Source: Spirochaetia bacterium (GTDB lineage Bacteria > Spirochaetota > Spirochaetia > UBA9216). From it: DNA of 64,000 nucleotides. The first letter of the stretch is position 1. Each line of letters opens with the position of its first letter. The position numbers and the translations under genes are program-made. Positions 1 through 64,000 of this stretch are shown here, one piece after another. The stretch spans positions 3,264,001 through 3,328,000 of the forward strand of contig OY776510.1 in assembly GCA_963675665.1 (NCBI GenBank), given 5' to 3'. The notes beneath the pieces are model-generated. The model was not told the origin of the DNA. It was given only the letters and a program-made list of their open reading frames with translations, and searched no databases.

Positions 1-16
1 TTTCGTTGTTACCCAT
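1..16 (-). CDS. Probable start of a CDS running off the left edge (MGNNE...)
   Basis: Minus-strand ATG at 16 preceded by a G-rich SD-like sequence (GCGGGGG); only 5 codons visible. Confidence 0.35.
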
Positions 17-218
17 TTTAACCCCCGCAAAGAAGAAATGAAATTATATAATTATAAAACCTACTTATAAAGCAACTAATGTCAACCCTATAGAAGTTTA
101 ATAGCATAAAAATATAAAATTGTAAATCTAAGATAACTTCAGACATTCTGATATTATCATCAGTTGGTGGTTGCGTAAACAAGAATTGTTGACTTTTTGA
201 GATTATTTTAAAAGAAAA

Positions 219-665
219 TCAGGTGTTTAAAAGATGCTTCTTCATCATGACAATCCATCTGGCCGGAGATGGAATTCTGAAAGCCATACGGTCAAGTTCT
301 GAATTATCGTTTTTAAAAGAAATTTGAATAACAGTATCATTTAACGGCTTGTCACAGAAGAAATCGGTGGTGCCAATCGATTTAATTGATTTAGCGGGAA
401 TAAAAGCTTCCAGTCCGCCGAATCGCGAATGATAGTAAATACCGTCTTTTACCAGAGCAACAGCGCCGGTTTTTCGCAACGGTTTTTCAAGCTGACTTTC
501 CTGGCCGAACCAGGTAACACCAAACGATGTAAGAACAATTTCATCAGTGCTGTATCTGGCGGAAAGATGTTTTGATTCAATATTTCTGATTACAGCCATC
601 AGTATAACAATACCGAAAATTATTATGCCGAGTACTATCGGGGAAAGGTTTACAATCGTGTTCAT
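219..665 (-). CDS. Hypothetical protein, single N-terminal TM helix, possibly PH-like soluble domain
   Basis: 148-aa ORF with hydrophobic N-terminus; 1-bp overlap with upstream ORF (translational coupling). Confidence 0.7.
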   Translation of the reverse strand: MNTIVNLSPIVLGIIIFGIVILMAVIRNIESKHLSARYSTDEIVLTSFGVTWFGQESQLEKPLRKTGAVALVKDGIYYHSRFGGLEAFIPAKSIKSIGTTDFFCDKPLNDTVIQISFKNDNSELDRMAFRIPSPARWIVMMKKHLLNT

Positions 666-1045
666 CAGATCCTCTTGAGATATTTTAATGCTTTTCTATA
701 GGCTATCTTTCTGGCAAAACTGTTTTCATTAAGTTTGTTAACAAAAGACAGCGCAATTTCTTGATCATTTTTACCTTTTTCTCTCAGTTTTTCAATATGT
801 GATTTATTGTCAAGAAGAGACAAATAAACAGGATCTTTATCTGCCCTGCCTCCGCTGTTCATTATTATAACCAGAACAACAATTGAAAGCGATATTAACG
901 CTGTTATCAGGAAATCCCAGCCCGGATCCGGAACAATATACCTTATGAAAGAATTCGGATTGCCTGTATTGAAGATTGAATACAAATCAAGAATCATCAG
1001 CACAGCGAGAGCTATGTAAAACGCAAGATGCTTATTTTTATTCAA
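665..1045 (-). CDS. Hypothetical membrane protein (2 TM)
   Basis: 126-aa ORF, TTG start with GGAG SD, two hydrophobic segments. Confidence 0.7.
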   Translation of the reverse strand: MNKNKHLAFYIALAVLMILDLYSIFNTGNPNSFIRYIVPDPGWDFLITALISLSIVVLVIIMNSGGRADKDPVYLSLLDNKSHIEKLREKGKNDQEIALSFVNKLNENSFARKIAYRKALKYLKRI

Positions 1046-1072
1046 TTACTACTCCATGTATAAATATAATAA

Positions 1073-1106
1073 AGGGATGCCTGCCGGCAAAACCGGCTGA
1101 CATCCC
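1073..1106 (-). terminator. Stem-loop downstream of NCS2 permease
   Basis: GGGATG..GCCGG(C)AAAACCGGC..CATCCC inverted repeat with U-rich tail on the minus strand. Confidence 0.5.
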
Positions 1107-1136
1107 GTATTTGAAAAATAAAAACTGAATTTTATT

Positions 1137-2660
1137 TTAGTTCATAACATGCCAGTTAGCATGTCCGACAGGAATTGCCGCCCATTCAGCTTCAGCTTTT
1201 TCCCATGCTTCATCGCTGGCTTCGGCTTCCCAAACGGTAAGACCTCTTTCTTCTCTGGTAGCACCGGGAAGAAGGTTGTCAAGAACCATTGTGATGATAG
1301 CCGTACAAGCCATACCTGTAGTAAGGATTGTCTGGAAAATGTTGGTAATTACAAACTGTCCCGAACCGGGATCGCCGCTTACCATTGATGCTGCATTAAA
1401 ATGAGCAGGAAGAGTAAGACCGGCGAAGAAACCTACACCGATAATGAAAAGGTTTCTGGCGTTGTTCAGATTGGTAAACTGCAGGTTGGAAAGACCGGTT
1501 GCAGCAATAAGTCCGAACATTGCGAAGAACAGAGCGCCTACTATCGGCTGGGGAAGGGTTGCGAGAACCATTCCGAATTTTCCAAAGAAAGGAAGAACAA
1601 GAAGAATAATACCTGCTGCACGGATAACGCGGCGGCTGGCAACTCTTGTCAGACCTATTGAACCGATATTTTCAGAATATGAAGTTGTACCGTTACATGT
1701 CTGGAAAATGGAAGCGATAAGACAGCCGACACCTTCAGCGCCGATACCCTTGGAGATAATCTTTGCTGTCGGTACGGGAGCTTCGGCAATTCGTGCACAT
1801 GAATAGTAGTCGCCTACAGATTCAATCATTGAACCGATGTATCCTGCAAGCATTCCGAGTGCTCCGGCTGCTGTTATTGCATTAAATGAAGGGAACCCCC
1901 ATTTGAAAGGAATAGCCGGTTTAATCCAGAAAACAGGTGCCGATGATATAAGTTCAATACCGTTTTTAAGGTTGGCAGGATTGCCTTCGGGAATAATTCC
2001 GCTTACAGTTCCAATCCAGGAGATAAGCCATCCAAGGATAACGGCAAGGAGAATCGGGAAAAGTGCAAATACTTTTGATTTTCTCGAAAAAATCTGGGAG
2101 AAAACTACGATTGCGGCAAAAGTTACCAGTGAGATAACCCAGTTGCCTGCCATCCACGGAGCGCCTACGCCGTACAGCGCAAGTCCTATCATTGCGATTG
2201 TAGGTCCGATTACTATCGGGCTGAATGCTCTTTTTATAAGTCCCATAAGCCCGGTATAACCGATTATGATTTCAAACAGCGATGCTATCATTACTGCAGC
2301 ACAAACCTGCTGTATCATAACCTCGTAACCTAAACCTTCGGCAGCACACATTCCTACTATTGCGAACATAGGGCCGAGGAATGAGAAAGTACCACCCTGC
2401 AGAATCGGTAGCCTGTTTCCGATCGGTGACTGCTGAATCAGGGTTGTAATTCCTGCACAGAAGAACATGGTTGAAATTAGAAGTGCGAGTTCTTCTGTAG
2501 GGAGACCCATAGCTCCTCCGACAATTATCGGAATAATTACAGTTGATCCAAACTGTGTCAGGAACTGCTGGGCGCCGAGAAGGAAAGAAAGTCCCCATTT
2601 CGGTTTAGTGCCGATAGGGTAAATTACCCATCCTTCACTTTTTTTTGCTTCGTCGCTCAT
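1137..2660 (-). CDS. NCS2/NAT family nucleobase:cation symporter (uracil/xanthine permease-like)
   Basis: 507 aa polytopic membrane protein; motifs ESVGDY, TTSYSENIGSIGLTRVASRRV (NAT signature), ARNLFIIG. Confidence 0.9.
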   Translation of the reverse strand: MSDEAKKSEGWVIYPIGTKPKWGLSFLLGAQQFLTQFGSTVIIPIIVGGAMGLPTEELALLISTMFFCAGITTLIQQSPIGNRLPILQGGTFSFLGPMFAIVGMCAAEGLGYEVMIQQVCAAVMIASLFEIIIGYTGLMGLIKRAFSPIVIGPTIAMIGLALYGVGAPWMAGNWVISLVTFAAIVVFSQIFSRKSKVFALFPILLAVILGWLISWIGTVSGIIPEGNPANLKNGIELISSAPVFWIKPAIPFKWGFPSFNAITAAGALGMLAGYIGSMIESVGDYYSCARIAEAPVPTAKIISKGIGAEGVGCLIASIFQTCNGTTSYSENIGSIGLTRVASRRVIRAAGIILLVLPFFGKFGMVLATLPQPIVGALFFAMFGLIAATGLSNLQFTNLNNARNLFIIGVGFFAGLTLPAHFNAASMVSGDPGSGQFVITNIFQTILTTGMACTAIITMVLDNLLPGATREERGLTVWEAEASDEAWEKAEAEWAAIPVGHANWHVMN

Positions 2661-2887
2661 AAATCCTCCAAAAAAATATTTTAAGAACAGAATTGTTTAT
2701 TCTGATTCTTGCAGAAAAAAAGGCGATCCTTTTTTTTGATTCTCCTGTATATAGATTTAATATCTGTAGACATGCGATTTTGTTTTTGAAGTATACATCC
2801 TACGTTAAACATAAATGGATACATTATCATAACTGTTACGCCTTAAAAAATCAATCATTAATCAGACTCGTGTCAGACGTTAGATAG

Positions 2888-2917
2888 ATTTTATTGCATA
2901 TTACGAAGATTCGTCAA
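2888..2917 (-). promoter_or_regulatory. Putative sigma70 promoter for NCS2 permease
   Basis: Minus strand TTGACG-18 bp-TAAAAT. Confidence 0.5.
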
Positions 2918-2977
2918 GTTAAATTTATCAAAAAATGTTTGCGCTAAAAAAAACTCAACATTTTACAATATATAGCC

Positions 2978-3006
2978 TTGACCTGAGCCGGAAAGGGTAT
3001 TATGGT
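2978..3006 (+). promoter_or_regulatory. Putative sigma70 promoter for ALDH-aminotransferase operon
   Basis: TTGACC-17 bp-TATGGT. Confidence 0.5.
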
Positions 3007-3027
3007 GTGTCTATGATCGTTTAGGTC

Positions 3028-3040
3028 ATTGTCTGACAAT
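3028..3040. promoter_or_regulatory. Palindromic operator candidate ATTGTCTGACAAT
   Basis: 13-bp dyad (ATTGTC-T-GACAAT) just downstream of the -10; related TGTCAGAC at 2871-2878 downstream of the divergent promoter. Confidence 0.45.
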
Positions 3041-3069
3041 ATATATAATAGAGGTGGAGGTAAGCTGAT

Positions 3070-4464
3070 ATGGCAGATCCTAAAGAAGCTGCTGCTTATA
3101 TAGCAGGTTTGGTAGAAAGAGCACGTTCTGCTCAGAAGAAAATTGAGTTTGCAACACAGGAACAGGTTGATGAAATGTGTGTGCGAATTGCCTGGGCCGG
3201 ATGTAAACCGGATTTTGCGAAGAAACTGGGTGATTTTGCCGCAGAAGAATCAGGAATGGGTTACGGACCTGATAAGGTCGGAAAGATTTATGCAAAAGTA
3301 AAAGGTACTCTTCGTGATATGAGAGGACAGAAATCTGTCGGTCTCGTAGAAGTCGATGAAGAGAAAGGTCTGTTGAAATACGCGAAACCGGTCGGTGTTA
3401 TCGGCGCGCTGGTACCATGCACAAATCCTGAGGCAACTCCTTTCGCAAAAGCTCTGAGTGCAATCAAAACCAGGAATGCTATTATTCTTGCTCCACACCC
3501 TAGAACAAAGGCAACCAATAAAATGGCTGTCGATACAATCAGGGCAACTTTGAAAGCAAATAATTTTCCGGAAGACCTCGTAATCGGTATTGAAGAAGTT
3601 TCAGTAGAATCAAGCAATGAACTCATGAAGCAGACTGATCTGGTTCTTGCAACAGGCGGTGCGGGAATGGTTAAGGCCGCTTATTCAAGCGGAACTCCCG
3701 CTTATGGTGTAGGCGCCGGTAATGCGGTAAGTATTATTGCTGATGATGCAGACCTCGCAGATGCGGCAAACAAGATTAAAAGATCCAAAATATTTGATCA
3801 TGCCACAAGCTGTTCTACTGAAAACTGCGTGCTTATCCAGGAAGATCTTTACGATGACATGATCAAGGCTCTTGAGGCTGAAGGCGGATATCTTGCAGCA
3901 GGAGACGAGAAAAAGGCGCTTCAGGCTGTTATGTGGGAAAACGGTGTGCTTTCAAGAAATATTGTAGCTCAGCCTGCCCAGAAAATCGGAAAACTTGCAA
4001 AACTAAAAATGGGCGAAGACAAATGCTTTATCATGGTCCCTGAAACGGGAGTGGGTAAGGAACATCCTTTCTCCGGAGAAAAGTTGTCGCCGGTTACTAC
4101 ACTATATAAATATAAAACATTTGATGATGCTGTTCAGCTTGTTAATGATATTACGGATTACTCCGGTGCCGGACATTCCTGCGGAATACATACTTTCGAC
4201 AAGAGAAAGGTCAAGGAGCTCGGACGAAGAGTCAAGGTTGCCAGAATTATGGTTAACCAGCCGCAGTGTCTTGCAAACTCAGGTGCCTGGACAAACGGAA
4301 TGCCGATGTCAATGACTCTCGGTTGCGGAACCTGGGGAGGTAATATCGCTTCGGAAAACATAACCTGGAAAAACCTTCTCAACTATACCTGGGTTTCATT
4401 TGAAATTGAAAGCACAATGCCGAGTGATGAAGATCTTTTCGGCAAGATTATGTATGAAGCATAA
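3070..4464 (+). CDS. CoA-acylating aldehyde dehydrogenase (SauS/AdhE-N/PduP-like)
   Basis: Motifs PVGVIGALVPCTNP, LATGG..MVKAAYSSGTPAYGVGAGN, SKIFDHATSCSTE (catalytic Cys), GEKLSP, TLGCGTWGGN. Confidence 0.9.
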   Translation: MADPKEAAAYIAGLVERARSAQKKIEFATQEQVDEMCVRIAWAGCKPDFAKKLGDFAAEESGMGYGPDKVGKIYAKVKGTLRDMRGQKSVGLVEVDEEKGLLKYAKPVGVIGALVPCTNPEATPFAKALSAIKTRNAIILAPHPRTKATNKMAVDTIRATLKANNFPEDLVIGIEEVSVESSNELMKQTDLVLATGGAGMVKAAYSSGTPAYGVGAGNAVSIIADDADLADAANKIKRSKIFDHATSCSTENCVLIQEDLYDDMIKALEAEGGYLAAGDEKKALQAVMWENGVLSRNIVAQPAQKIGKLAKLKMGEDKCFIMVPETGVGKEHPFSGEKLSPVTTLYKYKTFDDAVQLVNDITDYSGAGHSCGIHTFDKRKVKELGRRVKVARIMVNQPQCLANSGAWTNGMPMSMTLGCGTWGGNIASENITWKNLLNYTWVSFEIESTMPSDEDLFGKIMYEA

Positions 4465-4498
4465 TTAAATTAAAAGATCGGAAACAAGGAGAAATATC

Positions 4499-5821
4499 AT
4501 GGCTGGTGAAGAAATCAGGGCACTTGATAAAAAATATAACATGCATTCCTGGAGTGCGCAGAAGGCGCTCAATCCCATAGTAGTTGAAAAGGCTGAAGGA
4601 ATATTCTTCTGGGATGCAGACGGTAAAAAATATTATGACATGTCGGCACAGCTTGTTAATATGAACGTCGGACACGGAAATAAAAAAATTATTAAGGCAA
4701 TACAGGAGCAGGCAGAGAAAATGCCTTTTATGGGACCTGCTTATGCCGTTGATGTACGGGCTGAGCTTGCAAGAAAAATTATTGAAGAAATAGTTCCCGG
4801 TATGGGAAAGGTCTTTTTTACAAATGCAGGCGCCGAAGCCAATGAAAATGCCATCAAGATGGCCAGAATGGTTACAGGTAAGAATAAAATTTTCAGCGGA
4901 TACCGTTCATATCACGGCGCTACCTACGGCGCTGCCAATCTGACGGGTGAGCCGAGAAGATTTCCGTCAGAACCCGGAATCCCGGGTTTTATTAAGTTCT
5001 TTAATCCGTATATTGAACGGGAACCTGTCATAAAGTTCGAAAGTGAAGAACAATACTCAAAGTACTGCCTGGCCAAACTTGAAGAGCAGATAATCTGGGA
5101 AGGCAGAAATGATGTAGCCGCAATTTTTCTTGAAACTGTTGTCGGTTCAAACGGCGTTCTTGTTCCGCCCAAGGGCTATCTCGAAGGCGTCAGGGCTCTT
5201 TGCGATAAATACGGAATTATGATGGTCTGTGATGAGGTTATGGCAGGTTGGGGCAGAACCGGTGAATGGTTTGCGTTTATGAACTGGGATGTAATGCCGG
5301 ACATGATAAGCTTTGCTAAAGGTATAACCTGCGGTTATGCACCAATAGGCGGAGTTATTGTCTCCAGGGCAATTGCTGACCACTTTGAAGAAAACGTACT
5401 TTTTTGCGGTCTTACCTACAGCGCACACCTGCTCGGATGTGCAGCCGGTATTGCAACTATTGAAGTTTACAAGGAACTTGACCTTATCAATAGATCCAAA
5501 GAAATGGGGAAAGTTCTTGCTGCAAAGATGGCTGAGCTTCAGAAAAAACACCCGTCAGTCGGCCCGTGCAGAAATATCGGTTTGTTCGGAATGGTTGAAT
5601 TTGTAGATAAAGAAAACGGACCGCTCGTTCCATATGCTGCAGATCCGAAAGGTTTTATGAAGCAGATTGTAGGGAAACTCAGAGAGAATGGTTTTACAAC
5701 CTACTCTCATGAGAATATGATTTCTGTTTCTCCGCCGCTGATTATTACGGAACAGGAGCTTTCGGAAGCATTTGAGATACTTGACAAGGTTTGTTCCTGG
5801 GTTGATGAAAATCTGCTGTAG
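4499..5821 (+). CDS. Class III PLP aminotransferase, probably beta-alanine (PydD-like) omega-aminotransferase
   Basis: GAEANENAIK, SYHG, DEVMAGWGRTG, FAKG (PLP lysine); pyrimidine-catabolic context. Confidence 0.85.
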   Translation: MAGEEIRALDKKYNMHSWSAQKALNPIVVEKAEGIFFWDADGKKYYDMSAQLVNMNVGHGNKKIIKAIQEQAEKMPFMGPAYAVDVRAELARKIIEEIVPGMGKVFFTNAGAEANENAIKMARMVTGKNKIFSGYRSYHGATYGAANLTGEPRRFPSEPGIPGFIKFFNPYIEREPVIKFESEEQYSKYCLAKLEEQIIWEGRNDVAAIFLETVVGSNGVLVPPKGYLEGVRALCDKYGIMMVCDEVMAGWGRTGEWFAFMNWDVMPDMISFAKGITCGYAPIGGVIVSRAIADHFEENVLFCGLTYSAHLLGCAAGIATIEVYKELDLINRSKEMGKVLAAKMAELQKKHPSVGPCRNIGLFGMVEFVDKENGPLVPYAADPKGFMKQIVGKLRENGFTTYSHENMISVSPPLIITEQELSEAFEILDKVCSWVDENLL

Positions 5822-5857
5822 GTGCTGATCTGAAAAAACACAGATAATATTTTTGAT

Positions 5858-5890
5858 AAAAAGCTGTTCCCCCGGCGGGAACAGCTTTTT
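5858..5890. terminator. Bidirectional intrinsic terminator
   Basis: AAAAAGCTGTTCCC-CCGGC-GGGAACAGCTTTTT between convergent genes. Confidence 0.85.
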
Positions 5891-6243
5891 TATTTTTCAG
5901 CCAAAGTAACAGTAGCAGTATATGTAATGCTGTCGCCCTGCTGTGAGGTCACAATAAAATAAACAGGTCTGCTGAAATTAAGAACGGACCCGGATGCAGG
6001 CATAATATCGGAGCCGTCCATCATTTCAATGGTAGGTCTCAATGAAGTAATATCGGTTTTATCAGGAAATTCGGCAGTGATGCTGGTTCCGGTGACAACG
6101 GCATAAACAGTAGCATCAAGCATCTGATTATCAATTACTGAGAATAAAAAACTTGTTATCAGCACTGTTTCAGGCGGGTTAATGTTGTTGCAGCCCCAAA
6201 AAAAGACGACAACTGATAATATTAAAATAAACCTTTTTTTCAT
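5890..6243 (-). CDS. Small lipoprotein with Ig-like (DUF5018-like) domain
   Basis: Lipobox FFWGC; ITSF...L.PTI...I.PASG...NFSRPV.F.VT..G....YT pattern. Confidence 0.7.
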   Translation of the reverse strand: MKKRFILILSVVVFFWGCNNINPPETVLITSFLFSVIDNQMLDATVYAVVTGTSITAEFPDKTDITSLRPTIEMMDGSDIMPASGSVLNFSRPVYFIVTSQQGDSITYTATVTLAEK

Positions 6244-6296
6244 GCATATATTATATACCCGCAGAGGCCGGAATTCTAATAAAATATGCAGATGAA

Positions 6297-7076
6297 CTAC
6301 AGAAACGACTCTATAAGCTGTATCCTGGACTGATAGTATTCCTTTCTTCTACGGTTGAACTCTCCGGGATCCCCGGAGAGTCCTGTCGATGCAGGTTTGA
6401 GTTTTTTGAATTTATCCTGCAGGGATGTCAGAAGATCCTGCCAGCTCATATCGGAATGGATACTTGATTTCGGAGCATAATTCATTACATTCAAATAATC
6501 TCCTCCGCTTTTTTTGCGAATTAATGCCAGCATAACAAGATCCTGCGGACTCAATTCGGCAAGCATATCATCCAAATTACCTTCATTGTCATAGAGATCG
6601 CGGTAAAAGGACAAAAATTCCTTTTCTGCTTTCGTGTAGTCGCCCATTTCAAAATATAGTTCAGGCAGCAGTGTGATTCCCCGTTTAAGCATATATTCCC
6701 TGCATATTTCAGTATCAAGAAGCTGTTCAGCTTTTTCAAGTTCACCGTGTTCAAGGTAAGTTGACCCTATAAAAAAACCGAGTATGACATCATTAGTCTT
6801 TTGGTAGCCGTCGGAAATAACTTCAAACCTGCTTTTTATATTCTCAGCTTCGCTGTAGTTAAGAAAATATTCAAGGTACACTTCGGGCTGCATAGGGTAT
6901 TTATGCAGTGCTTTTATCAGCAGGGAATCGGATTTATCAATTTCTTTTCTGCTGCGGTAGTAAAGAGCGCTGTCTATAAGTCTTTTCCAGGGGGCGGTTG
7001 AGATATATGGAACAACAACCCTGAAAAATATTACAAGAAGAAAAAGTGCGCCGGGCAGAAATAATAATTTTAGCAT
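6297..7076 (-). CDS. Hypothetical membrane-anchored helical (TPR-like) protein
   Basis: 259 aa, N-terminal TM, TPR-like segments (LYFEMGDYTKAEKEF). Confidence 0.65.
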   Translation of the reverse strand: MLKLLFLPGALFLLVIFFRVVVPYISTAPWKRLIDSALYYRSRKEIDKSDSLLIKALHKYPMQPEVYLEYFLNYSEAENIKSRFEVISDGYQKTNDVILGFFIGSTYLEHGELEKAEQLLDTEICREYMLKRGITLLPELYFEMGDYTKAEKEFLSFYRDLYDNEGNLDDMLAELSPQDLVMLALIRKKSGGDYLNVMNYAPKSSIHSDMSWQDLLTSLQDKFKKLKPASTGLSGDPGEFNRRRKEYYQSRIQLIESFL

Positions 7077-7103
7077 TATAACTCCTGTAAATAAAAATTC
7101 CGA

Positions 7104-7625
7104 TTAAAGAAGTTGAAATTTTCCGGTAACGGCATCAACAATAACCTTGAAGCTGTGTCTTTCACGGTTTGTACATTTTACAATCCAGAAGGGTTTATAA
7201 ACAAGTCTTTCCTCTATAATTTCGGAATCAGGTGCAAAAAGAACCCTGGAATTGTGAATTGATGCATGTGTAAGATATGTTTTTGCAGTTTTAAAAGCTT
7301 CATCCCGGTTGTAATCATGCTCAAGAACGCAGTCTTTAAGCACTTCAATATCGCAGAGGTCGAACTTGTCGGTAGTAGCCGCATGATTATTAATAAGATC
7401 GACAAGGCAGGAAGCCTTTATGCTTCTGCTTTTACCAAAAAGTGTTTTAATTGTGTAAGAAAAAAGGAACCAGTGATAAGGGTAGTAGATAATCTTCTGG
7501 ACCTGAACTGAATGCTGCTCTGAGTGCTTTAATACAATATTCTTTGCTTCATTTTGTTCAATATCATGCGCTATCGCAGCAATAAGAGTTTTTACGGAAC
7601 GAGTATCAGCAGTATCTTCAGGCAT
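7104..7625 (-). CDS. Hypothetical protein downstream of SSS transporter
   Basis: 173 aa, GGGAG SD; two-fold internal pattern YYPY..LVD / YKPFW..IVDAVTG. Confidence 0.7.
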   Translation of the reverse strand: MPEDTADTRSVKTLIAAIAHDIEQNEAKNIVLKHSEQHSVQVQKIIYYPYHWFLFSYTIKTLFGKSRSIKASCLVDLINNHAATTDKFDLCDIEVLKDCVLEHDYNRDEAFKTAKTYLTHASIHNSRVLFAPDSEIIEERLVYKPFWIVKCTNRERHSFKVIVDAVTGKFQLL

Positions 7626-7691
7626 CAGGTTAAACTCCCAAAAAGACCGCCCCGCAATGGGGGCGGAATAAACAGTTCTGCGACGAACAAA

Positions 7692-9239
7692 TTATTTGTC
7701 TATTTTTTTATTTATGCCGCTTGCTTCCTGAGCAAGGTTAAAATCTGATTTTGCAAGCATATCTTTGGGGATAGGCCCGATTTTAATTGCTTCATCCATT
7801 GCTTTAACAATATGGTCTGCTACAGGATGTGAGTTTTGTGTTGCAAGACTCACAATTATCATAAGAGCCCATGATATAACAAGGCCTCCCAACATCGGGT
7901 TGATGGGTATTCCTAATTTTTCAAGCAGAAATGCAGTCAATGCGCCGCCGATTATCGATGCAAGGGCGCCCGGTGTATTTGCTTTCTTCCACCAAACCGC
8001 ACAAACGTAAGCAGGCATGAACGCGCTACCAAGTACGGAAGTAGTGAATACTACAACTGCAAAGATTCCCGGAGGGCTGAACAGGGCGATAACAAGACCG
8101 ACAATACCAATTACGGCTACGAGAATCCGTGAAACCCAGACCATCTGCTTGTCGGAAGCTTTCGGGTTAAAAAATCGCTGAAAGATATCCCTTGATGCAA
8201 CTGTTCCTACCTGAAGCAGGATTGAATCTGCAGTAGACATTATAGCCGCCATGATGGCTGCCATAACAATACCGGTTACGGCTGCCGGCAGGAGAGTTCC
8301 CGCTAATGTAAAAATGGCCATTTCGGGATCAGCAAGATTCGGAAGAACAATAATTGCGAAAATACCAAGAAGGTAAGGGGCCGTTACAAAGAAAAGGTTC
8401 CAGATTGTCGAATAAACACCGGCCATACGGGCGGTTTTTGGACTGTCCATAGCCATATGTCTTGTAACAACATGAGGCCAACCCATGTACCCGACAGAGA
8501 AAATAAGTACGGCTCCCAGTAAATCGCTCCATGCGTACTGGTTTGCAAGATCTTTACCCCAGATTGAGAGATAAGTCATGTCTATTTTGCCTATCGCTTC
8601 ATTGACAGCTGTAAAACCTCCTACATGGCTCAAGGTAGCTGCAAAAATCCAGATCATACCTACAACCATTACAAGGCTCTGAAAAAAGTCGGTATATGCA
8701 ACAGCGAAGTAACCGCCCATGAAGGTATAAAGCATGATAATACCGACAGCAATTGCGAGAGCAGCGCCATACGGAAGCCCGGTTACAAGAGCCATGCCCT
8801 TACCGCCAGCTATAAACTGTGCCAGAACATAGAAAAATAAAAGGAAGACAGACAAACTTCCGGCTATCAGGCGTGTAGCCGGGTGAGGGTATCGATGTTC
8901 AAGATACTCGATAGATGTTAAAGAGCCGAGAATCTTGGACAATTTTCTCATTCTTCGGCCGATAACGGAAAGGTTTACAACACCGCCGCCGATATCACCG
9001 GCTGCGTACCATATCGACCAGTAACCGGTTGTGTAACCGGCGGAACCGCCGCCCAGAAACATGTAGCCGCTCATGGAAGTCGACTGAAGGGTCATTGCAG
9101 TTACCAGAGGGCCGACTTTACGTCCTCCCAGCAGATAACCTTCAAGGTCCTTTGCTCCTCCCTTTTTTACTGCCCAAAAACCGATTCCAACTACAACAAC
9201 ATAATAAATAACAAGAAAAACAAGAACAACAGGGTTCAT
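7692..9239 (-). CDS. Sodium:solute symporter (SSS, PutP/PanF-like)
   Basis: YLLGGRKVGP, SMSGYMFLG, YTFMGGYFAVAYTDFFQ, AAIMSTADS motifs; about 13 TM. Confidence 0.92.
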   Translation of the reverse strand: MNPVVLVFLVIYYVVVVGIGFWAVKKGGAKDLEGYLLGGRKVGPLVTAMTLQSTSMSGYMFLGGGSAGYTTGYWSIWYAAGDIGGGVVNLSVIGRRMRKLSKILGSLTSIEYLEHRYPHPATRLIAGSLSVFLLFFYVLAQFIAGGKGMALVTGLPYGAALAIAVGIIMLYTFMGGYFAVAYTDFFQSLVMVVGMIWIFAATLSHVGGFTAVNEAIGKIDMTYLSIWGKDLANQYAWSDLLGAVLIFSVGYMGWPHVVTRHMAMDSPKTARMAGVYSTIWNLFFVTAPYLLGIFAIIVLPNLADPEMAIFTLAGTLLPAAVTGIVMAAIMAAIMSTADSILLQVGTVASRDIFQRFFNPKASDKQMVWVSRILVAVIGIVGLVIALFSPPGIFAVVVFTTSVLGSAFMPAYVCAVWWKKANTPGALASIIGGALTAFLLEKLGIPINPMLGGLVISWALMIIVSLATQNSHPVADHIVKAMDEAIKIGPIPKDMLAKSDFNLAQEASGINKKIDK

Positions 9240-9373
9240 TACTTGTTACCTCCCTGGTTTTCAGAGTCATCTACCCAGTTCCGGGTTTTTATAAAGAAGA
9301 TCAGAGTGTAAATAATCCAGAAGAGTGGGAATCCAAACAACACTAATGCCGTGAGTCCAGGTAATCCAAACAT
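9239..9373 (-). CDS. 44-aa single-TM small protein coupled to the SSS transporter (not in ORF track)
   Basis: GGAGG SD, ATG at 9373; MFGLPGLTALVLFGFPLFWIIYTLIFFIKTRNWVDDSENQGGNK*; TAATG stop/start overlap with the symporter. Confidence 0.8.
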   Translation of the reverse strand: MFGLPGLTALVLFGFPLFWIIYTLIFFIKTRNWVDDSENQGGNK

Positions 9374-9488
9374 ACTTCCTCCAAAAAGTTTTATTTAGGT
9401 ACTACATACCATAAAAACAGGTTATATGTGATTGGAAATTTCTGTCAAGCAGAAAAAGCGCACAATTTATCCACTTAAATCCCACAAT

Positions 9489-9517
9489 TTGAAAAAAAAA
9501 CTCTTTTACTATATAAT
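9489..9517 (+). promoter_or_regulatory. Near-consensus sigma70 promoter, probably leaderless transcript
   Basis: TTGAAA-17 bp-TATAAT, ATG 5 nt after the -10, no SD. Confidence 0.65.
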
Positions 9518-9522
9518 GAGAT

Positions 9523-10389
9523 ATGGTACATGATGAAAGCTTTAAAATGCTTGTCGGGCATTACCTTAAAGACGGTTTTTGCTGTCCTGTATGCGGCGGT
9601 GATACATACTGGATTAAGGAAGCACGAAGACTTTTAATATGCAGAAAATGCAGAAAAGAGATATCTCCGCTTGGAAATACAATGTTCGGGCGAAGTCATA
9701 TCCCTTTAAAAAAGTGGTTGGAGCTTATCAGATTAATATGCTGCTCGCCTGAAAGAGTAATAACGGCAAAAACGGTATTTGAAGAACTTGATTTAGGCTC
9801 ATACAGAACAGCCTGGGAGGCTATGAACAAGGTAAGGTATGCTATAAGTTTGAATGAACCGCAGAAAAGACTGAACGGTGTTATAGAATTTGATGAAATT
9901 GTAATAACAGGGTACGGAAGTGATTATCATAAAGTAAGTATTCTGGGGGCACTTGAACTGGAAGGTGAAAAGAGATTAAGCCTTCAGATGATTAAAAATC
10001 CCGATGAAATGAATATCAAAGATTATTTTAAAAGAAGATTTTCAGAAAATATCAAGGTGATAACAAGCCCTGACAAATTATATATACGAAACTGGCTTGA
10101 ATTGAACAGGATCAGTCAGATGAGTTCATTCAGTTATTACGGCGGTGATTTTATGAATCTTCACATAATATTACAGGATATACGGTTCGGGTTAAAAAAC
10201 GGTCATCACAGCGTTTCTGAAAAATATATGCAGCGCAATCTAGATGAATATGTTTTTATATTCAATCATAATAATGATCGTGAAGAAGCATACAGGATTG
10301 TATTAAAATATATGTTGAACACCAAAATAACCGATTACAGGAAACTGGAGAAAAGAAAAAGATCAGTTTTTTCTATTATAAGGGGTTAA
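9523..10389 (+). CDS. IS1595-family transposase-like protein (Zn ribbon + degenerate DDE), no element ends seen
   Basis: CPVCG..CRKC ribbon, SYRTAW..MNKVR, L.GVIEFDE, HHSVSEKYMQRNLDEYVFIFN. Confidence 0.75.
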   Translation: MVHDESFKMLVGHYLKDGFCCPVCGGDTYWIKEARRLLICRKCRKEISPLGNTMFGRSHIPLKKWLELIRLICCSPERVITAKTVFEELDLGSYRTAWEAMNKVRYAISLNEPQKRLNGVIEFDEIVITGYGSDYHKVSILGALELEGEKRLSLQMIKNPDEMNIKDYFKRRFSENIKVITSPDKLYIRNWLELNRISQMSSFSYYGGDFMNLHIILQDIRFGLKNGHHSVSEKYMQRNLDEYVFIFNHNNDREEAYRIVLKYMLNTKITDYRKLEKRKRSVFSIIRG

Positions 10390-10394
10390 ATCAG

Positions 10395-10430
10395 AAAACT
10401 GCCGCCGTTGGAAAACCCGGCGGCAGTTTT
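10395..10430. terminator. Bidirectional intrinsic terminator
   Basis: AAAACTGCCGCCG..CGGCGGCAGTTTT between convergent genes. Confidence 0.85.
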
Positions 10431-10437
10431 AATTTGT

Positions 10438-11745
10438 TTACTGGTCGTATTCTCCCACAATGATTTCGCGCGTATTTGGAGTTTTCTCCACGTATTTGGC
10501 TTCGCTTCCTTTTCCGAACTGGTCTTCAGGTTTGAAGACAACTTTGCCCGGAGTTATACAACCGGCAACAGGGCATACGTGAAGGCAGAGCTGACAGCCG
10601 ACACATTTGTCTTCATCAATTTCTACCTTTCGTTCTTCGGGGTCCCAGGTAATGGCCTGATGGGCTCCGTCGAAACATGATATATAACATCGTCCGCAAC
10701 TTACGCATTTATCGTAATCGATTTTGGGATAAACTTTAAAATCACGTTCAAGTTCTTCTGCCGGAACAATATTTTTTACAGCAAGACCGACAAAATCATC
10801 AATTGATTTAAAACCCTTTTCTTCCATCCAGATGGACAACCCGCTGATCATGTCTTCAACAATTCTGTAGCCATACTGCATAATCGATGTTGTAAACTGA
10901 AGGTTTGTACATCCAAGGAGTATGAACTCTGCACAGTCTTCCCAGGTTTCAATACCGCCAATACCGCTTATAGGAATATCTTTAAGAAGATCATCCTGTT
11001 TCATGTTGGCAATAAACCGAAGTGCAATAGGTTTGGCTGCTTTTCCGGAGTAACCGGAAATGGATGATTTTCCGTTGACTACGGGAAGCCCTGTCATCTT
11101 GTCGAGATCCAAACCGGTAATGGATTTGATAGTATTGATTGCTGCTATCGCATGACCGCCGGCTTCTATTGATGCGCGTGCAGGCACTTCCATTTTTTCG
11201 ATATTGGGAGTCATTTTCAGCATTACCGGAAGGTTGGTGCCTCTAAGCGTGGCTTTGGTGAAACTGTCGATAAGATCAACGCTTGCTCCAACGTCTGAAC
11301 CCATGTTTTCCTGTGTCATCTGCGGACATGAGAAGTTGCATTCAATGATATCGGCGCCGGCTTCGGTAACGTCCCGGGCCAGTCTCTCCCAATCATCTTC
11401 ATTCATACCCATTATTGAAACAATAAGGCATTTTGCAGGGTAGTCTTTTTTGAGTTTTCTAAGAAATTCAAGGTTTTCCTCGTAAGGATGATCAGAGATT
11501 TGCTCCATATTCTTAAACCCGATAAAAGGTTCACCTTCTTTACGGGTTTGGTCGAACCTGGGTGAGCATTCATCAGGAATGTAAGTGCCGATTGTTTTAA
11601 AAACAACACCGCCGCCGCCGGCTTCAAGGAATTTAGCGCACATTTCATAAGTGGCAGCTACGGGAGAAGAAGAAAGAAAAAACGGATTTTCACATTTAAA
11701 CCCAAGGAAGTCAACCGATAAATCTGCATGTACTCTCTTGTTCAT
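10438..11745 (-). CDS. preA: NAD-dependent dihydropyrimidine dehydrogenase subunit PreA
   Basis: [38 protein letters not shown], two C-terminal 4Fe-4S motifs. Confidence 0.93.
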
Positions 11746-13031
11746 TATTTTACCTCCTTGCCGAGATACTTGTCGATGCTTTCTGCGGCTCTTTTGCCTA
11801 CTGCAACAGCTTTAACGACTGTTTTCCCGCCGTTTACTATATCTCCGCCTGCAAAGATATAAGGTATGCTGGTTGTGCAGTCATCATCCTCATCTGCAAC
11901 AATAGTATTTTTAGGGCTGAATTTGAGATCTGCAATCGATTTTACAGATTCATCAGGCATCTGGCCTATTGCAAAAACAACCTTATCGCATTCAAGCATA
12001 ATAGTTGAATCGTCTTTAAATCCTTTGCCTTTAATTGCTGCAACCTTTCCATCTCTGCCTACTATCTCTGTAGGTGTAAAACCGTAATGGATATGAACTC
12101 CAAGTGATTCAACATAGGTCATTTCGGTTTTATGAGCAGGCGCTTCTTCTCTGGTTCTGCGGTAAAGAATCATCGTCTTTTCAGAGCCAAGCAGTCTTGA
12201 TGTAGTTGCACAATCCATTGCAACATCACCGCCGCCAATAACAACAACCTTTTTGCCCGGGTCAATATCGCCGCCCGACGGTTTTGCACTGCCCAGGTAT
12301 TCAACTGCATTTGTTACACCGTCAAGATCCGTACCCGGAACATCAAGCATTTTTGGAGCCTGAATTCCGGCGCCTATAAAAAATGCCTTGAAACCATCAG
12401 CCTTAAGATCTGCAATGTTCTTGTCTTTGCCGATCTTGGTATTGCAGACAATTTTTACGCCGAGATTCTTGATAAGCTCGATTTCTTCATCAACAATGTA
12501 TTGAGGAAGTCGTGCCGGTACTACACCAAAGGACAGCACTCCGCCAGGAACGGATTTTTCTTCAAAGATAGTAACTTCATAACCCTTTTGAGCAAGTTCA
12601 GCTGCACATGTAAGTGAAGCAGGGCCGGAACCGATCATGGCTACCTTTTCCTTTGTGGCATCAACTTTTTCAAGAACCTTGAACCCTGAAGCCTTTTCAT
12701 AATCAGTTGCAAAACGCTGCAAACGTCCAATCTGAATCGGTTTATCGATACCGGTTCTTGAACATGCCTCTTCACAAAGAACCTCATAAGGGCACACTCT
12801 GGCGCATATTCCGCCGAGGACATTGTTTGTGCGGATTATTTCTGCCGCACCCTTGAAATTCCTGAACCTGATTGCCCGGATAAAGTCGCCGGGATTAGTT
12901 CCGGCCGGGCAGTCCTGACTGCATGGTGCATCAAGACATAGAAGACATCTGGAAGCTTCTTCCATTGCTGTCGCAATGTTAAATGGAGGAACCGCTTCGC
13001 ATAGATAGTCTTTTTTTGCATTATTTGACAT
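11745..13031 (-). CDS. preT: Dihydropyrimidine dehydrogenase subunit PreT (GltD-like)
   Basis: [13 protein letters not shown]...[22 protein letters not shown]; start moved to ATG 13031 (GGAGG SD). Confidence 0.92.
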
Positions 13032-13050
13032 TAAAACCCTCCTCTGAAAG

Positions 13051-13980
13051 TTACGATTTTGCTTTCCGAACATTAGAAAACTGAAACGAGTTTCTCTGAA
13101 TCAGGAAAACAGAAAAAATTACTATAAAAATACCCGCATAAACAGCTATGGCGGGCCTTTCGCCGAGAAAAATCATTGATAAACTTATTCCGGAAACAGG
13201 AATAAGAAATTTAAAGGCAGTTGCTTTTAAAACATCGATTTTATGTAGTGCAAGTGAAAAAAGAAGATAGGCTGCTGCGGTTCCGATACTTCCGAGGTAG
13301 ACAATCAGTAAGACGTCGGTTCCGGCGGGAATGAAAACCTGGTTCAGAAAATGATCAACAGTAAATAGATTATATAAGAAAAGAATAATTGTTCCTGCGG
13401 TCATACTTATCCAGGTTGCAATAATGCTTCCGTATTTTTTCACAGGAGCCTTTATGATAATGCCGTATAAACTCATTGAAACTGCCCCGGCCAACAGTAA
13501 TAAATTACCGAACAGATAGTTGCTGCCGCCGGATGAAAAATTGAAATTGCCGCCTGTAACGACAAGAAACATACCTGCAAAACCGGCTAAAATACCGGCT
13601 GTCTGAATACCGGAAACACTTTCCCTGATCAGCAGCGGAGCAAGAATCGCGGTAAAAATAGGCTGGGAATTTATAATTATTGAACCGTTTGAGGCGGTTG
13701 ATCTTGCAACCCCGGAAAAAAGGAATATTGCAAGTAAAGTTGTCCCGGTCAAACCGGCAGAAAAAAATAAAAAAACCGACTTTGCATCAAATTTTATGTT
13801 GTTTTTTCGAATTTCAATTACAAAAAAGGGAGATAATGCTATTATCGCAGTAAAATATCTCAGAAATCCAAGTACTCCGGGGCTGATATCAGCCATCAGG
13901 TACTTTGAAACAGGATATACAGAACCCCATGCGAGCATTGCGGTAATTAAAAATATAGTTGTTTTTCCTGATTCACGCAT
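13051..13980 (-). CDS. DMT/EamA family transporter
   Basis: 10-TM two-repeat pattern (WG..YP..K, LR, QPIFTAILAPLLIRE, FLGE); start uncertain (13980 or 14049). Confidence 0.85.
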   Translation of the reverse strand: MRESGKTTIFLITAMLAWGSVYPVSKYLMADISPGVLGFLRYFTAIIALSPFFVIEIRKNNIKFDAKSVFLFFSAGLTGTTLLAIFLFSGVARSTASNGSIIINSQPIFTAILAPLLIRESVSGIQTAGILAGFAGMFLVVTGGNFNFSSGGSNYLFGNLLLLAGAVSMSLYGIIIKAPVKKYGSIIATWISMTAGTIILFLYNLFTVDHFLNQVFIPAGTDVLLIVYLGSIGTAAAYLLFSLALHKIDVLKATAFKFLIPVSGISLSMIFLGERPAIAVYAGIFIVIFSVFLIQRNSFQFSNVRKAKS

Positions 13981-14265
13981 AAAAAACAAGTATATATGTT
14001 TTTTTATGAATCCGCAACAGAAAAAACAAAAAAATGTTTGCCTAAACATGTATTAACAGAGGAAACCGTGATTTTTACTGTTTTTATCATAATTTAACAC
14101 TAAATTGAAGCTATGGGTGCGGGACTGTCGCGGCGTTTTGTTCTTGCGGATGGTCTGCGGATGGCATGTTAGAAAAAAGATGCATGAATTAATAAATTAT
14201 TGTAAAATAAAACAAGATAAAATTTCTAGATAAGTGTGCTCCTGAATATTCAAGAGGAGAAAATA

Positions 14266-14646
14266 ATGAAAAAAATAGTATTTTTGATCTCGATCCTGAT
14301 AATCGTTTTAGGGTTATTGTATTCATGTGAAATCTTCGGCGAAAAATTTACGTCCTGGGAACATATCATAATTGCATCCAATTACACGGATAAGGGTGAT
14401 TATGCTGTATACAGGATTGTCGATGACAGATTTAACACTCTGGACTGGTATGATCTATGGATGGATGATTCATTTTGGGATTCTTCGGCTGGATGGAGCA
14501 GTTTTGAAGGCATATATGATACGGATGACGGCAGATTTTATTTTGAGCCCGAGTATTACAACGGCTACGTGGAATGGAACGCATATTCTGATATGGATAT
14601 TGTCGGCGCAACAATCAGGTTCTACAGGCGGGAGTATCCAGAATAG
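14266..14646 (+). CDS. Hypothetical acidic/aromatic-rich lipoprotein
   Basis: GAGGAG SD, MKK signal peptide, lipobox LLYSC. Confidence 0.75.
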   Translation: MKKIVFLISILIIVLGLLYSCEIFGEKFTSWEHIIIASNYTDKGDYAVYRIVDDRFNTLDWYDLWMDDSFWDSSAGWSSFEGIYDTDDGRFYFEPEYYNGYVEWNAYSDMDIVGATIRFYRREYPE

Positions 14647-14655
14647 GCTGTAAAA

Positions 14656-15393
14656 TCATTCCCATAAACTGCGAGCCACACAGTTTGCACTGCCGCCGCC
14701 GGCAGGTCTTATGCAGTGGATTACTTCGTTGCCCCTGATGTTCTGCTCGGCCTGCGCTTCTTCTCCCGGCAGTATTTCAGCTTTATGGATAATATTCAAT
14801 TTTTTAATTTTTTTCTCTACATGAAAATTAAACGGAAGCGCATCAAGAAGCCATCGGATATAAACGGCTGATGTGACGTGTGAATTAATATCGAGCGTTG
14901 AATAATCGGCCCGGAAGCCGCCGACGACTGAAGTACCGTCAGGTTCTTCAAGTTTTTCCCTGAAATTGTCAATAATCATGCGTTCGGCATCCTCGGTAGA
15001 CGGGTGTATATCAAGGACCTTTTGCGGAAGCCTTACGACACGGCGTTTTTCGAGATTGATAGTAAGCCATGCGCTGGTTGCCCTTATGACTTCTTCATTG
15101 TGCTGGTCGGTAACAAGAAAGTCCCTGCATGAGTAAAGTCCCCTGACGCCGGTCGGCCATGTTGTGACGGTAAGCCTGTCCTGGTATGCCGGAATACGTT
15201 TGAATTCCGCATTAAAACGGGAAAGCATCCATGTCAGGCCGATTTCCTGCAGGTCGTGTATAGTGATGTTTTCTTCAACGCAGTGATCACCTGCAGCTTC
15301 GTACATAAAATTGAAAAGGCTCGGAATATACGCAAGCCCGTTGGGCCCGGTATGAAAATTCTTGATGATAAAAGTATCGCTGTATTTAGTCAT
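14656..15393 (-). CDS. Acyl-ACP thioesterase (double hot-dog)
   Basis: WMLSR, V.TW, RDF, ATS.W..IN...RR, LDINSHV...YIRW motifs. Confidence 0.88.
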   Translation of the reverse strand: MTKYSDTFIIKNFHTGPNGLAYIPSLFNFMYEAAGDHCVEENITIHDLQEIGLTWMLSRFNAEFKRIPAYQDRLTVTTWPTGVRGLYSCRDFLVTDQHNEEVIRATSAWLTINLEKRRVVRLPQKVLDIHPSTEDAERMIIDNFREKLEEPDGTSVVGGFRADYSTLDINSHVTSAVYIRWLLDALPFNFHVEKKIKKLNIIHKAEILPGEEAQAEQNIRGNEVIHCIRPAGGGSANCVARSLWE

Positions 15394-15465
15394 ATTGTAA
15401 ACATGCTAACTAAAAGTCCGGGTTATGTAAAGCCGGAAACATAAATGTGTTTAATAATATAAAAA

Positions 15466-15494
15466 TTGAAAAAGCCGGAGAAATAGCCTATACT
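15466..15494 (+). promoter_or_regulatory. Putative sigma70 promoter
   Basis: TTGAAA-17 bp-TATACT. Confidence 0.55.
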
Positions 15495-15529
15495 GTCGGT
15501 ATAGGAAAATAAAAAAGACGGAGAATTAT

Positions 15530-17104
15530 ATGTCTGGAAGAAAACTGTTCTTCAGCTTGGTGATTCTTGCAGCCGTTTTACTATCGCCTGTCGCAGCTCA
15601 AAACCGGGAAACGCTCGCAGTTCTTGATTTTACAACCGAAGCAGTCTCTGAAACAGAAATGAATGCAATAGTGGAATTCCTGTCGGCTGAACTGTTCAAT
15701 ACCGACAAGTATATCGTTATTGACGTCAGCCAGCGTGAAACAATCCTGACGGAAATGGAATTTTCCAATCAGGGATGTACAGATGAATCATGCGCTCTTG
15801 AGATTGGTAAATTACTGTCTGCGGAATTAATAGTTGTAGGAAATCTGTCCAAAGTAGGAAGCCGCTATCTTATGTCTGTAAAAATGCTTCAGACCGAAAC
15901 GTCGAGGACAATGGGGACTGCAAACGGAAAATTCAATGATCTGGATGAACTGATTGACGGGCTCGAAGCGATCGCCGTAACCCTTGCAGGGAAGGAAAAG
16001 GATACTGTAGTTGTAGCGACTCCTGAACCGGAGCCTGAACCTGAACCCGAAGCAGCGCAGCCGATTGCTGTTGCTGCAGAGGAACCCGCGAAGCCGGTTG
16101 AAGCAGAAGCTCAATTACCGGCCGCACCTGATAAAGCAGATGAAGAAGAAAAAGCACCGAAGGAGTCCGGTTCGTTTAATATTCTGTCTTTTGCAGCCTC
16201 AGCCCTGGGTGCCGGTGAATTTGTAACTGCAGGTATTTTCAGAAACATGGGTTTTGCAAGCAGATTGAAGGCGGAAGATGCATACGACGCCTATATGGCC
16301 GCTGTTATTGATCCGGGCTTGTTGTATTCAGGGGACGGAGACACCGATTATGAGCATTATTATAACAGATATGAAACACAAACAAGATGGAGTTATATAA
16401 CCTCCGGAATTGGAGGCGGGTTATCAAGCGCCTCATCTTATCTCGGCGATTCGTATATGTCTTTCGGCGGAAAACTGACTTATGCAGCCGGCGCTGCGGC
16501 TCTTGCGGCCGGAAATTTTCTTTCTGCAATATCTTTTAATAACGCATTCAGCAGCACTCAAGCATATGAAGACTACTTGTCAGCAGGCACCGATGAGGCT
16601 GCGCAAGCCCTCTGGGAGAATTATTCAGGGTACTATGATTCATATCAGATACAGCAATTTATAAGTTACGGGCTCTGGGGTGCCGGAGGGTTGCTGTCTA
16701 TTGGTTCATGGTTTATTCCCGGAGATAAAACCCCTGCAGCATCGGGAATACTTAATAAAATTATTATGACTGCGGGATATTTATTTTTTACCGGGGGCAA
16801 CTTTACAAGTTCGATTGCAACGAATACGCATTTTACTGCTGAAGAAGCCTATGATGATTATATGTCGGCGAGCACCTCCGATGCAGCTTCTTATCTGTAT
16901 GATAATTATCAAAAAACACAGGAATTTTATGAGATTATGACATATACAACCTACGGACTCTGGGGCGTCGGGGCAGCAGCTGTCATTACAGCAATGCTTC
17001 TGCCGTCGGGCTCCGGTCACGCAGTTGCGTCCGATCTGGAGAATTTCGCAATAAGACCCTCGCTTACGGGAATAGGCGTGGAAGTTAATATTAAATTGAG
17101 ATAA
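15530..17104 (+). CDS. Exported protein: CsgG/FlgO-like N-domain, P/E/A linker, three Tyr-rich plus Gly-rich helical repeats
   Basis: Signal peptide; LAVLDF...R..IL.E.EFS..GC.D..CA.EIG..L.A....G..SK.G motif; PEPEPEPEPE linker. Confidence 0.75.
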   Translation: MSGRKLFFSLVILAAVLLSPVAAQNRETLAVLDFTTEAVSETEMNAIVEFLSAELFNTDKYIVIDVSQRETILTEMEFSNQGCTDESCALEIGKLLSAELIVVGNLSKVGSRYLMSVKMLQTETSRTMGTANGKFNDLDELIDGLEAIAVTLAGKEKDTVVVATPEPEPEPEPEAAQPIAVAAEEPAKPVEAEAQLPAAPDKADEEEKAPKESGSFNILSFAASALGAGEFVTAGIFRNMGFASRLKAEDAYDAYMAAVIDPGLLYSGDGDTDYEHYYNRYETQTRWSYITSGIGGGLSSASSYLGDSYMSFGGKLTYAAGAAALAAGNFLSAISFNNAFSSTQAYEDYLSAGTDEAAQALWENYSGYYDSYQIQQFISYGLWGAGGLLSIGSWFIPGDKTPAASGILNKIIMTAGYLFFTGGNFTSSIATNTHFTAEEAYDDYMSASTSDAASYLYDNYQKTQEFYEIMTYTTYGLWGVGAAAVITAMLLPSGSGHAVASDLENFAIRPSLTGIGVEVNIKLR

Positions 17105-17114
17105 GGAGATAGAG

Positions 17115-18155
17115 ATGAAAAACAGAACAAAGATTGTTTTTATTATATCAGTTTTGATGATTTTACTGGTTATTGCAGCTTGCGACGTGCTGGTGGCGCC
17201 CATAAAAGGCAGAAGCAACCCGTTTGATACGGGTAACCCGGTTCCGGCGGCAGCGAATTTCAGCGCCGAGCTTCTGTACAACGAAGGCAGCTTTATCGGC
17301 CTAAGCTGGAACGACGGTGAAACAAGTGAGAGTAATAAAACAGAAGGATACCTTATTATCAGAAAGGCAAGCGAAGCTCCGGAGTCCATCTATGACGGAG
17401 AGGTTGTAGGAAGAGTTGATTACGGAAATCAAACGTATAATGATTATATAGACGGCAATGATGATTACCCCAGGGGATGTCGTGTATACTATTCAATCTT
17501 TTCATTCGGTGGGAAGTGGGACGATATGAATGAGGATGAACGGTTATTTATTGATTACAAGGACGGCGGTGGAGCTGAAATCGGAAACGCGGAAAATTAC
17601 GATTTTACCGGTCCGGTATCTGCTTCGGTGGTGGTAACAGATACTGTTACATTGGAAGCATCAAGTGCCGGGTCTATTTTCAATCCGTCGGGAGCCCAGG
17701 CGGATCCGCTTGAAATCTATGTGGATAATACTTATATAACTCAAATCATAAGTTTTATAAATTTTGATCTTAAAACCGCCGGGGTAAGTAATAGCGTAGT
17801 TACAGATGCTGTATTGTATTTAAAAACAAATGATAATTCTGTTCATCCCACAGGAACAGGCTCTATGCATATACAGGTGATGAATCGGGAATGGGAACAA
17901 CAGACCTGGGATTATGTAAGCGTAAGCGATGCTGTATATGAAGATGATATTGAAATATCGCCACCAGACACATCGCAAACTGATTTTAATCAGGATATAA
18001 CTGATATAGTAAAGGTTTGGGCATCAGGAGAAATTATAAATTACGGATTAAGGTTATATTCAGAAAGTGCAACCATGCCTTACTATCGACAATTTTACAG
18101 TATCGGTAACGGCGACAATTCACCTAAACTGACTGTAACCTACTATAAGGAATAA
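17115..18155 (+). CDS. Lipoprotein with FN3-like and C-terminal DNRLRE-like domain
   Basis: Lipobox VIAAC; FINFDL...A.LYL...DITDIVK.W.....NYGLRL...PKLTVTY. Confidence 0.7.
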   Translation: MKNRTKIVFIISVLMILLVIAACDVLVAPIKGRSNPFDTGNPVPAAANFSAELLYNEGSFIGLSWNDGETSESNKTEGYLIIRKASEAPESIYDGEVVGRVDYGNQTYNDYIDGNDDYPRGCRVYYSIFSFGGKWDDMNEDERLFIDYKDGGGAEIGNAENYDFTGPVSASVVVTDTVTLEASSAGSIFNPSGAQADPLEIYVDNTYITQIISFINFDLKTAGVSNSVVTDAVLYLKTNDNSVHPTGTGSMHIQVMNREWEQQTWDYVSVSDAVYEDDIEISPPDTSQTDFNQDITDIVKVWASGEIINYGLRLYSESATMPYYRQFYSIGNGDNSPKLTVTYYKE

Positions 18156-18167
18156 AAGTTGATCTAA

Positions 18168-18188
18168 GGGGGGGCTTTGTTCCCCTCC
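18168..18188 (+). terminator. Weak G/C stem-loop after lipoprotein gene
   Basis: GGGGGGG-CTTTGTT-CCCCTCC. Confidence 0.4.
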
Positions 18189-18287
18189 ATAATAGTTTAA
18201 AAATTCACCAACAAATATTTAATTCTTGATGAAAAATCCAAAATAATCTACTATACTCTATATTAGAAACATCTAAATACTGCGGAG

Positions 18288-19310
18288 TTGTGTATGTTGA
18301 TAAAAAAGGCCTCTGTTATCGGTCTTCTGCTGGTAGCATGTATGTGTCTTCCCCTATATTCACAGGGAAAAGAAACGCTGGCGGTTCTTGATTTTCAGAC
18401 CGAAGCTGTGTCTGAAGTGGAAATGAACGCGATTGTAGAGTTCCTTTCGGCCGAACTTTTTAAAACTAACAAGTATGTCGTAATAGACGTCAGTCAGCGT
18501 GAAACAATCCTGAGCGAAATGGAATTTTCGATGCAGGGCTGTACGGATGATACCTGTGCTCTTGAAATAGGTAAAATGCTGTCAGCCGAGATGATTGTAA
18601 CTGGAAACCTGTCCAAGGTAGGAAGCCGATACCTTATGTCGGTAAAAATGCTTGAGACTGAAACTTCAAGGACAATGGGAACTGCAAACGGAAAGTATAA
18701 AGATCTTGACGAACTGATAGACGGTCTTGAACCGATTGCTTTCGGACTTGCGGGACTTGATTCTACTGCAGCTGTTGCTGCGGAACCGGAACCGGAACCT
18801 GTGTCTACAAATGCCCGACAACGCACAGTGCCGACACCCGAACAGGGTGAAGAAACGGTTGCAACCGCCGCTGCGCCTGAAGAAGCAGGCGGCCCTGCCC
18901 AAACAGCAAGAGACACTGCTGAAGAATCAAAGAAGGCTGAAAAATCCGGGGGATCGGCGGTTCCGGCAATAGTATGCACGGCAACAGGCATCGCGGGAAT
19001 CGGGGCCGGCGGATACTTTCTATACAGGCTTTTTTCAAACAGCCTTCCGGCATATAATACTGCGAAAGACGCGTATGATTTGGCATACGGAGACGATGCC
19101 GACTACACCGGCTTATATAATGCAAGCGCAGATGCATACGACAAGGCCTTTCTTGATTTTGTTATCGGCGCCGGCGCTGCGGGGCTTGGAGTTGTGCTTA
19201 CTACCGTAGGCATTATTCTCTTCCCGCCGAAAGAAGACAAGGGTACCGAGCTGAGCTTCATGCCGGTAATATCGGATAATCCCGGAATGGTCCTCCGGGT
19301 AAGCTATTAG
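18288..19310 (+). CDS. Paralogous exported CsgG/FlgO-like protein with one C-terminal helical unit
   Basis: N-domain nearly identical in amino acids to that of 15530; different linker and C-terminus; start may be ATG 18294. Confidence 0.75.
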   Translation: MCMLIKKASVIGLLLVACMCLPLYSQGKETLAVLDFQTEAVSEVEMNAIVEFLSAELFKTNKYVVIDVSQRETILSEMEFSMQGCTDDTCALEIGKMLSAEMIVTGNLSKVGSRYLMSVKMLETETSRTMGTANGKYKDLDELIDGLEPIAFGLAGLDSTAAVAAEPEPEPVSTNARQRTVPTPEQGEETVATAAAPEEAGGPAQTARDTAEESKKAEKSGGSAVPAIVCTATGIAGIGAGGYFLYRLFSNSLPAYNTAKDAYDLAYGDDADYTGLYNASADAYDKAFLDFVIGAGAAGLGVVLTTVGIILFPPKEDKGTELSFMPVISDNPGMVLRVSY

Positions 19311-19319
19311 GAGGCGGTC

Positions 19320-20846
19320 ATGAACAGAAAGATAATAATAACCTTGCTGATTGCGGTAATTCTGGCTGCGGCTGTTCTTGCCGGTTGTGAAATATTCGAA
19401 GGACCGCCGATCAGGGACAATCTTAACGATCCGAACAGAGAAGCAGATTACGATATAAATTTAACCCTTGATAACGGTATTGATTATATCGGGGTTCGCT
19501 GGGAAAAAAGCGGGAACATAGATTATGATTTTGAATACCGGATTGTTTACGGAACAGATCCTGATGTAAACAGCGGTAGTAATGACAAACTCTATGTCGG
19601 AGGAGACCAGTATAATATTGGCGATCTTAGTTACGGAACTGAATACAATATATGGCTGCAGGGTGTCGAAAGAGACAATGATGATAACGTAATCTTTTCA
19701 AAATACATCAGCAGCATGCCCGAAGCAAGGGGTGATTTTGTTTATGATTTTGCAGGCAGCGGCGTTTTCACAGTGCCCGGTGACGATACATCGACTTACG
19801 ATCTGGTAAGCTTTGACGACAACAGTATTATTATCGCGGCGGATTATAATTTCATGGGAAATCAGATTTTTGTTAGACTTGCTTACGACGGTTTGTTATT
19901 AAGCGGTTTCGGCACATACGGTATATATGATCCGGGGGTTTCTCCTGTTGATATTGCATGCGCAAAAATGTCGAACGGAGACTTTATAGGCTTCATAAAG
20001 CGGACTACATTTGGGGATCTGTATTATTTTAAAAATGATGAATATACATATTCAACAACCATGAGTTATGCGGCAGCCGCAGCCTGCGGAATGGACAATA
20101 ATTATATGGCGGTAACCGGCACCAACGGAGTGGATAAATTTTCAGTTCTGGTGTTCGATGAAAATCTTATGTCTACGACTGTCGTTGAATATTCTGTAGA
20201 TCATAACCTTTTTTCGTATACTGTTAATACAAGCAGGTCTAATGATGTTTATTATAATAATGAAAGATTATATGCAGCCGGATGGATAGAGAGCACCTCT
20301 TTTGATTATTATATGCATGCGGTCATACTTGATCCGGATAATATAAATATACCGTATGAGTTGGAATTTAATGCCGACTGGGATCCTTCGGAATTACGGG
20401 TTCGCACTATCGGTACTACGGGAACGGAATTATTCGGCCCGCAGATTGCAGCCGACAATGACGGCAATGTTTTCATAGCCGGACGCGGAATTATTTCTAA
20501 ATTCAGAGAAAACGGAAGTCTGTATGATATGGATGAAGAATGGGCTGAATACGGCAGCATTTATCTTCCCGACGGGTTGTTCCCTGTTGATTTGATAGTA
20601 CAGGAGAACGGAAAGATACTGCTTTTTGCCAATAGATGGGCGGATTTTGACGGGCCTACTCCGTACCTGGATCAGAGCTATGTGTACAGATTCAACACCG
20701 ACGGAACTCCGGATTTAAATTTCGGCCCGGACGGAAAAGGAAATCTTCCGTTAACTGATTTAATAACAGGCGCTGATCTCAAAGCGGACGGAAGGATAGT
20801 AGTCTCTGCAAACGGCGGAGAAGGTTATGTTTATCAGATAGAATAG
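19320..20846 (+). CDS. Lipoprotein with FN3-like domain and beta-propeller (delta-60-like repeats)
   Basis: Lipobox VLAGC; repeats RL..DG.L...FG..G / RFN.DG..D..FG.DG, Q.NGKI / ADGRIVV. Confidence 0.72.
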   Translation: MNRKIIITLLIAVILAAAVLAGCEIFEGPPIRDNLNDPNREADYDINLTLDNGIDYIGVRWEKSGNIDYDFEYRIVYGTDPDVNSGSNDKLYVGGDQYNIGDLSYGTEYNIWLQGVERDNDDNVIFSKYISSMPEARGDFVYDFAGSGVFTVPGDDTSTYDLVSFDDNSIIIAADYNFMGNQIFVRLAYDGLLLSGFGTYGIYDPGVSPVDIACAKMSNGDFIGFIKRTTFGDLYYFKNDEYTYSTTMSYAAAAACGMDNNYMAVTGTNGVDKFSVLVFDENLMSTTVVEYSVDHNLFSYTVNTSRSNDVYYNNERLYAAGWIESTSFDYYMHAVILDPDNINIPYELEFNADWDPSELRVRTIGTTGTELFGPQIAADNDGNVFIAGRGIISKFRENGSLYDMDEEWAEYGSIYLPDGLFPVDLIVQENGKILLFANRWADFDGPTPYLDQSYVYRFNTDGTPDLNFGPDGKGNLPLTDLITGADLKADGRIVVSANGGEGYVYQIE

Positions 20847-20870
20847 AAGCATTAGAAAACAAGATTTTAC

Positions 20871-20894
20871 GGCCTGCGTAAGCAGGCCATTTTT
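20871..20894 (+). terminator. Intrinsic terminator, the insertion target of the group IIC intron
   Basis: GGCCTGC-GTAA-GCAGGCC followed by ATTTTT. Confidence 0.85.
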
Positions 20895-20895
20895 A

Positions 20896-22799
20896 GTTTG
20901 CCCTGCATGGGTAATGACTTGACGGTGAGAGTCCGTTACAGGTGGTAGTGTTAAAGAAACTGTTAGCTGACAGCAAGGGCGTAGTCGTGAGGCTGGGTCT
21001 GAAGGAAGCATGAGGCAAATTTCCGAACCGACGAACAGAAATCACATATAAGGCTTTATCAGTGGACGAGTTTGCTAAAAGTGACGAAATCCGCACTACA
21101 ACTGATGAAGTAAATGTGGCGGTTACATGGAAGGAAAGTCATTATCCTTAACGGGGGAGGTCTCATGGACGTCTTAGGCTGCAATATCGCTTATTATAGA
21201 CGGAGTAAAGCTTGCCATGAGAAGTCAGCAGAAGCCATAGTAGTGATGAGGAAACATCATGAAGGGCTGAACAATCAAATACCTTTCAAAGCGGAAAGGC
21301 CTACCTGATAATCCGAACGACGAAAAAAAAAAAAAAGTCTTCACAGGGGATAATTCAGAGTAGAAAGGAACACATGAGAAAGGACGACAAGTTAATACCG
21401 AATACCAATCTATGCGAACAACTGATTTCCCCTGCAAATATTCAGGAAGCTGTCAGAAAGGTGATGGCAAATAAAGGTGCCTGTGGAGTGGATGGAATGG
21501 GAGTAGAAGAACTCCCGAAATACTTCGAGGCGAACTATCCTGAAATATGCAGGCAGATTTTGAGCAGGAAGTACAAACCAAAACCAGTACTGCGAGTAGA
21601 AATACCAAAAGACAACGGGGGCGTACGACTTCTGGGGATCCCCACGGTAATAGACCGTGTAATCCAACAGGCTATGGTTCAGGTTTTAACTCCGGTGTTT
21701 GAACCGACTTTCAGCGACTTTAGTTTTGGGTTTCGACCGAACAGAAGCGCAGAAGATGCGGTTCGACTCGCCCAGACCTACATGTCCGAAGGATACACCC
21801 ATGTAGTTGATTTGGATTTATCCAAGTTCTTCGACACTGTAAACCATGACATCCTAATGAGTTTGATAGACAAACACATGGACGATAAGGACATCAGGAG
21901 GCTCATCTACGTATTCTTAAAAAGCGGAGTGATGACGGATGGAAGTATGATGGCCACAGCCTTGGGAACACCTCAGGGGGGACCGCTGTCTCCACTACTG
22001 TCAAATATTTATCTAACCCCGTATGACAAGGAATTGGAAAAGCGGGGATTACGTTTTGTCAGGTACGCAGATGACTGTAACATCTTCACAAAGAGCAAGA
22101 GGTCTTCTTACCGGGTGAGAGATAGTGTGAAAAGCTATCTTGAGCGAAAATTAAAACTTAAAGTGAATATGGAAAAGACAGAGGCGCGAAAAGCCGCGGG
22201 CTCTTCCTTCCTCGGATTCACCTTCTTGACCTACGGGAAACAGGAAATATTAGGAAGAGTCTATCCTCAAAAGAAGAAACTTAAGAAGCTCGAAGACCGT
22301 ATCAGACTAATTACCCGATGTAACAGAGGAGTAAAGATTGAAACGGTTATTAAAGAGCTTAACAGCATGTTCAGAGGATGGATAGGATACTTCGCAAGAA
22401 GCTCCATGAAAAACTACCTCGAAAGGTTGGTGGAGTGGACAAGAAGACGCATTCGCCAATATCTTTGGAAACAGTGGAAAACCGGAAGGAATAGAAAACA
22501 TCGTTTGAGACAATTAGGCGTTAGTGATTCTGTTCTGAGCCATTGGAAACTTGGAAGCAACTCTTATTGGAAAATGGCCGGTGTTATGAATCCTCTGTTG
22601 AAGAACGATATAATTCATAATCACTTTGGGTTGTTAGATGCTCTGGATTTCTACAAGAAACTCCATACGAAACGCATGGAGGCTGATCGGGTGGTACTTG
22701 ATTTGAGGTACCACAGTCTATTTGGTTGAACCGCCGTATACCGAACGGTACGTACGGTGGTGTGAGAGGCAGAAATTTATTGATTTCTGCCTACTCGAT
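20896..22799 (+). mobile_element. Group II intron, bacterial class C (IIC), apparently full length
   Basis: 5' end GTTTGCCCTGCATGG right after a terminator hairpin; domain V GAACCGCCGTATACCGAACGGTACGTACGGTGG (CGC triad) at about 22728-22762; domain VI with bulged A ending CTACTCGAT. Confidence 0.9.
21374..22729 (+). CDS. ltrA: Group II intron reverse transcriptase/maturase (no endonuclease domain)
   Basis: NKGACGVDG, R.LGIPTV.DR..QQA, SFGFRP.R, DLSKFFD, GTPQGGPLSPLLSNIYL, RYADD; AGAAAGGA SD. Confidence 0.96.
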   Translation: MRKDDKLIPNTNLCEQLISPANIQEAVRKVMANKGACGVDGMGVEELPKYFEANYPEICRQILSRKYKPKPVLRVEIPKDNGGVRLLGIPTVIDRVIQQAMVQVLTPVFEPTFSDFSFGFRPNRSAEDAVRLAQTYMSEGYTHVVDLDLSKFFDTVNHDILMSLIDKHMDDKDIRRLIYVFLKSGVMTDGSMMATALGTPQGGPLSPLLSNIYLTPYDKELEKRGLRFVRYADDCNIFTKSKRSSYRVRDSVKSYLERKLKLKVNMEKTEARKAAGSSFLGFTFLTYGKQEILGRVYPQKKKLKKLEDRIRLITRCNRGVKIETVIKELNSMFRGWIGYFARSSMKNYLERLVEWTRRRIRQYLWKQWKTGRNRKHRLRQLGVSDSVLSHWKLGSNSYWKMAGVMNPLLKNDIIHNHFGLLDALDFYKKLHTKRMEADRVVLDLRYHSLFG

Positions 22800-22824
22800 T
22801 AATTTTATCAGTACGGAGGCGGCC

Positions 22825-23027
22825 GTGTCGCAATTTGAAGAACTCAGAATAGTCGACAACTTCTACCAGACAAGCGCTTATTACCCGATGCCTGTTGTTG
22901 CGATAACTACTTTAAATGATAAGGGGCTGACTAACATAGGTCCTTACTCATTATGCTTTCCATATTATGTTGCGGGTAAAGACTACTACGCAATGCTGCT
23001 TGAAACTCGAAACAACAGCAATACCGC
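22825..23027 (+). pseudogene. 5' part of flavin-reductase-like (split-barrel) gene interrupted by IS66
   Basis: GGAGG SD, GTG 22825; PMPVVAITTLN..G.TNIGPYS motif; frame rejoins at 25347 after removing the IS and one target copy (..NSNTA|VNLL..). Confidence 0.85.
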
Positions 23028-23099
23028 GTAACCGTCAAAACAACCGCACCTTATGTTGAACTCTGAAATCTATTAAACTCCGGGAAGCTGGAGGAAATA

Positions 23100-23414
23100 A
23101 TGAACAAGCAATATACCGCTAAAGAGCGAGCAGACTATCTCACAGAATGGCGTGAGTCCGGGATGTCCGGAGGTCAGTTCTGCCGTGAGAATGATATACG
23201 GCCAACCACGTTTTATAACTGGACCAAACAAGAACGGCAGAAACAGAGAACACAAAAACCGGGTTTCGTAAAATTGCCAATGCTTGAAATACCTGCTGTG
23301 AAGAAAAATATAATCCTCGAACACGGTGGTTGGAAAATAATCCTGCAGCCTGGATTCAGCAGAGAAGATGCAATGGCAGCGATGGACCTGGTGGAAACGA
23401 AAAGTGTTTCCTGA
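23100..23414 (+). CDS. tnpA: IS66 accessory protein TnpA (HTH)
   Basis: W..SGMS...FCRE..I...TFY.W motif. Confidence 0.88.
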   Translation: MNKQYTAKERADYLTEWRESGMSGGQFCRENDIRPTTFYNWTKQERQKQRTQKPGFVKLPMLEIPAVKKNIILEHGGWKIILQPGFSREDAMAAMDLVETKSVS

Positions 23415-23751
23415 TTTCTCCAAGATAAAGATATTCATAAAACCAGGCAGTACCGATATGAGAAAAGCAATAAATGGCTTATCTATGATAGTAGCTGATG
23501 AGCTTGAATCAGATCCACTATCAGGCAATCTATTTTTATTTTGCAATAAAGAGAGACGGAATTTGAAAGCTCTCTATTGGGATAAAAACGGGTTTTGTTT
23601 ATGGCAGAAGAAACTTGAAAAACATCGCTTTCCATGGCCGAAAAATAATCAGGATGCAATAGAGCTGAAGCAGACTGAGCTTGACATGCTTCTAAAGGGT
23701 ATAGATTTCTGGAATGCTCATACAGAATTAAAATATTCTGAAATAACATAG
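23368..23751 (+). CDS. tnpB: IS66 accessory protein TnpB (Orf2; unrelated to the IS605 nuclease)
   Basis: TDMRK.INGL, LFLFCN, K.LYWD.NGFCLW.K.LE..RF.WP; true start may be the internal GTG near 23404. Confidence 0.9.
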   Translation: MQWQRWTWWKRKVFPDFSKIKIFIKPGSTDMRKAINGLSMIVADELESDPLSGNLFLFCNKERRNLKALYWDKNGFCLWQKKLEKHRFPWPKNNQDAIELKQTELDMLLKGIDFWNAHTELKYSEIT

Positions 23752-23795
23752 TATAAGGAATTTACCCTCGGATCAAAAAATGCTAGACTTAAGAT

Positions 23796-25307
23796 ATGGA
23801 TGTTGAAAAGCTTCCTGAAGAAGTACAGCAATACATCAAAGATATTGAACGAAAATGGGCAACGAAATACCAGGCGCTGGAAGAGCGTTTCAAGCTTGAA
23901 TTGTTCAAGAAATATAATCGTTCCAGCGAGAAAGACACAGCCGCTCAGATATTACTTTTTGATAGTGAACCGGATATTGCTCCCGAAGAAGAATCTGAAA
24001 CTCAGAAGGTAGAATCCTATACCAAAAAGAAACCTGGTCGAAAGAAGATAAACGAGAATCTTCCCCGTGAAGAAATCCTTATTGATATACCCGAAGAAGA
24101 GAAGAAATGCGCTTGCGGAGCAGAACTGGTTAGAATAGGCGAAGAAATATCCGAACGAATAAAAGTTGTACCGGAACAGATGTGGGTAGAAAGAACCATC
24201 AGACCCAAATATGCCTGTAAGACTTGTGAAGGCAGCGGAGATGAAGATAAACCTGCGGTGCGGATAGCCCCGACTGCTCCCACAATCTTTCCCAAAAGCA
24301 TAGTAACACCCGAGCTCCTTGCATTTTTGCTTGTAAATAAATATGTAGATCATTTGCCTTTCTACCGGCAGGAAAAGAGATTTGAGCGAATAGGGATCAG
24401 CATAAGCCGACAGGATATGAGCAACTGGCAAAGACAGGCATATGAAGCTCTTATAATCCTGCTTGAACTGATGAAAGAACATCTGAAAACCGGTTCGGTT
24501 ATGCAGATGGATGAAACGAGAATACAGGTTCACAATGAACCGGATAGGCCTGCTACTCGAAACTCCTATATGTGGCTTGCCCGAGGGGGGCCTCCGGGGC
24601 AAGTTGCAATTCTATATGAATATCATGAAACGAGGGGTTCTAAGAATATTCGCAGTTTTCTGGACGGATTCAGCGGCTATCTTCAGACTGACGGTTATGA
24701 AGCATATGTTACAGCGTTGAAAGATTATCCAGATATAATTCATGCCGGTTGTTTTGCTCATGCAAGACGGAAATTCTTTGATGCATCAAGAGTATCCAAG
24801 AAACCTGGCAGTGCTGCTGAAGGGCTGAAATATATTCAGAAACTGTATTTGATAGAGAATGAACTCAGAGCTAAAAACTTAAGTGAACCCGAGTTTCTTG
24901 CAGAAAGAAAAAAGAAGGCAGAACCGCTATTGGCCAAGTTCAGTTCCTGGCTTGAGAAAAGGCAGCATAATGTTGTTCCTTCGACTGAACTCGGAAAAGC
25001 GATATCATATACAATTGGGCAATGGAGCAAACTTGTAAATTATCTTGAATCACCTTATTTGACTCCGGATAATAATGCCTGTGAAAATGCTATCAGGCCG
25101 TTTGTGTTGGGCAGGAAAAACTGGTTGTTTGCCGGCAGCCCAAAAGGTGCTGAGAGTTCTTGCGGGATTTATTCACTTGTTGAAACAGCAAAGCAAAACG
25201 ATCTCAACCCTTATGTTTATCTGAGAAAAGTATTTACCGAAGCTCCGTTGATGAAGTCCAGTGAAGATTGGCAGGAGCTTCTTCCCTGGAATATTTATCT
25301 TAACTGA
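23796..25307 (+). CDS. tnpC: IS66 DDE transposase TnpC
   Basis: KY.DHLP.YRQ, MDET, LQTDGY, C.AHARRKF, DNN..E.AIRP...GRKNWLF. Confidence 0.96.
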   Translation: MDVEKLPEEVQQYIKDIERKWATKYQALEERFKLELFKKYNRSSEKDTAAQILLFDSEPDIAPEEESETQKVESYTKKKPGRKKINENLPREEILIDIPEEEKKCACGAELVRIGEEISERIKVVPEQMWVERTIRPKYACKTCEGSGDEDKPAVRIAPTAPTIFPKSIVTPELLAFLLVNKYVDHLPFYRQEKRFERIGISISRQDMSNWQRQAYEALIILLELMKEHLKTGSVMQMDETRIQVHNEPDRPATRNSYMWLARGGPPGQVAILYEYHETRGSKNIRSFLDGFSGYLQTDGYEAYVTALKDYPDIIHAGCFAHARRKFFDASRVSKKPGSAAEGLKYIQKLYLIENELRAKNLSEPEFLAERKKKAEPLLAKFSSWLEKRQHNVVPSTELGKAISYTIGQWSKLVNYLESPYLTPDNNACENAIRPFVLGRKNWLFAGSPKGAESSCGIYSLVETAKQNDLNPYVYLRKVFTEAPLMKSSEDWQELLPWNIYLN

Positions 25308-25338
25308 TTTTTCAGGGTGCGGTTGTTTTTACGGTTAC

Positions 25339-26055
25339 AATACCGCGGTAAACCTGTTAACAAACGGAAGATGTGTGCTTAACTTTGTTTTTCACGACAG
25401 AAAATATATGGAAAACTGTGTTGAGCTTGGTTTTCCGGGCGATAGTACCGACGAAAAAATGAAAAACAGTATGTTTACACTGATTGATAACCCGTATGAC
25501 ACAGACGGGCAGAAATGGCCGCGGTTGATAGACGAATCATACCAGGCTTTTGTCTGCAGTTGGGCAAGAGACCTTGAAAATGCTGATCGTTTCAAGGTAC
25601 AGGAAAGCTACGAGCCGCCTTATAATAGTTTTAACGGTATAACTTCTGAAGTCGGTGCTCATTTTATCCTGAAAATTGAGAAAATCTATATGAAACCGGA
25701 ATATAAAAAAGGCATTATAAACGGGGTAAAAAAATCAAGCTTTCCGGCTGTTCCGGTGGATTATGGTTACAGGGATAACGGAAACTTCTGGATAGCGGGA
25801 TTCAGAAAACCCTTTTCCGAGAAAATACCGGAAAAAAAGGGAATGGAGCTGGCAGCCGTTAAATATGCCGCTGATAGAACGGATCCGGAAATCAGGTTTA
25901 CGGACGAAGCCTGTGAGCAGCTTGTGAAAGTGCCGCGGATATTCCTGAAAGCTGCCCTTAACGGATGTGCTGAATGGGCCCGCGAAAACGGTGTGAATCT
26001 GATTACTGCCGAGCATATGAAGATTATTCGCGACAAACGGGCAAAGGAAAAGTAA
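25339..26055 (+). pseudogene. 3' part of the IS66-interrupted gene; ends in a PCP_red-like (BchB C-terminal-like) domain
   Basis: Continuous frame to TAA 26055; C-terminus FTDEA.E.L.KVP..FL.......E.WARENG...IT. Confidence 0.8.
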
Positions 26056-26067
26056 AGAAACCGAAAG

Positions 26068-26205
26068 TCACACAAGTGAAATACCTGCCATTATTGAGTA
26101 ATTGGAGAAGTATTATAACCCTATATCAGGGTTATCGTACTTCTCTGGAGTTTAGTTATTTTCCTGTCGCAAAATAACCAAACATCCATTTAATCTTGTC
26201 GCTGT
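26068..26205 (-). repeat. Diverged duplicate of the last 53 bp of ptb, split by an 85-nt double hairpin
   Basis: 26188-26205 plus 26068-26102 match 26214-26266 at 45/53 nt without gaps; insert 26103-26187 folds into two stems. Confidence 0.85.
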
Positions 26206-26213
26206 AGTGATAG

Positions 26214-27110
26214 TTATACCAGTGATACCCCTGCCAGTATTGAGTAATACTTAATCTTGTCGCTGTCGCTTCGTGAGGTGAGGATGATTGGAACATCGGC
26301 GCCTGCAATAAGTCCTGCCATCGGGTAATCGGTAAGGTATGCAATGGATTTGTAAAATATATTGGCAGCTTCGATGTCCGGGAAAAGCAGAACATCAGCG
26401 TCTCCTCCGACTTCTGTTTTTATTCCCTTGATTTCACAGCTTTTGGTCGATATTGCATTGTCCAGTGCAAACGGGCCGTCAATAATACAGTTTTTAATCT
26501 GCCCCCGATCCGACATCTTTGCCAATACTGCCGCGTCAAGGGTTGCAGGCATTGCAGGGTTGACTTTTTCTACAGCTCCTACAACAGCAACCTTCGGGGT
26601 TTCTACTCCGAGTTTCCGGGACACAGCGACTGCATTTTCTACAAGAGAGATTTTGTCTTTCAGTTCTGGCGCAATGTTAAGCGCTGAATCAGTTGAAATG
26701 ATAAGCTTATGGTATGTCGGCGGATTTAAAATTGCTATATGCGACAGAACACCTGAACCGCGAAGGCCTTTTTCCTTGTCCAGGACAGCCCTCATAATTG
26801 TAGCTGTTGAAGTTTTACCCTTCATAAGGCAGTCTCCGCGGCCGTTCCGGATTAATTCAACGGCTACGGCGGCGCAATTCTTTTCTCCATCGGTATTAAT
26901 AATTTCAAAAGAACTTATGTCAACTCCGCATTCGTTTGCAGTCTTCCTGATGTCGCCACTGTTGCCTACCAGTAATACATCTATAATTCCTGCTGATGCT
27001 GCTTCGCTGACAGCTTTAAGCGCGTCGGCTTCTTCGGCCATTGCAAGTACCACTTTTTTTGATTCATTATCAACAGCGGTTTTTTCAAGTTCGGCAAAAC
27101 TTGTTATCAT
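26214..27110 (-). CDS. ptb: Phosphate acyltransferase (phosphate butyryltransferase-like)
   Basis: LMKG...TA, D.ALNIAP, E.VNP.MP.T.DA, DGPFALDNAIS, P.IEAANI.YK, PIILTSRSD. Confidence 0.9.
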   Translation of the reverse strand: MITSFAELEKTAVDNESKKVVLAMAEEADALKAVSEAASAGIIDVLLVGNSGDIRKTANECGVDISSFEIINTDGEKNCAAVAVELIRNGRGDCLMKGKTSTATIMRAVLDKEKGLRGSGVLSHIAILNPPTYHKLIISTDSALNIAPELKDKISLVENAVAVSRKLGVETPKVAVVGAVEKVNPAMPATLDAAVLAKMSDRGQIKNCIIDGPFALDNAISTKSCEIKGIKTEVGGDADVLLFPDIEAANIFYKSIAYLTDYPMAGLIAGADVPIILTSRSDSDKIKYYSILAGVSLV

Positions 27111-27230
27111 TATTTTCCTCCTGTGGGATATAAGAACAACTTAATTATAGTTGACTTTATATATACGGCATTCTACAATCATATCCTATAAAATGGATAA
27201 AGAAAACAGCCAGGACTAAAAGGATGAAGC

Positions 27231-27986
27231 ATGCTATCAATACAAGGCGTAAGCAAACATTTCGGCGGTCTTAAAGCTCTAAAGGGCGTAAGCTTCAATA
27301 TTGAAGAGGGCAGAATTCACGGTATTATCGGTCCGAACGGATCTGGTAAAACGACAATGTTCAATTGTATTACCGGACTTTTAGAGGTAACTTCAGGTCA
27401 GATTTTCCTTGATGATACGGAGATTACTGGTAAACCGCCTCATTTGATTTCTAATCTTGGGATAAGACGAACATTTCAGCAGGGCAAACTTGTACCGTCA
27501 ATGACGGTAGTTGAGAATGTAATGAGCGGTATTTTTGAATATGGAAGACATGATATTGCTGATACCTTTTTCCGATTGCCGTTATCTGAATCAAAAAAGG
27601 AAATTCAGCTTCGGGAGCAGGCGCTTGAGATGCTTGAAATGCTTGATCTGGCAGATTCTGCTGAAAGATGGGCGTACGACCTTGTATGGGCGGAGCGGCA
27701 GTTTGTGCAGATTGCACGTGCTGTTGTTTCAAAACCCAAAATGCTGCTCCTTGATGAGCCGGCATCAGGAATGGGTCCTGCAGAAACAAGCGAAGTAGGT
27801 GAACTGATTAAGAAGGTTAAAAAAATGGGGATTACTCCTGTTGTTGTCAGTCATGATATGAAAATGCTGATGAATGTTGCCGAGATGGTAACGGTCCTTA
27901 ATTTCGGTGATAATATTTTTGAAGGTACACCCGATCAGGTACAGAAAGATCCTAAAGTACTGGAGGCATACCTTGGCACCGAATGA
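27231..27986 (+). CDS. Liv/HAAT-type ABC transporter ATP-binding protein (LivG-like)
   Basis: GIIGPNGSGKTT, RTFQ, LLLDEPASG, V.EAYLG. Confidence 0.92.
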   Translation: MLSIQGVSKHFGGLKALKGVSFNIEEGRIHGIIGPNGSGKTTMFNCITGLLEVTSGQIFLDDTEITGKPPHLISNLGIRRTFQQGKLVPSMTVVENVMSGIFEYGRHDIADTFFRLPLSESKKEIQLREQALEMLEMLDLADSAERWAYDLVWAERQFVQIARAVVSKPKMLLLDEPASGMGPAETSEVGELIKKVKKMGITPVVVSHDMKMLMNVAEMVTVLNFGDNIFEGTPDQVQKDPKVLEAYLGTE

Positions 27987-28689
27987 AAAAATTCTTGAGA
28001 TAAAAAATCTGACGGTAGCTTACGGTCATGTACAGGCTTTGTCGAATATAAGCCTTGATGTAGGCAGGGGGGAAATTGTTGTTCTGGTAGGAGCAAACGG
28101 AGCCGGTAAAACCAGTATAATGGAAACAGTTCTGGGTGCAAATGTTCCGGTAAGCGGAGAAATCGAGTTCAAGGGCCGGAAAATTCAGGGAGTTCCAGTC
28201 GACAGGAACGTAAGAAACGGAATGTTTCTGGTTCCGGAAGGCCGTGGCGTGTTTTCGTCAATGAATGTAATGGATAATCTTTTACTTGGAGCGCATCACA
28301 ACCTTAAAGAATCCGATAAAAAACTTGAACTTGTTTTTGATTCATTTCCGGTACTCGGTGAACGCAGAAACCAGATTGCAGGAACTCTCAGCGGAGGAGA
28401 AAGGCAGATGCTTGCCATTGCCAGGGCTCTGATGTCGTCTCCGGAGATGATAATGGTTGATGAGCCGTCGATTGGTCTTGCCCCGATTATTGTTAACGAT
28501 ATTTTTGAAATACTTGTCAATCTTAATAAGGAAGGGTATTCGATACTTCTCTCAGAGCAGAATGTATACAAGGCTCTCAAGATATCTCACCGGGGTTATG
28601 TGCTTGAGACGGGAAAAATCACGAAAAGCGGAACGGCAGAAGAGTTGTTGAATGATGAAGCCGTACGCGAAGCATATCTTGGAGCATAG
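27973..28689 (+). CDS. Liv/HAAT-type ABC transporter ATP-binding protein (LivF-like)
   Basis: GANGAGKT, VPEGR, LSGGERQMLA, DEPS.GLAP; start set to TTG 27973 (GGAGG SD). Confidence 0.92.
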   Translation: MAPNEKILEIKNLTVAYGHVQALSNISLDVGRGEIVVLVGANGAGKTSIMETVLGANVPVSGEIEFKGRKIQGVPVDRNVRNGMFLVPEGRGVFSSMNVMDNLLLGAHHNLKESDKKLELVFDSFPVLGERRNQIAGTLSGGERQMLAIARALMSSPEMIMVDEPSIGLAPIIVNDIFEILVNLNKEGYSILLSEQNVYKALKISHRGYVLETGKITKSGTAEELLNDEAVREAYLGA

Positions 28690-28692
28690 CTT

Positions 28693-29580
28693 ATGGAAAT
28701 ATTGATTGCTCAAATTTTCAACGGATTATCGATAGGAAGTATTTATGTACTGCTGGTAACAGGATTTAATCTTCTGCTTCTGGTAGCAATGATAATACAT
28801 TTTTCTTTTCCGGTTGTAGTTGTTTTTTCAATGTATATATCATGGTTTGTAATGAATGTTACCGGAAACGTTGCGCTTGGAATAATTCTGGGCATAGTGT
28901 CAGCTATAATCGTCAATATGATAACTGCCCCGATGTTTCAGCATATTATGAAAGAGCGTGGCTCGGTAGATATTAACGCGACGATGGTTATATCCATGGG
29001 TATGGGTATGATTATTACGGATATTCTTTCCCACACGTTTAACCAGGGCTTCCCTGTGGCCTTTCCGGATGCTTTGACCGGAAACGATAAAGGCGCTTTT
29101 ATAAGCGTCGGACTGGTAAGTATTTCAAGAGGACAGGTCCTTACGCTTATTATCGGCGTAATATTTGTTTTATTTTTATTCTGGCTGCTATATAAAACGC
29201 GTTCCGGCCGTGCTTTCCGCGCAATCGCCGAAGACCCGAACGGTGCAAAGCTTGTAGGCATTCCGCTGTTAAAAACAGGTTTTCAGAGCTATGCGCTGAC
29301 AGGCTTTCTCGGTGGAATGACGGCTGTGCTTATGGCGGTACTTCTGGGTTCAGCATCGGCCGGACTGGGCGACCAGCTAGGTCATAAAGTTCTTGCTGTA
29401 TCGATTATTGCAGGCCTTGGCAATCTGACCGGGGGCCTTATAATAGGGTTACTGCTCGGAATACTTGAAGCAATTATACAGGGCTATCTTGCCGGTTCGT
29501 GGTCGAACGCGATAGCGTTTATTATCATGCTGGTTGTAATACTTGCGAAACCCAAAGGGGTTTTCGGAAGCAAGCTTTAA
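28693..29580 (+). CDS. Liv-type ABC permease (LivH-like)
   Basis: NGL..GSIY.L...G, T..GRA.RA..ED...A.L.GI, I.GLGN..G. Confidence 0.9.
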   Translation: MEILIAQIFNGLSIGSIYVLLVTGFNLLLLVAMIIHFSFPVVVVFSMYISWFVMNVTGNVALGIILGIVSAIIVNMITAPMFQHIMKERGSVDINATMVISMGMGMIITDILSHTFNQGFPVAFPDALTGNDKGAFISVGLVSISRGQVLTLIIGVIFVLFLFWLLYKTRSGRAFRAIAEDPNGAKLVGIPLLKTGFQSYALTGFLGGMTAVLMAVLLGSASAGLGDQLGHKVLAVSIIAGLGNLTGGLIIGLLLGILEAIIQGYLAGSWSNAIAFIIMLVVILAKPKGVFGSKL

Positions 29581-29592
29581 CTGGAGGTTATT

Positions 29593-30474
29593 GTGTCTTT
29601 AACTTTGTTTTATTATCTGGCGATAACCGCCATTTACATTCTTATGAGCTGGTCGATATATATTCCTTACCGGGTAGGACAGCTGCATTTTATAACAGTG
29701 GCAAACATGGCTATATCTGCGTATTTTGCAGCGCTGATGGCGATAAACTTTGCCTGGCCGTTCTGGCTTGTGCTGGTGGCCGGCACGCTGCTTGGGGCTT
29801 TAATCGGGTTTCTGGTTTCGTATGCAATCGGAGACGCCCCGTGCTTTGCAGTTGTAATTGTGGGATTTACTTTTATTTACCTGACAAAGACGATTATTGA
29901 AAATGTAGAAGCTTTCGGAGGCCCTCTGGGGATTTTCAGTATTCCGAAGATAATGCAGACTTCTTCCGACAACAGAACACTGCTTCTGATTGTAGTATAT
30001 GTCCTGGTTTTGGTAACGGGTTTTCTGATTAACCGCTTTGATCATTCAAGGCTGGGGCGGGCTGCGTCAGCAATATTTATTGATCGGGACCTCGCAGTTT
30101 CTTTCGGCGTTGATGTTAAAAAAATGGGAATGTTTCTGCAAACCTGGGCCAGTGCAATCGGAGGGATGTCGGGGGTTATGTATGCGTTCATAATGAGAAG
30201 CATTTCACCTAACCATTTCACATTCCATCTTATAGGAGTATGCATGACAATGCTTTTTGTCGGCGGGTATACGACAATGTGGGGAGCAATGCTGGCCGCT
30301 CCGATATTATGGGGATTTCCGCTTATCCTTCCTGAAGCACTTCAATCCTGGAATATAGTAATATACGGCGTACTTCTGATAATCGTACTGGTAATTAAAC
30401 CTGAAGGAATTATAACCAGACCCATGATAAAAAAAATGGAAAGTTTGCTGTCGCGGAACAGAAAAAAGGTTTAA
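29593..30474 (+). CDS. Liv-type ABC permease (LivM-like)
   Basis: SRLGRA...I..D...A...GVD, GG..T.WG, PEGI. Confidence 0.88.
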   Translation: MSLTLFYYLAITAIYILMSWSIYIPYRVGQLHFITVANMAISAYFAALMAINFAWPFWLVLVAGTLLGALIGFLVSYAIGDAPCFAVVIVGFTFIYLTKTIIENVEAFGGPLGIFSIPKIMQTSSDNRTLLLIVVYVLVLVTGFLINRFDHSRLGRAASAIFIDRDLAVSFGVDVKKMGMFLQTWASAIGGMSGVMYAFIMRSISPNHFTFHLIGVCMTMLFVGGYTTMWGAMLAAPILWGFPLILPEALQSWNIVIYGVLLIIVLVIKPEGIITRPMIKKMESLLSRNRKKV

Positions 30475-30532
30475 AATAAAAAGGGGAATAGTACATTACA
30501 AATTAATGTACATAAAATAAATGGAGGAAAAC

Positions 30533-31759
30533 ATGAAAAAAATTCTAACACTTGTTCTAGTGAGTTTTCTACTGTTCTTTGTTTTTGCATGTCAAAAAGA
30601 AGAAGCGGCAAAAGCTGAAGAGAAAACTGCCGAAACAACTGCAGTTGCTGAAGAGAAAACTCCTGAGGTTGTAGTTGATGAATGGGAAATACCGTTTCTC
30701 AATTGTCTTACAGGACCTATCGCCAGTATTGGTGAATACCTGCAGTGGGGCGCGGAATTTGCTGCAGAGCAGATTAATGCAGCCGGGGGAATCTCCGGAA
30801 AACCCGTAACGATTGTCAGAGTTGATACCGGAATGAGTCCCGAGAAGGGTACTGTTGAAATGTCGAAGCTTGTAGAAGATGCGCTTGTAGTCATGGGCCC
30901 GGTTCCTGAGCCTGTTATTATGGCTGCTGTACCTATTGCTGCCGATGAAGGTCTTTACAGCTTTACGGCTACCACATCTTACGAATATGCCGCTGAATAC
31001 TTTCCTTGGGCAGTTTCATGGTTTTCTCCTACAGATGAAAAACTGCCGCCGATTGTAACAGCATGGGCTGAAAAGGTAGAAGCAAAGAATGTAGTTCAGT
31101 TTGTTGAAAATTACGGAGCATGGCCGGGAATGGCTGCTGCTCATGTTATCGGTCTTGAAAATGCCGGTTGTACCGTACTTGAAGATGTTGAGGTTCCTCA
31201 GGATGCTGTTTCATTCGGTCCTCTTATTGTAAAGGCCCTTGCTCAGGATCCGGATGCAATTGTTTTTGCATGTAATGCTGAAAAGGTCGCCAAGATTATA
31301 ATTGAACTGAAAAACAGGGGCTGGGAAGATATGAACAAGCTTCTTGTTTTCTCAAGTGCTGACGATGCCGCGCTTTACACTACAGGCGGAAGCAAAATCG
31401 ACGGAGTTATGATCTATAACTATAATGATCCTAATCTTGATACCGCAAGATGGAATGAGTTCAGACAGGGCTTCAAGGATGATCATGAAGGTATGGAGCC
31501 ATTCTCACTTTCGCCGAATTATTATGACGCAGTATATATGATTAAACGTGCTATTGAAGAAACCGGCGTTACCGGAGATCCTGCAAAACTTGCTGAAGAA
31601 AGAATCAAGATCAGAGATTACTGTAACGACATAAAGAACTTTGAAGGGCTTCAGTTTGACTGGAGTAACAAAGGCGGTTATCCTGCTGATAAACCTCTGT
31701 TCCTGTTTGAAATCAAGGGCGGAGCAAAAAATCTTGTTGCAAAGATAGTTCCTGAATAA
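30533..31759 (+). CDS. Liv-type substrate-binding lipoprotein
   Basis: Lipobox FVFAC; LTGP.A..G, INAAGGI.GK, YDAVY; ATG 30533 has GGAGG SD. Confidence 0.9.
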   Translation: MKKILTLVLVSFLLFFVFACQKEEAAKAEEKTAETTAVAEEKTPEVVVDEWEIPFLNCLTGPIASIGEYLQWGAEFAAEQINAAGGISGKPVTIVRVDTGMSPEKGTVEMSKLVEDALVVMGPVPEPVIMAAVPIAADEGLYSFTATTSYEYAAEYFPWAVSWFSPTDEKLPPIVTAWAEKVEAKNVVQFVENYGAWPGMAAAHVIGLENAGCTVLEDVEVPQDAVSFGPLIVKALAQDPDAIVFACNAEKVAKIIIELKNRGWEDMNKLLVFSSADDAALYTTGGSKIDGVMIYNYNDPNLDTARWNEFRQGFKDDHEGMEPFSLSPNYYDAVYMIKRAIEETGVTGDPAKLAEERIKIRDYCNDIKNFEGLQFDWSNKGGYPADKPLFLFEIKGGAKNLVAKIVPE

Positions 31760-31771
31760 AAAGTTGAAGGG

Positions 31772-31853
31772 GCGCCATAAATCGGCGCTACTCAGGCGGA
31801 ACCCCCGCCTGTTTATATAATAAGTCGCAGCCGGGGCATTCCTGACTGCGGCT
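31772..31853. terminator. Three consecutive stem-loops between convergent operons
   Basis: GCGCC..GGCGC; CAGGCGG..CCGCCTG; AGTCGCAG..CTGCGGCT followed by T-rich tail. Confidence 0.6.
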
Positions 31854-31877
31854 TTCCTTTTATATACTCAGTTATGT

Positions 31878-32795
31878 TCAGCGGTTCAAATCTATTGTTT
31901 TTACAATACGTGCTACAGTTCGGTTTACAGGAACATCTATTCCAAGTTTGTCTGCAGCTCGTACAATAGCATTATTTATAAAATCAATTTCAGTTGCGCT
32001 GCCGCGGTCAAAGTCCTGAAGCATTGACGAGCGGTTAGGTCCCGTCTTTTCTGAAACTGAATAGACTGTTTCAAGCGGTTTGTCATATGTAAGTGTGATC
32101 CCGGATTTATTACAAACCAAAACTGCTTCTTCAACAAGATCTTTCATTATTGCTTTTGTTTCATCAAAATCAAGAAGCTGGCCGTTTTTAAGTCCGGTAA
32201 GAGCCGTAAGAGCATTTATTCCGACATTGATTACAAGTTTGCTCCATACAAGGCTTTCAATATTATTTTCAATATCTGCTTCAAAGCCGGACGATTTCAG
32301 AACATCGATGAAAGGTAACAGTTTGTCGTTTTTTTTATCGGACATACATATATGGGTAGGGCCGTTACCTGCATGTTTGATGTGACCAGGGCCTGCAAAA
32401 GTTGCTCCCTGAGAGGTAACGCCCGCGGCGGTATTTGACGGTCCGAAATGGTTTTTAAGAATCTCCTCGTTGCCATAGCCGTTTTGCAGAGTAACAACTA
32501 CAGTTCCCGGTAATGCTGCAGATTTGAAATTGGAAGCAACAATTTCAGTAGCCGTAGATTTTACAAAAACAATAATAATATCCGAACCGTTTACAGCCGC
32601 AGGGTCGGAACTGGCCTCAGGGTAAACCGTATCGGTTTTGCCGGTGGCAAGCGTTTCGATTATCAAACCGTTTGAATTTATTGCGTCTATATGCGCCTTG
32701 TTGATGTCATACAGAACAACCTCGTTTCCCGAGGCCGAAAGCTTTCCGCCGAAAAGAGAACCCATTGCGCCCGCGCCGATAATGGATATTTTCAT
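31878..32795 (-). CDS. panE: 2-dehydropantoate 2-reductase
   Basis: IIGAGAMG, VKS, TLQNG, W.KL..N..IN.LTAL, SSMLQD...G..TEID.IN. Confidence 0.92.
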   Translation of the reverse strand: MKISIIGAGAMGSLFGGKLSASGNEVVLYDINKAHIDAINSNGLIIETLATGKTDTVYPEASSDPAAVNGSDIIIVFVKSTATEIVASNFKSAALPGTVVVTLQNGYGNEEILKNHFGPSNTAAGVTSQGATFAGPGHIKHAGNGPTHICMSDKKNDKLLPFIDVLKSSGFEADIENNIESLVWSKLVINVGINALTALTGLKNGQLLDFDETKAIMKDLVEEAVLVCNKSGITLTYDKPLETVYSVSEKTGPNRSSMLQDFDRGSATEIDFINNAIVRAADKLGIDVPVNRTVARIVKTIDLNR

Positions 32796-32810
32796 TTATA
32801 ACCTCCGATA

Positions 32811-33776
32811 TTATTTAATTCCATGTAATTCTGAATAGCTTTTTACGCCGAACATGGAGACGGCGCTTTTGACGGCATCAATAATTGCAAGAGAAGTTGC
32901 GTCGGCAGCAAGCACGCAAACTGCGTCGAGCGCTGATTTAACCCCGCCGGTAGACATACAGAACATTGTATCTCCGTCGGTGGTCGTGTGTGAAGGGTTA
33001 ATGGCCCTGGCCATTCCGTCGTGGCTTACCATTGCTACCCGTTTCGCTTCAGCCTTAGTTAAATCGGCATTGGTTGCAACAACTCCTATAGTTGTATTTT
33101 TCATGAACTGTTCGGAATATTCATTCCAGCTTCCGCGCATAAGTTCGTTTACCGACCTGAAATTGCCGTCGGAATCAAGGGCGCCCGCAAGTATTTCACC
33201 TGTTTTAGGGTCGATAACGTCGCCGAGGCTGTTTACGGCAATTATTACGCCGACGACAAGGTCGCCGTTTCTGATGCTTGCAGTGCCGAGACCGCCTTTC
33301 ATAACATTGGACGGTCCCCCCGCAATTCCAATGGATGCTCCGGTTCCTGCGCCTACGCAACCCCTTTCGGCATTATCGCTGCTCATGTTACAGCAGGCCA
33401 GGTAGCCCATTTCCCGATCGGGTCTTACTTTCGGATTACCGATAAGCAGATCGTAAAGAATTGCCCCGGGAACTATCGGGACAGTAGCAAAACCCGTGTC
33501 AAAGCCTATACCTTTCTCTTCAAGGTACTGCATGACGCCGCAGGCGCCGTCCAGTCCGAATGCGCTGCCGCCCCCAAGATAAACAGCATGAGCGTGCTTA
33601 ACAAGGTTTTCCGGCGCGAGGCAGGACAGTTCCCTTGTGCCGGGGGCTCCTCCTGTACAGGAGTAACCCGTAACCGCACCGTTTGCTGCAGCAATTACAG
33701 TACATCCTGTACCGTTTTTCATATCCTGGGCATGACCGACTTTTATTCCCGGTACATCACAGATTGAATTAAGCAT
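32811..33776 (-). CDS. P1/S58 family (DmpA-like) self-processing amide hydrolase
   Basis: GIKVGH, GGAPGTRE, GGSAFGL, GAGTGA, NTTIGVVATNA, HDG.ARAI.P.HT..DGD. Confidence 0.9.
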   Translation of the reverse strand: MLNSICDVPGIKVGHAQDMKNGTGCTVIAAANGAVTGYSCTGGAPGTRELSCLAPENLVKHAHAVYLGGGSAFGLDGACGVMQYLEEKGIGFDTGFATVPIVPGAILYDLLIGNPKVRPDREMGYLACCNMSSDNAERGCVGAGTGASIGIAGGPSNVMKGGLGTASIRNGDLVVGVIIAVNSLGDVIDPKTGEILAGALDSDGNFRSVNELMRGSWNEYSEQFMKNTTIGVVATNADLTKAEAKRVAMVSHDGMARAINPSHTTTDGDTMFCMSTGGVKSALDAVCVLAADATSLAIIDAVKSAVSMFGVKSYSELHGIK

Positions 33777-33788
33777 GTTAGACCTCGA

Positions 33789-34985
33789 TTATTTATTTAG
33801 TGTTTCTTCAGTTTCAACGGCTATCATCATCTCTTCATCAGTCGGGATGACGAGAATTTTCACTCTTGAATCTTCAGCGGATATCAGAGCTTCCTTCCGG
33901 CAACCCCTGTTACGTTTTTCATCAATTTTGATTCCCAGAAACTCAAGCCCGACGCATATTGAGGATCTTATTGTATCGGAATTCTCTCCGACGCCGGCAG
34001 TAAAAATAAGAGCATCCATTCTACCGTTAAGGCTGGGCATAAGCGCCCCTATATACCTGCGGATTGAACGCGTAAAGACATTAAGCGCCAGGACGGCCCG
34101 CTGATTCCCGTTATCAGCAGCTTCAAGAATATCACGAATGTCGCTTGATATTCCGCTGAGTCCGAGAAGCCCTGATTTTTTATAGATAAGTTCCTTAACA
34201 TAATCCACTGAATATCCCAAATTGCCGATAAGCTGAAGCACGACCTCAGGGTCTACGTCTCCTGATCTTGTTCCCATGGGAACCCCGCAGACAGTGCCGT
34301 AGCCGAGTGATGTATCAACTCCCGAACCGCCGATTGATGCTGCAAGGGTAACGCCGCCGCCGATATGGCAGCTTATTGTATGAAGATTTTTCAATGGTAT
34401 ACCCAGTATCTCCGCAGCCCTGATATTGATATATTTATGAGATGCGCCGTGATAACCGAATTTTCTGAAACCGTGTTCGGAATAGCAGGCGTAATCGAGT
34501 GCATATATATATGCTTCCTGTTCCATACCGCTGTAATACGCTGTGTCGAACGATGCAACATGAGGAATATCAGGAAGTTTTTGCTGGGCAGCCTGGACTC
34601 CCAACAGGCAGGCAGGATTATGAAGCGGGGCAAGAGGCGTATATTTTTTAATTTCAATTAAAAGTTCAGGCGTTATTAAAACCGGTCCGGACATTCCTGC
34701 ACCGCCCTGAACAATCCTGTGGCCGACTGCGTGTATTTCGGAAATATCTTTAATCAAGCCGGCGGAAGGGGCAATAATACTTTCAAGCGCATAGTCTATT
34801 GCCGTGTTGTGATCCGGAATATCAAGTTCTTTAACAATTTTATCCCGGCCGGAAGGCTGGAAATTGAGAATTCCGTCAATTCCGATACGTTCAATAAGCC
34901 CTTTGGCCAGGGTAATCTTTTTACCGGTTTCTATCAATTGAAATTTAAGCGATGAACTGCCGCTGTTGATTACAAGTATATTCAT
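33789..34985 (-). CDS. ackA: Acetate/short-chain carboxylate kinase, divergent active site
   Basis: NSGSSSLKF, LAPLHNP, MGTRSGD.DP, FTAGVGEN, PTDEE; start moved to ATG 34985 (GGAGG SD). Confidence 0.88.
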   Translation of the reverse strand: MNILVINSGSSSLKFQLIETGKKITLAKGLIERIGIDGILNFQPSGRDKIVKELDIPDHNTAIDYALESIIAPSAGLIKDISEIHAVGHRIVQGGAGMSGPVLITPELLIEIKKYTPLAPLHNPACLLGVQAAQQKLPDIPHVASFDTAYYSGMEQEAYIYALDYACYSEHGFRKFGYHGASHKYINIRAAEILGIPLKNLHTISCHIGGGVTLAASIGGSGVDTSLGYGTVCGVPMGTRSGDVDPEVVLQLIGNLGYSVDYVKELIYKKSGLLGLSGISSDIRDILEAADNGNQRAVLALNVFTRSIRRYIGALMPSLNGRMDALIFTAGVGENSDTIRSSICVGLEFLGIKIDEKRNRGCRKEALISAEDSRVKILVIPTDEEMMIAVETEETLNK

Positions 34986-35128
34986 ATAATAGCCTCCGAA
35001 GTACGGATATCTTAGCATATTTGCGCAAACATTCAAGTAAAAGATTCAAAAACAATGCTGTTAAGAAAAGTAATAATGGGTTATAGTAGAAGCACAAAAA
35101 GAAAATATGGAATTAAGAGGAGAATTAT

Positions 35129-35995
35129 ATGAGTTCGCATCCTGAAGAAACAAAAAAACTGCTCACAGCAGATTTGCAGAAGATGAAAGACAACGGAGAA
35201 AAGATTTCAATGATCACAGCTTATTCATATCCGCAGGGGATGATAGTCGATCAGGCCGGAATAGATATAATACTGGTAGGTGATTCTCTCGGAATGGTTG
35301 AGCTTGGTTATATTGATACTGTGCCTGTAACAATGGACGAAATGCTTATGCATACAAAAGCTGTAACAAGAGCCGTAAAACGCGCTCATATAGTAGGTGA
35401 TTTACCGTTTATGTCATACAACATTTCAACCGAACAGGCTGTTACAAATGCCGGTATTCTTTACAAGGACGGACGGGCCGATTCGGTTAAATTTGAAGGC
35501 GGTCAGGATTATGCAAATATAGCCTCTGCAGTTACCCGGGCGGGAATACCTTTTTTTGCTCATATTGGACTGACTCCGCAGACAGCAGCCATGCTGGGCG
35601 GTTTCAAGGTACAGGGAAAGTCAATTGACGCGGCAAAGGCAGTTCTTGACGATGCACTTGCAATGCAGGATGCCGGTGCATTCGCTATAATTCTCGAAGC
35701 TATTCCTCAGCAGCTTGCAGCGATTATTACTGAGAAACTTACAATACCCACAGTTGGAATAGGGGCCGGACCGGACTGTGCGGGCCAGGTACTTGTACTG
35801 CATGATATGGTTGGATTGTTTAAGAGGTTTACACCGAAATTTGTAAAGGTTTACGCTGACATGTATACTACACAGCTGGACGCAGTAAAGAATTATATAA
35901 GTGATGTGAAGGATGTAAAATTTCCTGCTGAAGAGCATAGTTTTAATATGAAGCAGGATATGGTTGAAGAACTTAAAAAAGCAATCGGGGTATAA
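35129..35995 (+). CDS. panB: 3-methyl-2-oxobutanoate hydroxymethyltransferase
   Basis: LVGDSLGM, DLPFMSY, VK.EGG, HIGLTPQ, GIGAG..C.GQVLV.HD. Confidence 0.96.
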   Translation: MSSHPEETKKLLTADLQKMKDNGEKISMITAYSYPQGMIVDQAGIDIILVGDSLGMVELGYIDTVPVTMDEMLMHTKAVTRAVKRAHIVGDLPFMSYNISTEQAVTNAGILYKDGRADSVKFEGGQDYANIASAVTRAGIPFFAHIGLTPQTAAMLGGFKVQGKSIDAAKAVLDDALAMQDAGAFAIILEAIPQQLAAIITEKLTIPTVGIGAGPDCAGQVLVLHDMVGLFKRFTPKFVKVYADMYTTQLDAVKNYISDVKDVKFPAEEHSFNMKQDMVEELKKAIGV

Positions 35996-36907
35996 ATGTC
36001 GGCGGAATTAATAAAAGGCTCAGTAATCCGTGAGGAGATCCTCACGGAACTGAGGGCCGAGACTGAGGAGCTTAAAAAAAAATACGGGAAAGTTCCCGGA
36101 CTGGTAACAATTCTTGTCGGAGAAAGCCCGGCATCTGTTTCTTATGTTACCCTGAAGATCAAGACAGCCAAAAGTTTGGGGTATAATGAAATTCAGGACA
36201 GCAGGTCTGTTAATATTACGGAAGAAGAATTGCTTGAGCTGATCAAAAAGTATAATAAAGATGACAGTATAAACGGAATTCTTGTTCAGTTGCCGCTGCC
36301 GGACCATATTGATGAAAAGAAAGTCATTAATGCAATTGATCCTGACAAAGACGTCGACGGCTTTCATCCTGTAAATGTCGGACGTCTAATGATAGGCGGC
36401 GATGAGGTGCTGTTTCCGCCGTGTACACCGGCAGCAATACAGGAGATGATACTTCGGGCGGGCGTGGAAACCAGAGGCGCTGAAGTCGTAGTAGTAGGCA
36501 GATCCAATATTGTCGGAAAACCAATCGCAAATATGATGCTTCAAAAGGGGCCGGGAGCTAATTCCACGGTGACTGTTGTTCATACCGGAACAAAAGACCT
36601 CGCTGCTCACTGTCTGCGGGCAGATATACTTATAGTTGCTGCAGGAGTCCCGGGCTTGGTCAAACCAGAATGGATAAAGCGCGGAGCCTGTGTAATCGAT
36701 GTGGGTGTTAACAGGATCGGCGAAAAGGTAAGTGAAAAAACAGGCAAAACTATTGCAGTGTTGAAAGGCGATGTTGATTTTGAAGCGGCCCGTGAGCGGG
36801 CCGGCTGGATAACCCCGGTTCCGGGAGGTGTCGGACCGATGACTATTACAATGCTGATGAAGAATACTTTAAAATCGTTTAAAAACAGTCTCGGAATAAA
36901 AATATAA
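35996..36907 (+). CDS. folD: Methylene-THF dehydrogenase/cyclohydrolase
   Basis: GILVQLPLP, KDVDG.HP, PCTP, GRSNIVGKP, ITPVPGGVGPMT. Confidence 0.96.
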   Translation: MSAELIKGSVIREEILTELRAETEELKKKYGKVPGLVTILVGESPASVSYVTLKIKTAKSLGYNEIQDSRSVNITEEELLELIKKYNKDDSINGILVQLPLPDHIDEKKVINAIDPDKDVDGFHPVNVGRLMIGGDEVLFPPCTPAAIQEMILRAGVETRGAEVVVVGRSNIVGKPIANMMLQKGPGANSTVTVVHTGTKDLAAHCLRADILIVAAGVPGLVKPEWIKRGACVIDVGVNRIGEKVSEKTGKTIAVLKGDVDFEAARERAGWITPVPGGVGPMTITMLMKNTLKSFKNSLGIKI

Positions 36908-36962
36908 CAATTAATTGGCTGAAATATCCGGAGAGAAGATTTTATTTATGGATATCCAGGGT

Positions 36963-36994
36963 ACATCTCTATAAACTGCAGTTTTTAGAGATGT
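36963..36994. repeat. Intergenic palindrome copy 1
   Basis: ACATCTCTATAAACTGCAGTTTTTAGAGATGT (one mismatch). Confidence 0.85.
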
Positions 36995-37049
36995 CCTTAT
37001 TTTAAAAGCTTAATAAATTATGTAAATTAAGACAGAAAGTTTAAAAAAA

Positions 37050-38144
37050 GTGAAAATGGAAATTGACAGGTACCAAAAAGAATATATACAACACATTACA
37101 ATAATTGCTTCAAAATGTATTTTCCTGATATCATTATCAGCCTTCCTGGTAAACGGAGCATGGTTCTTTTTTGATGATTTTAAAAAGACCCTGTTCCAGG
37201 AAAGTGTAATTCTAAGCGCAACAATGTTCAGCTTTATTAATATTCATTTATCTAAACGAGGTTATATTTTACAGGTATTCAGATGCTATCTTGTATACGG
37301 CCTTTTTTTCGGAGTAATGATAATGTGGAGCGCCGGTGATTTTTTTATTTTTACCGGAATATCAATAATTTCAATATGTTCCCTTATGGCAATTTTTGCA
37401 ATGCAGCGAAAAGAATCGGTTTTCTGGTGTATAATGTATTTTTCAGCCGGAATAGCAGGTTTGTTTTTAAGATATTTTATTAATATATGGGAATCAGGGT
37501 TTTCGTTAATACAAACCGTTCAGATTTCAATTTTTATGTTTATCGCAATTGGAGCATTTATTTTTTTGGGTGTAAATATTTCCTCAATGTTGAAAACTGC
37601 AATGAATAATATAAATGTTCAGAAACAGGAAATTGAGGAATATGCGTCTAAACTTTATAAGTTGTCTATTACGGACAAATTGACAGGATTGAATAACAGG
37701 CTCCATCTCGACGAAGTTTTAAATTCGGAGCTGGAAAGATCTAAAAGATATAATGCATTTTTCGCTGTTATTATGATGGATATTGATTATTTTAAAAAAG
37801 TGAACGACAGATACGGGCATCAGAAAGGCGATGAAGTTTTAAAAAAAATATCGGAATTAATTATTGAAAATATCAGATCTACAGATGTCGCCGGGCGCTG
37901 GGGTGGAGAGGAATTCCTGGTAATCTGTCCCGAATCCGATTCAGCTTCTGCGGAAAAACTTGCGGAAAAGATGAGAATTATAATTGAAAATTACGAGTTT
38001 ATGCTTACATACAATCTGACTGCAAGCTTCGGAATCAGCCAGTATGAAAGTACAGATGACATAGCAAATATCATCTGTAAAACCGACAGAGCCCTTTATC
38101 AGGCAAAACACGAAGGCAGAAACCGGGTAATTGTAAGTAAATGA
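37050..38144 (+). CDS. Membrane-bound diguanylate cyclase (GGEEF)
   Basis: About 6 TM, TDKLTGL.NR, DID.FK.VND.YGH..GD, RSTD...RWGGEEF. Confidence 0.93.
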   Translation: MKMEIDRYQKEYIQHITIIASKCIFLISLSAFLVNGAWFFFDDFKKTLFQESVILSATMFSFINIHLSKRGYILQVFRCYLVYGLFFGVMIMWSAGDFFIFTGISIISICSLMAIFAMQRKESVFWCIMYFSAGIAGLFLRYFINIWESGFSLIQTVQISIFMFIAIGAFIFLGVNISSMLKTAMNNINVQKQEIEEYASKLYKLSITDKLTGLNNRLHLDEVLNSELERSKRYNAFFAVIMMDIDYFKKVNDRYGHQKGDEVLKKISELIIENIRSTDVAGRWGGEEFLVICPESDSASAEKLAEKMRIIIENYEFMLTYNLTASFGISQYESTDDIANIICKTDRALYQAKHEGRNRVIVSK

Positions 38145-38170
38145 ATCCGTAATATTTTTTTCTGTCGCAG

Positions 38171-39934
38171 CTAAAACAAGCCTTTAACCTTGCCGGTATT
38201 TACGTCTACATCAATGCGTCTGAAAGCCGGATCTGAAGCCGTTCCGGGCATTAATTTTATATCACCGGCTACCGGGACTATAAAACCTGCACCCTGATAG
38301 ATTAGAATATCACGTATCGGAAGTGTCCAGCCTGTTGGGCGGCCCTTGATTGACGGGTCATGAGACAGGCTGAGATGAGTTTTTACCATACAGGTCCCAA
38401 GCGTCGCAAGGCTTTTGTCTGACTGAATATCTTCAAGCTTTTTAAGAGCTTCAGGAGTGTAACTTACGCCGTCGGCTCCGTAAACTTCTTTTGCTATAAG
38501 CTCAATTCTTTTTCCAAGAGGCGTATTATCCGAATAAAGAAATCTGAAATCAGGAGTAATTTCGCATGCTTTTACAACAGCCTCGGCCAGTTCGATTGCA
38601 CCTTCGCCGCCCTTTTCCCAGTGTCTGGAAACAGCAACGCCTGCTCCGGCAGCAATGCATGCGTCTTTTATAACCTGAAGCTCATTTTCAGTATCAGTAT
38701 AAAAATGGTTGATACAGACAACGGCGGGTACTCCGCTTTTTTTAACTGTTTCAATGTGTTTAAGAAGGTTTTCCAGGCCTTTCTTTACAAGCGAGGTGTT
38801 TTCTTCAGTATAAGCTTTATCCAGCGGTTTGCCCGGAGCTACACGTGGGCCGCCTCCGTGCATTTTTAACGCCCGTACGGTACAGACAATAACGGAGCAG
38901 TTGGGGGTAAGCCCTGAAAATCTGCATTTAAGGTTCCAGAATTTTTCAAAACCTATATCCGCTCCGAATCCGCTCTCGGTTACATGGTAATCTGCAAGTT
39001 TCAATCCAAGTCTGTCTGCAATTATCGATGACTGCCCGATCGCTATGTTTGCGAAAGGACCGGCATGAACCAGAACGGGCTGTCCTTCAATTGTCTGCAT
39101 AAGATTCGGGTTGATTGCTTTCGACATAATAGCCGTCATTGCTCCGTCAACTTCAAGATCCGCAGCGGTTACAGGCGCACCTTTTTTATCGTATCCTACA
39201 ATCATTCTTGAAATTCTTTCGCGCATATCTTTCAAATCTTTTGCTACGGCAAGTATGGCCATTATTTCGGAAGAAACGGTTATCTGGAAACCGCTTTTCA
39301 TCATGAATCCGTCCATCTTTCCGCCGAGACCGATAATGATTTCTCTCAGTGCCTGTGCCGAGAAATCAATGGCCCATCCGATTGCCGGATTGCTCGGGTC
39401 AATATCAAGACGTTTCACATTTTTCTTTTTCAGGGTTTCATCACTGTAATTGAACTCATGCTGAATACGGCTGGTTAGAGCAACCATTGCAAGATTATGG
39501 GCGTTTGTTATTGCATCGTTATCGCCAGTAAGTCCCAGACTGAAGTCAGAAAGGGGAATACACTGGGCCAGGCCGCCTCCTGCAGCGGAACCTTTTATAT
39601 TGAAGGTAGGACCGCCTGAAGGCTGACGAATTGCCCCGGCAACTGATTTCCCGATTTTTCCGAGACCCTGGACAAGTCCCATGGTCGTAGTTGTTTTTCC
39701 TTCGCCCAAAGGCGTGGGATTGATGGCGGTAACCTCAATATATTTTCCGTTTGGTTTATTTTCGAGGCGGTCGAGAATTGCCTTATAGTCAAGTTTGCCG
39801 ATATAGTGACCGTACGGAAGGACTTCTTCATCCTTGAGGCCGAGATCTTCGGCAATTTGACGAACTGTTTTCATGTTTTTTTCTGAAAGTTCAGCGATCT
39901 CCCAGTCTTTAAGTTTTGTAGGATCAAGTTTCAT
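38171..39934 (-). CDS. fhs: Formate--tetrahydrofolate ligase
   Basis: [48 protein letters not shown]; start moved to ATG 39934. Confidence 0.96.
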
Positions 39935-39983
39935 TTTTGCTCCAGAAAAGAAGTTGTAAAAAGTTATTTTCAATAAAAAGAAG

Positions 39984-40011
39984 ATCTCCAAAAACTGCAG
40001 TTTTTGGAGAT
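39984..40011. repeat. Intergenic palindrome copy 2
   Basis: ATCTCCAAAAACTGCAGTTTTTGGAGAT, perfect 28-bp dyad. Confidence 0.85.
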
Positions 40012-40020
40012 TCCAATATT

Positions 40021-40923
40021 TTAATAAACAAGCAGCGTATCTTTCAGATACTGGTTATAGCTTGTTTCATACCAGAACGGGGCGAGAATACCTCCGGCAT
40101 ATGTGGCGGTATAAAGAAGACCGGTTCCGGCTATCAGGGGGATGCTGTCTGTTAAAGCGATGGACAATATAAATGCCGCAGTTGTGCCTATGCTCAGAAA
40201 ACCGAGTTCATTGAAGCCCTGCAAGAAATTACCACCGATGCCGAATGTTACAGCATTAACCAGCATGGCTACAATAGAATTGTCGAGAGCATTATCGTTG
40301 TATAATTCTCTTCTTAGAACCTGGTCGGTAATCTGCATTGCCGGAGTATCGATCTCTATTTCTTTGAAATCAAGCAAAGCAGCAAATCCGATTTCACTTA
40401 TAAGCTGTGTCAATGTCTCGGCATCATAGGCTCCTTCATCATCATTAGCCAAAATAATACTTCCGTCTCCGGAAAGCTCAGCAGCAGCTTCAGCCGAAAG
40501 ATTAAGAAAGGTATCTATATTAACACCTGTTTTTTTAACGGATTTTTCAATTTCACCGGTCTGCACATTGATTTTGTCTATAACAAGAATATATTTATTC
40601 CCGAATTTACTTAAATTCCCGAGAAAGAGGTAATTTACTGAAAGGAGTTCCCCTATTTCTGATGCTGAAGCTTCATTTGTAAGTCCCTTCATTGTAAGTT
40701 CATGTTCATTAAGAATGGACTGCATATTGCCCCTTTCAAGTACTATAAACTGACCGGCAGCAACAAGATCGGATCTGAAAAAATCAGCAATAGCCAAAGC
40801 GTCAGATTCCTGAACATCCTTTGCTTCGAAATCAAGGACCGCTACTCTCTCCCTGGAAAATGCAGGCAGTGAAACAACGAAAATAAGGACAATTAAAATA
40901 ATAATCATTTTTTTTATAGTCAT
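40021..40923 (-). CDS. Exported CsgG/FlgO-like domain protein with hydrophobic C-terminal (P13-like) region
   Basis: Signal peptide; VAVLDF, ER..M..IL.E, IGELL....LFLG.LSK.G; FGIGGNF.QG segment. Confidence 0.7.
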
Positions 40924-41063
40924 AAAATACCTCGTAATGTTTAAACCAATATTGCTAAATTGTATTATTTATGCATATTGGTGTCAATCATAAAGAAAAG
41001 CCGGCAGTCGGGAAGCATGAACCCGTACAGCCGGCAGACTTATAATTTGTTTTAAAAGGTGGT

Positions 41064-42311
41064 TTAAATCTCGTTTGCAGTTTTAAGTATGCACTGGAGA
41101 AGTACATTCACACCGCGTTCACAGTCTTCGTACGGAGTGTCTTCTACCTCAACGTGGCTTCTTCCGTCGATGGACGGAACGAAGATCATTGCGCCGCGGG
41201 TGATCTGGTTTACTTCGCTCATGTCATGTCCGGCGCCGGAAACCATACGTTTGCAGCTGTACCCGAGTTCTTCGGAAGTCTCAACAACCCTGTCCCAGAG
41301 TATTTTGTCGAATGGTGCATGAGCAACCTTCCAGGTTTCTTCCGTTTTTATAGGACAACCGCGTCTTTCGGCGATTACTTCGAATTCTTTTTTCATCATT
41401 TCCCATGCTTTTATAGCATGATCATCATCCCAGGAACGGATATCAACTGTAAAGTGAACACCGTCCGGAATTATGTTTCTTGAATTCGGATAGTTCTGAA
41501 TTTCTCCTACAGTTCCAACCATATTACCCATCTGATGGGCAACCTTATTTACCACAATGTTCATTTCGGAAAAGGCAAGCAGAGCATCGTTTCTGCCAAT
41601 CATTGGAGTAGGGCCAACCTGGTTGGCTGTGCCTTCAAGCCAGATGTCGTACCAGTGCAGGCAGAGAATACCCTTGGGAGCCCCTATTTGGATTTTTTCA
41701 CGGTGAAGGACCGGGCCCTGTTCAATGTGCAGTTCATAGGCTGCGTAAATATCCCATTCCTTGTGTGATGCCGGGAATGTACCTTTATAACCGATTCTGT
41801 CGAGTTCTTCACCGAAAACGGTTTTACCGTCGCGGTCTTTTCTGGCATAAGCCCATTCTTTGGTATGATTGCCTACCCAAACGCCCGAACCCATACATGC
41901 AGGGGCAAACCAGCCGCCTTCTTCATTGGTCCAGTCAACAATAACAAGATCACGTTCAAGTTCGATTTTGTTCTCGTTGATAACCCGCATTACTTCGAGT
42001 GCGCCAAGGACCCCAAGGATTCCGTCAAACCTGCCTCCGGGACGCTGTGTGTCAAAGTGTGAGCCTGTCATAACTGCGCCTAGATTTGGGTTTTTACCCG
42101 AACGCCTGGCAAAAATGTTGCCCATTTCATCGATAATTACTTCACAACCACATTCCTTGTACCATTTAACCAGAAGGTCGCGGCCGATTTTGTCTTCATC
42201 GGTAGCTGCGCAACGGATAAGTCCGTTGTTCTCTGTTTTTCCGATTCTGGCAGACTCTTCTATAGTACTTTGCAGCCTGGCGCCGTCGACTCGTAATTCA
42301 TTTAACTCCAT
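41064..42311 (-). CDS. M20 Zn-dependent amidohydrolase (beta-ureidopropionase/N-carbamoylase family)
   Basis: GSH.DT...GG.FDG.LGV, WTNEEG, ELHIEQGP, SGAGHD, G.SH...E. Confidence 0.92.
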   Translation of the reverse strand: MELNELRVDGARLQSTIEESARIGKTENNGLIRCAATDEDKIGRDLLVKWYKECGCEVIIDEMGNIFARRSGKNPNLGAVMTGSHFDTQRPGGRFDGILGVLGALEVMRVINENKIELERDLVIVDWTNEEGGWFAPACMGSGVWVGNHTKEWAYARKDRDGKTVFGEELDRIGYKGTFPASHKEWDIYAAYELHIEQGPVLHREKIQIGAPKGILCLHWYDIWLEGTANQVGPTPMIGRNDALLAFSEMNIVVNKVAHQMGNMVGTVGEIQNYPNSRNIIPDGVHFTVDIRSWDDDHAIKAWEMMKKEFEVIAERRGCPIKTEETWKVAHAPFDKILWDRVVETSEELGYSCKRMVSGAGHDMSEVNQITRGAMIFVPSIDGRSHVEVEDTPYEDCERGVNVLLQCILKTANEI

Positions 42312-42345
42312 ATTTAATCCCCTCTAATTATTATCTTTTATTGGT

Positions 42346-42375
42346 AATCTCTAAAAACTGCAGTTTTTAGAGATT
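42346..42375. repeat. Intergenic palindrome copy 3
   Basis: AATCTCTAAAAACTGCAGTTTTTAGAGATT, perfect 30-bp dyad. Confidence 0.85.
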
Positions 42376-42387
42376 TACCTTAGCTTG

Positions 42388-43656
42388 TTATTCAGCATCA
42401 GCTTTGAGTACAGCATTCAACAGAACAGTAGCTCCTTCAGTACAGTGCTCAGGTGTGGAATATTCAGGTTCACAATGTGAAAGCCCATCTTTTGACTGAA
42501 CGAATATCATGGTTGTAGGCATCATATATGCGGCAAATTGAGCATCATGTCCGGCGCCTGAATGAAGAACCTGGTGAGAAATACCGGTTTCTTCAGCAGC
42601 CTCTTTAACAAATGAAAAAAGTTTTTTATCCCAGTAAACAGTGTCTCTGTTCCACATTTTTTCTACTTCACATTTGCATCCTGCCCATACTTTGTCTGCG
42701 CAGCTTTTAACAATCTCCAGAACCCTGTCTCTGAGTTCAGCGGATTCGTGGCGGCAGTCAATAGAAAAGTCGACGTAATCCGGAACACACGTATGAACAT
42801 TCGGATGACATACAATTTCGCCGGTTGTATAAACAAGTTCCGGATGTCCGAGTTTGTCAATTTCATTATGAAGGTAACAAATGACCTGTGAAGCGGCGAA
42901 AAGCGCATCCTGTCTTTTGTCCATGGGAAATGTACCTGCATGAACAGTTTGTCCGTAGAATCTCAACCTGTAGTTGAACATACCGAGAACACAGTCGACA
43001 ACACCTACATCTTTACCTGCATCTTCAAGAATCGGGCCCTGTTCAATATGTATTTCAAACATATTCATGTATTTGTCCTGGCTGAGCCTGTATTTCCTGT
43101 CGCCCTTGTAGTTGGAGTTGTCGAGAGCTTTACCGAAGGTCTCTGAAGGATCAAGAACGCTTTTGGATTTCATCATGTCTTCATATTTGAATTTTCCTTT
43201 TATATCTTCAGGAAGGTAATCGTAACAGACAATACCTGAAACCATCATTGCGGGAGGATACAGAGAACCTTCTTCATTTGTCCATATCATGGCCGTCAGC
43301 GGGTGTTTATGCGGTATGTTCTTTTCCGCTACAGTCTCAAGTACCTCCATTGCCGACATAACACCGAGAATCCCGTCATAGTTACCGCCGTTCTTGACGG
43401 AATCGGTATGAGAAGCCATTACTATTCTTTTTGCATCGGGATCGCTGCCCGGAAGTGTCGCGTACATATTTGCAACATCATCGATTTCGATTAAAGCACC
43501 TATTGCTTCCATTCTCTTCCTGAACTCTTCTCTTGCCAGAACATCCTCCGGTGATAAAGTATATCTTGTTATCCCGCCGTGTCCTGCATCACCGTATTTA
43601 CTCATGGTTGTGATTTTGTCAGTCATTCTTTCTATACTACATTCGTAAAGAGCCAT
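42388..43656 (-). CDS. M20 Zn-dependent amidohydrolase (beta-ureidopropionase-like), second paralog
   Basis: SH.DSV.NGGNYDG.LGV, WTNEEG, EIHIEQGP, HAGT.PM, SGAGHDA, GLSH..PE. Confidence 0.92.
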   Translation of the reverse strand: MALYECSIERMTDKITTMSKYGDAGHGGITRYTLSPEDVLAREEFRKRMEAIGALIEIDDVANMYATLPGSDPDAKRIVMASHTDSVKNGGNYDGILGVMSAMEVLETVAEKNIPHKHPLTAMIWTNEEGSLYPPAMMVSGIVCYDYLPEDIKGKFKYEDMMKSKSVLDPSETFGKALDNSNYKGDRKYRLSQDKYMNMFEIHIEQGPILEDAGKDVGVVDCVLGMFNYRLRFYGQTVHAGTFPMDKRQDALFAASQVICYLHNEIDKLGHPELVYTTGEIVCHPNVHTCVPDYVDFSIDCRHESAELRDRVLEIVKSCADKVWAGCKCEVEKMWNRDTVYWDKKLFSFVKEAAEETGISHQVLHSGAGHDAQFAAYMMPTTMIFVQSKDGLSHCEPEYSTPEHCTEGATVLLNAVLKADAE

Positions 43657-43879
43657 ATATATTATCCTCCTGGAAAGTTAAAATGTTTGCCTTAACATTT
43701 GATTAATAAACATCTTAACAGATAAATTTATATATTGCAAATAAAAATTTTATAATGGCTTTTCAATGAAGTAGAATACAGATAACGGCATTTTGCTGCC
43801 ATGAATAATATGCTAAAACAACTTGACTATTGACTGACCGGCAGATTAGTCTGAAAACATAACCAGTCAGGAGGATCGG

Positions 43880-46846
43880 ATGAAATTCAGGGAATTACGG
43901 TACTACTATGAGAAATTCAAGTACGGCGAAGACAATTTTCACAATTTAATGCAGTATCGGGTGAAAGAAATTCTTCTGATATCCACGTTTTACGATGCAT
44001 ATATTTTTGAACACGATTCATTATTGTCTGAACAGATAGTAGGCGAATATCATCAGCTGAACCTGACTACAGTTCCGCGAATAACATCGGTACCGACGGG
44101 CGAGGAAGCCTTAAAATTGCTGAAAGGCAAACATTTTGATCTGGTAATTACTACAATGAGAACCGGAGAAGCAAACACATTCGAGCTTTCAAGAAAAATA
44201 AAGGAGCTGCATAAAAACCTTCCGGTAATCCTGATGCTTACGGTAAAATCTGATATTGCAATTATAAAAAAGAACAGAAGCAGGCTTGACTGTATTGAGA
44301 ATGTATTTCTCTGGAACGGGGATTCAAGGCTGATACTTGCAATGATTAAATATATCGAAGACAAGAAAAATGCACCGTATGATACCGATAACGGGTTGGT
44401 GAAGGTCATTCTTCTGGTTGAAGATTCGATAAATTTTATTTCAATTTATCTGCCGCTTCTATATACAGAGATTATGGAACAGACACAGCGGCTGATTTCA
44501 GAAGAACTGAATGACAACCAGAAATACAACAGGATGCGAACAAGACCCAAAGTCCTTGTTACAGATAATTATGAAGAGGGAATGAGGCTTGCCAGGAAAT
44601 ACGGAGAACACCTTTTATGCGTAATGTCGGATATGGAGTTTTATCGCAAAGATGTACTTGATGATGAAGCCGGAGTCAAATTTATAAGCGAAATAAAAAA
44701 AGAAAATCCTGATATGCCTTGCATACTTCAGTCTTCGGTTCTGAACAACAGAAGACTGGCTGAAAGTCTGGGAGTAACCTTTTTTCATAAACAATCCCAG
44801 TTTCTGTTAAAGGATCTAAGAAACTTTATTGTTGAAAATCTCGGATTTGGAGATCTTGTCTTTAGGGATGAGCAGGGAGGAGAGATTGCAAGAGCAAAGA
44901 AGCTGGCGGATTTTGAAAGGATAATTCCCAATTTGCCTATGGAGGTGATACTTCATCACACAAGGCAGAAAGATTTTTCAACGTGGCTTATAGCTCACGG
45001 CGAGATGCAGCTTGCCAAAAAGATCAGACCGGTGGAAGCCGAGGATTTTGAGACTAATGAACAATACCAGGAATTCCTTGCCGTGCAGTTCAGAAACCTG
45101 AGAAAGATGCGAAACAGGGGGAAAATTGTATCACTCAATCGTGAAAGTATCAAACAGGACGGTGTTATAACCCGAATTGATTCCGGCTCTCTCGGCGGGA
45201 AAGGCCGTGGCCTGGCTTTTTTTAATTCCTTTCTTGTGACGACAGAATTCGAAACGGGTTTTAAAAGTGCGAAGGTAAAAATACCTCAGACTACAATTAT
45301 ATGTACGAACGGATTTAACGATTTTGTAAGAACGAATAATTTGTTTGAATTGCGAAATTGTGATGACGATGATGAAATAAAACGAAGGTTTATTAAAGGA
45401 CGTCTTTCTGAGTCGATTGTAGAAAAGCTTCGAATTTACCTTGAAGAGATTAATGTTCCGATTGCGGTCCGTTCTTCAGGTCTGCTTGAAGACTCACAGT
45501 CTCAGCCGTTTGCCGGGGTTTATCAGACATATATGCTTCCAAATAATAATGATGATATAGAAGATCGGCTGGTACAGTTGGTGAACGCGGTTAAACTGGT
45601 TTATTCATCAGTGTTTCTGAATGATACCAGAAAATATATAGATAATCTGAATTACATAATCGAAGAAGAAAGCATGGCTGTTGTGATACAGGAAATTGTA
45701 GGGCAGAGGTACGAAGACTACTATTATCCCCATTTGTCCGGGGTAGGTCAGTCATATAATTATTACCCGATTGGGAATATGGTTAATCAGGACGGCGTTG
45801 CGTCTATTGCCGTTGGACTTGGACAGTCTGTAGTTGAAGGTGAGAGGAATTTTCGTTTTTGTCCCGAATATCCGACCGTCAATTATCTGGCGGATGAAGA
45901 AATAATAAAATCGACCCAGACAGAATTTTATGCTGTTGATCTAAGCAGAAAGAATTTTAATATTCTCAAGGGAGAATTTGAAACTCTTGCAAAATTGAGA
46001 ATGTTTAAAGCTGAAAATCATAAAAACCTTTATCATATGGCTTCGGTTTGGGATCAGGACAATCATAGAATAGTCGACGGTATAGGAATGCCCGGACCGC
46101 GAATAGTTAATTTTGCAAATATTCTGAAATATAATGTTTTTCCGCTGTCGGAAATTGTAAAAAAAGTTTTGGAGATGGCCCAGGTCGCGCTCGGAATCCC
46201 TGTAGAAATTGAATTTGCCGTTGATTTAACAAAAAACGAAAACGAGGGAGTTTATCCTGTTTTTTATCTTCTTCAGGTAAGACCCATGACAGTTAATTTT
46301 GAAGACTCGCTGATTGATATGGAAAGCATAGATGAAGAAGATATGCTTCTGTACACTGAGGAAGGATTGGGAAACGGTACAGTTGATGATGTTTATGATA
46401 TTGTTTTTATTGATCCCGACAGATTTGATAAAACGAAAACACCTGAAATGTGCCTTGAGATAGATAAAATCAATACGATGCTGAAGCAGCAAAACAGGGA
46501 ATATATACTAATCGGGCCCGGAAGGTGGGGTACAAGAGACAGGTTCCTGGGAATTCCTGTAATGTGGTCGCAGATAAGCAAGGCCAAGATTATAGTGGAA
46601 GTTGGGCTAAAAGATTATGAGATCGAACCCTCTCAGGGCACGCATTTTTTTCACAATGTTATTGCCATGAATATAGGGTATTTTAATGTTCCTTACACGA
46701 AAAAAAAGAAATCATTTATTGACTGGAATCACATTAAAAGCGTTAAGGGCGCAACAAACTATGATTATTTTACACATATTGTGAGTGATAAGCCATATAA
46801 AGTTATTATGGATGGAAAGAACAGAAAGTCAATCATATGTAAGTGA
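43880..46846 (+). CDS. Receiver-like domains fused to PEP synthase/PPDK nucleotide-binding domain
   Basis: N-terminal REC-like segments (FDLVIT, ILLVED); GSLGGKGRGLAF, AVRSS.LLEDS..QPFAG.Y, VEIEFA, LLQ.RP, GPGRWG, SQGTHFF. Confidence 0.85.
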   Translation: MKFRELRYYYEKFKYGEDNFHNLMQYRVKEILLISTFYDAYIFEHDSLLSEQIVGEYHQLNLTTVPRITSVPTGEEALKLLKGKHFDLVITTMRTGEANTFELSRKIKELHKNLPVILMLTVKSDIAIIKKNRSRLDCIENVFLWNGDSRLILAMIKYIEDKKNAPYDTDNGLVKVILLVEDSINFISIYLPLLYTEIMEQTQRLISEELNDNQKYNRMRTRPKVLVTDNYEEGMRLARKYGEHLLCVMSDMEFYRKDVLDDEAGVKFISEIKKENPDMPCILQSSVLNNRRLAESLGVTFFHKQSQFLLKDLRNFIVENLGFGDLVFRDEQGGEIARAKKLADFERIIPNLPMEVILHHTRQKDFSTWLIAHGEMQLAKKIRPVEAEDFETNEQYQEFLAVQFRNLRKMRNRGKIVSLNRESIKQDGVITRIDSGSLGGKGRGLAFFNSFLVTTEFETGFKSAKVKIPQTTIICTNGFNDFVRTNNLFELRNCDDDDEIKRRFIKGRLSESIVEKLRIYLEEINVPIAVRSSGLLEDSQSQPFAGVYQTYMLPNNNDDIEDRLVQLVNAVKLVYSSVFLNDTRKYIDNLNYIIEEESMAVVIQEIVGQRYEDYYYPHLSGVGQSYNYYPIGNMVNQDGVASIAVGLGQSVVEGERNFRFCPEYPTVNYLADEEIIKSTQTEFYAVDLSRKNFNILKGEFETLAKLRMFKAENHKNLYHMASVWDQDNHRIVDGIGMPGPRIVNFANILKYNVFPLSEIVKKVLEMAQVALGIPVEIEFAVDLTKNENEGVYPVFYLLQVRPMTVNFEDSLIDMESIDEEDMLLYTEEGLGNGTVDDVYDIVFIDPDRFDKTKTPEMCLEIDKINTMLKQQNREYILIGPGRWGTRDRFLGIPVMWSQISKAKIIVEVGLKDYEIEPSQGTHFFHNVIAMNIGYFNVPYTKKKKSFIDWNHIKSVKGATNYDYFTHIVSDKPYKVIMDGKNRKSIICK

Positions 46847-46886
46847 TATGTCAGATCAAGGTTATTGTGAAAACAGAAACTAATTA

Positions 46887-46915
46887 TTGACAACACCAAA
46901 CTAGTGCCATATAGT
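46887..46915 (+). promoter_or_regulatory. Putative sigma70 promoter for gdhA
   Basis: TTGACA-17 bp-TATAGT. Confidence 0.6.
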
Positions 46916-46961
46916 ATGACCTATAAAATTTTACGTTAATATACGTAATGGAGGTCAGTAA

Positions 46962-48308
<1,347 letters not shown>

Positions 48309-48340
48309 TAATGTATTAAAATACATTCTTCTTTCAATCC

Positions 48341-48369
48341 GGGCTGCTGTGAAAACAGCAGCCCTTTTT
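48341..48369 (+). terminator. Intrinsic terminator after gdhA
   Basis: GGGCTGCTGT-GAAA-ACAGCAGCCC-TTTTT. Confidence 0.9.
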
Positions 48370-48371
48370 GT

Positions 48372-48944
48372 TTAAAGAAGCAATTCAACTTTCTGGAAAT
48401 CTGCGATGCCGGCAGCATGGCCTTCATCAAAGTCGACATGCATTTCTAGAGCCTGATCATCACCGGCTTTTATCACAACCTCGTTAAAAACAAGGCTTCT
48501 GGGACCGGGTACCCTGACGCTTACAATATCACCCGTTGAAAGGCCCAGCCTTTCAGCATCGGAAGAATGCATATGAATGTGCCGCAATGCGGCAATCAGA
48601 CCTTCTTCAAGTTCCAGGGGCCCTGCCGGGCCGATTACTTCTATGCCTGAACTCCCGGCAATATTACCGGACAGCCGCAACGGGGCGGTAACGCCCAGCG
48701 TAAGAGTATTTGTAATAGACACTTCTGCCTGGGTATAAGGACGTTCGGGGCCTACAACTACCACATGGTCTATGCGGCCGTTGGGGCCGACAAGTGAAAC
48801 AGTTTCCCTGCAGGCAAACTGACCGGGTATGGTGAGATCTCTTGATTTTGTAAGTTGATATCCTTTTCCGAAGAGAATTTCAACATCTGATCTTTTAAGA
48901 TGGATATGTGCATCGGAACGGGCAATAGGAAGTTTGAATTCCAT
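48372..48944 (-). CDS. pduL: PduL-type phosphate acyltransferase
   Basis: S..HIHL......LFG, PGQFA..E.V...GP, GP.R..TQ.E.S, RHIHM, MH.D.DEG.A. Confidence 0.9.
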   Translation of the reverse strand: MEFKLPIARSDAHIHLKRSDVEILFGKGYQLTKSRDLTIPGQFACRETVSLVGPNGRIDHVVVVGPERPYTQAEVSITNTLTLGVTAPLRLSGNIAGSSGIEVIGPAGPLELEEGLIAALRHIHMHSSDAERLGLSTGDIVSVRVPGPRSLVFNEVVIKAGDDQALEMHVDFDEGHAAGIADFQKVELLL

Positions 48945-50140
48945 TATAAAAACCTCCTGCCTGCATTTTTTGAAAGCTGATGCAATTTTTCAGCCGGATT
49001 GGATATTTTACGCAGGAAAATCATTGCCGCTATGATGTAAGGTTTATAGGAAGCTTCTCTGTAAGTCAGGTTTCGGTATTTATCAAAAACATTTGCAGAA
49101 ACTTCTCCGTTTTTGCAGCTGATGCCGGAGATGTCTGCAGGAAGGCAGTGAAGATATAATGCATCTCCGTTTTTTGTCTTCTGCATGAGATTTTCATCAC
49201 ACTCCCAGTCGGTAAACTCCGCATTCTGGGCAAGGCACTGTTTTTCAAGTTGAACAAGTCCAGCAGTGTCGCCGGATTTTAAAAGTTCGGTGCGTTGCTG
49301 CATTACGCTGAAGGGAGCCCAGCTTTTTGGGTAGACAATATCGGCATCCTTAAAAGCATCCTGCATTGAATCTGTTTTTGTAAAAGCAGCTCCGGACTCC
49401 CTGCAGAACGCGGCTGCTATCTCTTCAGTTTCCGGAATCAGGCTGTAGCCGGGCGGGTGGGCAAGGGTAACATCCATACCGAAGCGGCTCATCAGGGCTA
49501 TGGCCCCCTGGGGAACGGAAAGAGGCTTTCCGTATGACGGGGAATATGCCCAGCTCATTACAAGTTTTTTCCCTTTAAGTTTTTCAACTCCGCCGAAATG
49601 ATTAATAAGATGAAGGGTGTCCGCCATGACCTGGGTGGGGTGATCAAGATCACACTGAAGGTTGACCATGGCCGGACGGGAAGGCAGAAGCCCTTCAGAA
49701 AAATCTTCGTCAAGAGAATCTGCAACCTCTTTCATGTAGGTATGGCCTTCACCGATATACATATCGTCGCGTATTCCGATTGCTTCGGTAAGAAAAGAAA
49801 TCATGCAGGCTGTTTCTCTTACAGTTTCGCCGTGAGCAATCTGGGACTTCTTTTCGTCAAGCTCCTGTACGGCAAGGCCAAGCAGGTTTGCAGCGCTTGC
49901 ATAAGAAAAACGGGTACGGGTTGAATTATCCCTGAAAATGGAAACGGCCAACCCGGAATCGAATATTCTAGGAGAAACATTGGACTCTCTGAGAAGCCTG
50001 AGAGCATCAGCTGTCTTCAAAACAGTCGATATTTCGTCATCGGTCTGTTCCCAGCTTAACAAAAAATCTTTCTGCGACATATCTATGGTATTCAGTGATG
50101 CTATATCATCTATCAGTTCATTCAATTTGTTATCAGACAT
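48944..50140 (-). CDS. ygeW: Knotted carbamoyltransferase YgeW
   Basis: FRDNSTRTRFS, SQIAHGETVRETA, NLQCD.DHPTQ, WAYSPSYGKPLSVPQG, HCLPAD. Confidence 0.95.
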   Translation of the reverse strand: MSDNKLNELIDDIASLNTIDMSQKDFLLSWEQTDDEISTVLKTADALRLLRESNVSPRIFDSGLAVSIFRDNSTRTRFSYASAANLLGLAVQELDEKKSQIAHGETVRETACMISFLTEAIGIRDDMYIGEGHTYMKEVADSLDEDFSEGLLPSRPAMVNLQCDLDHPTQVMADTLHLINHFGGVEKLKGKKLVMSWAYSPSYGKPLSVPQGAIALMSRFGMDVTLAHPPGYSLIPETEEIAAAFCRESGAAFTKTDSMQDAFKDADIVYPKSWAPFSVMQQRTELLKSGDTAGLVQLEKQCLAQNAEFTDWECDENLMQKTKNGDALYLHCLPADISGISCKNGEVSANVFDKYRNLTYREASYKPYIIAAMIFLRKISNPAEKLHQLSKNAGRRFL

Positions 50141-50161
50141 TTAAATTACCTCCGTATATAA

Positions 50162-51535
50162 TCATAGTTTATCCGTCAGTTTTGATGCAATCCGGTTTAC
50201 TTCCACAGTCAGCTTTTCTTCATCGAAACAGGCCAGGGAGCCTTCTCTTACAGTAACATGACCGTTTACAATGGTGTATTCGGTCTGATGATTGTAACCG
50301 CAGAACAGCAGGGCCGCAAGCGGATCAGAAAGAGCACCGGCGTATCCGAGGCTGTCAAGGTTGAATACGGCAATATCGGCGGCATAGCCGGGTCTTATAA
50401 ATCCGCATTCAGGGAAGCCGAGTATATCCGCGCCCCCGGCCGATGCTATACTGAAAGCCTGTTCTACAGACATGGCTGATGCTCCGCCGGAAACCCTCTG
50501 CAAAAGCATTGCATTTCTTGCTTCGGCCAGCATGTCTGAGCTGTCGTTTGAAGCCGAGCCGTCAACAGCCAGGGAAACCCTGATGCCGAGTTCCAGCATC
50601 TCTCGAATACGGGCTATACCGGAACCCAGTCTCATGTTTGAGGACGGACAGTGACTGATTCCGCAACCTTCGTTTTTAAGAACCTGTAATTCTTCATCAT
50701 TAAAATGGATTCCGTGGGCGAAAAAAACGTCCGGTCCCGTAAATCCGCATTCCTGCATCAGTTCAAGAGGCCTGCATCCGTAGAGTTTGCTGCATGAGTC
50801 GTTTTCATCGCCGGTTTCGGCAAGGTGCGTATGAAGTATGGCTTTGTGCTTTCTGGCAAGATCAGCGCTGTCTTTCATGAGCTGCCTGGTTACGGAAAAC
50901 GGGCTGCATGGAGCAAGGACTACACGCCGCATTGAAAACCGGCCGGGATCATGAAACTCATTTAAAACGCGTTCACAGTCTTTTAAAATACTATCCTCAT
51001 CCTGTACTACGGAATCAGGCGGCAGTCCGCCGTCTTTTTTGCTGCGCGACATTGACCCGCGGGTGGGTGAAAATCGTATTCCGAGTTTTTCGGCGGCTTC
51101 AAACTGAATAGCCATTATGTCACCGTCAAAGCCGGAAGGATAAAGATAATGATGATCAGAACTGCAGGTACAGCCTGTCTTCATTAATTCTCCGATGGCG
51201 GCAAGGCTGGAATAGTAAACGGCCTCGGCATCGATGTTTTTCCATATTTCATAAAGATAAACAAGCCAGTTGAACAATTCCGCATTCTGAACAGCAGGAA
51301 GATTGCGGGTAAGAATCTGGTAAAAATGATGATGTGTATTTATCATTCCGGGAATAACAATATGAGAAGAGCAGTCGATAATTTCACAGATTCCGCCCGC
51401 CCGGCAGTTGTCTTTATGGGATTTATCTGATGCATCGGTAATTTTCTCTATGATATTGTCCCTGATAATAATATTTTTATTATAAAGACGTTCAGTTCCG
51501 TCATAAACGCAGAAACAGTTTTCCAGTACTATCAT
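50162..51535 (-). CDS. Amidohydrolase, 8-oxoguanine deaminase-like
   Basis: NTHHHFYQ.LTR, DHHY, APCSPFSV, HTHLAET, HCPSSNMRLGSG, VDGSASND. Confidence 0.88.
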   Translation of the reverse strand: MIVLENCFCVYDGTERLYNKNIIIRDNIIEKITDASDKSHKDNCRAGGICEIIDCSSHIVIPGMINTHHHFYQILTRNLPAVQNAELFNWLVYLYEIWKNIDAEAVYYSSLAAIGELMKTGCTCSSDHHYLYPSGFDGDIMAIQFEAAEKLGIRFSPTRGSMSRSKKDGGLPPDSVVQDEDSILKDCERVLNEFHDPGRFSMRRVVLAPCSPFSVTRQLMKDSADLARKHKAILHTHLAETGDENDSCSKLYGCRPLELMQECGFTGPDVFFAHGIHFNDEELQVLKNEGCGISHCPSSNMRLGSGIARIREMLELGIRVSLAVDGSASNDSSDMLAEARNAMLLQRVSGGASAMSVEQAFSIASAGGADILGFPECGFIRPGYAADIAVFNLDSLGYAGALSDPLAALLFCGYNHQTEYTIVNGHVTVREGSLACFDEEKLTVEVNRIASKLTDKL

Positions 51536-51537
51536 GG

Positions 51538-52407
51538 CTACTCTCCTGTTTTATCAACGGCATCAATGATGACTTTTTCAACAAGCCTTAGAGCTGTATT
51601 TTTCCGGTATTCGGCAGTACTCCGCTGATCATCAATTGGGTTTACAAGATCATCATACATATTGATAAGTTTATCCGTTAAAAGTGCGGTGTCTTCAATG
51701 CGACTGCCGGTAAAAAACTTTTCAGCATCCCGGCTTCGTATAACAACAGGCGCACATGCGCCGATTGCTAGTCTGAAGTCGGAAAAAATGTTATTTTCGG
51801 TTTTTATTAATGCGGCAATACTGAGTTTTGAGAGGGCATTCGCCGCTCTTGTACCGACCTTTCTGAAAGTAACAAATGTTCTGCCCTCAGAACAATCCGG
51901 GATATCGCAGAAGATCCCGGTAACAATTTCGGCTGCAGAGAGCTCTGTTTTTCCAGGCCCGGTTATAAAGTCCTGAATCGGAATATTCCTGATTCCGTTT
52001 TCGCCGTTAACAGTGACGGAAGCGTTAAGAATATACAACGCCGGCAGCGAATCGGCAGCAGGGCTGGCATTGCAGATGTTTCCGGCAAGAGTAGCTGCAT
52101 TCCTGATTCCCGGAGCTGCAATTGACTTGAGCGATTCGCGGAGCGGTTCGGGACAGCCGGGATGACTGATGATTTCGGAAAGCGTTACACTGCTGCCGAT
52201 CAGGAATTTCCGGTTTTCAGCAGTCAATCTTCCTGTGCCGGCAATTTTTTTGCAGCTGAATATGCTGCCGCTTCCGGAATTGGCCGGATCAGATTTAAGC
52301 AGGGCGTGCCGGCGAACTATAAAATCGGTCCCTCCGCCAACGGGGCGATATCCCGCTTTAAGCAGCTCAACGGCCTGTTCTATTGATTCGGGTACAAGTT
52401 TGTTCAC
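51538..52407 (-). CDS. Xanthine dehydrogenase-family FAD-binding subunit
   Basis: GGTD, IRN.ATLAGNICNASPAAD, PIDD.RSTAEYR. Confidence 0.92.
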   Translation of the reverse strand: MNKLVPESIEQAVELLKAGYRPVGGGTDFIVRRHALLKSDPANSGSGSIFSCKKIAGTGRLTAENRKFLIGSSVTLSEIISHPGCPEPLRESLKSIAAPGIRNAATLAGNICNASPAADSLPALYILNASVTVNGENGIRNIPIQDFITGPGKTELSAAEIVTGIFCDIPDCSEGRTFVTFRKVGTRAANALSKLSIAALIKTENNIFSDFRLAIGACAPVVIRSRDAEKFFTGSRIEDTALLTDKLINMYDDLVNPIDDQRSTAEYRKNTALRLVEKVIIDAVDKTGE

Positions 52408-52916
52408 AGGTTATCATCTCCATCGGGTGCGGAAAAATCAGTAGGCTTAAGTTTTCCGGCGGCAAGTCTGACCGCATCAATAATCATGGTATAACCCGTA
52501 CAACGGCAGAGGTTGCCTGAAAGCCCTGTGCGTATTTCGTCATCCGTTGGTTCCGGGTTTTGCTGAAGAAGGGCAGCGGAAGCCATTATAAAACCCGGCG
52601 TGCAGAACCCGCACTGGACTGCGCCGGCTTCTGAATATGATTCAGAAATGATTTTAAACGCTGCCGTACGGGAAAAGCCTTCAATTGTGGTAACGTTACA
52701 GCCTGCCACATTTACTGCGGGAACACAGCAGGAATTAACAAGCATGCCGTCAAGAAATACGCTGCATGCGCCGCATTCTCCTTCGCCGCAGCCTTCGCGC
52801 ACAGCTGTAATCCCGGCATCTTCCCGAAGAAGATCAAGAAGGCGCTTGTCGGGAGAAGAATTAAATGAAACAGGTCTGCCGTCAAGAGTGAAGGACAAAG
52901 TAAAATTATTGTTCAT
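52404..52916 (-). CDS. Xanthine dehydrogenase-family 2Fe-2S subunit
   Basis: GC.EGECGAC, QCGFCTPG, GNLCRCTGY. Confidence 0.95.
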   Translation of the reverse strand: MNNNFTLSFTLDGRPVSFNSSPDKRLLDLLREDAGITAVREGCGEGECGACSVFLDGMLVNSCCVPAVNVAGCNVTTIEGFSRTAAFKIISESYSEAGAVQCGFCTPGFIMASAALLQQNPEPTDDEIRTGLSGNLCRCTGYTMIIDAVRLAAGKLKPTDFSAPDGDDNL

Positions 52917-55054
52917 CCAAGTTCAACCTCCAGTTTTTCAGGAGTAACGGGAATTTCGGTTATTATCTTCCCGACGGCCTGCGAGACAGCTGCTGCGAAT
53001 GCACCTGCGGGTCCTTCATTGGGAAGTTCTCCGGCAGCTTTTGCTCCAAAGGGTCCGTATCGGTAAGGATTGTCGATAAACTGGCAAAAAGTATCAGGGA
53101 AATCAAGTGTTGTGGGAATGGTATAATCAGTAAACGAAGCCTGTCCCGGTTTTCCGTTGAGAATCTGCATTTTTTCGATTGAAGCATAACCGAGACTCTG
53201 AGCAGTGCCTCCCTGCATCTGGCCGCAAAGAACCTTCATATCTATGGCAGTTCCGACATCATAAACAGCCCAGGAGCCTGTAACATGTGTTTCATAGGTT
53301 ACAGGATCAATTTCCACTTCAACAACATTGACCGACCATGAGTAACCGGGATAAGCATCACCGGTGAAGGTTGATTCATCCCATTTGAATTCTTCAGGAT
53401 GGACGTACCGTTTTTCTACTGTAACCGGTTTCCCTGAAAGGGGTGCAGCAGCAGTTTGCAGTTTTATTGACAAATCTGCAGCTGCATCCTGCAACAATTT
53501 ACCAACTATCATTATTGTACGGGAAGCAACAGTCGGGCCAGAATCGGGAACTTCCAGGGTGTCGGGCCTGTTGAATATAATTCGTTCAAGCGGCAGTTTC
53601 ATTGTTTCAGCGACAATCTTTCTTAGGGTTAATGATGCTCCCTGGCCCATTTCAACGTTTGATACAAGTATTCGTACATTGTAAGGGGCAGTCGAAGAAG
53701 GCTCTGCAGAAAGTTTTACAAGGCTTTTTATTAGTTCCTGTTCTCCGTTGCCTGTAAATGCTCCTCCGTGAGCTGCAAAGGATATACCTATTCCTTTCAT
53801 GAGATTGTTTTTGCTCTTTTTTGAGGCAGTATTATATTTTTCCCATTTATTACTGTAGTCAGAACTGTCCTCTATCATTCGGATCATTTCATCAAATTTA
53901 ATATCATCGCGAAATATTCCGCTTGTAACTGAGTGATCATTTTTTTTAAACAGATAACGTTTTTTTAAATCAAGAGGAGATAATTCCAGTTGTTCCGCAA
54001 GAAAATACATATTCATTTCAGCGGCAAAAAGCGATTGCGGACCGCCGAAACCCCTGAATGCTCCTGAAGGAACATGATTAGTTTTCATCGTGCGTCCGCG
54101 GACACTGATATTTTCTATATTATACGCTCCGGTACAAACAAATACTGCACGCTCAAGAACAACCCCCGAAAGGCTTTGATATGCTCCTGCATCAATTTTG
54201 CAGTCGATGTCCATAGCGGTTATTTTGCCGGAGTTGTCGACTGCCGTGCGAATATCGATAAGGGACGGGTGGCGTTTTGGCGTATGCATCATATCAAATC
54301 GTCTGTCAAGAATAACCTTTACAGTTTTTCCGCTTTTAATTGCGGCAGCCGCAGCCTGTCCGGCAAGAACCGAGGGGAAGTCCTCTTTTCCGCCGAAAGC
54401 GCCGCCTGTTTCGGTTTGTATTACTCTTACGTGTTCTGCGTCCAGTGCAAAGGCGTTCATCAGTGAATTACGGATATAAAACGGGCATTGCATGGATCCC
54501 CTTACAGTAAGAACTCCGTTTTTGTATTCGGCTATCATTCCCTGAGGTTCCATGTAAGCCTGTTCCTGAATTCCTGTGCGGTATGAGTTTTCAAAAATCA
54601 TGGCAGCTGAATCAAAAGCTTTTTGTGGTTCTCCTTTAACTATGCTGTAATCATTAAAAAAATCCACGGCATCTTCTATGACGGAAACAGCCGGGAGCTC
54701 TTCATATTCAGCGGTAATTGAGGAACATAACAGCCCGCATTCCGCAGGATCCGGGCCGGCTACAGCAAGCAGCGGCTGTCCGTAGTAAAGAACCTCATCT
54801 TCAGCAAAAAAAGGCCAGTCCTGTGCAACTATTGTCGCCCTGTTCCGGCCCGGAAAATCTTTGCCGTCGATAATATAAAAACCGTCGGGTATTTCCGGAA
54901 TGTTTATCTTGAGGATCTTTCCATGCTGTATCGATGCAGTTGCAAACGACATATACAACATATCCGGATACTGAATGTCGGAAACATATTCAGCTTTTCC
55001 GGAGATTTTGTCATAAGCGTCGCTGCGATTAACGGAAGCACTGATTTTATGCAA
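52913..55054 (-). CDS. Xanthine dehydrogenase-family molybdopterin-binding subunit (PucD-like)
   Basis: GGAFGGKE, AFRGFG.PQ, EMGQG, GPTVASR, GAK..GE. Confidence 0.92.
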   Translation of the reverse strand: MHKISASVNRSDAYDKISGKAEYVSDIQYPDMLYMSFATASIQHGKILKINIPEIPDGFYIIDGKDFPGRNRATIVAQDWPFFAEDEVLYYGQPLLAVAGPDPAECGLLCSSITAEYEELPAVSVIEDAVDFFNDYSIVKGEPQKAFDSAAMIFENSYRTGIQEQAYMEPQGMIAEYKNGVLTVRGSMQCPFYIRNSLMNAFALDAEHVRVIQTETGGAFGGKEDFPSVLAGQAAAAAIKSGKTVKVILDRRFDMMHTPKRHPSLIDIRTAVDNSGKITAMDIDCKIDAGAYQSLSGVVLERAVFVCTGAYNIENISVRGRTMKTNHVPSGAFRGFGGPQSLFAAEMNMYFLAEQLELSPLDLKKRYLFKKNDHSVTSGIFRDDIKFDEMIRMIEDSSDYSNKWEKYNTASKKSKNNLMKGIGISFAAHGGAFTGNGEQELIKSLVKLSAEPSSTAPYNVRILVSNVEMGQGASLTLRKIVAETMKLPLERIIFNRPDTLEVPDSGPTVASRTIMIVGKLLQDAAADLSIKLQTAAAPLSGKPVTVEKRYVHPEEFKWDESTFTGDAYPGYSWSVNVVEVEIDPVTYETHVTGSWAVYDVGTAIDMKVLCGQMQGGTAQSLGYASIEKMQILNGKPGQASFTDYTIPTTLDFPDTFCQFIDNPYRYGPFGAKAAGELPNEGPAGAFAAAVSQAVGKIITEIPVTPEKLEVELG

Positions 55055-55064
55055 AACTATCTCC

Positions 55065-56225
55065 TTAAAGATTAAGCGCCTTCATTGCGCCGTCGATATC
55101 CTTTAAACCGTTTCCGGTAACAAGCAGTACTGAACAGTCCCTGTCTTTCAGTTTGTTTCGCACCTGTAAAAAACCGGCAAGAACCGATGCTGATGACGGT
55201 TCGGCAAACAGACCTGTAGAGGCTGAAAGTTTTACCTGTGCCTTCAGAATGGCTTCGTCCGATACCGTGATTGTATTGCCGCCGTATTTCCTGAGCATAT
55301 TCAGCGCAAAATAACCATTACGGGGGACATCCACAGAAATGGAATCCGCAATGGTGTTTGAAGGCAAAGGCGTTGAAAAATCACCGTCTTTAAATGCCCT
55401 GTTTATAGCAGATGAGCCTTCGGCCTGAACAGAGTGAATTACAGGAATTTTGTCGGTATATCCTTTTTCATAAAGATCGATAAAACCCCGGTAGAGGCCA
55501 CCGAGAATTACTCCGTCTCCGACAGGTACAAAAACATGATCCGGGGCAATACCGGTTTGAATGAAAATTTCAAGAGCGGCCGTCTTCTTCCCTTCGATGG
55601 TAAGCGGATTATAAGCAGTATTGCGGTTAAGTCCGCCGAATTTGTCAGTGTATGCAATCGATTGATCAAAGGCAAGATCATAGGTGCCGTCAACGAGGTT
55701 AACATCAGCGCCGTATTGCATTGCCTGCACCATCTTTGCTTTGGGCGCTGAAGACGGAATAAATATTTTGACTTTCAACCCGGCTGCCGCTCCGATACCT
55801 GCCATTGAAGAAGCGGCATTTCCCGTGGACGCGACGACAATATCACTGATTTTATATTTAAGGGCAAATGCGGCGACAAGGAATGAAGCCCTGTCTTTCA
55901 GAGAGCCGGTAGGATTGCGGGTATCATCCTTGATGAACATATTCGGCATGCCGAATTCGGCCCTTAGGTTGGAGGGTGTCCAGAGCGGGGTCATGCCTGC
56001 CGGCGTCGAAGGGAAATATCTGTGTTCTACAGGCAGCAGGCAATGAATGAACTTTACAGGATCTTCCTCCGGAGTAATTTCGGGTTTACCTTCGCAAACT
56101 GTCGCAAGTACGCCGCGAAGTGGACGGTCCTGCTTTTGTTTTGATTTGCAGGCGGGACAGATGTTGACATTAGGTCTTATATCAAAGGTCAAACCGCAAT
56201 CTGTACATTTATAATAAAATTTCAT
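55065..56225 (-). CDS. Threonine synthase-like fold-II PLP enzyme
   Basis: N-terminal CxxC..CxxC, NPTGSLKDR, ASTGNAA, EGKKT, VGDG, TGNGLKD. Confidence 0.85.
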   Translation of the reverse strand: MKFYYKCTDCGLTFDIRPNVNICPACKSKQKQDRPLRGVLATVCEGKPEITPEEDPVKFIHCLLPVEHRYFPSTPAGMTPLWTPSNLRAEFGMPNMFIKDDTRNPTGSLKDRASFLVAAFALKYKISDIVVASTGNAASSMAGIGAAAGLKVKIFIPSSAPKAKMVQAMQYGADVNLVDGTYDLAFDQSIAYTDKFGGLNRNTAYNPLTIEGKKTAALEIFIQTGIAPDHVFVPVGDGVILGGLYRGFIDLYEKGYTDKIPVIHSVQAEGSSAINRAFKDGDFSTPLPSNTIADSISVDVPRNGYFALNMLRKYGGNTITVSDEAILKAQVKLSASTGLFAEPSSASVLAGFLQVRNKLKDRDCSVLLVTGNGLKDIDGAMKALNL

Positions 56226-57424
56226 TTGTTTTCTTCCAGGCTGTAGACCAGAGCAGCGTAAAAAGCGCTGCAGATTACAAGATCATCTATGCGGTTTACT
56301 TCATTTGGAGCATGGGCCTGGTTTTCATCACCGGGACCGAATCCTATTGTGGGAATCTGGTATCGACCGCATACGGAAACGGCATTTGTTGAAAAAGTCC
56401 ATTTATCTACTTTAACCTTTTTATTGTAGAGAGTTTCATAGGCTTTTTCTCCTGAAACAACCAGAGGATGCATGCGATCTATTTTCCAGGTCGGAAAATA
56501 AAGCTCCTGCCCGTATTTTGTTCCTTTCCAGCTGGTTTTATCATAATAAGGGATTTTTACATCTTCACATTCAGGAATTGCTTTACTGACCTGGTTTAAC
56601 GCTATTTCCTTTGTTTCTCCCCAGGTGAGACGGCGGTCAAGGTATAAGCGTGCGGTATCGGGAACGGCGCACTGGGAGGGGCCGGAAGCGGACATCTGTG
56701 AAACGACTACGGTTCCCTTTCCAAGAAAGTTTTCTTCATCAGGCTGCAGCTCTTCATTGAGTTTTTCAATTGCAAGTGCGCCGCGCGAAGCCTTGTATGC
56801 GGAATTTATTCCCCGTTCAGGCGCCGAGCCGTGACATGAAATACCTTTGAACAGGACCTCCATTTCCATGCGCCCGCGATGTCCCCTGTACAGGTTGCAT
56901 GAAGAAGGCTCTGTGCTTATGAAGAAGTCAGGTATGAGTTTTTCAACTTCAATTATGTATTTCCAGCACATTCCGTCGCAATCTTCTTCCATAACTGTAA
57001 ATGTAAAGAATACTGAAAAATCCCCGTCGTATTCAAGCTCTTTAAGTATACGGCCTGCGGCTATCATTGATGCAGCGCCGCCTTTCTGATCGGTTGAGCC
57101 GCGTCCTTTTACAAGGCTTTCGGTTATTTCTCCGGAGAAGGGATCAGTAGTCCACTGATCAGGATCTCCTACCGTTACCGTATCAATGTGTGCGTCAAAA
57201 ATGATCTTTTGCGGACCGGAACCGACTCTGCCTATCAGATTGCCCAGACCGTCCACATAAACCTCATCAAAACCTGCAGCAATGCACAGCTCACTGATTT
57301 TTTTAATAACATTTCCTTCTTCACCGCTGAAACTGGGAATTTTAACAATTTCCGAAAGAACCTCTGCAGTGTATTTGCGGTATTTTTCAGACATTTCTTT
57401 TATAATACTGATTTTTTCTTTCAT
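56222..57424 (-). CDS. ygeY: YgeY-family M20 hydrolase
   Basis: DAHIDTV, GRG..DQKGG, V.EEDCDG, GHRGRME, HGSAPERG.N, KWTFSTN, GFGPG.E..AH; start moved to ATG 57424. Confidence 0.92.
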   Translation of the reverse strand: MKEKISIIKEMSEKYRKYTAEVLSEIVKIPSFSGEEGNVIKKISELCIAAGFDEVYVDGLGNLIGRVGSGPQKIIFDAHIDTVTVGDPDQWTTDPFSGEITESLVKGRGSTDQKGGAASMIAAGRILKELEYDGDFSVFFTFTVMEEDCDGMCWKYIIEVEKLIPDFFISTEPSSCNLYRGHRGRMEMEVLFKGISCHGSAPERGINSAYKASRGALAIEKLNEELQPDEENFLGKGTVVVSQMSASGPSQCAVPDTARLYLDRRLTWGETKEIALNQVSKAIPECEDVKIPYYDKTSWKGTKYGQELYFPTWKIDRMHPLVVSGEKAYETLYNKKVKVDKWTFSTNAVSVCGRYQIPTIGFGPGDENQAHAPNEVNRIDDLVICSAFYAALVYSLEENK

Positions 57425-57428
57425 TCTA

Positions 57429-58349
57429 TCATCCTGTAATATCCGGATATTTGCCCTTGATTTCCAAAAGGCTGTTGTAACCATTGCTTTCAAGCCATTG
57501 CAAAATCTCAAGTGAGATTCTGCCGTAGACCGACGGACCTTCCCGGATGGCTGCCGTGCAGACCTGAACCAATGAAGCTCCCGCCATTATGAATTTGACA
57601 GCGTCAATTCCACTGGATATTCCACCGACGCCTATTACAGGCTTGCTGACTATTTTTGATATTCTGTAAACAATTCCGAGAGCTATAGGTAACAAGGGCG
57701 GTCCCGACATCCACCCCTGTCCCCATTCGGAACCAAGAGATTTTCGGCAAAGCGACGGATTGAAATCCAGGGCCGGGCCGTAGGAATTAACTGCCACAAA
57801 AGCGTCTACAAAGGGTTCGGCCGCCTGAACAAGAGCTTCCAGATCGGGGAACCCCGGCGATACTTTCATCCATACAGGAATATCGGAAGCTTTTTTAAGA
57901 GATTCGGCAACTCCGATAAGCGGTTTTATATCATGGCCTGTATAATGCGTGGAAAATTCAATTGCATCGGGACGAATCTCTTTTTCGATCAGCTTTCCGA
58001 GGAATTCCACATCCTGTGCGCTGTATCCGATAGAAATAATAAGAGGCACCCGGTTCCCGTCATCTTCAGCGCAGACGGCTGATTTTACTTTCTTCAGTTC
58101 GGGTATGAAGTTTTGATAAGTGTCTTCAAGCCATGTTTCACAGTTAAGAAGGCCTCCGCAGACTGTTTTTTTCATTGTAGGTCTGGGATCCGACGCAGGA
58201 ACTACTGAAAAAGTTTTTGAAACAACCGCGCCCGCGCCAAGTTCGGCCGCCTTAATCATCAGTTCTGCAGTTTTAACATTTGGTCCGGCAGCAGGCATCA
58301 CCGGGTTCGGAAATTTAATTCCGCATACTGTGGATGCAAGATCAGCCAT
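57429..58349 (-). CDS. Dihydroorotate/dihydropyrimidine dehydrogenase-like FMN protein
   Basis: NPV.PAAGP, V.KT, MKVSP, G..SGP, GVGGI.SG.DA.....AGA..VQ.C; STH in place of the SCP active-site loop. Confidence 0.82.
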   Translation of the reverse strand: MADLASTVCGIKFPNPVMPAAGPNVKTAELMIKAAELGAGAVVSKTFSVVPASDPRPTMKKTVCGGLLNCETWLEDTYQNFIPELKKVKSAVCAEDDGNRVPLIISIGYSAQDVEFLGKLIEKEIRPDAIEFSTHYTGHDIKPLIGVAESLKKASDIPVWMKVSPGFPDLEALVQAAEPFVDAFVAVNSYGPALDFNPSLCRKSLGSEWGQGWMSGPPLLPIALGIVYRISKIVSKPVIGVGGISSGIDAVKFIMAGASLVQVCTAAIREGPSVYGRISLEILQWLESNGYNSLLEIKGKYPDITG

Positions 58350-59649
58350 AGTATCTCCTGTGCAGCTTTTCAGCTGCTGTTTTTATCTGATTTCTTAATG
58401 ATTTTTCAAAGGTAAATGTAATTTTACCGTCCTGATATAGAATATTACCGTCGGCGATAGTCATGAACACCCGCCCCCCGCGCGCGCCGAAAATAAGATG
58501 ACCGATTATATTCCCGGCGTTGCAGGGCGTTTCGGGTATATAGTCAAGAACTGCGATATCGGCCGGGAATCCTTTCTCAATTTTCCCGGTTCCCGGGAAA
58601 AAGTCTTCAAGCAGAAGATGCGGAAGATCCATAAATGTGCGCCGGAGTGTTTCAAAATTTTCGGAAAGACCGTTGCCCAGCAAATACTGGGCGCGCAGAG
58701 AATTTATCATATCGAAACTCATTCCGTCTGTCCCGATTAAATAATCTCCGAGCCTGTTGCGATCAGGTTTTCCGACCCTGTTGTTTGCATTGGATTCCGG
58801 ATTGCTAATTACCCAGGGTTTTATCTCGTTAAGGATTTCATAATCCCTGTCGGACAGGTGTATACAGTGAGCTAATATTGATTTCGCGCTTAAAAGATTG
58901 AAAGAATCAAGCCTGTCCACAGGGCCCTTAAAGCCGTCCTGAATACAGAATTCAAGATCATGCAAGCCCTCGCCGCAGTGGATGTGAACAGGATATTTAT
59001 CCCGGGATGAGCTGAGAATACCGGATAACTGCTGAAGGGTTTTTCTGCCTAACGTAAAGTTTGCGTGAAGACCTATCATCCCGTGAATTCTGCTGTCGTC
59101 AAGATGGGCCTCAATGAAGTTAATGCTCTCATTAAGATGAGCAGATGAGTTTTTCGAACTGTCGCGGTCCGAGGTCTCGAAACAGAGGACTCCCCTGATA
59201 CCGGTAAGATCGAAAGCTTTTTTAACCGCTGTAAGGCTGCCTTCCACGTAATACATTGAAGCATGATGATCAAAAATACAGGTAACTCCATGTTTTACCG
59301 CATCGAGAATTCCCGATACGGCGCTGTAATAAACTGTTTCTTCGTCAAGAGCGGCATCAAGCGGCCACCAGAAATTGGACAACACTTCTGTAAAAGTGTT
59401 ATTGGGTCCCTTGGGCGACAGCCCCGTCGACAGTGATGAATATAAATGTGCATGCGGATTTACAAAACCCGGAACGGTGATTCTTCCGTCAAGATCTATT
59501 TTTTTTATTCCTTCAGTCAGCGTCGAATCGGTTTCGCCGCATCGGCAGACGGAAGTTATAATACCGTTTTCTACAAGGATTTCTCCGCAGCCGAAAAAAC
59601 TGCCGGGTGAAAAGATGATGCAGTTCTGCAAAAGGAACCGGTTATTCAT
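58342..59649 (-). CDS. ssnA: SsnA-like amidohydrolase
   Basis: H.HLYS, WW.LD..LD, DHHAS, LCFE.SDR, GLHA.FTL, NPESN.NN.VG, GTDG. Confidence 0.88.
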   Translation of the reverse strand: MNNRFLLQNCIIFSPGSFFGCGEILVENGIITSVCRCGETDSTLTEGIKKIDLDGRITVPGFVNPHAHLYSSLSTGLSPKGPNNTFTEVLSNFWWPLDAALDEETVYYSAVSGILDAVKHGVTCIFDHHASMYYVEGSLTAVKKAFDLTGIRGVLCFETSDRDSSKNSSAHLNESINFIEAHLDDSRIHGMIGLHANFTLGRKTLQQLSGILSSSRDKYPVHIHCGEGLHDLEFCIQDGFKGPVDRLDSFNLLSAKSILAHCIHLSDRDYEILNEIKPWVISNPESNANNRVGKPDRNRLGDYLIGTDGMSFDMINSLRAQYLLGNGLSENFETLRRTFMDLPHLLLEDFFPGTGKIEKGFPADIAVLDYIPETPCNAGNIIGHLIFGARGGRVFMTIADGNILYQDGKITFTFEKSLRNQIKTAAEKLHRRYYG

Positions 59650-61954
59650 TAATAAGCGACCAGACCTTTTCAGGGGTAAACGGGGTATGCCTGAGTCTTA
59701 TTCCGACGGCATCGTAAACTGCATTGGCAATGGCCGGTGCCGGACCGTTTAGAGCAATCTCCCCGACGCTTTTTGCCCCGTATGGTCCGCTCTCCTCAAA
59801 GGTGTCTGCAAGAATTGTGATAATCTCGGGAGTATCCATAATTGAGTATATTTTATATCTTCCGAAATCCGGATTTGTCATCTTTCCCCTGTCGTTAAAA
59901 AGGTATTCTTCAGTCAGCGCATAGGAAATTCCGTTAAGAACGGCGCCTTCAACCTGCCCCTCGGCAAGCAGGGGGTTAAGGGGCATTCCGCAGTCAACCG
60001 CCGCTGCGTATTTGAGAATAAATATTTCACCGGTTTCGATATCAACTTCAACGTCGGCAAACTGTGCTGAAAACGGCGGAGGTGATTCGTGTGCAACGAA
60101 GGAGGCTGTTGCCTGTATCTGCAGCTGTCCACTGGTGTACATTCGGTATGCGCAAATATCGCCGTAGCTGATGATTTTCCCGCCGGCAGATACAACATTC
60201 CCGTCTGATGCAGAAAGCGATTCAGCATCAGTCAACAGCATTTCCGCCGCTGCGTCAAGAATTATCCGAAAAACATCTTCGGCGCATTTTCTGACGGCGT
60301 TTCCGGTGATATATGTGGTTGATGAAGCATAAGCGCCGGTATCAAAAGGAGTTGTATCGGTGTCCGAAGACAGCACTATCATGTTTTCGTAATCGGTATG
60401 CAGTGCTTCAGCCGCTATCTGGGCAAGTATTGTATCGCTGCCGGTACCTATGTCGGTTGCACCGGTGGTGAGATTAAATGAACCGTCTTCATTCATCTTG
60501 ATATGGCAGCTTGCCATATCAATTTCAGGAATTCCCGAGCCCTGCATGCAGACCGCTGCGCCTACACCGCGGACACGGTTTCCGTTTCGGGATCGTTTGC
60601 CCCTGTGATCTTTCCATCCTATTGCCCCGGCGCCCCGATCAATACATTCGGACAGGCCGCATGATTTAATATACTGGCTTACACCTTCTTTTCCTTCGCC
60701 GAGGGCTTCAAATACCCGGGAGGTTTCACCGCTTTTGATATGCCATTTTTTGACGTACTCACAGAAATCAATACCGCAGAAACGGGCGGCTTCATCAATG
60801 TGCTGATTGAGGGCAAAATAACCCTGAGTAGCGCCGTATCCCCTGTAGGCTCCTCCCACCGGAAGGTTCGTATAAACACTTCTGCCGGTAAAGCTCATAT
60901 TTTCTATCTTGTTGAAAAGCGGAAGAACCTTGGCCCCGGCATTTGACAGAACGGTAAGTGCATGAGGCCCGTAGGCGCCGGCATTCATCAGATCGTCGAC
61001 TTCAAGGGCCGTAATTGTTCCGTCTTTTTTTACGCCCATTTTAATGCGGCTTCGCATGGCGTGACGGGTGCGTGCATTGATAAATACTTCTTTTCTGCTG
61101 AAGACAATTTTGGCGGGGCGTTTAAGCTTCCATGCTGTAAAGGCCGCAACCTGTTCAAGGAAAACTTCCTGTTTCCCGCCGAACCCTCCGCCGACGCGGG
61201 GTTTGATAACACGTATATTCCTGATCTCGATTCCACAGACACGGCTTACTATTCGGCGGACATGAAAAGGAACCTGTGTTGCAGTAATAATAACCATGCG
61301 GCCCCTTTCGTCAAAATATACCTGTACAGCATGCGGTTCAGTAGCGCAATGAGATGCATATTGCATGCTGTAGGTTTCGTCGAGAATTGTGTCGGCTTCA
61401 GAGAAGCCTTTTTCCATGTCTCCGAAACCGGTAACAATTTCGGCGGCTACATTCTGTTCGGGCCTGTAAGTGACGGGTATTGCCGGATATTCATCATCTG
61501 TATGAAGCAGAGGGGCATTTTTGTCCATTGCCTTCTCAATGTCAAACAGGGCTAGGGTTTCATCAATCTCTACCTTGATTAGTTTCAGTGCGGCTTCAGC
61601 CATTTCTTTTGATTCGGCAGCAACGGCGGCTATACGGTCGCCGATAAAGCGAAGCTTGCTGTCAAACATACGGCAGTCGTAAGGCGACGGTTCAGGGAAG
61701 CCCTGGCCCGCTGTAGTATGAAGTACATCCGGTGTATTGCCGAAATAGAGCACCGCCTTTACGCCTTCAGCCGTTTCAGCTTCGGATATGTCGATACTGC
61801 GTATTATTCCGCTCGGGACGTCTGAATACCTGAAGGCGATATGAACGGGCGATTCAATTTTGAAATCATCGGTAAATTTTTCATTTCCGCATGCAAGCGC
61901 CAGAGAATCCATTTTGGAATGAGACTTGCCGGCTGATTTAAAATTATTATTCAT
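59642..61954 (-). CDS. XdhD-like molybdopterin-binding oxidoreductase subunit
   Basis: TTAGQGFPEPSPYD, TQVPFHVRR, GGGFGGKQ, AYRGYGA.QG, D.GTGSDT, GAYASS.T. Confidence 0.92.
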   Translation of the reverse strand: MNNNFKSAGKSHSKMDSLALACGNEKFTDDFKIESPVHIAFRYSDVPSGIIRSIDISEAETAEGVKAVLYFGNTPDVLHTTAGQGFPEPSPYDCRMFDSKLRFIGDRIAAVAAESKEMAEAALKLIKVEIDETLALFDIEKAMDKNAPLLHTDDEYPAIPVTYRPEQNVAAEIVTGFGDMEKGFSEADTILDETYSMQYASHCATEPHAVQVYFDERGRMVIITATQVPFHVRRIVSRVCGIEIRNIRVIKPRVGGGFGGKQEVFLEQVAAFTAWKLKRPAKIVFSRKEVFINARTRHAMRSRIKMGVKKDGTITALEVDDLMNAGAYGPHALTVLSNAGAKVLPLFNKIENMSFTGRSVYTNLPVGGAYRGYGATQGYFALNQHIDEAARFCGIDFCEYVKKWHIKSGETSRVFEALGEGKEGVSQYIKSCGLSECIDRGAGAIGWKDHRGKRSRNGNRVRGVGAAVCMQGSGIPEIDMASCHIKMNEDGSFNLTTGATDIGTGSDTILAQIAAEALHTDYENMIVLSSDTDTTPFDTGAYASSTTYITGNAVRKCAEDVFRIILDAAAEMLLTDAESLSASDGNVVSAGGKIISYGDICAYRMYTSGQLQIQATASFVAHESPPPFSAQFADVEVDIETGEIFILKYAAAVDCGMPLNPLLAEGQVEGAVLNGISYALTEEYLFNDRGKMTNPDFGRYKIYSIMDTPEIITILADTFEESGPYGAKSVGEIALNGPAPAIANAVYDAVGIRLRHTPFTPEKVWSLINE

Positions 61955-62432
61955 GAGCTGACTCCCTCATTAATTCGCCGGCTCTTTTTACTGCTTCAAT
62001 AATTTTTTTATAGCCGGTGCATCTGCAGATGTTGCCGTCGAGAGCTTTTTTTATCTCATCGTCGGAAGGATCCGGTTTTTCAAGCAAAAGAGCATAAGTC
62101 GAAAGGACCTGGCCGGGAGTGCAGAAGCCGCATTGTACAGCACCGCTTTCGGCAAAGGCCCGCTGTATCGGATGGGGGTTGTGAACATCCCCCAGGGCTT
62201 TTACAGTCAGAATGCTGCTGTCTTTCGCGCTGGCTGCCAGGACCATGCAGGAGTTGACGGTTTTTCCGTTAAGAATGACTACACAGGCCCCGCAGTCGCC
62301 GGTTTCGCAGCCGTTGTGGACTTCCGTGTATCCGTTATCTCTGAGCAGAGAGAGCAGGGTAGCCGCCGGGGCAAAGCTGAAAGTTTTCAACTCGTTATTT
62401 ACGGTAAAGGTCATTGTAAGCTGATTATTCAT
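61947..62432 (-). CDS. Xdh-family 2Fe-2S subunit
   Basis: GC.TGDCGAC, QCGFCTPG, GN.CRCTGY; start moved to ATG 62432. Confidence 0.94.
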   Translation of the reverse strand: MNNQLTMTFTVNNELKTFSFAPAATLLSLLRDNGYTEVHNGCETGDCGACVVILNGKTVNSCMVLAASAKDSSILTVKALGDVHNPHPIQRAFAESGAVQCGFCTPGQVLSTYALLLEKPDPSDDEIKKALDGNICRCTGYKKIIEAVKRAGELMRESAHE

Positions 62433-63180
62433 TTGTTGATTCCTCCAGCATTCTGGAAAGTTCAATTAAGGCTCTTTTCTTTAGATATTTTCCTGATAAA
62501 CCCCGTTCATCATTAAATAAAATGTCTTTATCGAAGATTTTTAAAATTTCAGAAGCTGTTCCGTCAAAAAAATGGGTTCCGGCTTTGCATCCGGTAACTG
62601 CGCATACAATAGTTGTTTTACGCAGAGACAGCGTTAAAGTGAAAAAAGGATAATCAAAACCTGTCAGCGTGAATCTGTAATAAGAACCGGTCATGTTTTC
62701 CGGCGGGAGGATAATTGATTTTATAAGTGATGACGAACGAAGTTCCCTGTTGTTTTTAAAATCAGGAAATCCGATGGTTTTACCGGAACCGGCAATATCT
62801 ATAGCGGCACCGGCAGCTGTTAGCGGACCTGACAAATCGGACCATTTTGGGGATGAGAAAGCGCTGCCTCCCAATGTTATCCTGTTGCGAAGCGGTGTTG
62901 ATGCTGCGGAAAACAGTGCGTTTGAGAAAAAGTTGCCAGGAAGTTTGTTTTCCATGAATTGAGCAGCATCCTTATAGGTAACTGCGCTTCCGATGATTGC
63001 TGAGTTATCATTAAAACTGCATCCGTTAAAAATGCCGTCATCGGGAAGATTAAAAAGTCCTTTAATATCAAGTGCAGTTTTTACAAGAAAAGTACCGCCT
63101 CCGTGAGGCTTGTATCCGTCAACAAGGAGCTTAAGACACTCGGCTTCAGAGCCGGGAAAAAACCATTTTATATTACTCAT
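62425..63180 (-). CDS. Xdh-family FAD-binding subunit (YgfM-like)
   Basis: GGGT, LRNRITLGG, WSDL. Confidence 0.85.
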   Translation of the reverse strand: MSNIKWFFPGSEAECLKLLVDGYKPHGGGTFLVKTALDIKGLFNLPDDGIFNGCSFNDNSAIIGSAVTYKDAAQFMENKLPGNFFSNALFSAASTPLRNRITLGGSAFSSPKWSDLSGPLTAAGAAIDIAGSGKTIGFPDFKNNRELRSSSLIKSIILPPENMTGSYYRFTLTGFDYPFFTLTLSLRKTTIVCAVTGCKAGTHFFDGTASEILKIFDKDILFNDERGLSGKYLKKRALIELSRMLEESTNE

Positions 63181-63231
63181 ATCTTTTATTGTAAATGCAA
63201 AAAATATATAATTGCAAGTAAAATAACTGCG

Positions 63232-63260
63232 TTGACAAAGAACAACAGCGCTATTAGGAT
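63232..63260 (+). promoter_or_regulatory. Putative sigma70 promoter (leaderless)
   Basis: TTGACA-17 bp-TAGGAT, ATG 7 nt downstream, no SD. Confidence 0.5.
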
Positions 63261-63267
63261 TAACATA

Positions 63268-64000
63268 ATGGAAAGTTCCAATTTGTTACAACGTATAATA
63301 ACCGGTTACTCCAGGAAAAAGAACGATTGGGAAATCAGTTATAATGCTCTTTTATCTTTTGTCAATAATCTGGTTATTAACGACGAATCCGGCAGATACG
63401 GAATTTTCAGCACAAATACATCGGATATTCTTACAGCCATGCTGCTGGACCTTGAAAAAACAGATTCCGTTGAATTGCAGTACAGCGGAACAGCAATAGA
63501 TAAAATAAGAAATTATAAATTTCTGAATCAGGCTGTCCAGGCAGCTTTTCAGGATATGGAATCAAATTCGGAATATCCTTTTCCGACAGTAAGCTCTTTG
63601 GGTATATCAATTCCTGACGACAGGATAGTAACACTGCATCTGCCGGAAAACCTGTCTCCGGCATTAAAAAGCAGCGGTGAAAATGACGGGACGCTTTATA
63701 AGCTGATTATCTCGGGTGAGCTTAGTCCGATAATTGCCGAAGGCGGAATTTTACGGAATCGTGTAATAGTTCTTGCAGTAAATAAAATCAGAAACCATCT
63801 TGCCCATAAAAATAATGCGAATTATATGTATCAGAAGATGCTTCCGATGTGTAAAAAGAACACCCGGGCGTTGGTCGATACTATTAAGATGGTTCAGTCA
63901 AATCCTGGTCGTGCGGCAATGGCATTAAAAAATCCGGATGAATTTATTTTCTCTTTCTGGACTCAGCTGAGTTCTTTTGTAAGAAAAGATCTTGCCGGAA
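63268..64000 (+). CDS. Hypothetical protein, truncated by window end (not in ORF track)
   Basis: Open frame from ATG 63268 (MESSNLLQRIITGYSRKKND...PFPTVSSLG...FWTQLSSFVRKDLAG) to the edge with no stop. Confidence 0.8.
   Translation, partial: MESSNLLQRIITGYSRKKNDWEISYNALLSFVNNLVINDESGRYGIFSTNTSDILTAMLLDLEKTDSVELQYSGTAIDKIRNYKFLNQAVQAAFQDMESNSEYPFPTVSSLGISIPDDRIVTLHLPENLSPALKSSGENDGTLYKLIISGELSPIIAEGGILRNRVIVLAVNKIRNHLAHKNNANYMYQKMLPMCKKNTRALVDTIKMVQSNPGRAAMALKNPDEFIFSFWTQLSSFVRKDLAG

Follow-up and report, generated by a model that had tools for sequence, protein, structure and literature searches.

The locus described here raises the question of how the end of a ptb gene came to be followed by a second, altered copy of itself that is in turn split by a pair of hairpins. 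The window, i.e., the whole stretch of DNA analysed (64,000 nt), belongs to the 5.15-Mb genome of a Spirochaetia bacterium (G000); positions are counted from the first letter of the window, and coordinates of the whole genome carry the prefix G000. The features needed for the argument are listed below, with the kind of evidence in brackets; the second copy of the tail is referred to as the echo.

26214..27110, minus strand: ptb, an intact gene of the phosphate acetyl/butyryl transferase family, 298 aa (ORF and Pfam)
26214..26266, minus strand: copy A, the working tail, i.e., the last 53 nt of ptb including the stop codon (sequence)
26206..26213, minus strand: spacer of 8 nt that separates the copy A stop codon from the echo (sequence)
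26188..26205, minus strand: left half of the echo, 18 nt, 17/18 identical to copy A (sequence)
26114..26196, minus strand: segment homologous to the spacer-B-A part of a three-hairpin family of putative MITEs (nhmmer, profile positions 8-91 of 93)
26147..26187, minus strand: hairpin 1, B-type, with the base GGA-T-GTTT...AAAC-TCC and a bulged T (folds, alignment, pair counts)
26105..26145, minus strand: hairpin 2, with an interior like that of the family A hairpin, ATAACCC...GGGTTAT (folds, alignment)
26068..26102, minus strand: 35 nt ending in TGA that form the right half of the echo and match copy A at 28/35 positions (sequence)
25339..26055, plus strand: 3' portion of a convergent gene without an assigned family (ORFs; 5' portion at 22726-23027)
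23027..25338, plus strand: IS66-family element splitting the convergent gene (three IS66-type ORFs, by reading; 2.3-kb repeat)

The ptb product matches PF01515 (3.4e-50) and is 60-80% identical to its homologues at nine loci in relatives; its identity to the protein of a 5.38-Mb relative, the sole other member of its 90% cluster, is 99%. A metagenome scan with ptb gave a best match of 62% identity and no close relative. Copy A encodes the genus consensus YYSILAGVSLV, and a tail of this type also ends the ptb protein of the 5.38-Mb relative. The ptb loci of all nine relatives stop at the copy A stop codon; a second tail or these hairpins are absent from all nine loci examined, and the downstream neighbours of ptb differ in each of them. 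On the other side of the echo, the residues of the convergent gene encoded from 25390-26055 have no match in Pfam, and the gene is 73% identical in nucleotide sequence to a locus of the genome G005, homology to the region 3' of the gene at that locus beginning at 26069, right past the right half of the echo. The IS66-family element is a multi-copy 2.3-kb repeat with the flanking direct repeat AATACCGCG, and a contig of a close relative reads through without it; it bears on the history of the locus rather than on the split tail. A 1.9-kb IS with six copies lies just upstream of this element (window 20882-22806).

The echo is identical to copy A at 45 of 53 nt and is interrupted after its first 18 nt by 85 nt (26103-26187). 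The layout transcribed in the earlier note, including the 8-nt gap, was read correctly. The eight differences fall at codon positions 3, 1, 3, 1, 3, 3, 3, and 2 and amount, at the peptide level, to two conservative changes (L/M and V/I) and a stop-to-stop change within an open frame. The earlier note had taken this as evidence that both copies evolved as coding sequence. The pattern itself was confirmed (P = 0.0034, assuming that all changes were random in a dead copy), but its strength was not: P rises to 0.03-0.06 when three to four of the changes are taken to be silent ones in the live copy, and the coding-like look of the differences is only moderately significant. The L/M change of the echo is present in none of the nine relatives, and the residue I at its V/I position only at one of their loci, L008. 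The 8 nt that follow copy A match those that follow the echo at 5/8 positions, as predicted by a duplicated unit of 61 nt. Additionally, the last 9 nt of the left half of the echo match the motif that precedes hairpin B in the family. Misassembly is argued against by a 17-kb Logan contig of run X1, which covers 25309-27200 with zero differences and spans the junctions unchanged; a second sample, X3, contains identical pieces, including 25996-26178, and the two may come from the same strain or source and hence not be independent.

An allele without the hairpins, which the earlier note proposed to look for as the empty one, was found in a close relative, organism B, which is probably the 5.38-Mb relative or its close kin and is represented here by short, low-depth contigs (depth 2-5.5). 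Its contigs differ from the window at 38 of 959 nt in ptb and at 61 of 742 nt in the convergent gene. An 88-nt contig (depth 5.5) carries the right half of the echo joined directly to the left half, without hairpins; the junction, located exactly at the insertion point, is 3 nt shorter and has one substitution, which makes an insertion here and an imprecise loss there indistinguishable. A depth-2 contig contains the two tail copies in tandem with 38 letters between them, i.e., the spacer of 8 nt in the window corresponds to one of about 38-39 nt in organism B, and the first 8 letters of both spacers match at 5/8 positions (by reading). Tail and echo are therefore common to both organisms and the hairpin element is present in one only, from which it follows that the duplication is older than the presence/absence difference. 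The divergence in ptb is unevenly distributed: of the 36 differences listed, the segment 26242-26600 has 1, the segment 26601-26940 has 31, and the segment 26941-27200 has 4, which indicates recombination tracts. At the same time, seven neighbouring protein pairs are 94.1 to 99.7% identical between the window and the close relative, and two of nine neighbouring proteins are without a partner at 90% (one is not on record); the mosaic divergence is general between the two genomes and is not tied to the tail.

The 85-nt insert folds as two abutting hairpins. The DNA fold of 101 nt has a free energy of -24.9 kcal/mol (z = -9.95; equalled by 0/200 shuffles), and the RNA fold of 211 nt gives z = -4.42. 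In the family alignment, helix 1 is 96.6% paired; the outer stem of hairpin 2 has diverged with retention of pairing. BLAST of the 85 nt against the genome returned only the insert itself, the next best match being 21 nt long, which suggested a unique element. This view was overturned by a profile search: a spacer+B+A profile built from 12 copies, with the window copy left out, recovered the window copy genome-wide by nhmmer at E = 1.5e-7 and 32.5 bits (G000 3290196-3290114). The insert, found only once by BLAST, is thus a diverged member of a repeat family, and both of its stems are still paired despite ~30% divergence from that family. Hairpin C and the left end are missing from it, and its right end matches that of the family at 12/18 positions (by reading of the alignment). 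The echo sequence AAGATTAAAT and the family consensus TAGATTTAAT, the spacer motif before hairpin B, agree at 8/10 positions. The window copy has neither a left terminal inverted repeat (TIR) nor a target-site duplication. The insert had been described as exact and free of target duplication; the latter holds, but the boundary does not, since family homology starts 9 nt further left, at 26196. Nor is the proposed 7-nt match of the hairpin 1 loop to ptb codons specific, since the loop motif CGACAGG recurs in the family copy at G000 3924688. Rfam gave nothing at E <= 10 in 25000-27500 and nothing at E <= 1 in six loci with family copies. Judged by its sequence, the double hairpin is a worn, shortened copy of a putative spirochaete MITE, and its arrival by transposition would follow from the behaviour of the family.

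This family was defined by several searches. A hairpin scan of the genome found 51 abutting double hairpins. The base G[GA]A(N)GT[TA]T...A[TA]AC(N)T[CT]C occurred in 60 hairpins, against 1 in a reversed-genome control; a subfamily of these 60 is 41 nt long and resembles hairpin 1. The profile search revealed about 17 family loci in G000. The layout comprises hairpin C, a short spacer motif, hairpin B, and hairpin A; members are 81-242 nt long and have no ORF, and minimal TIR-TIR forms of ~40 nt also exist. The right end repeats the left end, GGGGAYYTCTAAAAAC, in inverted orientation, and each of these TIRs forms one half of a hairpin in complete members. Of 13 complete copies from G000 and relatives, 9 are flanked by a perfect 4-bp repeat (ACAT, ATAA, TATA, TTAT, CAAT, TTTA, TTAA, GGAT, and TATA). 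Moreover, a scan of a species-wide genome collection with the left end yielded 64 loci, 63 of them in MAGs labelled Spirochaetota. A right end, called when an inverted match of at least 9/12 occurred within 260 nt, was recognised in 37 of the 64, and 18 of these 37 have a perfect 4-bp repeat, compared with 0/37 in a control shifted by 4 nt; the 27 loci without a right end by this test include some minimal hairpin forms that the search window skips. Since the members have TIRs and 4-bp target duplications and are small, non-coding, and multi-copy, the C-B-A family is, on sequence grounds, one of putative MITEs, except for the missing autonomous partner: no TIR pair 0.4-6 kb apart was found in G000, no long candidate flanked by target-site duplications among the 64 loci, and no family ends on the three IS families whose termini were inspected (1.42-kb, 1.3-kb, and 1.9-kb) or on the IS1111-type element described below. 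In a census of prokaryotic MITEs, spirochaetes (Leptospira, Sediminispirochaeta, and Treponema) are reported to be MITE-rich, with ~145 per genome (PMC11602168). No description of the three-hairpin family was found by full-text literature searches; the supplementary MITE lists of PMC11602168 may include it.

The middle hairpin B (41 nt) is nearly invariant in other species and genera at unrelated loci, its pattern being found in 6 of 11 genomes including G000 and in 0 controls. It is letter-identical between species whose ptb genes are ~77% identical, one copy in the genome G004 being identical to G000 copies; other lineages have a different middle hairpin. The proposed covariance check supported the hairpins: 82% of cells in the family stems are paired, versus <=50% when the stems are slid, and the covariation score is 0.231 versus 0.122, a value reached by 0/500 shuffles. 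Compensatory changes occur in the B stem and, for hairpin A, in 11 of 18 pairs. Other copies of the family occupy sites just past stop codons or the gap that separates a terminator from the following gene. The earlier note had asked whether other copies sit within duplicated gene ends, which they do not; the only duplicated flanks around hairpin modules were tandem arrays of whole repeat units, as judged from a hairpin catalogue that requires 9 exact pairs and so misses the ptb case. Tandem arrays of a three-hairpin unit occur directly upstream of gene starts at G000 1652373-1652744, 4576606, 4279405, and 2973231. They contain up to 5 units of 112 nt in which two loops read CATGGANG, and the unit end CCTCC corresponds, on the other strand, to GGAGG followed by ATG; these arrays may represent another MITE family or a leader element. 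Additionally, two other long hairpins lie 3' of the convergent-gene homologue in G005 (L012:417-560, contig C272), and the outer stem of one of them, GGAGAAGTAT...ATACTTCTCC, is of the type seen in hairpin 2. This type of outer stem, GAAGTAT...ATACTTC, is a multi-copy hairpin base in G000.

Several family copies adjoin a gene for a 382-aa DEDD transposase (PF01548, 2.6e-13; PF02371, 1.3e-20). It belongs to an IS1111-type element (IS110 superfamily) with seven near-identical copies, the reference copy being L013:1640-3190 (G000 3725141-3726690) and the tnp starts of the other six G000 555180, 2047679, 2622643, 2820003, 4982943, and 5031897. Its subterminal inverted repeats are 13 nt long, tnp is followed downstream by ~330 nt of non-coding sequence, and a relative of 69% identity is located in the integron region (G000 4456957-4457985). 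A reading of the hairpin module as the bridge-RNA region of an IS110-family element was dropped after alignment of the seven copies. Their ends, TTAGACAATATG... and ...CATATCAGAGGT, exclude the hairpins, and in 6/7 copies the insertion point is the same, within the 3' arm of an A-type hairpin (...TTATTAG/AGGTTCCC); hence the hairpins, and hairpin A in particular, are the target of the IS and not a part of it. The seventh copy sits in another hairpin repeat. A 1.42-kb IS with 15 copies (e.g., G000 471989-473406, 1288538-1289952, and 1349688-1351104), whose ends abut the halves of an AT-rich 'Y-type' hairpin (AATGATAAAAAGTC...GACTTTTTAT), appears to be a second IS that lands in a hairpin repeat.

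Duplication of a gene end is itself not confined to ptb. In a test of 5,588 ORF ends, 10 had a downstream echo above the control maximum: three were CRISPR arrays read as ORFs, one a repeat unit, two weak or unclear, three plain tandem duplications, and one ptb. Thus, besides ptb, at least three genes, at G000 2084344 (-), 2610949 (+), and 3382793 (-), carry plain tandem duplications across the stop codon, with the last 18-33 nt and the stop repeated once or twice just downstream in repeat units of 24, 40, and about 80 nt. The false 'tail echoes' among the ten stem from CRISPR arrays at G000 2310859-2314266 with the repeat GTTTCAATCCACGCTCCCGCGAAGGGAGCGAC. Separately, the 3' end of a tRNA gene together with ~125 nt downstream is repeated three times with 143-nt spacing at G000 697947-698113, which looks like stacked attachment-site remnants.

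The locus is best explained, with moderate confidence, by an old duplication of the tail and the later insertion and truncation of a MITE. According to this explanation, a local duplication of the last ~61 nt of ptb across its stop codon would have left the gene intact and produced a non-coding echo of the tail just downstream. A three-hairpin MITE would later have inserted into this echo at ATTA, presumably through the action in trans of a DDE transposase. A deletion between AAGATTAAAT of the echo and the near-identical spacer motif of the MITE (family consensus TAGATTTAAT) would then have removed the left target copy along with hairpin C, and the remnant would look as though 85 nt had been inserted precisely and no target had been duplicated. 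The putative target copy ATTA would be left on the right, and the remnant would have drifted with both stems kept paired. The element would do nothing specific to ptb, its hairpins at most stabilising or ending the two convergent transcripts. What is conjectural in this explanation is that the echo arose by tandem duplication, in which order the events took place, and by which route the MITE was truncated. Against it, the coding-like differences fit an echo that once worked elsewhere better than pure drift, and the spacers of 8 and about 38-39 nt require an extra indel under a shared tandem duplication.

The same coding-like differences would favour the allele replacement proposed in the earlier note. 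There, the echo is the original working tail, hit or displaced by a hairpin mini-element, and the present tail was imported by recombination from a related allele through one homologous and one illegitimate junction, such that the imported tail and a few bases precede the resident one; the mosaic divergence of ptb, with recombination tracts that end near the tail, speaks for it as well. We regard this account as unlikely, because copy A carries the genus consensus and the echo the L/M and V/I changes, the opposite of what an imported tail predicts, because the mosaicism of the genome pair is not linked to the tail, and because both organisms share tail and echo, the relative's without hairpins, so that the duplication need not postdate the insertion. 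What stands of this proposal is that a hairpin mini-element interrupts an old tail copy; rescue by an allele of a relative is neither needed nor shown, given that the duplication predates the hairpin difference and that plain stop-spanning duplications occur elsewhere in the genome. The echo could also be an attR-like remnant of an integrative element that targeted the ptb 3' end and brought a replacement tail with it, in the manner of phage 21 and e14 at icd in E. coli; deletion of the element would later have reduced the spacer to 8 nt here and to about 38 nt in the relative. The region downstream of ptb, different in each of the nine relatives, is hotspot-like, and the diverged tail copies and the spacer lengths that differ between close organisms would suit such a history, which we nevertheless consider very unlikely: no integrase, element, or recognisable element end lies between the copies, the element would have to have been deleted almost entirely on two independent occasions, each time up to just inside both junctions, and the 5/8 match of the spacer starts suggests a single origin with a later indel.

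The proposal that the double hairpin is a guide- or bridge-like RNA, or was left behind by a guided mobile element, with flanks and loop programmed to the ptb tail, is barely credible. The 8/10 bases shared by the left junction and the family motif before hairpin B, the 7 nt of ptb in the loop, and the presence of an IS1111-type element of the IS110 superfamily, described as RNA-guided in PMC11187229, speak for it. However, the loop motif recurs at G000 3924688, near-invariance of hairpin B at unrelated loci means that it is not programmed per site, the IS1111-type ends lie outside the hairpins and hairpin A is their target, and the flanks are explained by the echo, which is intact in the relative. 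The version with a site-specific element that supplies a recoded tail finds no support for want of any integrase, nuclease, or element between the copies and of other family copies in duplicated gene ends; the version with a two-armed antisense or guide RNA is equally unsupported in view of the shared loop motif, the missing Rfam match, and the absence of a transposase adjoining the ptb copy. The guide-RNA lead was useful only indirectly, through the IS1111-type element that lands on a family hairpin. There is a slim chance that the hairpin pair is retained because ptb and the convergent gene share it as a 3' end structure that terminates or stabilises their transcripts, in which case its mobile origin would be secondary. 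The retained pairing of both diverged stems, the lack of another terminator-like site between the two stop codons, and the position of other family copies, just past stop codons or after a terminator and ahead of the following gene, agree with this, but neither hairpin is followed by a T-run, a terminator scan found no intrinsic terminator-like site in 26056-26213, and the close relative manages without the hairpins. We give only a small probability to a layered system, in which a mobile module conserved for its structure, as a protein-binding site or small RNA, would be parasitised by a guided IS1111-type element, and the ptb copy would be kept as a 3'-end structure. This reading draws on the letter identity of hairpin B across species while the outer hairpins co-vary freely and on hairpin A being the standard landing site of the IS1111-type element; if true, it would mean that a module spread by one transposase is parasitised by a second, guided one.

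If duplication followed by MITE insertion is correct, the locus drops out as a possible new guide RNA or new mobile element that replaces gene ends, and a striking layout would result from two common processes, a small stop-spanning duplication and a MITE insertion with decay. As by-products, a putative MITE family widespread in Spirochaetota has been defined by its ends, target duplication, and three-hairpin build, which helps the annotation of repeat-rich spirochaete genomes, and the targeting of its end hairpin by an IS1111-type element helps the mining of natural seekRNA/bridge-RNA targets.

Among known systems, attC sites of integrons have inverse core sites, RYYYAAC...GTTRRRY, and are clustered in a cassette array. 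This identity was dropped because the hairpin bases here, ...GTTT (5') and AAAC... (3'), have the opposite order; the distribution of the hairpins over the chromosome is even, with no enrichment in the integron region. Replacement of gene 3' ends by integrating elements, known for icd with phage 21 and e14 and for islands in tRNA genes, likewise leaves a diverged duplicate of the last tens of bases of a gene downstream of its working end. In contrast, the ptb copies are 8 nt apart with no element and no integrase ORF between them, and an integrative element with a replacement gene end was dropped for this reason. A PATE or omega-RNA remnant of the IS200/IS605 type was dropped because G000 contains neither RAYT/Y1 (PF01797; 0 matches, with 6/14 control genomes positive) nor TnpB (PF07282; none, with 8/14 controls positive), and REP/RAYT was dropped for the missing PF01797. 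The REP/BIME elements of proteobacteria nevertheless resemble the hairpins described here as intergenic palindromes in mosaics, and they are reported to be preferred landing sites of IS110/IS1111-family elements (PMC1525189, PMC12288879, and PMC11187229); the family described here differs from them in its TIRs and 4-bp target duplications, which REPs lack, and in the absence of RAYT/Y1 from the genome.

The bridge RNA or seekRNA of IS110/IS1111 elements is also a structured non-coding segment with hairpins (PMC11208160 and PMC11187229), and the genome carries a seven-copy IS1111-type element. However, the ptb hairpins are not inside such an IS, with no transposase adjoining this copy, and are related to its target rather than to its RNA, nor is any per-site programming seen in the family copies; this identity was dropped as well. 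The closest counterparts are the bacterial MITEs, which include Correia/NEMIS of Neisseria, RUP, and ERIC. The ptb copy departs from them as a truncated remnant without a TIR pair or target-site duplication, and no autonomous partner of its family was found. The spirochaete family shares with these MITEs its small size, non-coding and multi-copy nature, TIRs, short target-site duplication, and hairpin formation, as well as a mostly intergenic location, sometimes in gene ends, and a transposase presumably acting in trans, and it is distinguished from them by three hairpins, by TIRs that are each half of a hairpin, and by a middle hairpin that is near-invariant across genera.

Follow-up and report, generated by a model that had tools for sequence, protein, structure and literature searches.

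Why would a spirochaete that lacks panC keep panB and panE, and why should these genes sit beside an importer, an amidohydrolase and an acyl kinase? This is the question raised by positions 26214–39934 of the window, the whole 64,000-nucleotide stretch of DNA that we analysed. The initial annotation proposed that the pan pathway runs in reverse here, and this proposal is supported by comparative genomics, with every comparative test that we ran fitting the catabolic prediction. We consider that the cluster probably serves to break down and ferment fragments of coenzyme A, namely pantothenate, pantetheine or free pantoate.

Genes were called from an open reading frame listing with Pfam and NCBIfam profile searches, and all of those named in the initial annotation were confirmed in place. 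At the left edge is ptb, a phosphate acyl(butyryl)transferase (26214–27110, minus strand; PTA_PTB, 3.4e-50) that scored 367 and 355 bits against the NCBIfam phosphate butyryltransferase models, under their cut-offs of 399 and 410. The five-gene Liv-type importer follows on the plus strand, with livG-like (27231–27986) and livF-like (27907–28689, true start probably near 27988) ATPases that carry ABC_tran and BCA_ABC_TP_C and have LivG and LivF as their top NCBIfam models at scores below cut-off, livH-like (28693–29580) and livM-like (29593–30474) permeases (both BPD_transp_2), and a Liv-type periplasmic/lipoprotein substrate-binding protein (30521–31759; Peripla_BP_6, 1e-43). A terminator-like hairpin 3′ of this operon (31793–31811, plus strand), with a 7-pair stem including 6 GC pairs and then a T-run, is a consensus match only. 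On the minus strand lie panE, of the 2-dehydropantoate 2-reductase family (31878–32795; ApbA and ApbA_C; TIGR00745, 267 bits against a cut-off of 141), a self-processing S58 (DmpA/OAT-fold, “P1 family”) amidohydrolase (32811–33776; Peptidase_S58, 3.7e-44) and an AckA-family carboxylate kinase paralogue (33789–35036, likely starting at Met18, about 34985; Acetate_kinase, 1.9e-129; TIGR00016, 416 against 293), separated by 15 bp and 12 bp, respectively.

Divergent from these, on the plus strand, is the ketopantoate hydroxymethyltransferase gene panB (35129–35995; Pantoate_transf, 2.1e-107; equivalog TIGR00222, 312 bits against 208), and folD, encoding a methylene-THF dehydrogenase/cyclohydrolase (35996–36907; equivalog NF010765, 551 against 501), begins on the base directly after the panB stop, which bears out the 0 bp gap described previously. 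The formate-tetrahydrofolate ligase gene fhs (38171–39991, minus strand; FTHFS, 2.4e-233; equivalog NF010032, 1088 bits against 938) likely starts at 39934, the end coordinate given in the initial annotation, since the NF010032 alignment begins at residue 20. A GGDEF diguanylate cyclase gene (37050–38144, plus strand; GGDEF, 3.2e-46) that had gone unmentioned lies between folD and fhs and is probably outside the pathway; in loci L091 and L092 fhs comes straight after folD with no GGDEF gene between. Beyond fhs are two tandem M20 hydantoinase/carbamoylase-family amidases (41064–42311 and 42388–43656, minus strand; TIGR01879, 367 and 346 bits against a cut-off of 204), the first of which is retained after fhs in L090, L095 and L096 at 86–93% identity. 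The pair may belong to the pyrimidine pathway encoded next to them, as enzymes of the beta-ureidopropionase type, or may instead supply a second amide cut. The operon at 3070–5821, proposed in the initial annotation to handle beta-alanine, encodes a dehydrogenase for which the nearest NCBIfam model is acylating sulfoacetaldehyde dehydrogenase, below cut-off.

The initial annotation found the window to lack panC and panD, and this absence extends to the whole genome, which is complete (5.15 Mb) and a single contig. PanC was also not found in any of 11 genomes of the order. As controls, 14 reference genomes gave PanC in nine and PanD in eight, and in a sample of the phylum the same search recovered panC from 106 of 151 genomes. 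The CoaB domain (PF04127) was found in 0/11 order genomes versus 14/14 controls; the archaeal PPS was likewise missing from all 11, and CoaE was present in every one. Five further cluster-bearing spirochaete MAGs all carry panB, in three copies in one genome and two in another, and have neither panC nor CoaB (0/5 for each), with CoaB present in 5/5 controls from other phyla. In total, our organism and 15/15 other cluster-bearing spirochaete genomes tested are without PanC and the CoaB domain, and therefore the retained PanB and PanE cannot serve CoA synthesis; pantoate produced in this organism has no route to CoA. The second, housekeeping panBC locus that the initial annotation suggested looking for was not found in this genome. 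It had also named, as grounds against the reading, a cluster that is not conserved, and copies of panB, panE, folD and fhs that are both the only ones and constitutive. The cluster is conserved; panB, folD (its sole true copy) and fhs are each single-copy, which agrees with half of the second ground. Because each is the only copy in the genome, folD and fhs must also do housekeeping C1 work, and their position near panB may be due in part to a common need for folate. IlvD is encoded in 9 of the 11 order genomes, so the supply of 2-oxoisovalerate is independent of a 2-oxoacid:ferredoxin oxidoreductase.

Nine of the 11 order genomes carry the cluster and a tenth has part of it on a short contig; it was also seen in the five spirochaete MAGs beyond the order. 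Given this recurrence within the order, the gene arrangement is not due to chance. In eight order genomes besides our own, S58 and panB share a contig and are 0.2–1.5 kb apart. Ten order loci were fetched, nine containing S58 and one (L098) only a PanB paralogue. Seven of the ten (L090–L093, L095–L097) retain the panB–folD adjacency with ackA–S58 divergent from it, and among these seven panE is present in six and fhs falls inside the fetched stretch in six; folD is also near panB in L022 and L088. In two order loci panB, folD and fhs are contiguous on one strand, and fhs lies no more than about 3 kb from folD in L090–L093, L095, L096 and L022. PanE adjoins S58 in 8/8 spirochaete loci of one comparison set, in 8/9 S58-holding order loci (the exception being L090) and in Geosporobacter (L032). 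The Liv importer is adjacent in five order loci and ptb in three, ptb being at the cluster edge in L095, L096, L097 and L022. Identities across the clusters of the order are 79–86% for the ATPases, 82–93% for the permeases and 84–91% for the binding protein, which is 58–70% identical in other spirochaete clusters. Of 19 cluster loci inspected, only five (L012, L015, L022, L093, L095) include a second amidase.

Fuller versions of the cluster were found in other genomes. In the spirochaete MAG L022, fhs, folD, the alpha and beta/gamma genes of a 2-oxoacid:ferredoxin oxidoreductase and panB make up one side, and S58, PduL, panE, M20, livJMHFG, a formate/nitrite channel and ptb the other. In the Clostridiales MAG L088, a single strand carries folD, an IclR regulator, panB, panE, oxidoreductase alpha/beta/gamma, a butyryl-CoA:acetate CoA-transferase-like enzyme, an e(P4)-type phosphatase, an OPT transporter and S58, and panC was not found in this genome. 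The combination of panB, panE, folD and S58 without panC that the initial annotation proposed searching for thus does exist elsewhere, with fhs added in order loci and in L022. The catabolic reading is supported by the company that the oxidoreductase keeps in L022 and L088, namely a formate channel, PduL and Ptb, or the CoA-transferase-like enzyme. Our own cluster is without the oxidoreductase and the formate channel; as noted in the initial annotation the former is outside the window, and an orthologue of the L022 enzyme (62%/59% identical) is encoded elsewhere in the genome.

Further support for this reading comes from the S58 family, whose genes keep company with pantothenate and CoA genes in several phyla. 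Among 37 non-spirochaete loci in which we surveyed the gene directly beside S58, an ECF S-component was the neighbour in six, and for the two of these six that were checked the only significant PDB matches were the PanT structures 4RFS and 6ZG3. Other informative neighbours were CoaBC (2), CoaC-like (1), OPT (4), BirA-like (2), M20 (2) and PanE (1). For the hydrolase that the initial annotation compared with DmpA/BapA, ThnT, a pantetheine hydrolase, is the better comparator: S58 matches ThnT (3tm1/3s3u, 1e-47) as well as a nylon hydrolase (9cxr, 2e-62), and its N-T-T processing site aligns with that of ThnT. Across 30 homologues T228 and T229 are invariant and N227 is at least 90% conserved. 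We propose from this homology and gene context that S58 is a pantetheine and/or pantothenate amidohydrolase. If it cuts the cysteamine amide only, as ThnT does, pantoate release falls to another enzyme. PanC is present in 7 of 10 other S58-bearing genomes examined, and where PanC-positive bacteria carry the gene next to PanT or CoaBC, its product resembles a salvage rather than a catabolic enzyme.

The kinase is one of five AckA-family paralogues in the genome. All seven cluster-linked AckA copies have the acyl-pocket motif G-x-G-T-x-[CA]-G where three canonical paralogues kept by the genome have G-x-T-P-L-E-G, and the pocket residue Pro232 (positions taken from PMC5517563) is replaced by Thr. 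We propose that the kinase of our cluster is an isobutyrate kinase running towards ATP. The binding protein matches solved Leu/Ile/Val-binding proteins only distantly (best E 2.8e-15), and its proposed ligand is pantothenate, pantetheine or pantoate.

In the route that we predict, the compound would be imported via the Liv-type system and its amide bond cut by S58, possibly with the help of a second amidase such as the ArgE/DapE-type M20 deacylase of related clusters, giving pantoate and beta-alanine, with or without cysteamine. PanE working backwards as a pantoate dehydrogenase would yield ketopantoate, from which PanB, also in reverse, would form 2-oxoisovalerate and 5,10-methylene-THF with THF. 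FolD and Fhs would then oxidise the C1 unit to formate with one ATP formed, while the oxidoreductase would produce isobutyryl-CoA, Ptb would convert this with Pi to isobutyryl phosphate, and the divergent AckA paralogue would release isobutyrate and a second ATP. The E. coli PanE strongly favours ketopantoate reduction, and therefore the reactions that follow must draw pantoate oxidation forward.

Since pantothenate-type compounds are scarce as substrates, an analogue may be what the cluster really acts on. It is conceivable, though we think it unlikely, that the compound imported and degraded is some other amide or hydroxy acid, with PanB and PanE acting on an analogue of ketopantoate or pantoate (another 4-hydroxy-2-oxo acid) and S58 being a general beta-/D-aminopeptidase or amidase. 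The Leu/Ile/Val-type resemblance of the binding protein would fit this, as would the top PDB matches of S58, a promiscuous nylon-oligomer hydrolase and an “L-aminopeptidase/D-esterase”. Related spirochaetes also have extra PanB paralogues (45–47% identical) in other contexts, one with a ~430 aa protein of no assigned function and an aminotransferase and one with another Liv importer and a D-2-hydroxyacid dehydrogenase, so PanB-type chemistry is used more widely in the group. However, the PanB and PanE of the window clear the curated thresholds, for the PanB equivalog and the PanE subfamily respectively, by a wide margin, and both the homology to ThnT and the S58 orthologues adjoining PanT-like, CoaBC and PanE genes in several phyla point to pantothenate-type ligands specifically. 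There is less reason still to expect no dedicated pathway at all, with folD and fhs as housekeeping genes, panB and panE as remnants of pantothenate synthesis since lost, and the importer, S58, kinase and ptb used for amino-acid or peptide fermentation. Single copies of folD, fhs and panB agree with this, the window forms an island of genes for the fermentative breakdown of nucleobases and amino acids, and AckA with Ptb could serve any acyl-CoA; but intact, high-scoring genes kept in one tight arrangement in five genera of the order and further spirochaete families are unlike relics, which would not be duplicated as panB is in some genomes, and in a different phylum the set has been assembled anew, together with an oxidoreductase, a CoA transferase and an IclR regulator (L088). 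Loss of panB does occur where the gene is not needed, since among eight same-class genomes sampled for both genes, all without panC, panB was lost in five and kept in three.

Keeping panB and panE without panC or panD could also suggest PanC-independent pantothenate synthesis, in which pantoate is activated to an acyl phosphate or a CoA thioester by the AckA-like kinase (alone or with Ptb; in L088 by the CoA transferase) and the S58 acyl-enzyme transfers the pantoyl group to beta-alanine from the neighbouring carbamoylases. DmpA/OAT-fold enzymes form acyl-enzyme intermediates and include true acyltransferases. The tight ackA–S58–panE operon is in line with such a role, as are the carbamoylase genes 1–4 kb away, retained in three order loci, and the lack of panC in every genome with S58 near panE or panB. 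We regard this as very improbable, as pantothenate would be useless to organisms without the CoaB domain, the clusters of other spirochaete families have no AckA paralogue, S58 and PanC do coexist in other genomes, and synthesis leaves no role for the importer, phosphatase, OPT transporter, IclR regulator, formate channel and M20 deacylase.

Fermentation of pantothenate-type compounds thus stays our preferred reading. We found no paper describing this route, by which B5-type compounds are most likely taken up and fermented in an organism that can neither make vitamin B5 nor convert it to CoA.

The gene content reported for the cluster in the initial annotation (ptb, a Liv-type importer, an ackA-S58-panE operon, a divergent panB-folD pair and fhs) was borne out by ORF, Pfam and NCBIfam assignments. 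Between positions 26214 and 39991, ptb (−) comes first, followed by livG, livF, livH, livM and a binding-protein gene (+), which together form a five-gene Liv-type ABC importer, and by an operon (−) in which an ackA-like gene, the S58 peptidase gene and panE are separated by 12 and 15 bp. Divergent from this operon is the panB-folD pair (+), where, as had been claimed, no base separates the panB stop from the folD start. The cluster ends with fhs (−), and a GGDEF gene absent from the initial gene list lies between folD and fhs. PanB (TIGR00222, 312 bits against a cut-off of 207.55; Pfam PF02548, 358.8 bits over positions 4–259 of 259), FolD (NF010765, 551 against 501) and Fhs (NF010032, 1088 against 938) all exceed equivalog cut-offs. 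PanE passes a subfamily cut-off (TIGR00745, 267 bits against 141.35; ApbA 3.9e-36, ApbA_C 1.1e-36) and falls below that of every narrower equivalog model, which settles family membership and not substrate specificity. Ptb scored 355 (TIGR02706) and 367 bits (NF004472) against cut-offs of 410.5 and 399, and in NCBIfam is clearly nearer to the phosphate butyryltransferase models than to the Pta models (70–90 bits).

The importer is Liv-type in its predicted architecture, and LivJ/K-type specificity is not assigned to it: the binding protein scored 54.7 bits with NF011933, far under the LivJ-type cut-off of 477. In the PDB it matches only distant Leu/Ile/Val-binding proteins (best E 2.8e-15), which do not point to a ligand. 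A sodium:solute symporter at 7692–9239 reached neither the PutP cut-off (266 bits vs. 515) nor that of the pantothenate symporter PanF (221 vs. 328). An Rfam search returned no riboswitch in the cluster, the only matches in the window being group II intron domains (20981–22799), and a promoter and terminator scan of the cluster gave little except a hairpin after the binding-protein gene. The intron lies upstream of ptb, with D1–D4 and domain V/VI matches at 20981–21146, 21202–21267 and 22729–22799 and a reverse transcriptase/maturase ORF at 21374–22729; an IS66 transposase (23796–25307) is found just upstream of ptb, and four consecutive (+) ORFs of 340–524 aa at 15530–20846 match no Pfam family at E 1e-5.

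The absence of panC and panD from the window extends to the whole genome, a complete single contig of 5.15 Mb in which neither PanC nor PanD was found. The genome has one PanB, one true FolD, one Fhs and three PanE-family genes, so the objection that these could be sole copies holds for panB, folD and fhs. Canonical pantothenate biosynthesis (PanB, PanE, PanD and PanC, then CoaA/X, CoaBC, CoaD and CoaE) has PanB and PanE in common with this genome by curated cut-offs, whereas PanC, PanD and CoaB are missing here, and the genes around panB and panE encode instead an importer, a hydrolase and enzymes of substrate-level phosphorylation. Among 11 genomes from 5 genera of the host's order, its own included, PanB was found in 9 (both negative genomes being 81% complete), S58 in 10, CoaX in 6, CoaE in all 11 and IlvD in 9, while PanC and the CoaB domain (PF04127, detected in 14/14 controls) were found in 0/11. 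PanC is present in 106 of 151 sampled genomes of the phylum, and its absence from the order is therefore not due to poor sensitivity. Eight same-class genomes common to two samples also gave no PanC (0/8), with PanB lost in five and kept in three, and PanB occurs in 30 of the 61 genomes of the class sample. We conclude that, as far as gene content predicts, the host group would make neither pantothenate from pantoate nor 4′-phosphopantetheine from pantothenate, and with PanC and CoaB missing, PanB and PanE are left without a biosynthetic outlet. The archaeal pantoate kinase/PPS route was rejected, as PPS was found in 0/11 order genomes. The host genome, which lacks PanC and CoaBC, keeps a homologue of CoaX (type III pantothenate kinase) outside the window at G000:C1:3204300–3204911; this protein may act on pantetheine or serve a different function.

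Steps missing from the window's cluster are carried by two cognate clusters. In a spirochaete MAG (L022), fhs, folD, a two-subunit 2-oxoacid:ferredoxin oxidoreductase and panB form one group, and S58, PduL, panE, an ArgE/DapE-type M20 deacylase, livJMHFG, a channel of the formate/nitrite family and ptb form the next. In a Clostridiales MAG (L088), folD, an IclR regulator, panB, panE, three oxidoreductase subunits (alpha, beta and gamma) and a butyryl-CoA:acetate CoA-transferase-like enzyme share one strand and are followed on it by a phosphatase of the e(P4) type, an OPT transporter and S58; in that genome PanC was not found and CoaB is present. The oxidoreductase had been placed outside the window, and an orthologue of the L022 enzyme was located at C1:2129763–2132292 of the host genome, 62% and 59% identical to the two subunits, among uninformative neighbours (C1:2123000–2139000). 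Since the host genome has IlvD, 2-oxoisovalerate for synthesis would not need this oxidoreductase.

Co-localized panB, panE, folD, fhs and S58 without panC, the arrangement proposed as a search target, proved to be conserved across the order and in further spirochaete loci. S58 and panB are 0.2–1.5 kb apart on the same contig in eight order genomes besides the host's. Ten order loci (L090–L099) were fetched and searched by tblastn with the window proteins and five L022 proteins (E ≤ 1e-15, more than half of the query covered, identity ≥ 35%). S58 was found in nine of them, L098 having a PanB paralogue only. In seven (L090–L093 and L095–L097) ackA-S58 is divergent from panB-folD, with panE in six (missing in L090), fhs within the fetched stretch in six, and panB-folD-fhs contiguous on one strand in L091 and L092. 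L094 has panE-S58 adjoining panB without ackA and folD, and the 3.2 kb contig L099 contains ackA-S58-panE alone. The Liv importer adjoins in five order loci and ptb does so in three; in two, panE has an additional M20 gene next to it. Outside the order, scanning a genome collection with an S58 alignment gave 80 loci; panE is beside or near S58 in all eight that are labelled spirochaete, and five of the eight also have panB and a Liv importer. The genomes of these five gave PanC 0/5, CoaB 0/5 and PanB 5/5, with three PanB copies in one and two in another.

Second PanB paralogues, 45–47% identical to the window PanB, were seen at L098:8059–10209, L100:6728–8868 and L102:6354–8494, each followed by a protein of 417–437 aa. 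These partner proteins are 60–66% identical to each other, have no Pfam match and no homologue in the host genome, and the one copy checked (L098) has no NCBIfam match; L098 also contains a class I/II aminotransferase and an Lrp-type regulator. A 439 aa protein after panB in another locus, L017, was considered as a PanC replacement and rejected; it is unrelated to the partner of the PanB paralogues, and elsewhere in the host genome it has only a 37% identical relative. A further PanB paralogue (L101:1159–10372) has as neighbours a D-2-hydroxyacid dehydrogenase, a GntR/FCD regulator and a separate importer of the Liv type, a context that suggests that these spirochaetes apply PanB-type C1 chemistry to other acids that they import.

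The S58 protein (32811–33776, −; PF03576, 151.9 bits), which belongs to the self-processing Ntn hydrolases of the DmpA/OAT fold, is the sole amidase common to every cluster version seen. A self-cleavage site is predicted at N227-T228-T229, where across 30 homologues both threonines are invariant and the asparagine reaches 90% or more. Among solved structures the protein is closest to a nylon-oligomer hydrolase (2e-62), followed by an ‘L-aminopeptidase/D-esterase’ (1.5e-53) and then by ThnT (1e-47), and the N-T-T processing site aligns in all three. The family is very large, with 7981 of 8000 scored candidates matching; the nearest homologues and loci belong to Spirochaetota, and a FastTree of 90 S58 sequences, read without support values, groups broadly by phylum. 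Identity of the window S58 to those of other order genomes is only 51–55%, whereas its neighbours are closer across the order (PanE 59–85%, PanB 76–90%, Liv proteins 79–93%). In the tree it adjoins a different spirochaete MAG (L011), and its best database matches are metagenome proteins of 73–83% identity, so the gene looks to have been replaced from within the phylum.

ThnT, from Streptomyces cattleya (PDB 3tm1, 3s3u, 4ihd, 4ihe), hydrolyses a pantetheinyl amide and frees cysteamine after ThnR and ThnH trim CoA in thienamycin biosynthesis, as described in a section of PMC6097109, and a passage of a 2026 review gives it as the only known source of microbial pantetheine hydrolases (PMC13602198). 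The window S58 shares its fold family, and the Asn-Thr-Thr site and several active-site blocks align; in three loci (L012, L063 and L088) the S58 gene has a HAD or e(P4)-type phosphatase as a neighbour, which echoes ThnH. ThnT, with a chain of 419 aa against 321 aa for the window protein, is extended by about 50 residues at its N-terminus and carries an insertion, and it is a secondary-metabolism enzyme, whereas S58 belongs to a very large primary-metabolism family. Moreover, ThnT cuts the cysteamine amide, whereas the proposed pathway requires pantoate release. Homology at this level and gene neighbourhood make the window S58 a candidate ThnT-type pantetheine hydrolase.

Genes directly flanking S58 were surveyed in 37 non-spirochaete loci (73 ORFs). 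An ECF S-component was found in 6/37, OPT in 4/37, CoaBC, a BirA-like ligase/regulator and an M20 peptidase in 2/37 each, and a CoaC-like flavoprotein and PanE in 1/37 each, the remainder being unrelated or without assignment. NCBIfam gave no name for the S-components adjoining S58, and for the two of six that were checked the only significant PDB matches were 4RFS and 6ZG3, which a passage of PMC11521937 describes as ECF-PanT pantothenate transporters. The PanT-like, CoaBC and PanE neighbours link the S58 family to pantothenate/CoA metabolism well beyond the spirochaetes. As PanC is present in 7 of 10 non-spirochaete S58-bearing genomes, S58 is not a general PanC substitute; the three PanC-negative genomes include both in which S58 is near panE or panB (L032, from Geosporobacter, and L088). 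In PanC-positive bacteria the family looks, from its gene context, like a salvage enzyme.

The AckA-like kinase scored 416 bits with TIGR00016 (cut-off 293) and matches Thermotoga maritima AckA (2iir) at 2.8e-115. Three of the five AckA-family genes in the host genome have the canonical G-x-T-P-L-E-G-L-V-M-G-T-R block, which in seven cluster-linked copies (the host's and six from the order) is replaced by G-x-G-T-x-[CA]-G. The acetate pocket of the Methanosarcina thermophila enzyme is given in a passage of PMC5517563 as Val93, Leu122, Phe179 and Pro232. Mapped by hand counting on the 2iir alignment, the Val and Leu are kept, Pro232 is Thr in 7/7 cluster-linked copies, and Phe179 is Tyr in the window kinase and one other. 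The altered motif marks a distinct carboxylate kinase and does not identify its substrate.

The mechanism we infer as most likely would begin with import of pantothenate, pantetheine or pantoate, after which S58, perhaps aided by another amidase, would hydrolyse an amide bond. PanE would then oxidize pantoate to ketopantoate, which PanB would cleave in a THF-dependent reaction to 2-oxoisovalerate and methylene-THF. FolD and Fhs would convert the C1 unit to formate with ATP, and the oxidoreductase, Ptb and the AckA paralogue would take 2-oxoisovalerate to isobutyrate with ATP. This would give two ATP per pantoate and leave two NAD(P)H and one reduced ferredoxin for disposal. Candidates for this additional amidase are a carbamoylase-family pair (41064–43656) and an M20 deacylase of the kind seen in L022, L012, L015, L093 and L095. 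For beta-alanine, which the initial annotation had assigned to the operon at 3070–5821, the dehydrogenase of that operon is nearest to acylating sulfoacetaldehyde dehydrogenase (553 bits vs. a cut-off of 600). The window also holds an island of anaerobic nucleobase breakdown genes (1137–14049 and 41064–63180) with a xanthine/uracil permease, a PreT/PreA-like dihydropyrimidine dehydrogenase pair (10438–13073), two carbamoylase-family amidases, two xanthine-dehydrogenase-type sets (51538–55054 and 59642–63180), a YgeW-like carbamoyltransferase, a YgeX-like PLP enzyme, a YgeY-like M20, two amidohydrolases and PduL, and FolD and Fhs could also serve in purine fermentation. A 988 aa protein at 43880–46846 combines response-regulator receiver and PPDK_N (PEP-utilising enzyme, ATP-binding) domains.

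The aerobic Pseudomonas route, known from the 1960s, runs through pantothenase (EC 3.5.1.22), pantoate 4-dehydrogenase, aldopantoate dehydrogenase and dimethylmalate dehydrogenase to 2-oxoisovalerate. The proposed route shares its start (pantothenate to pantoate and beta-alanine) and the end of its pantoate branch. In Pseudomonas, however, C4 of pantoate is oxidized and a decarboxylation follows, whereas here C2 would be oxidized by PanE in reverse and the hydroxymethyl carbon passed to tetrahydrofolate by PanB in reverse, with energy gained through Fhs and no oxygen-linked steps. Clostridial purine and glycine fermentations gain ATP via FolD/Fhs, and branched-chain 2-oxoacid fermentation uses VOR, Ptb and a carboxylate kinase. 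These have the same end modules (10-formyl-THF to formate and ATP; acyl-CoA to acyl phosphate to acid and ATP), the proposed difference being that a PanB-type ketopantoate cleavage feeds both at once, a feeder reaction of which no description was found in the literature searched (open-access, bioRxiv).

Several points count against catabolism. The folD and fhs genes are sole copies that housekeeping also requires, the PanE equilibrium favours reduction, and a pantothenate-type substrate is scarce in nature. We see a small but real chance that the cluster serves a related but different substrate, and consider it quite unlikely that there is no dedicated pathway. The oxidoreductase, acyl-CoA-to-acid enzymes, formate channel, phosphatase and importers of the cognate clusters fit breakdown and have no role in vitamin synthesis. 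PanC-independent synthesis, with the kinase and S58 jointly acting as a ligase, explained much before the CoaB search, but CoaB is absent from the order genomes and the five further spirochaete genomes, and for this reason we set it aside as highly improbable. We give about even credence to the reading that the S58 family supplies the missing CoA-fragment turnover enzyme or enzymes, a primary-metabolism pantetheinase and/or the orphan pantothenase, and that these feed a new ATP-yielding spirochaete fermentation in which PanC, PanD and CoaBC are lost, PanE and PanB are reversed, and one PanB cleavage supplies both the FolD/Fhs and the VOR/Ptb/AckA-like ATP modules.

To our knowledge, the sole described bacterial route of B5 breakdown is the aerobic one from the 1960s. 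Our search (open-access, bioRxiv), which covered catabolism of pantothenate, pantetheine and pantoate, pantothenase, and S58/DmpA in connection with pantothenate, found no description of the pathway proposed here. Pantothenase, the first enzyme of the aerobic breakdown, is given in a passage of PMC10393543 as having no known gene, its protein being unidentified as of 2023, and bacterial pantetheinases are of current interest for gut bile-acid-cysteamine chemistry, according to part of PMC13602198. The cluster would offer a complete anaerobic route, and it provides candidate genes for these two orphan activities, pantothenase and bacterial pantetheinase. It would also exemplify how core biosynthetic enzymes can be kept for catabolism after the remaining pathway is lost. 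Vitamin B5 and CoA fragments are goods shared within microbial communities, and automatic annotation would count the panB and panE of this cluster towards a partial B5 synthesis pathway, so that vitamin producers and consumers would be misjudged.
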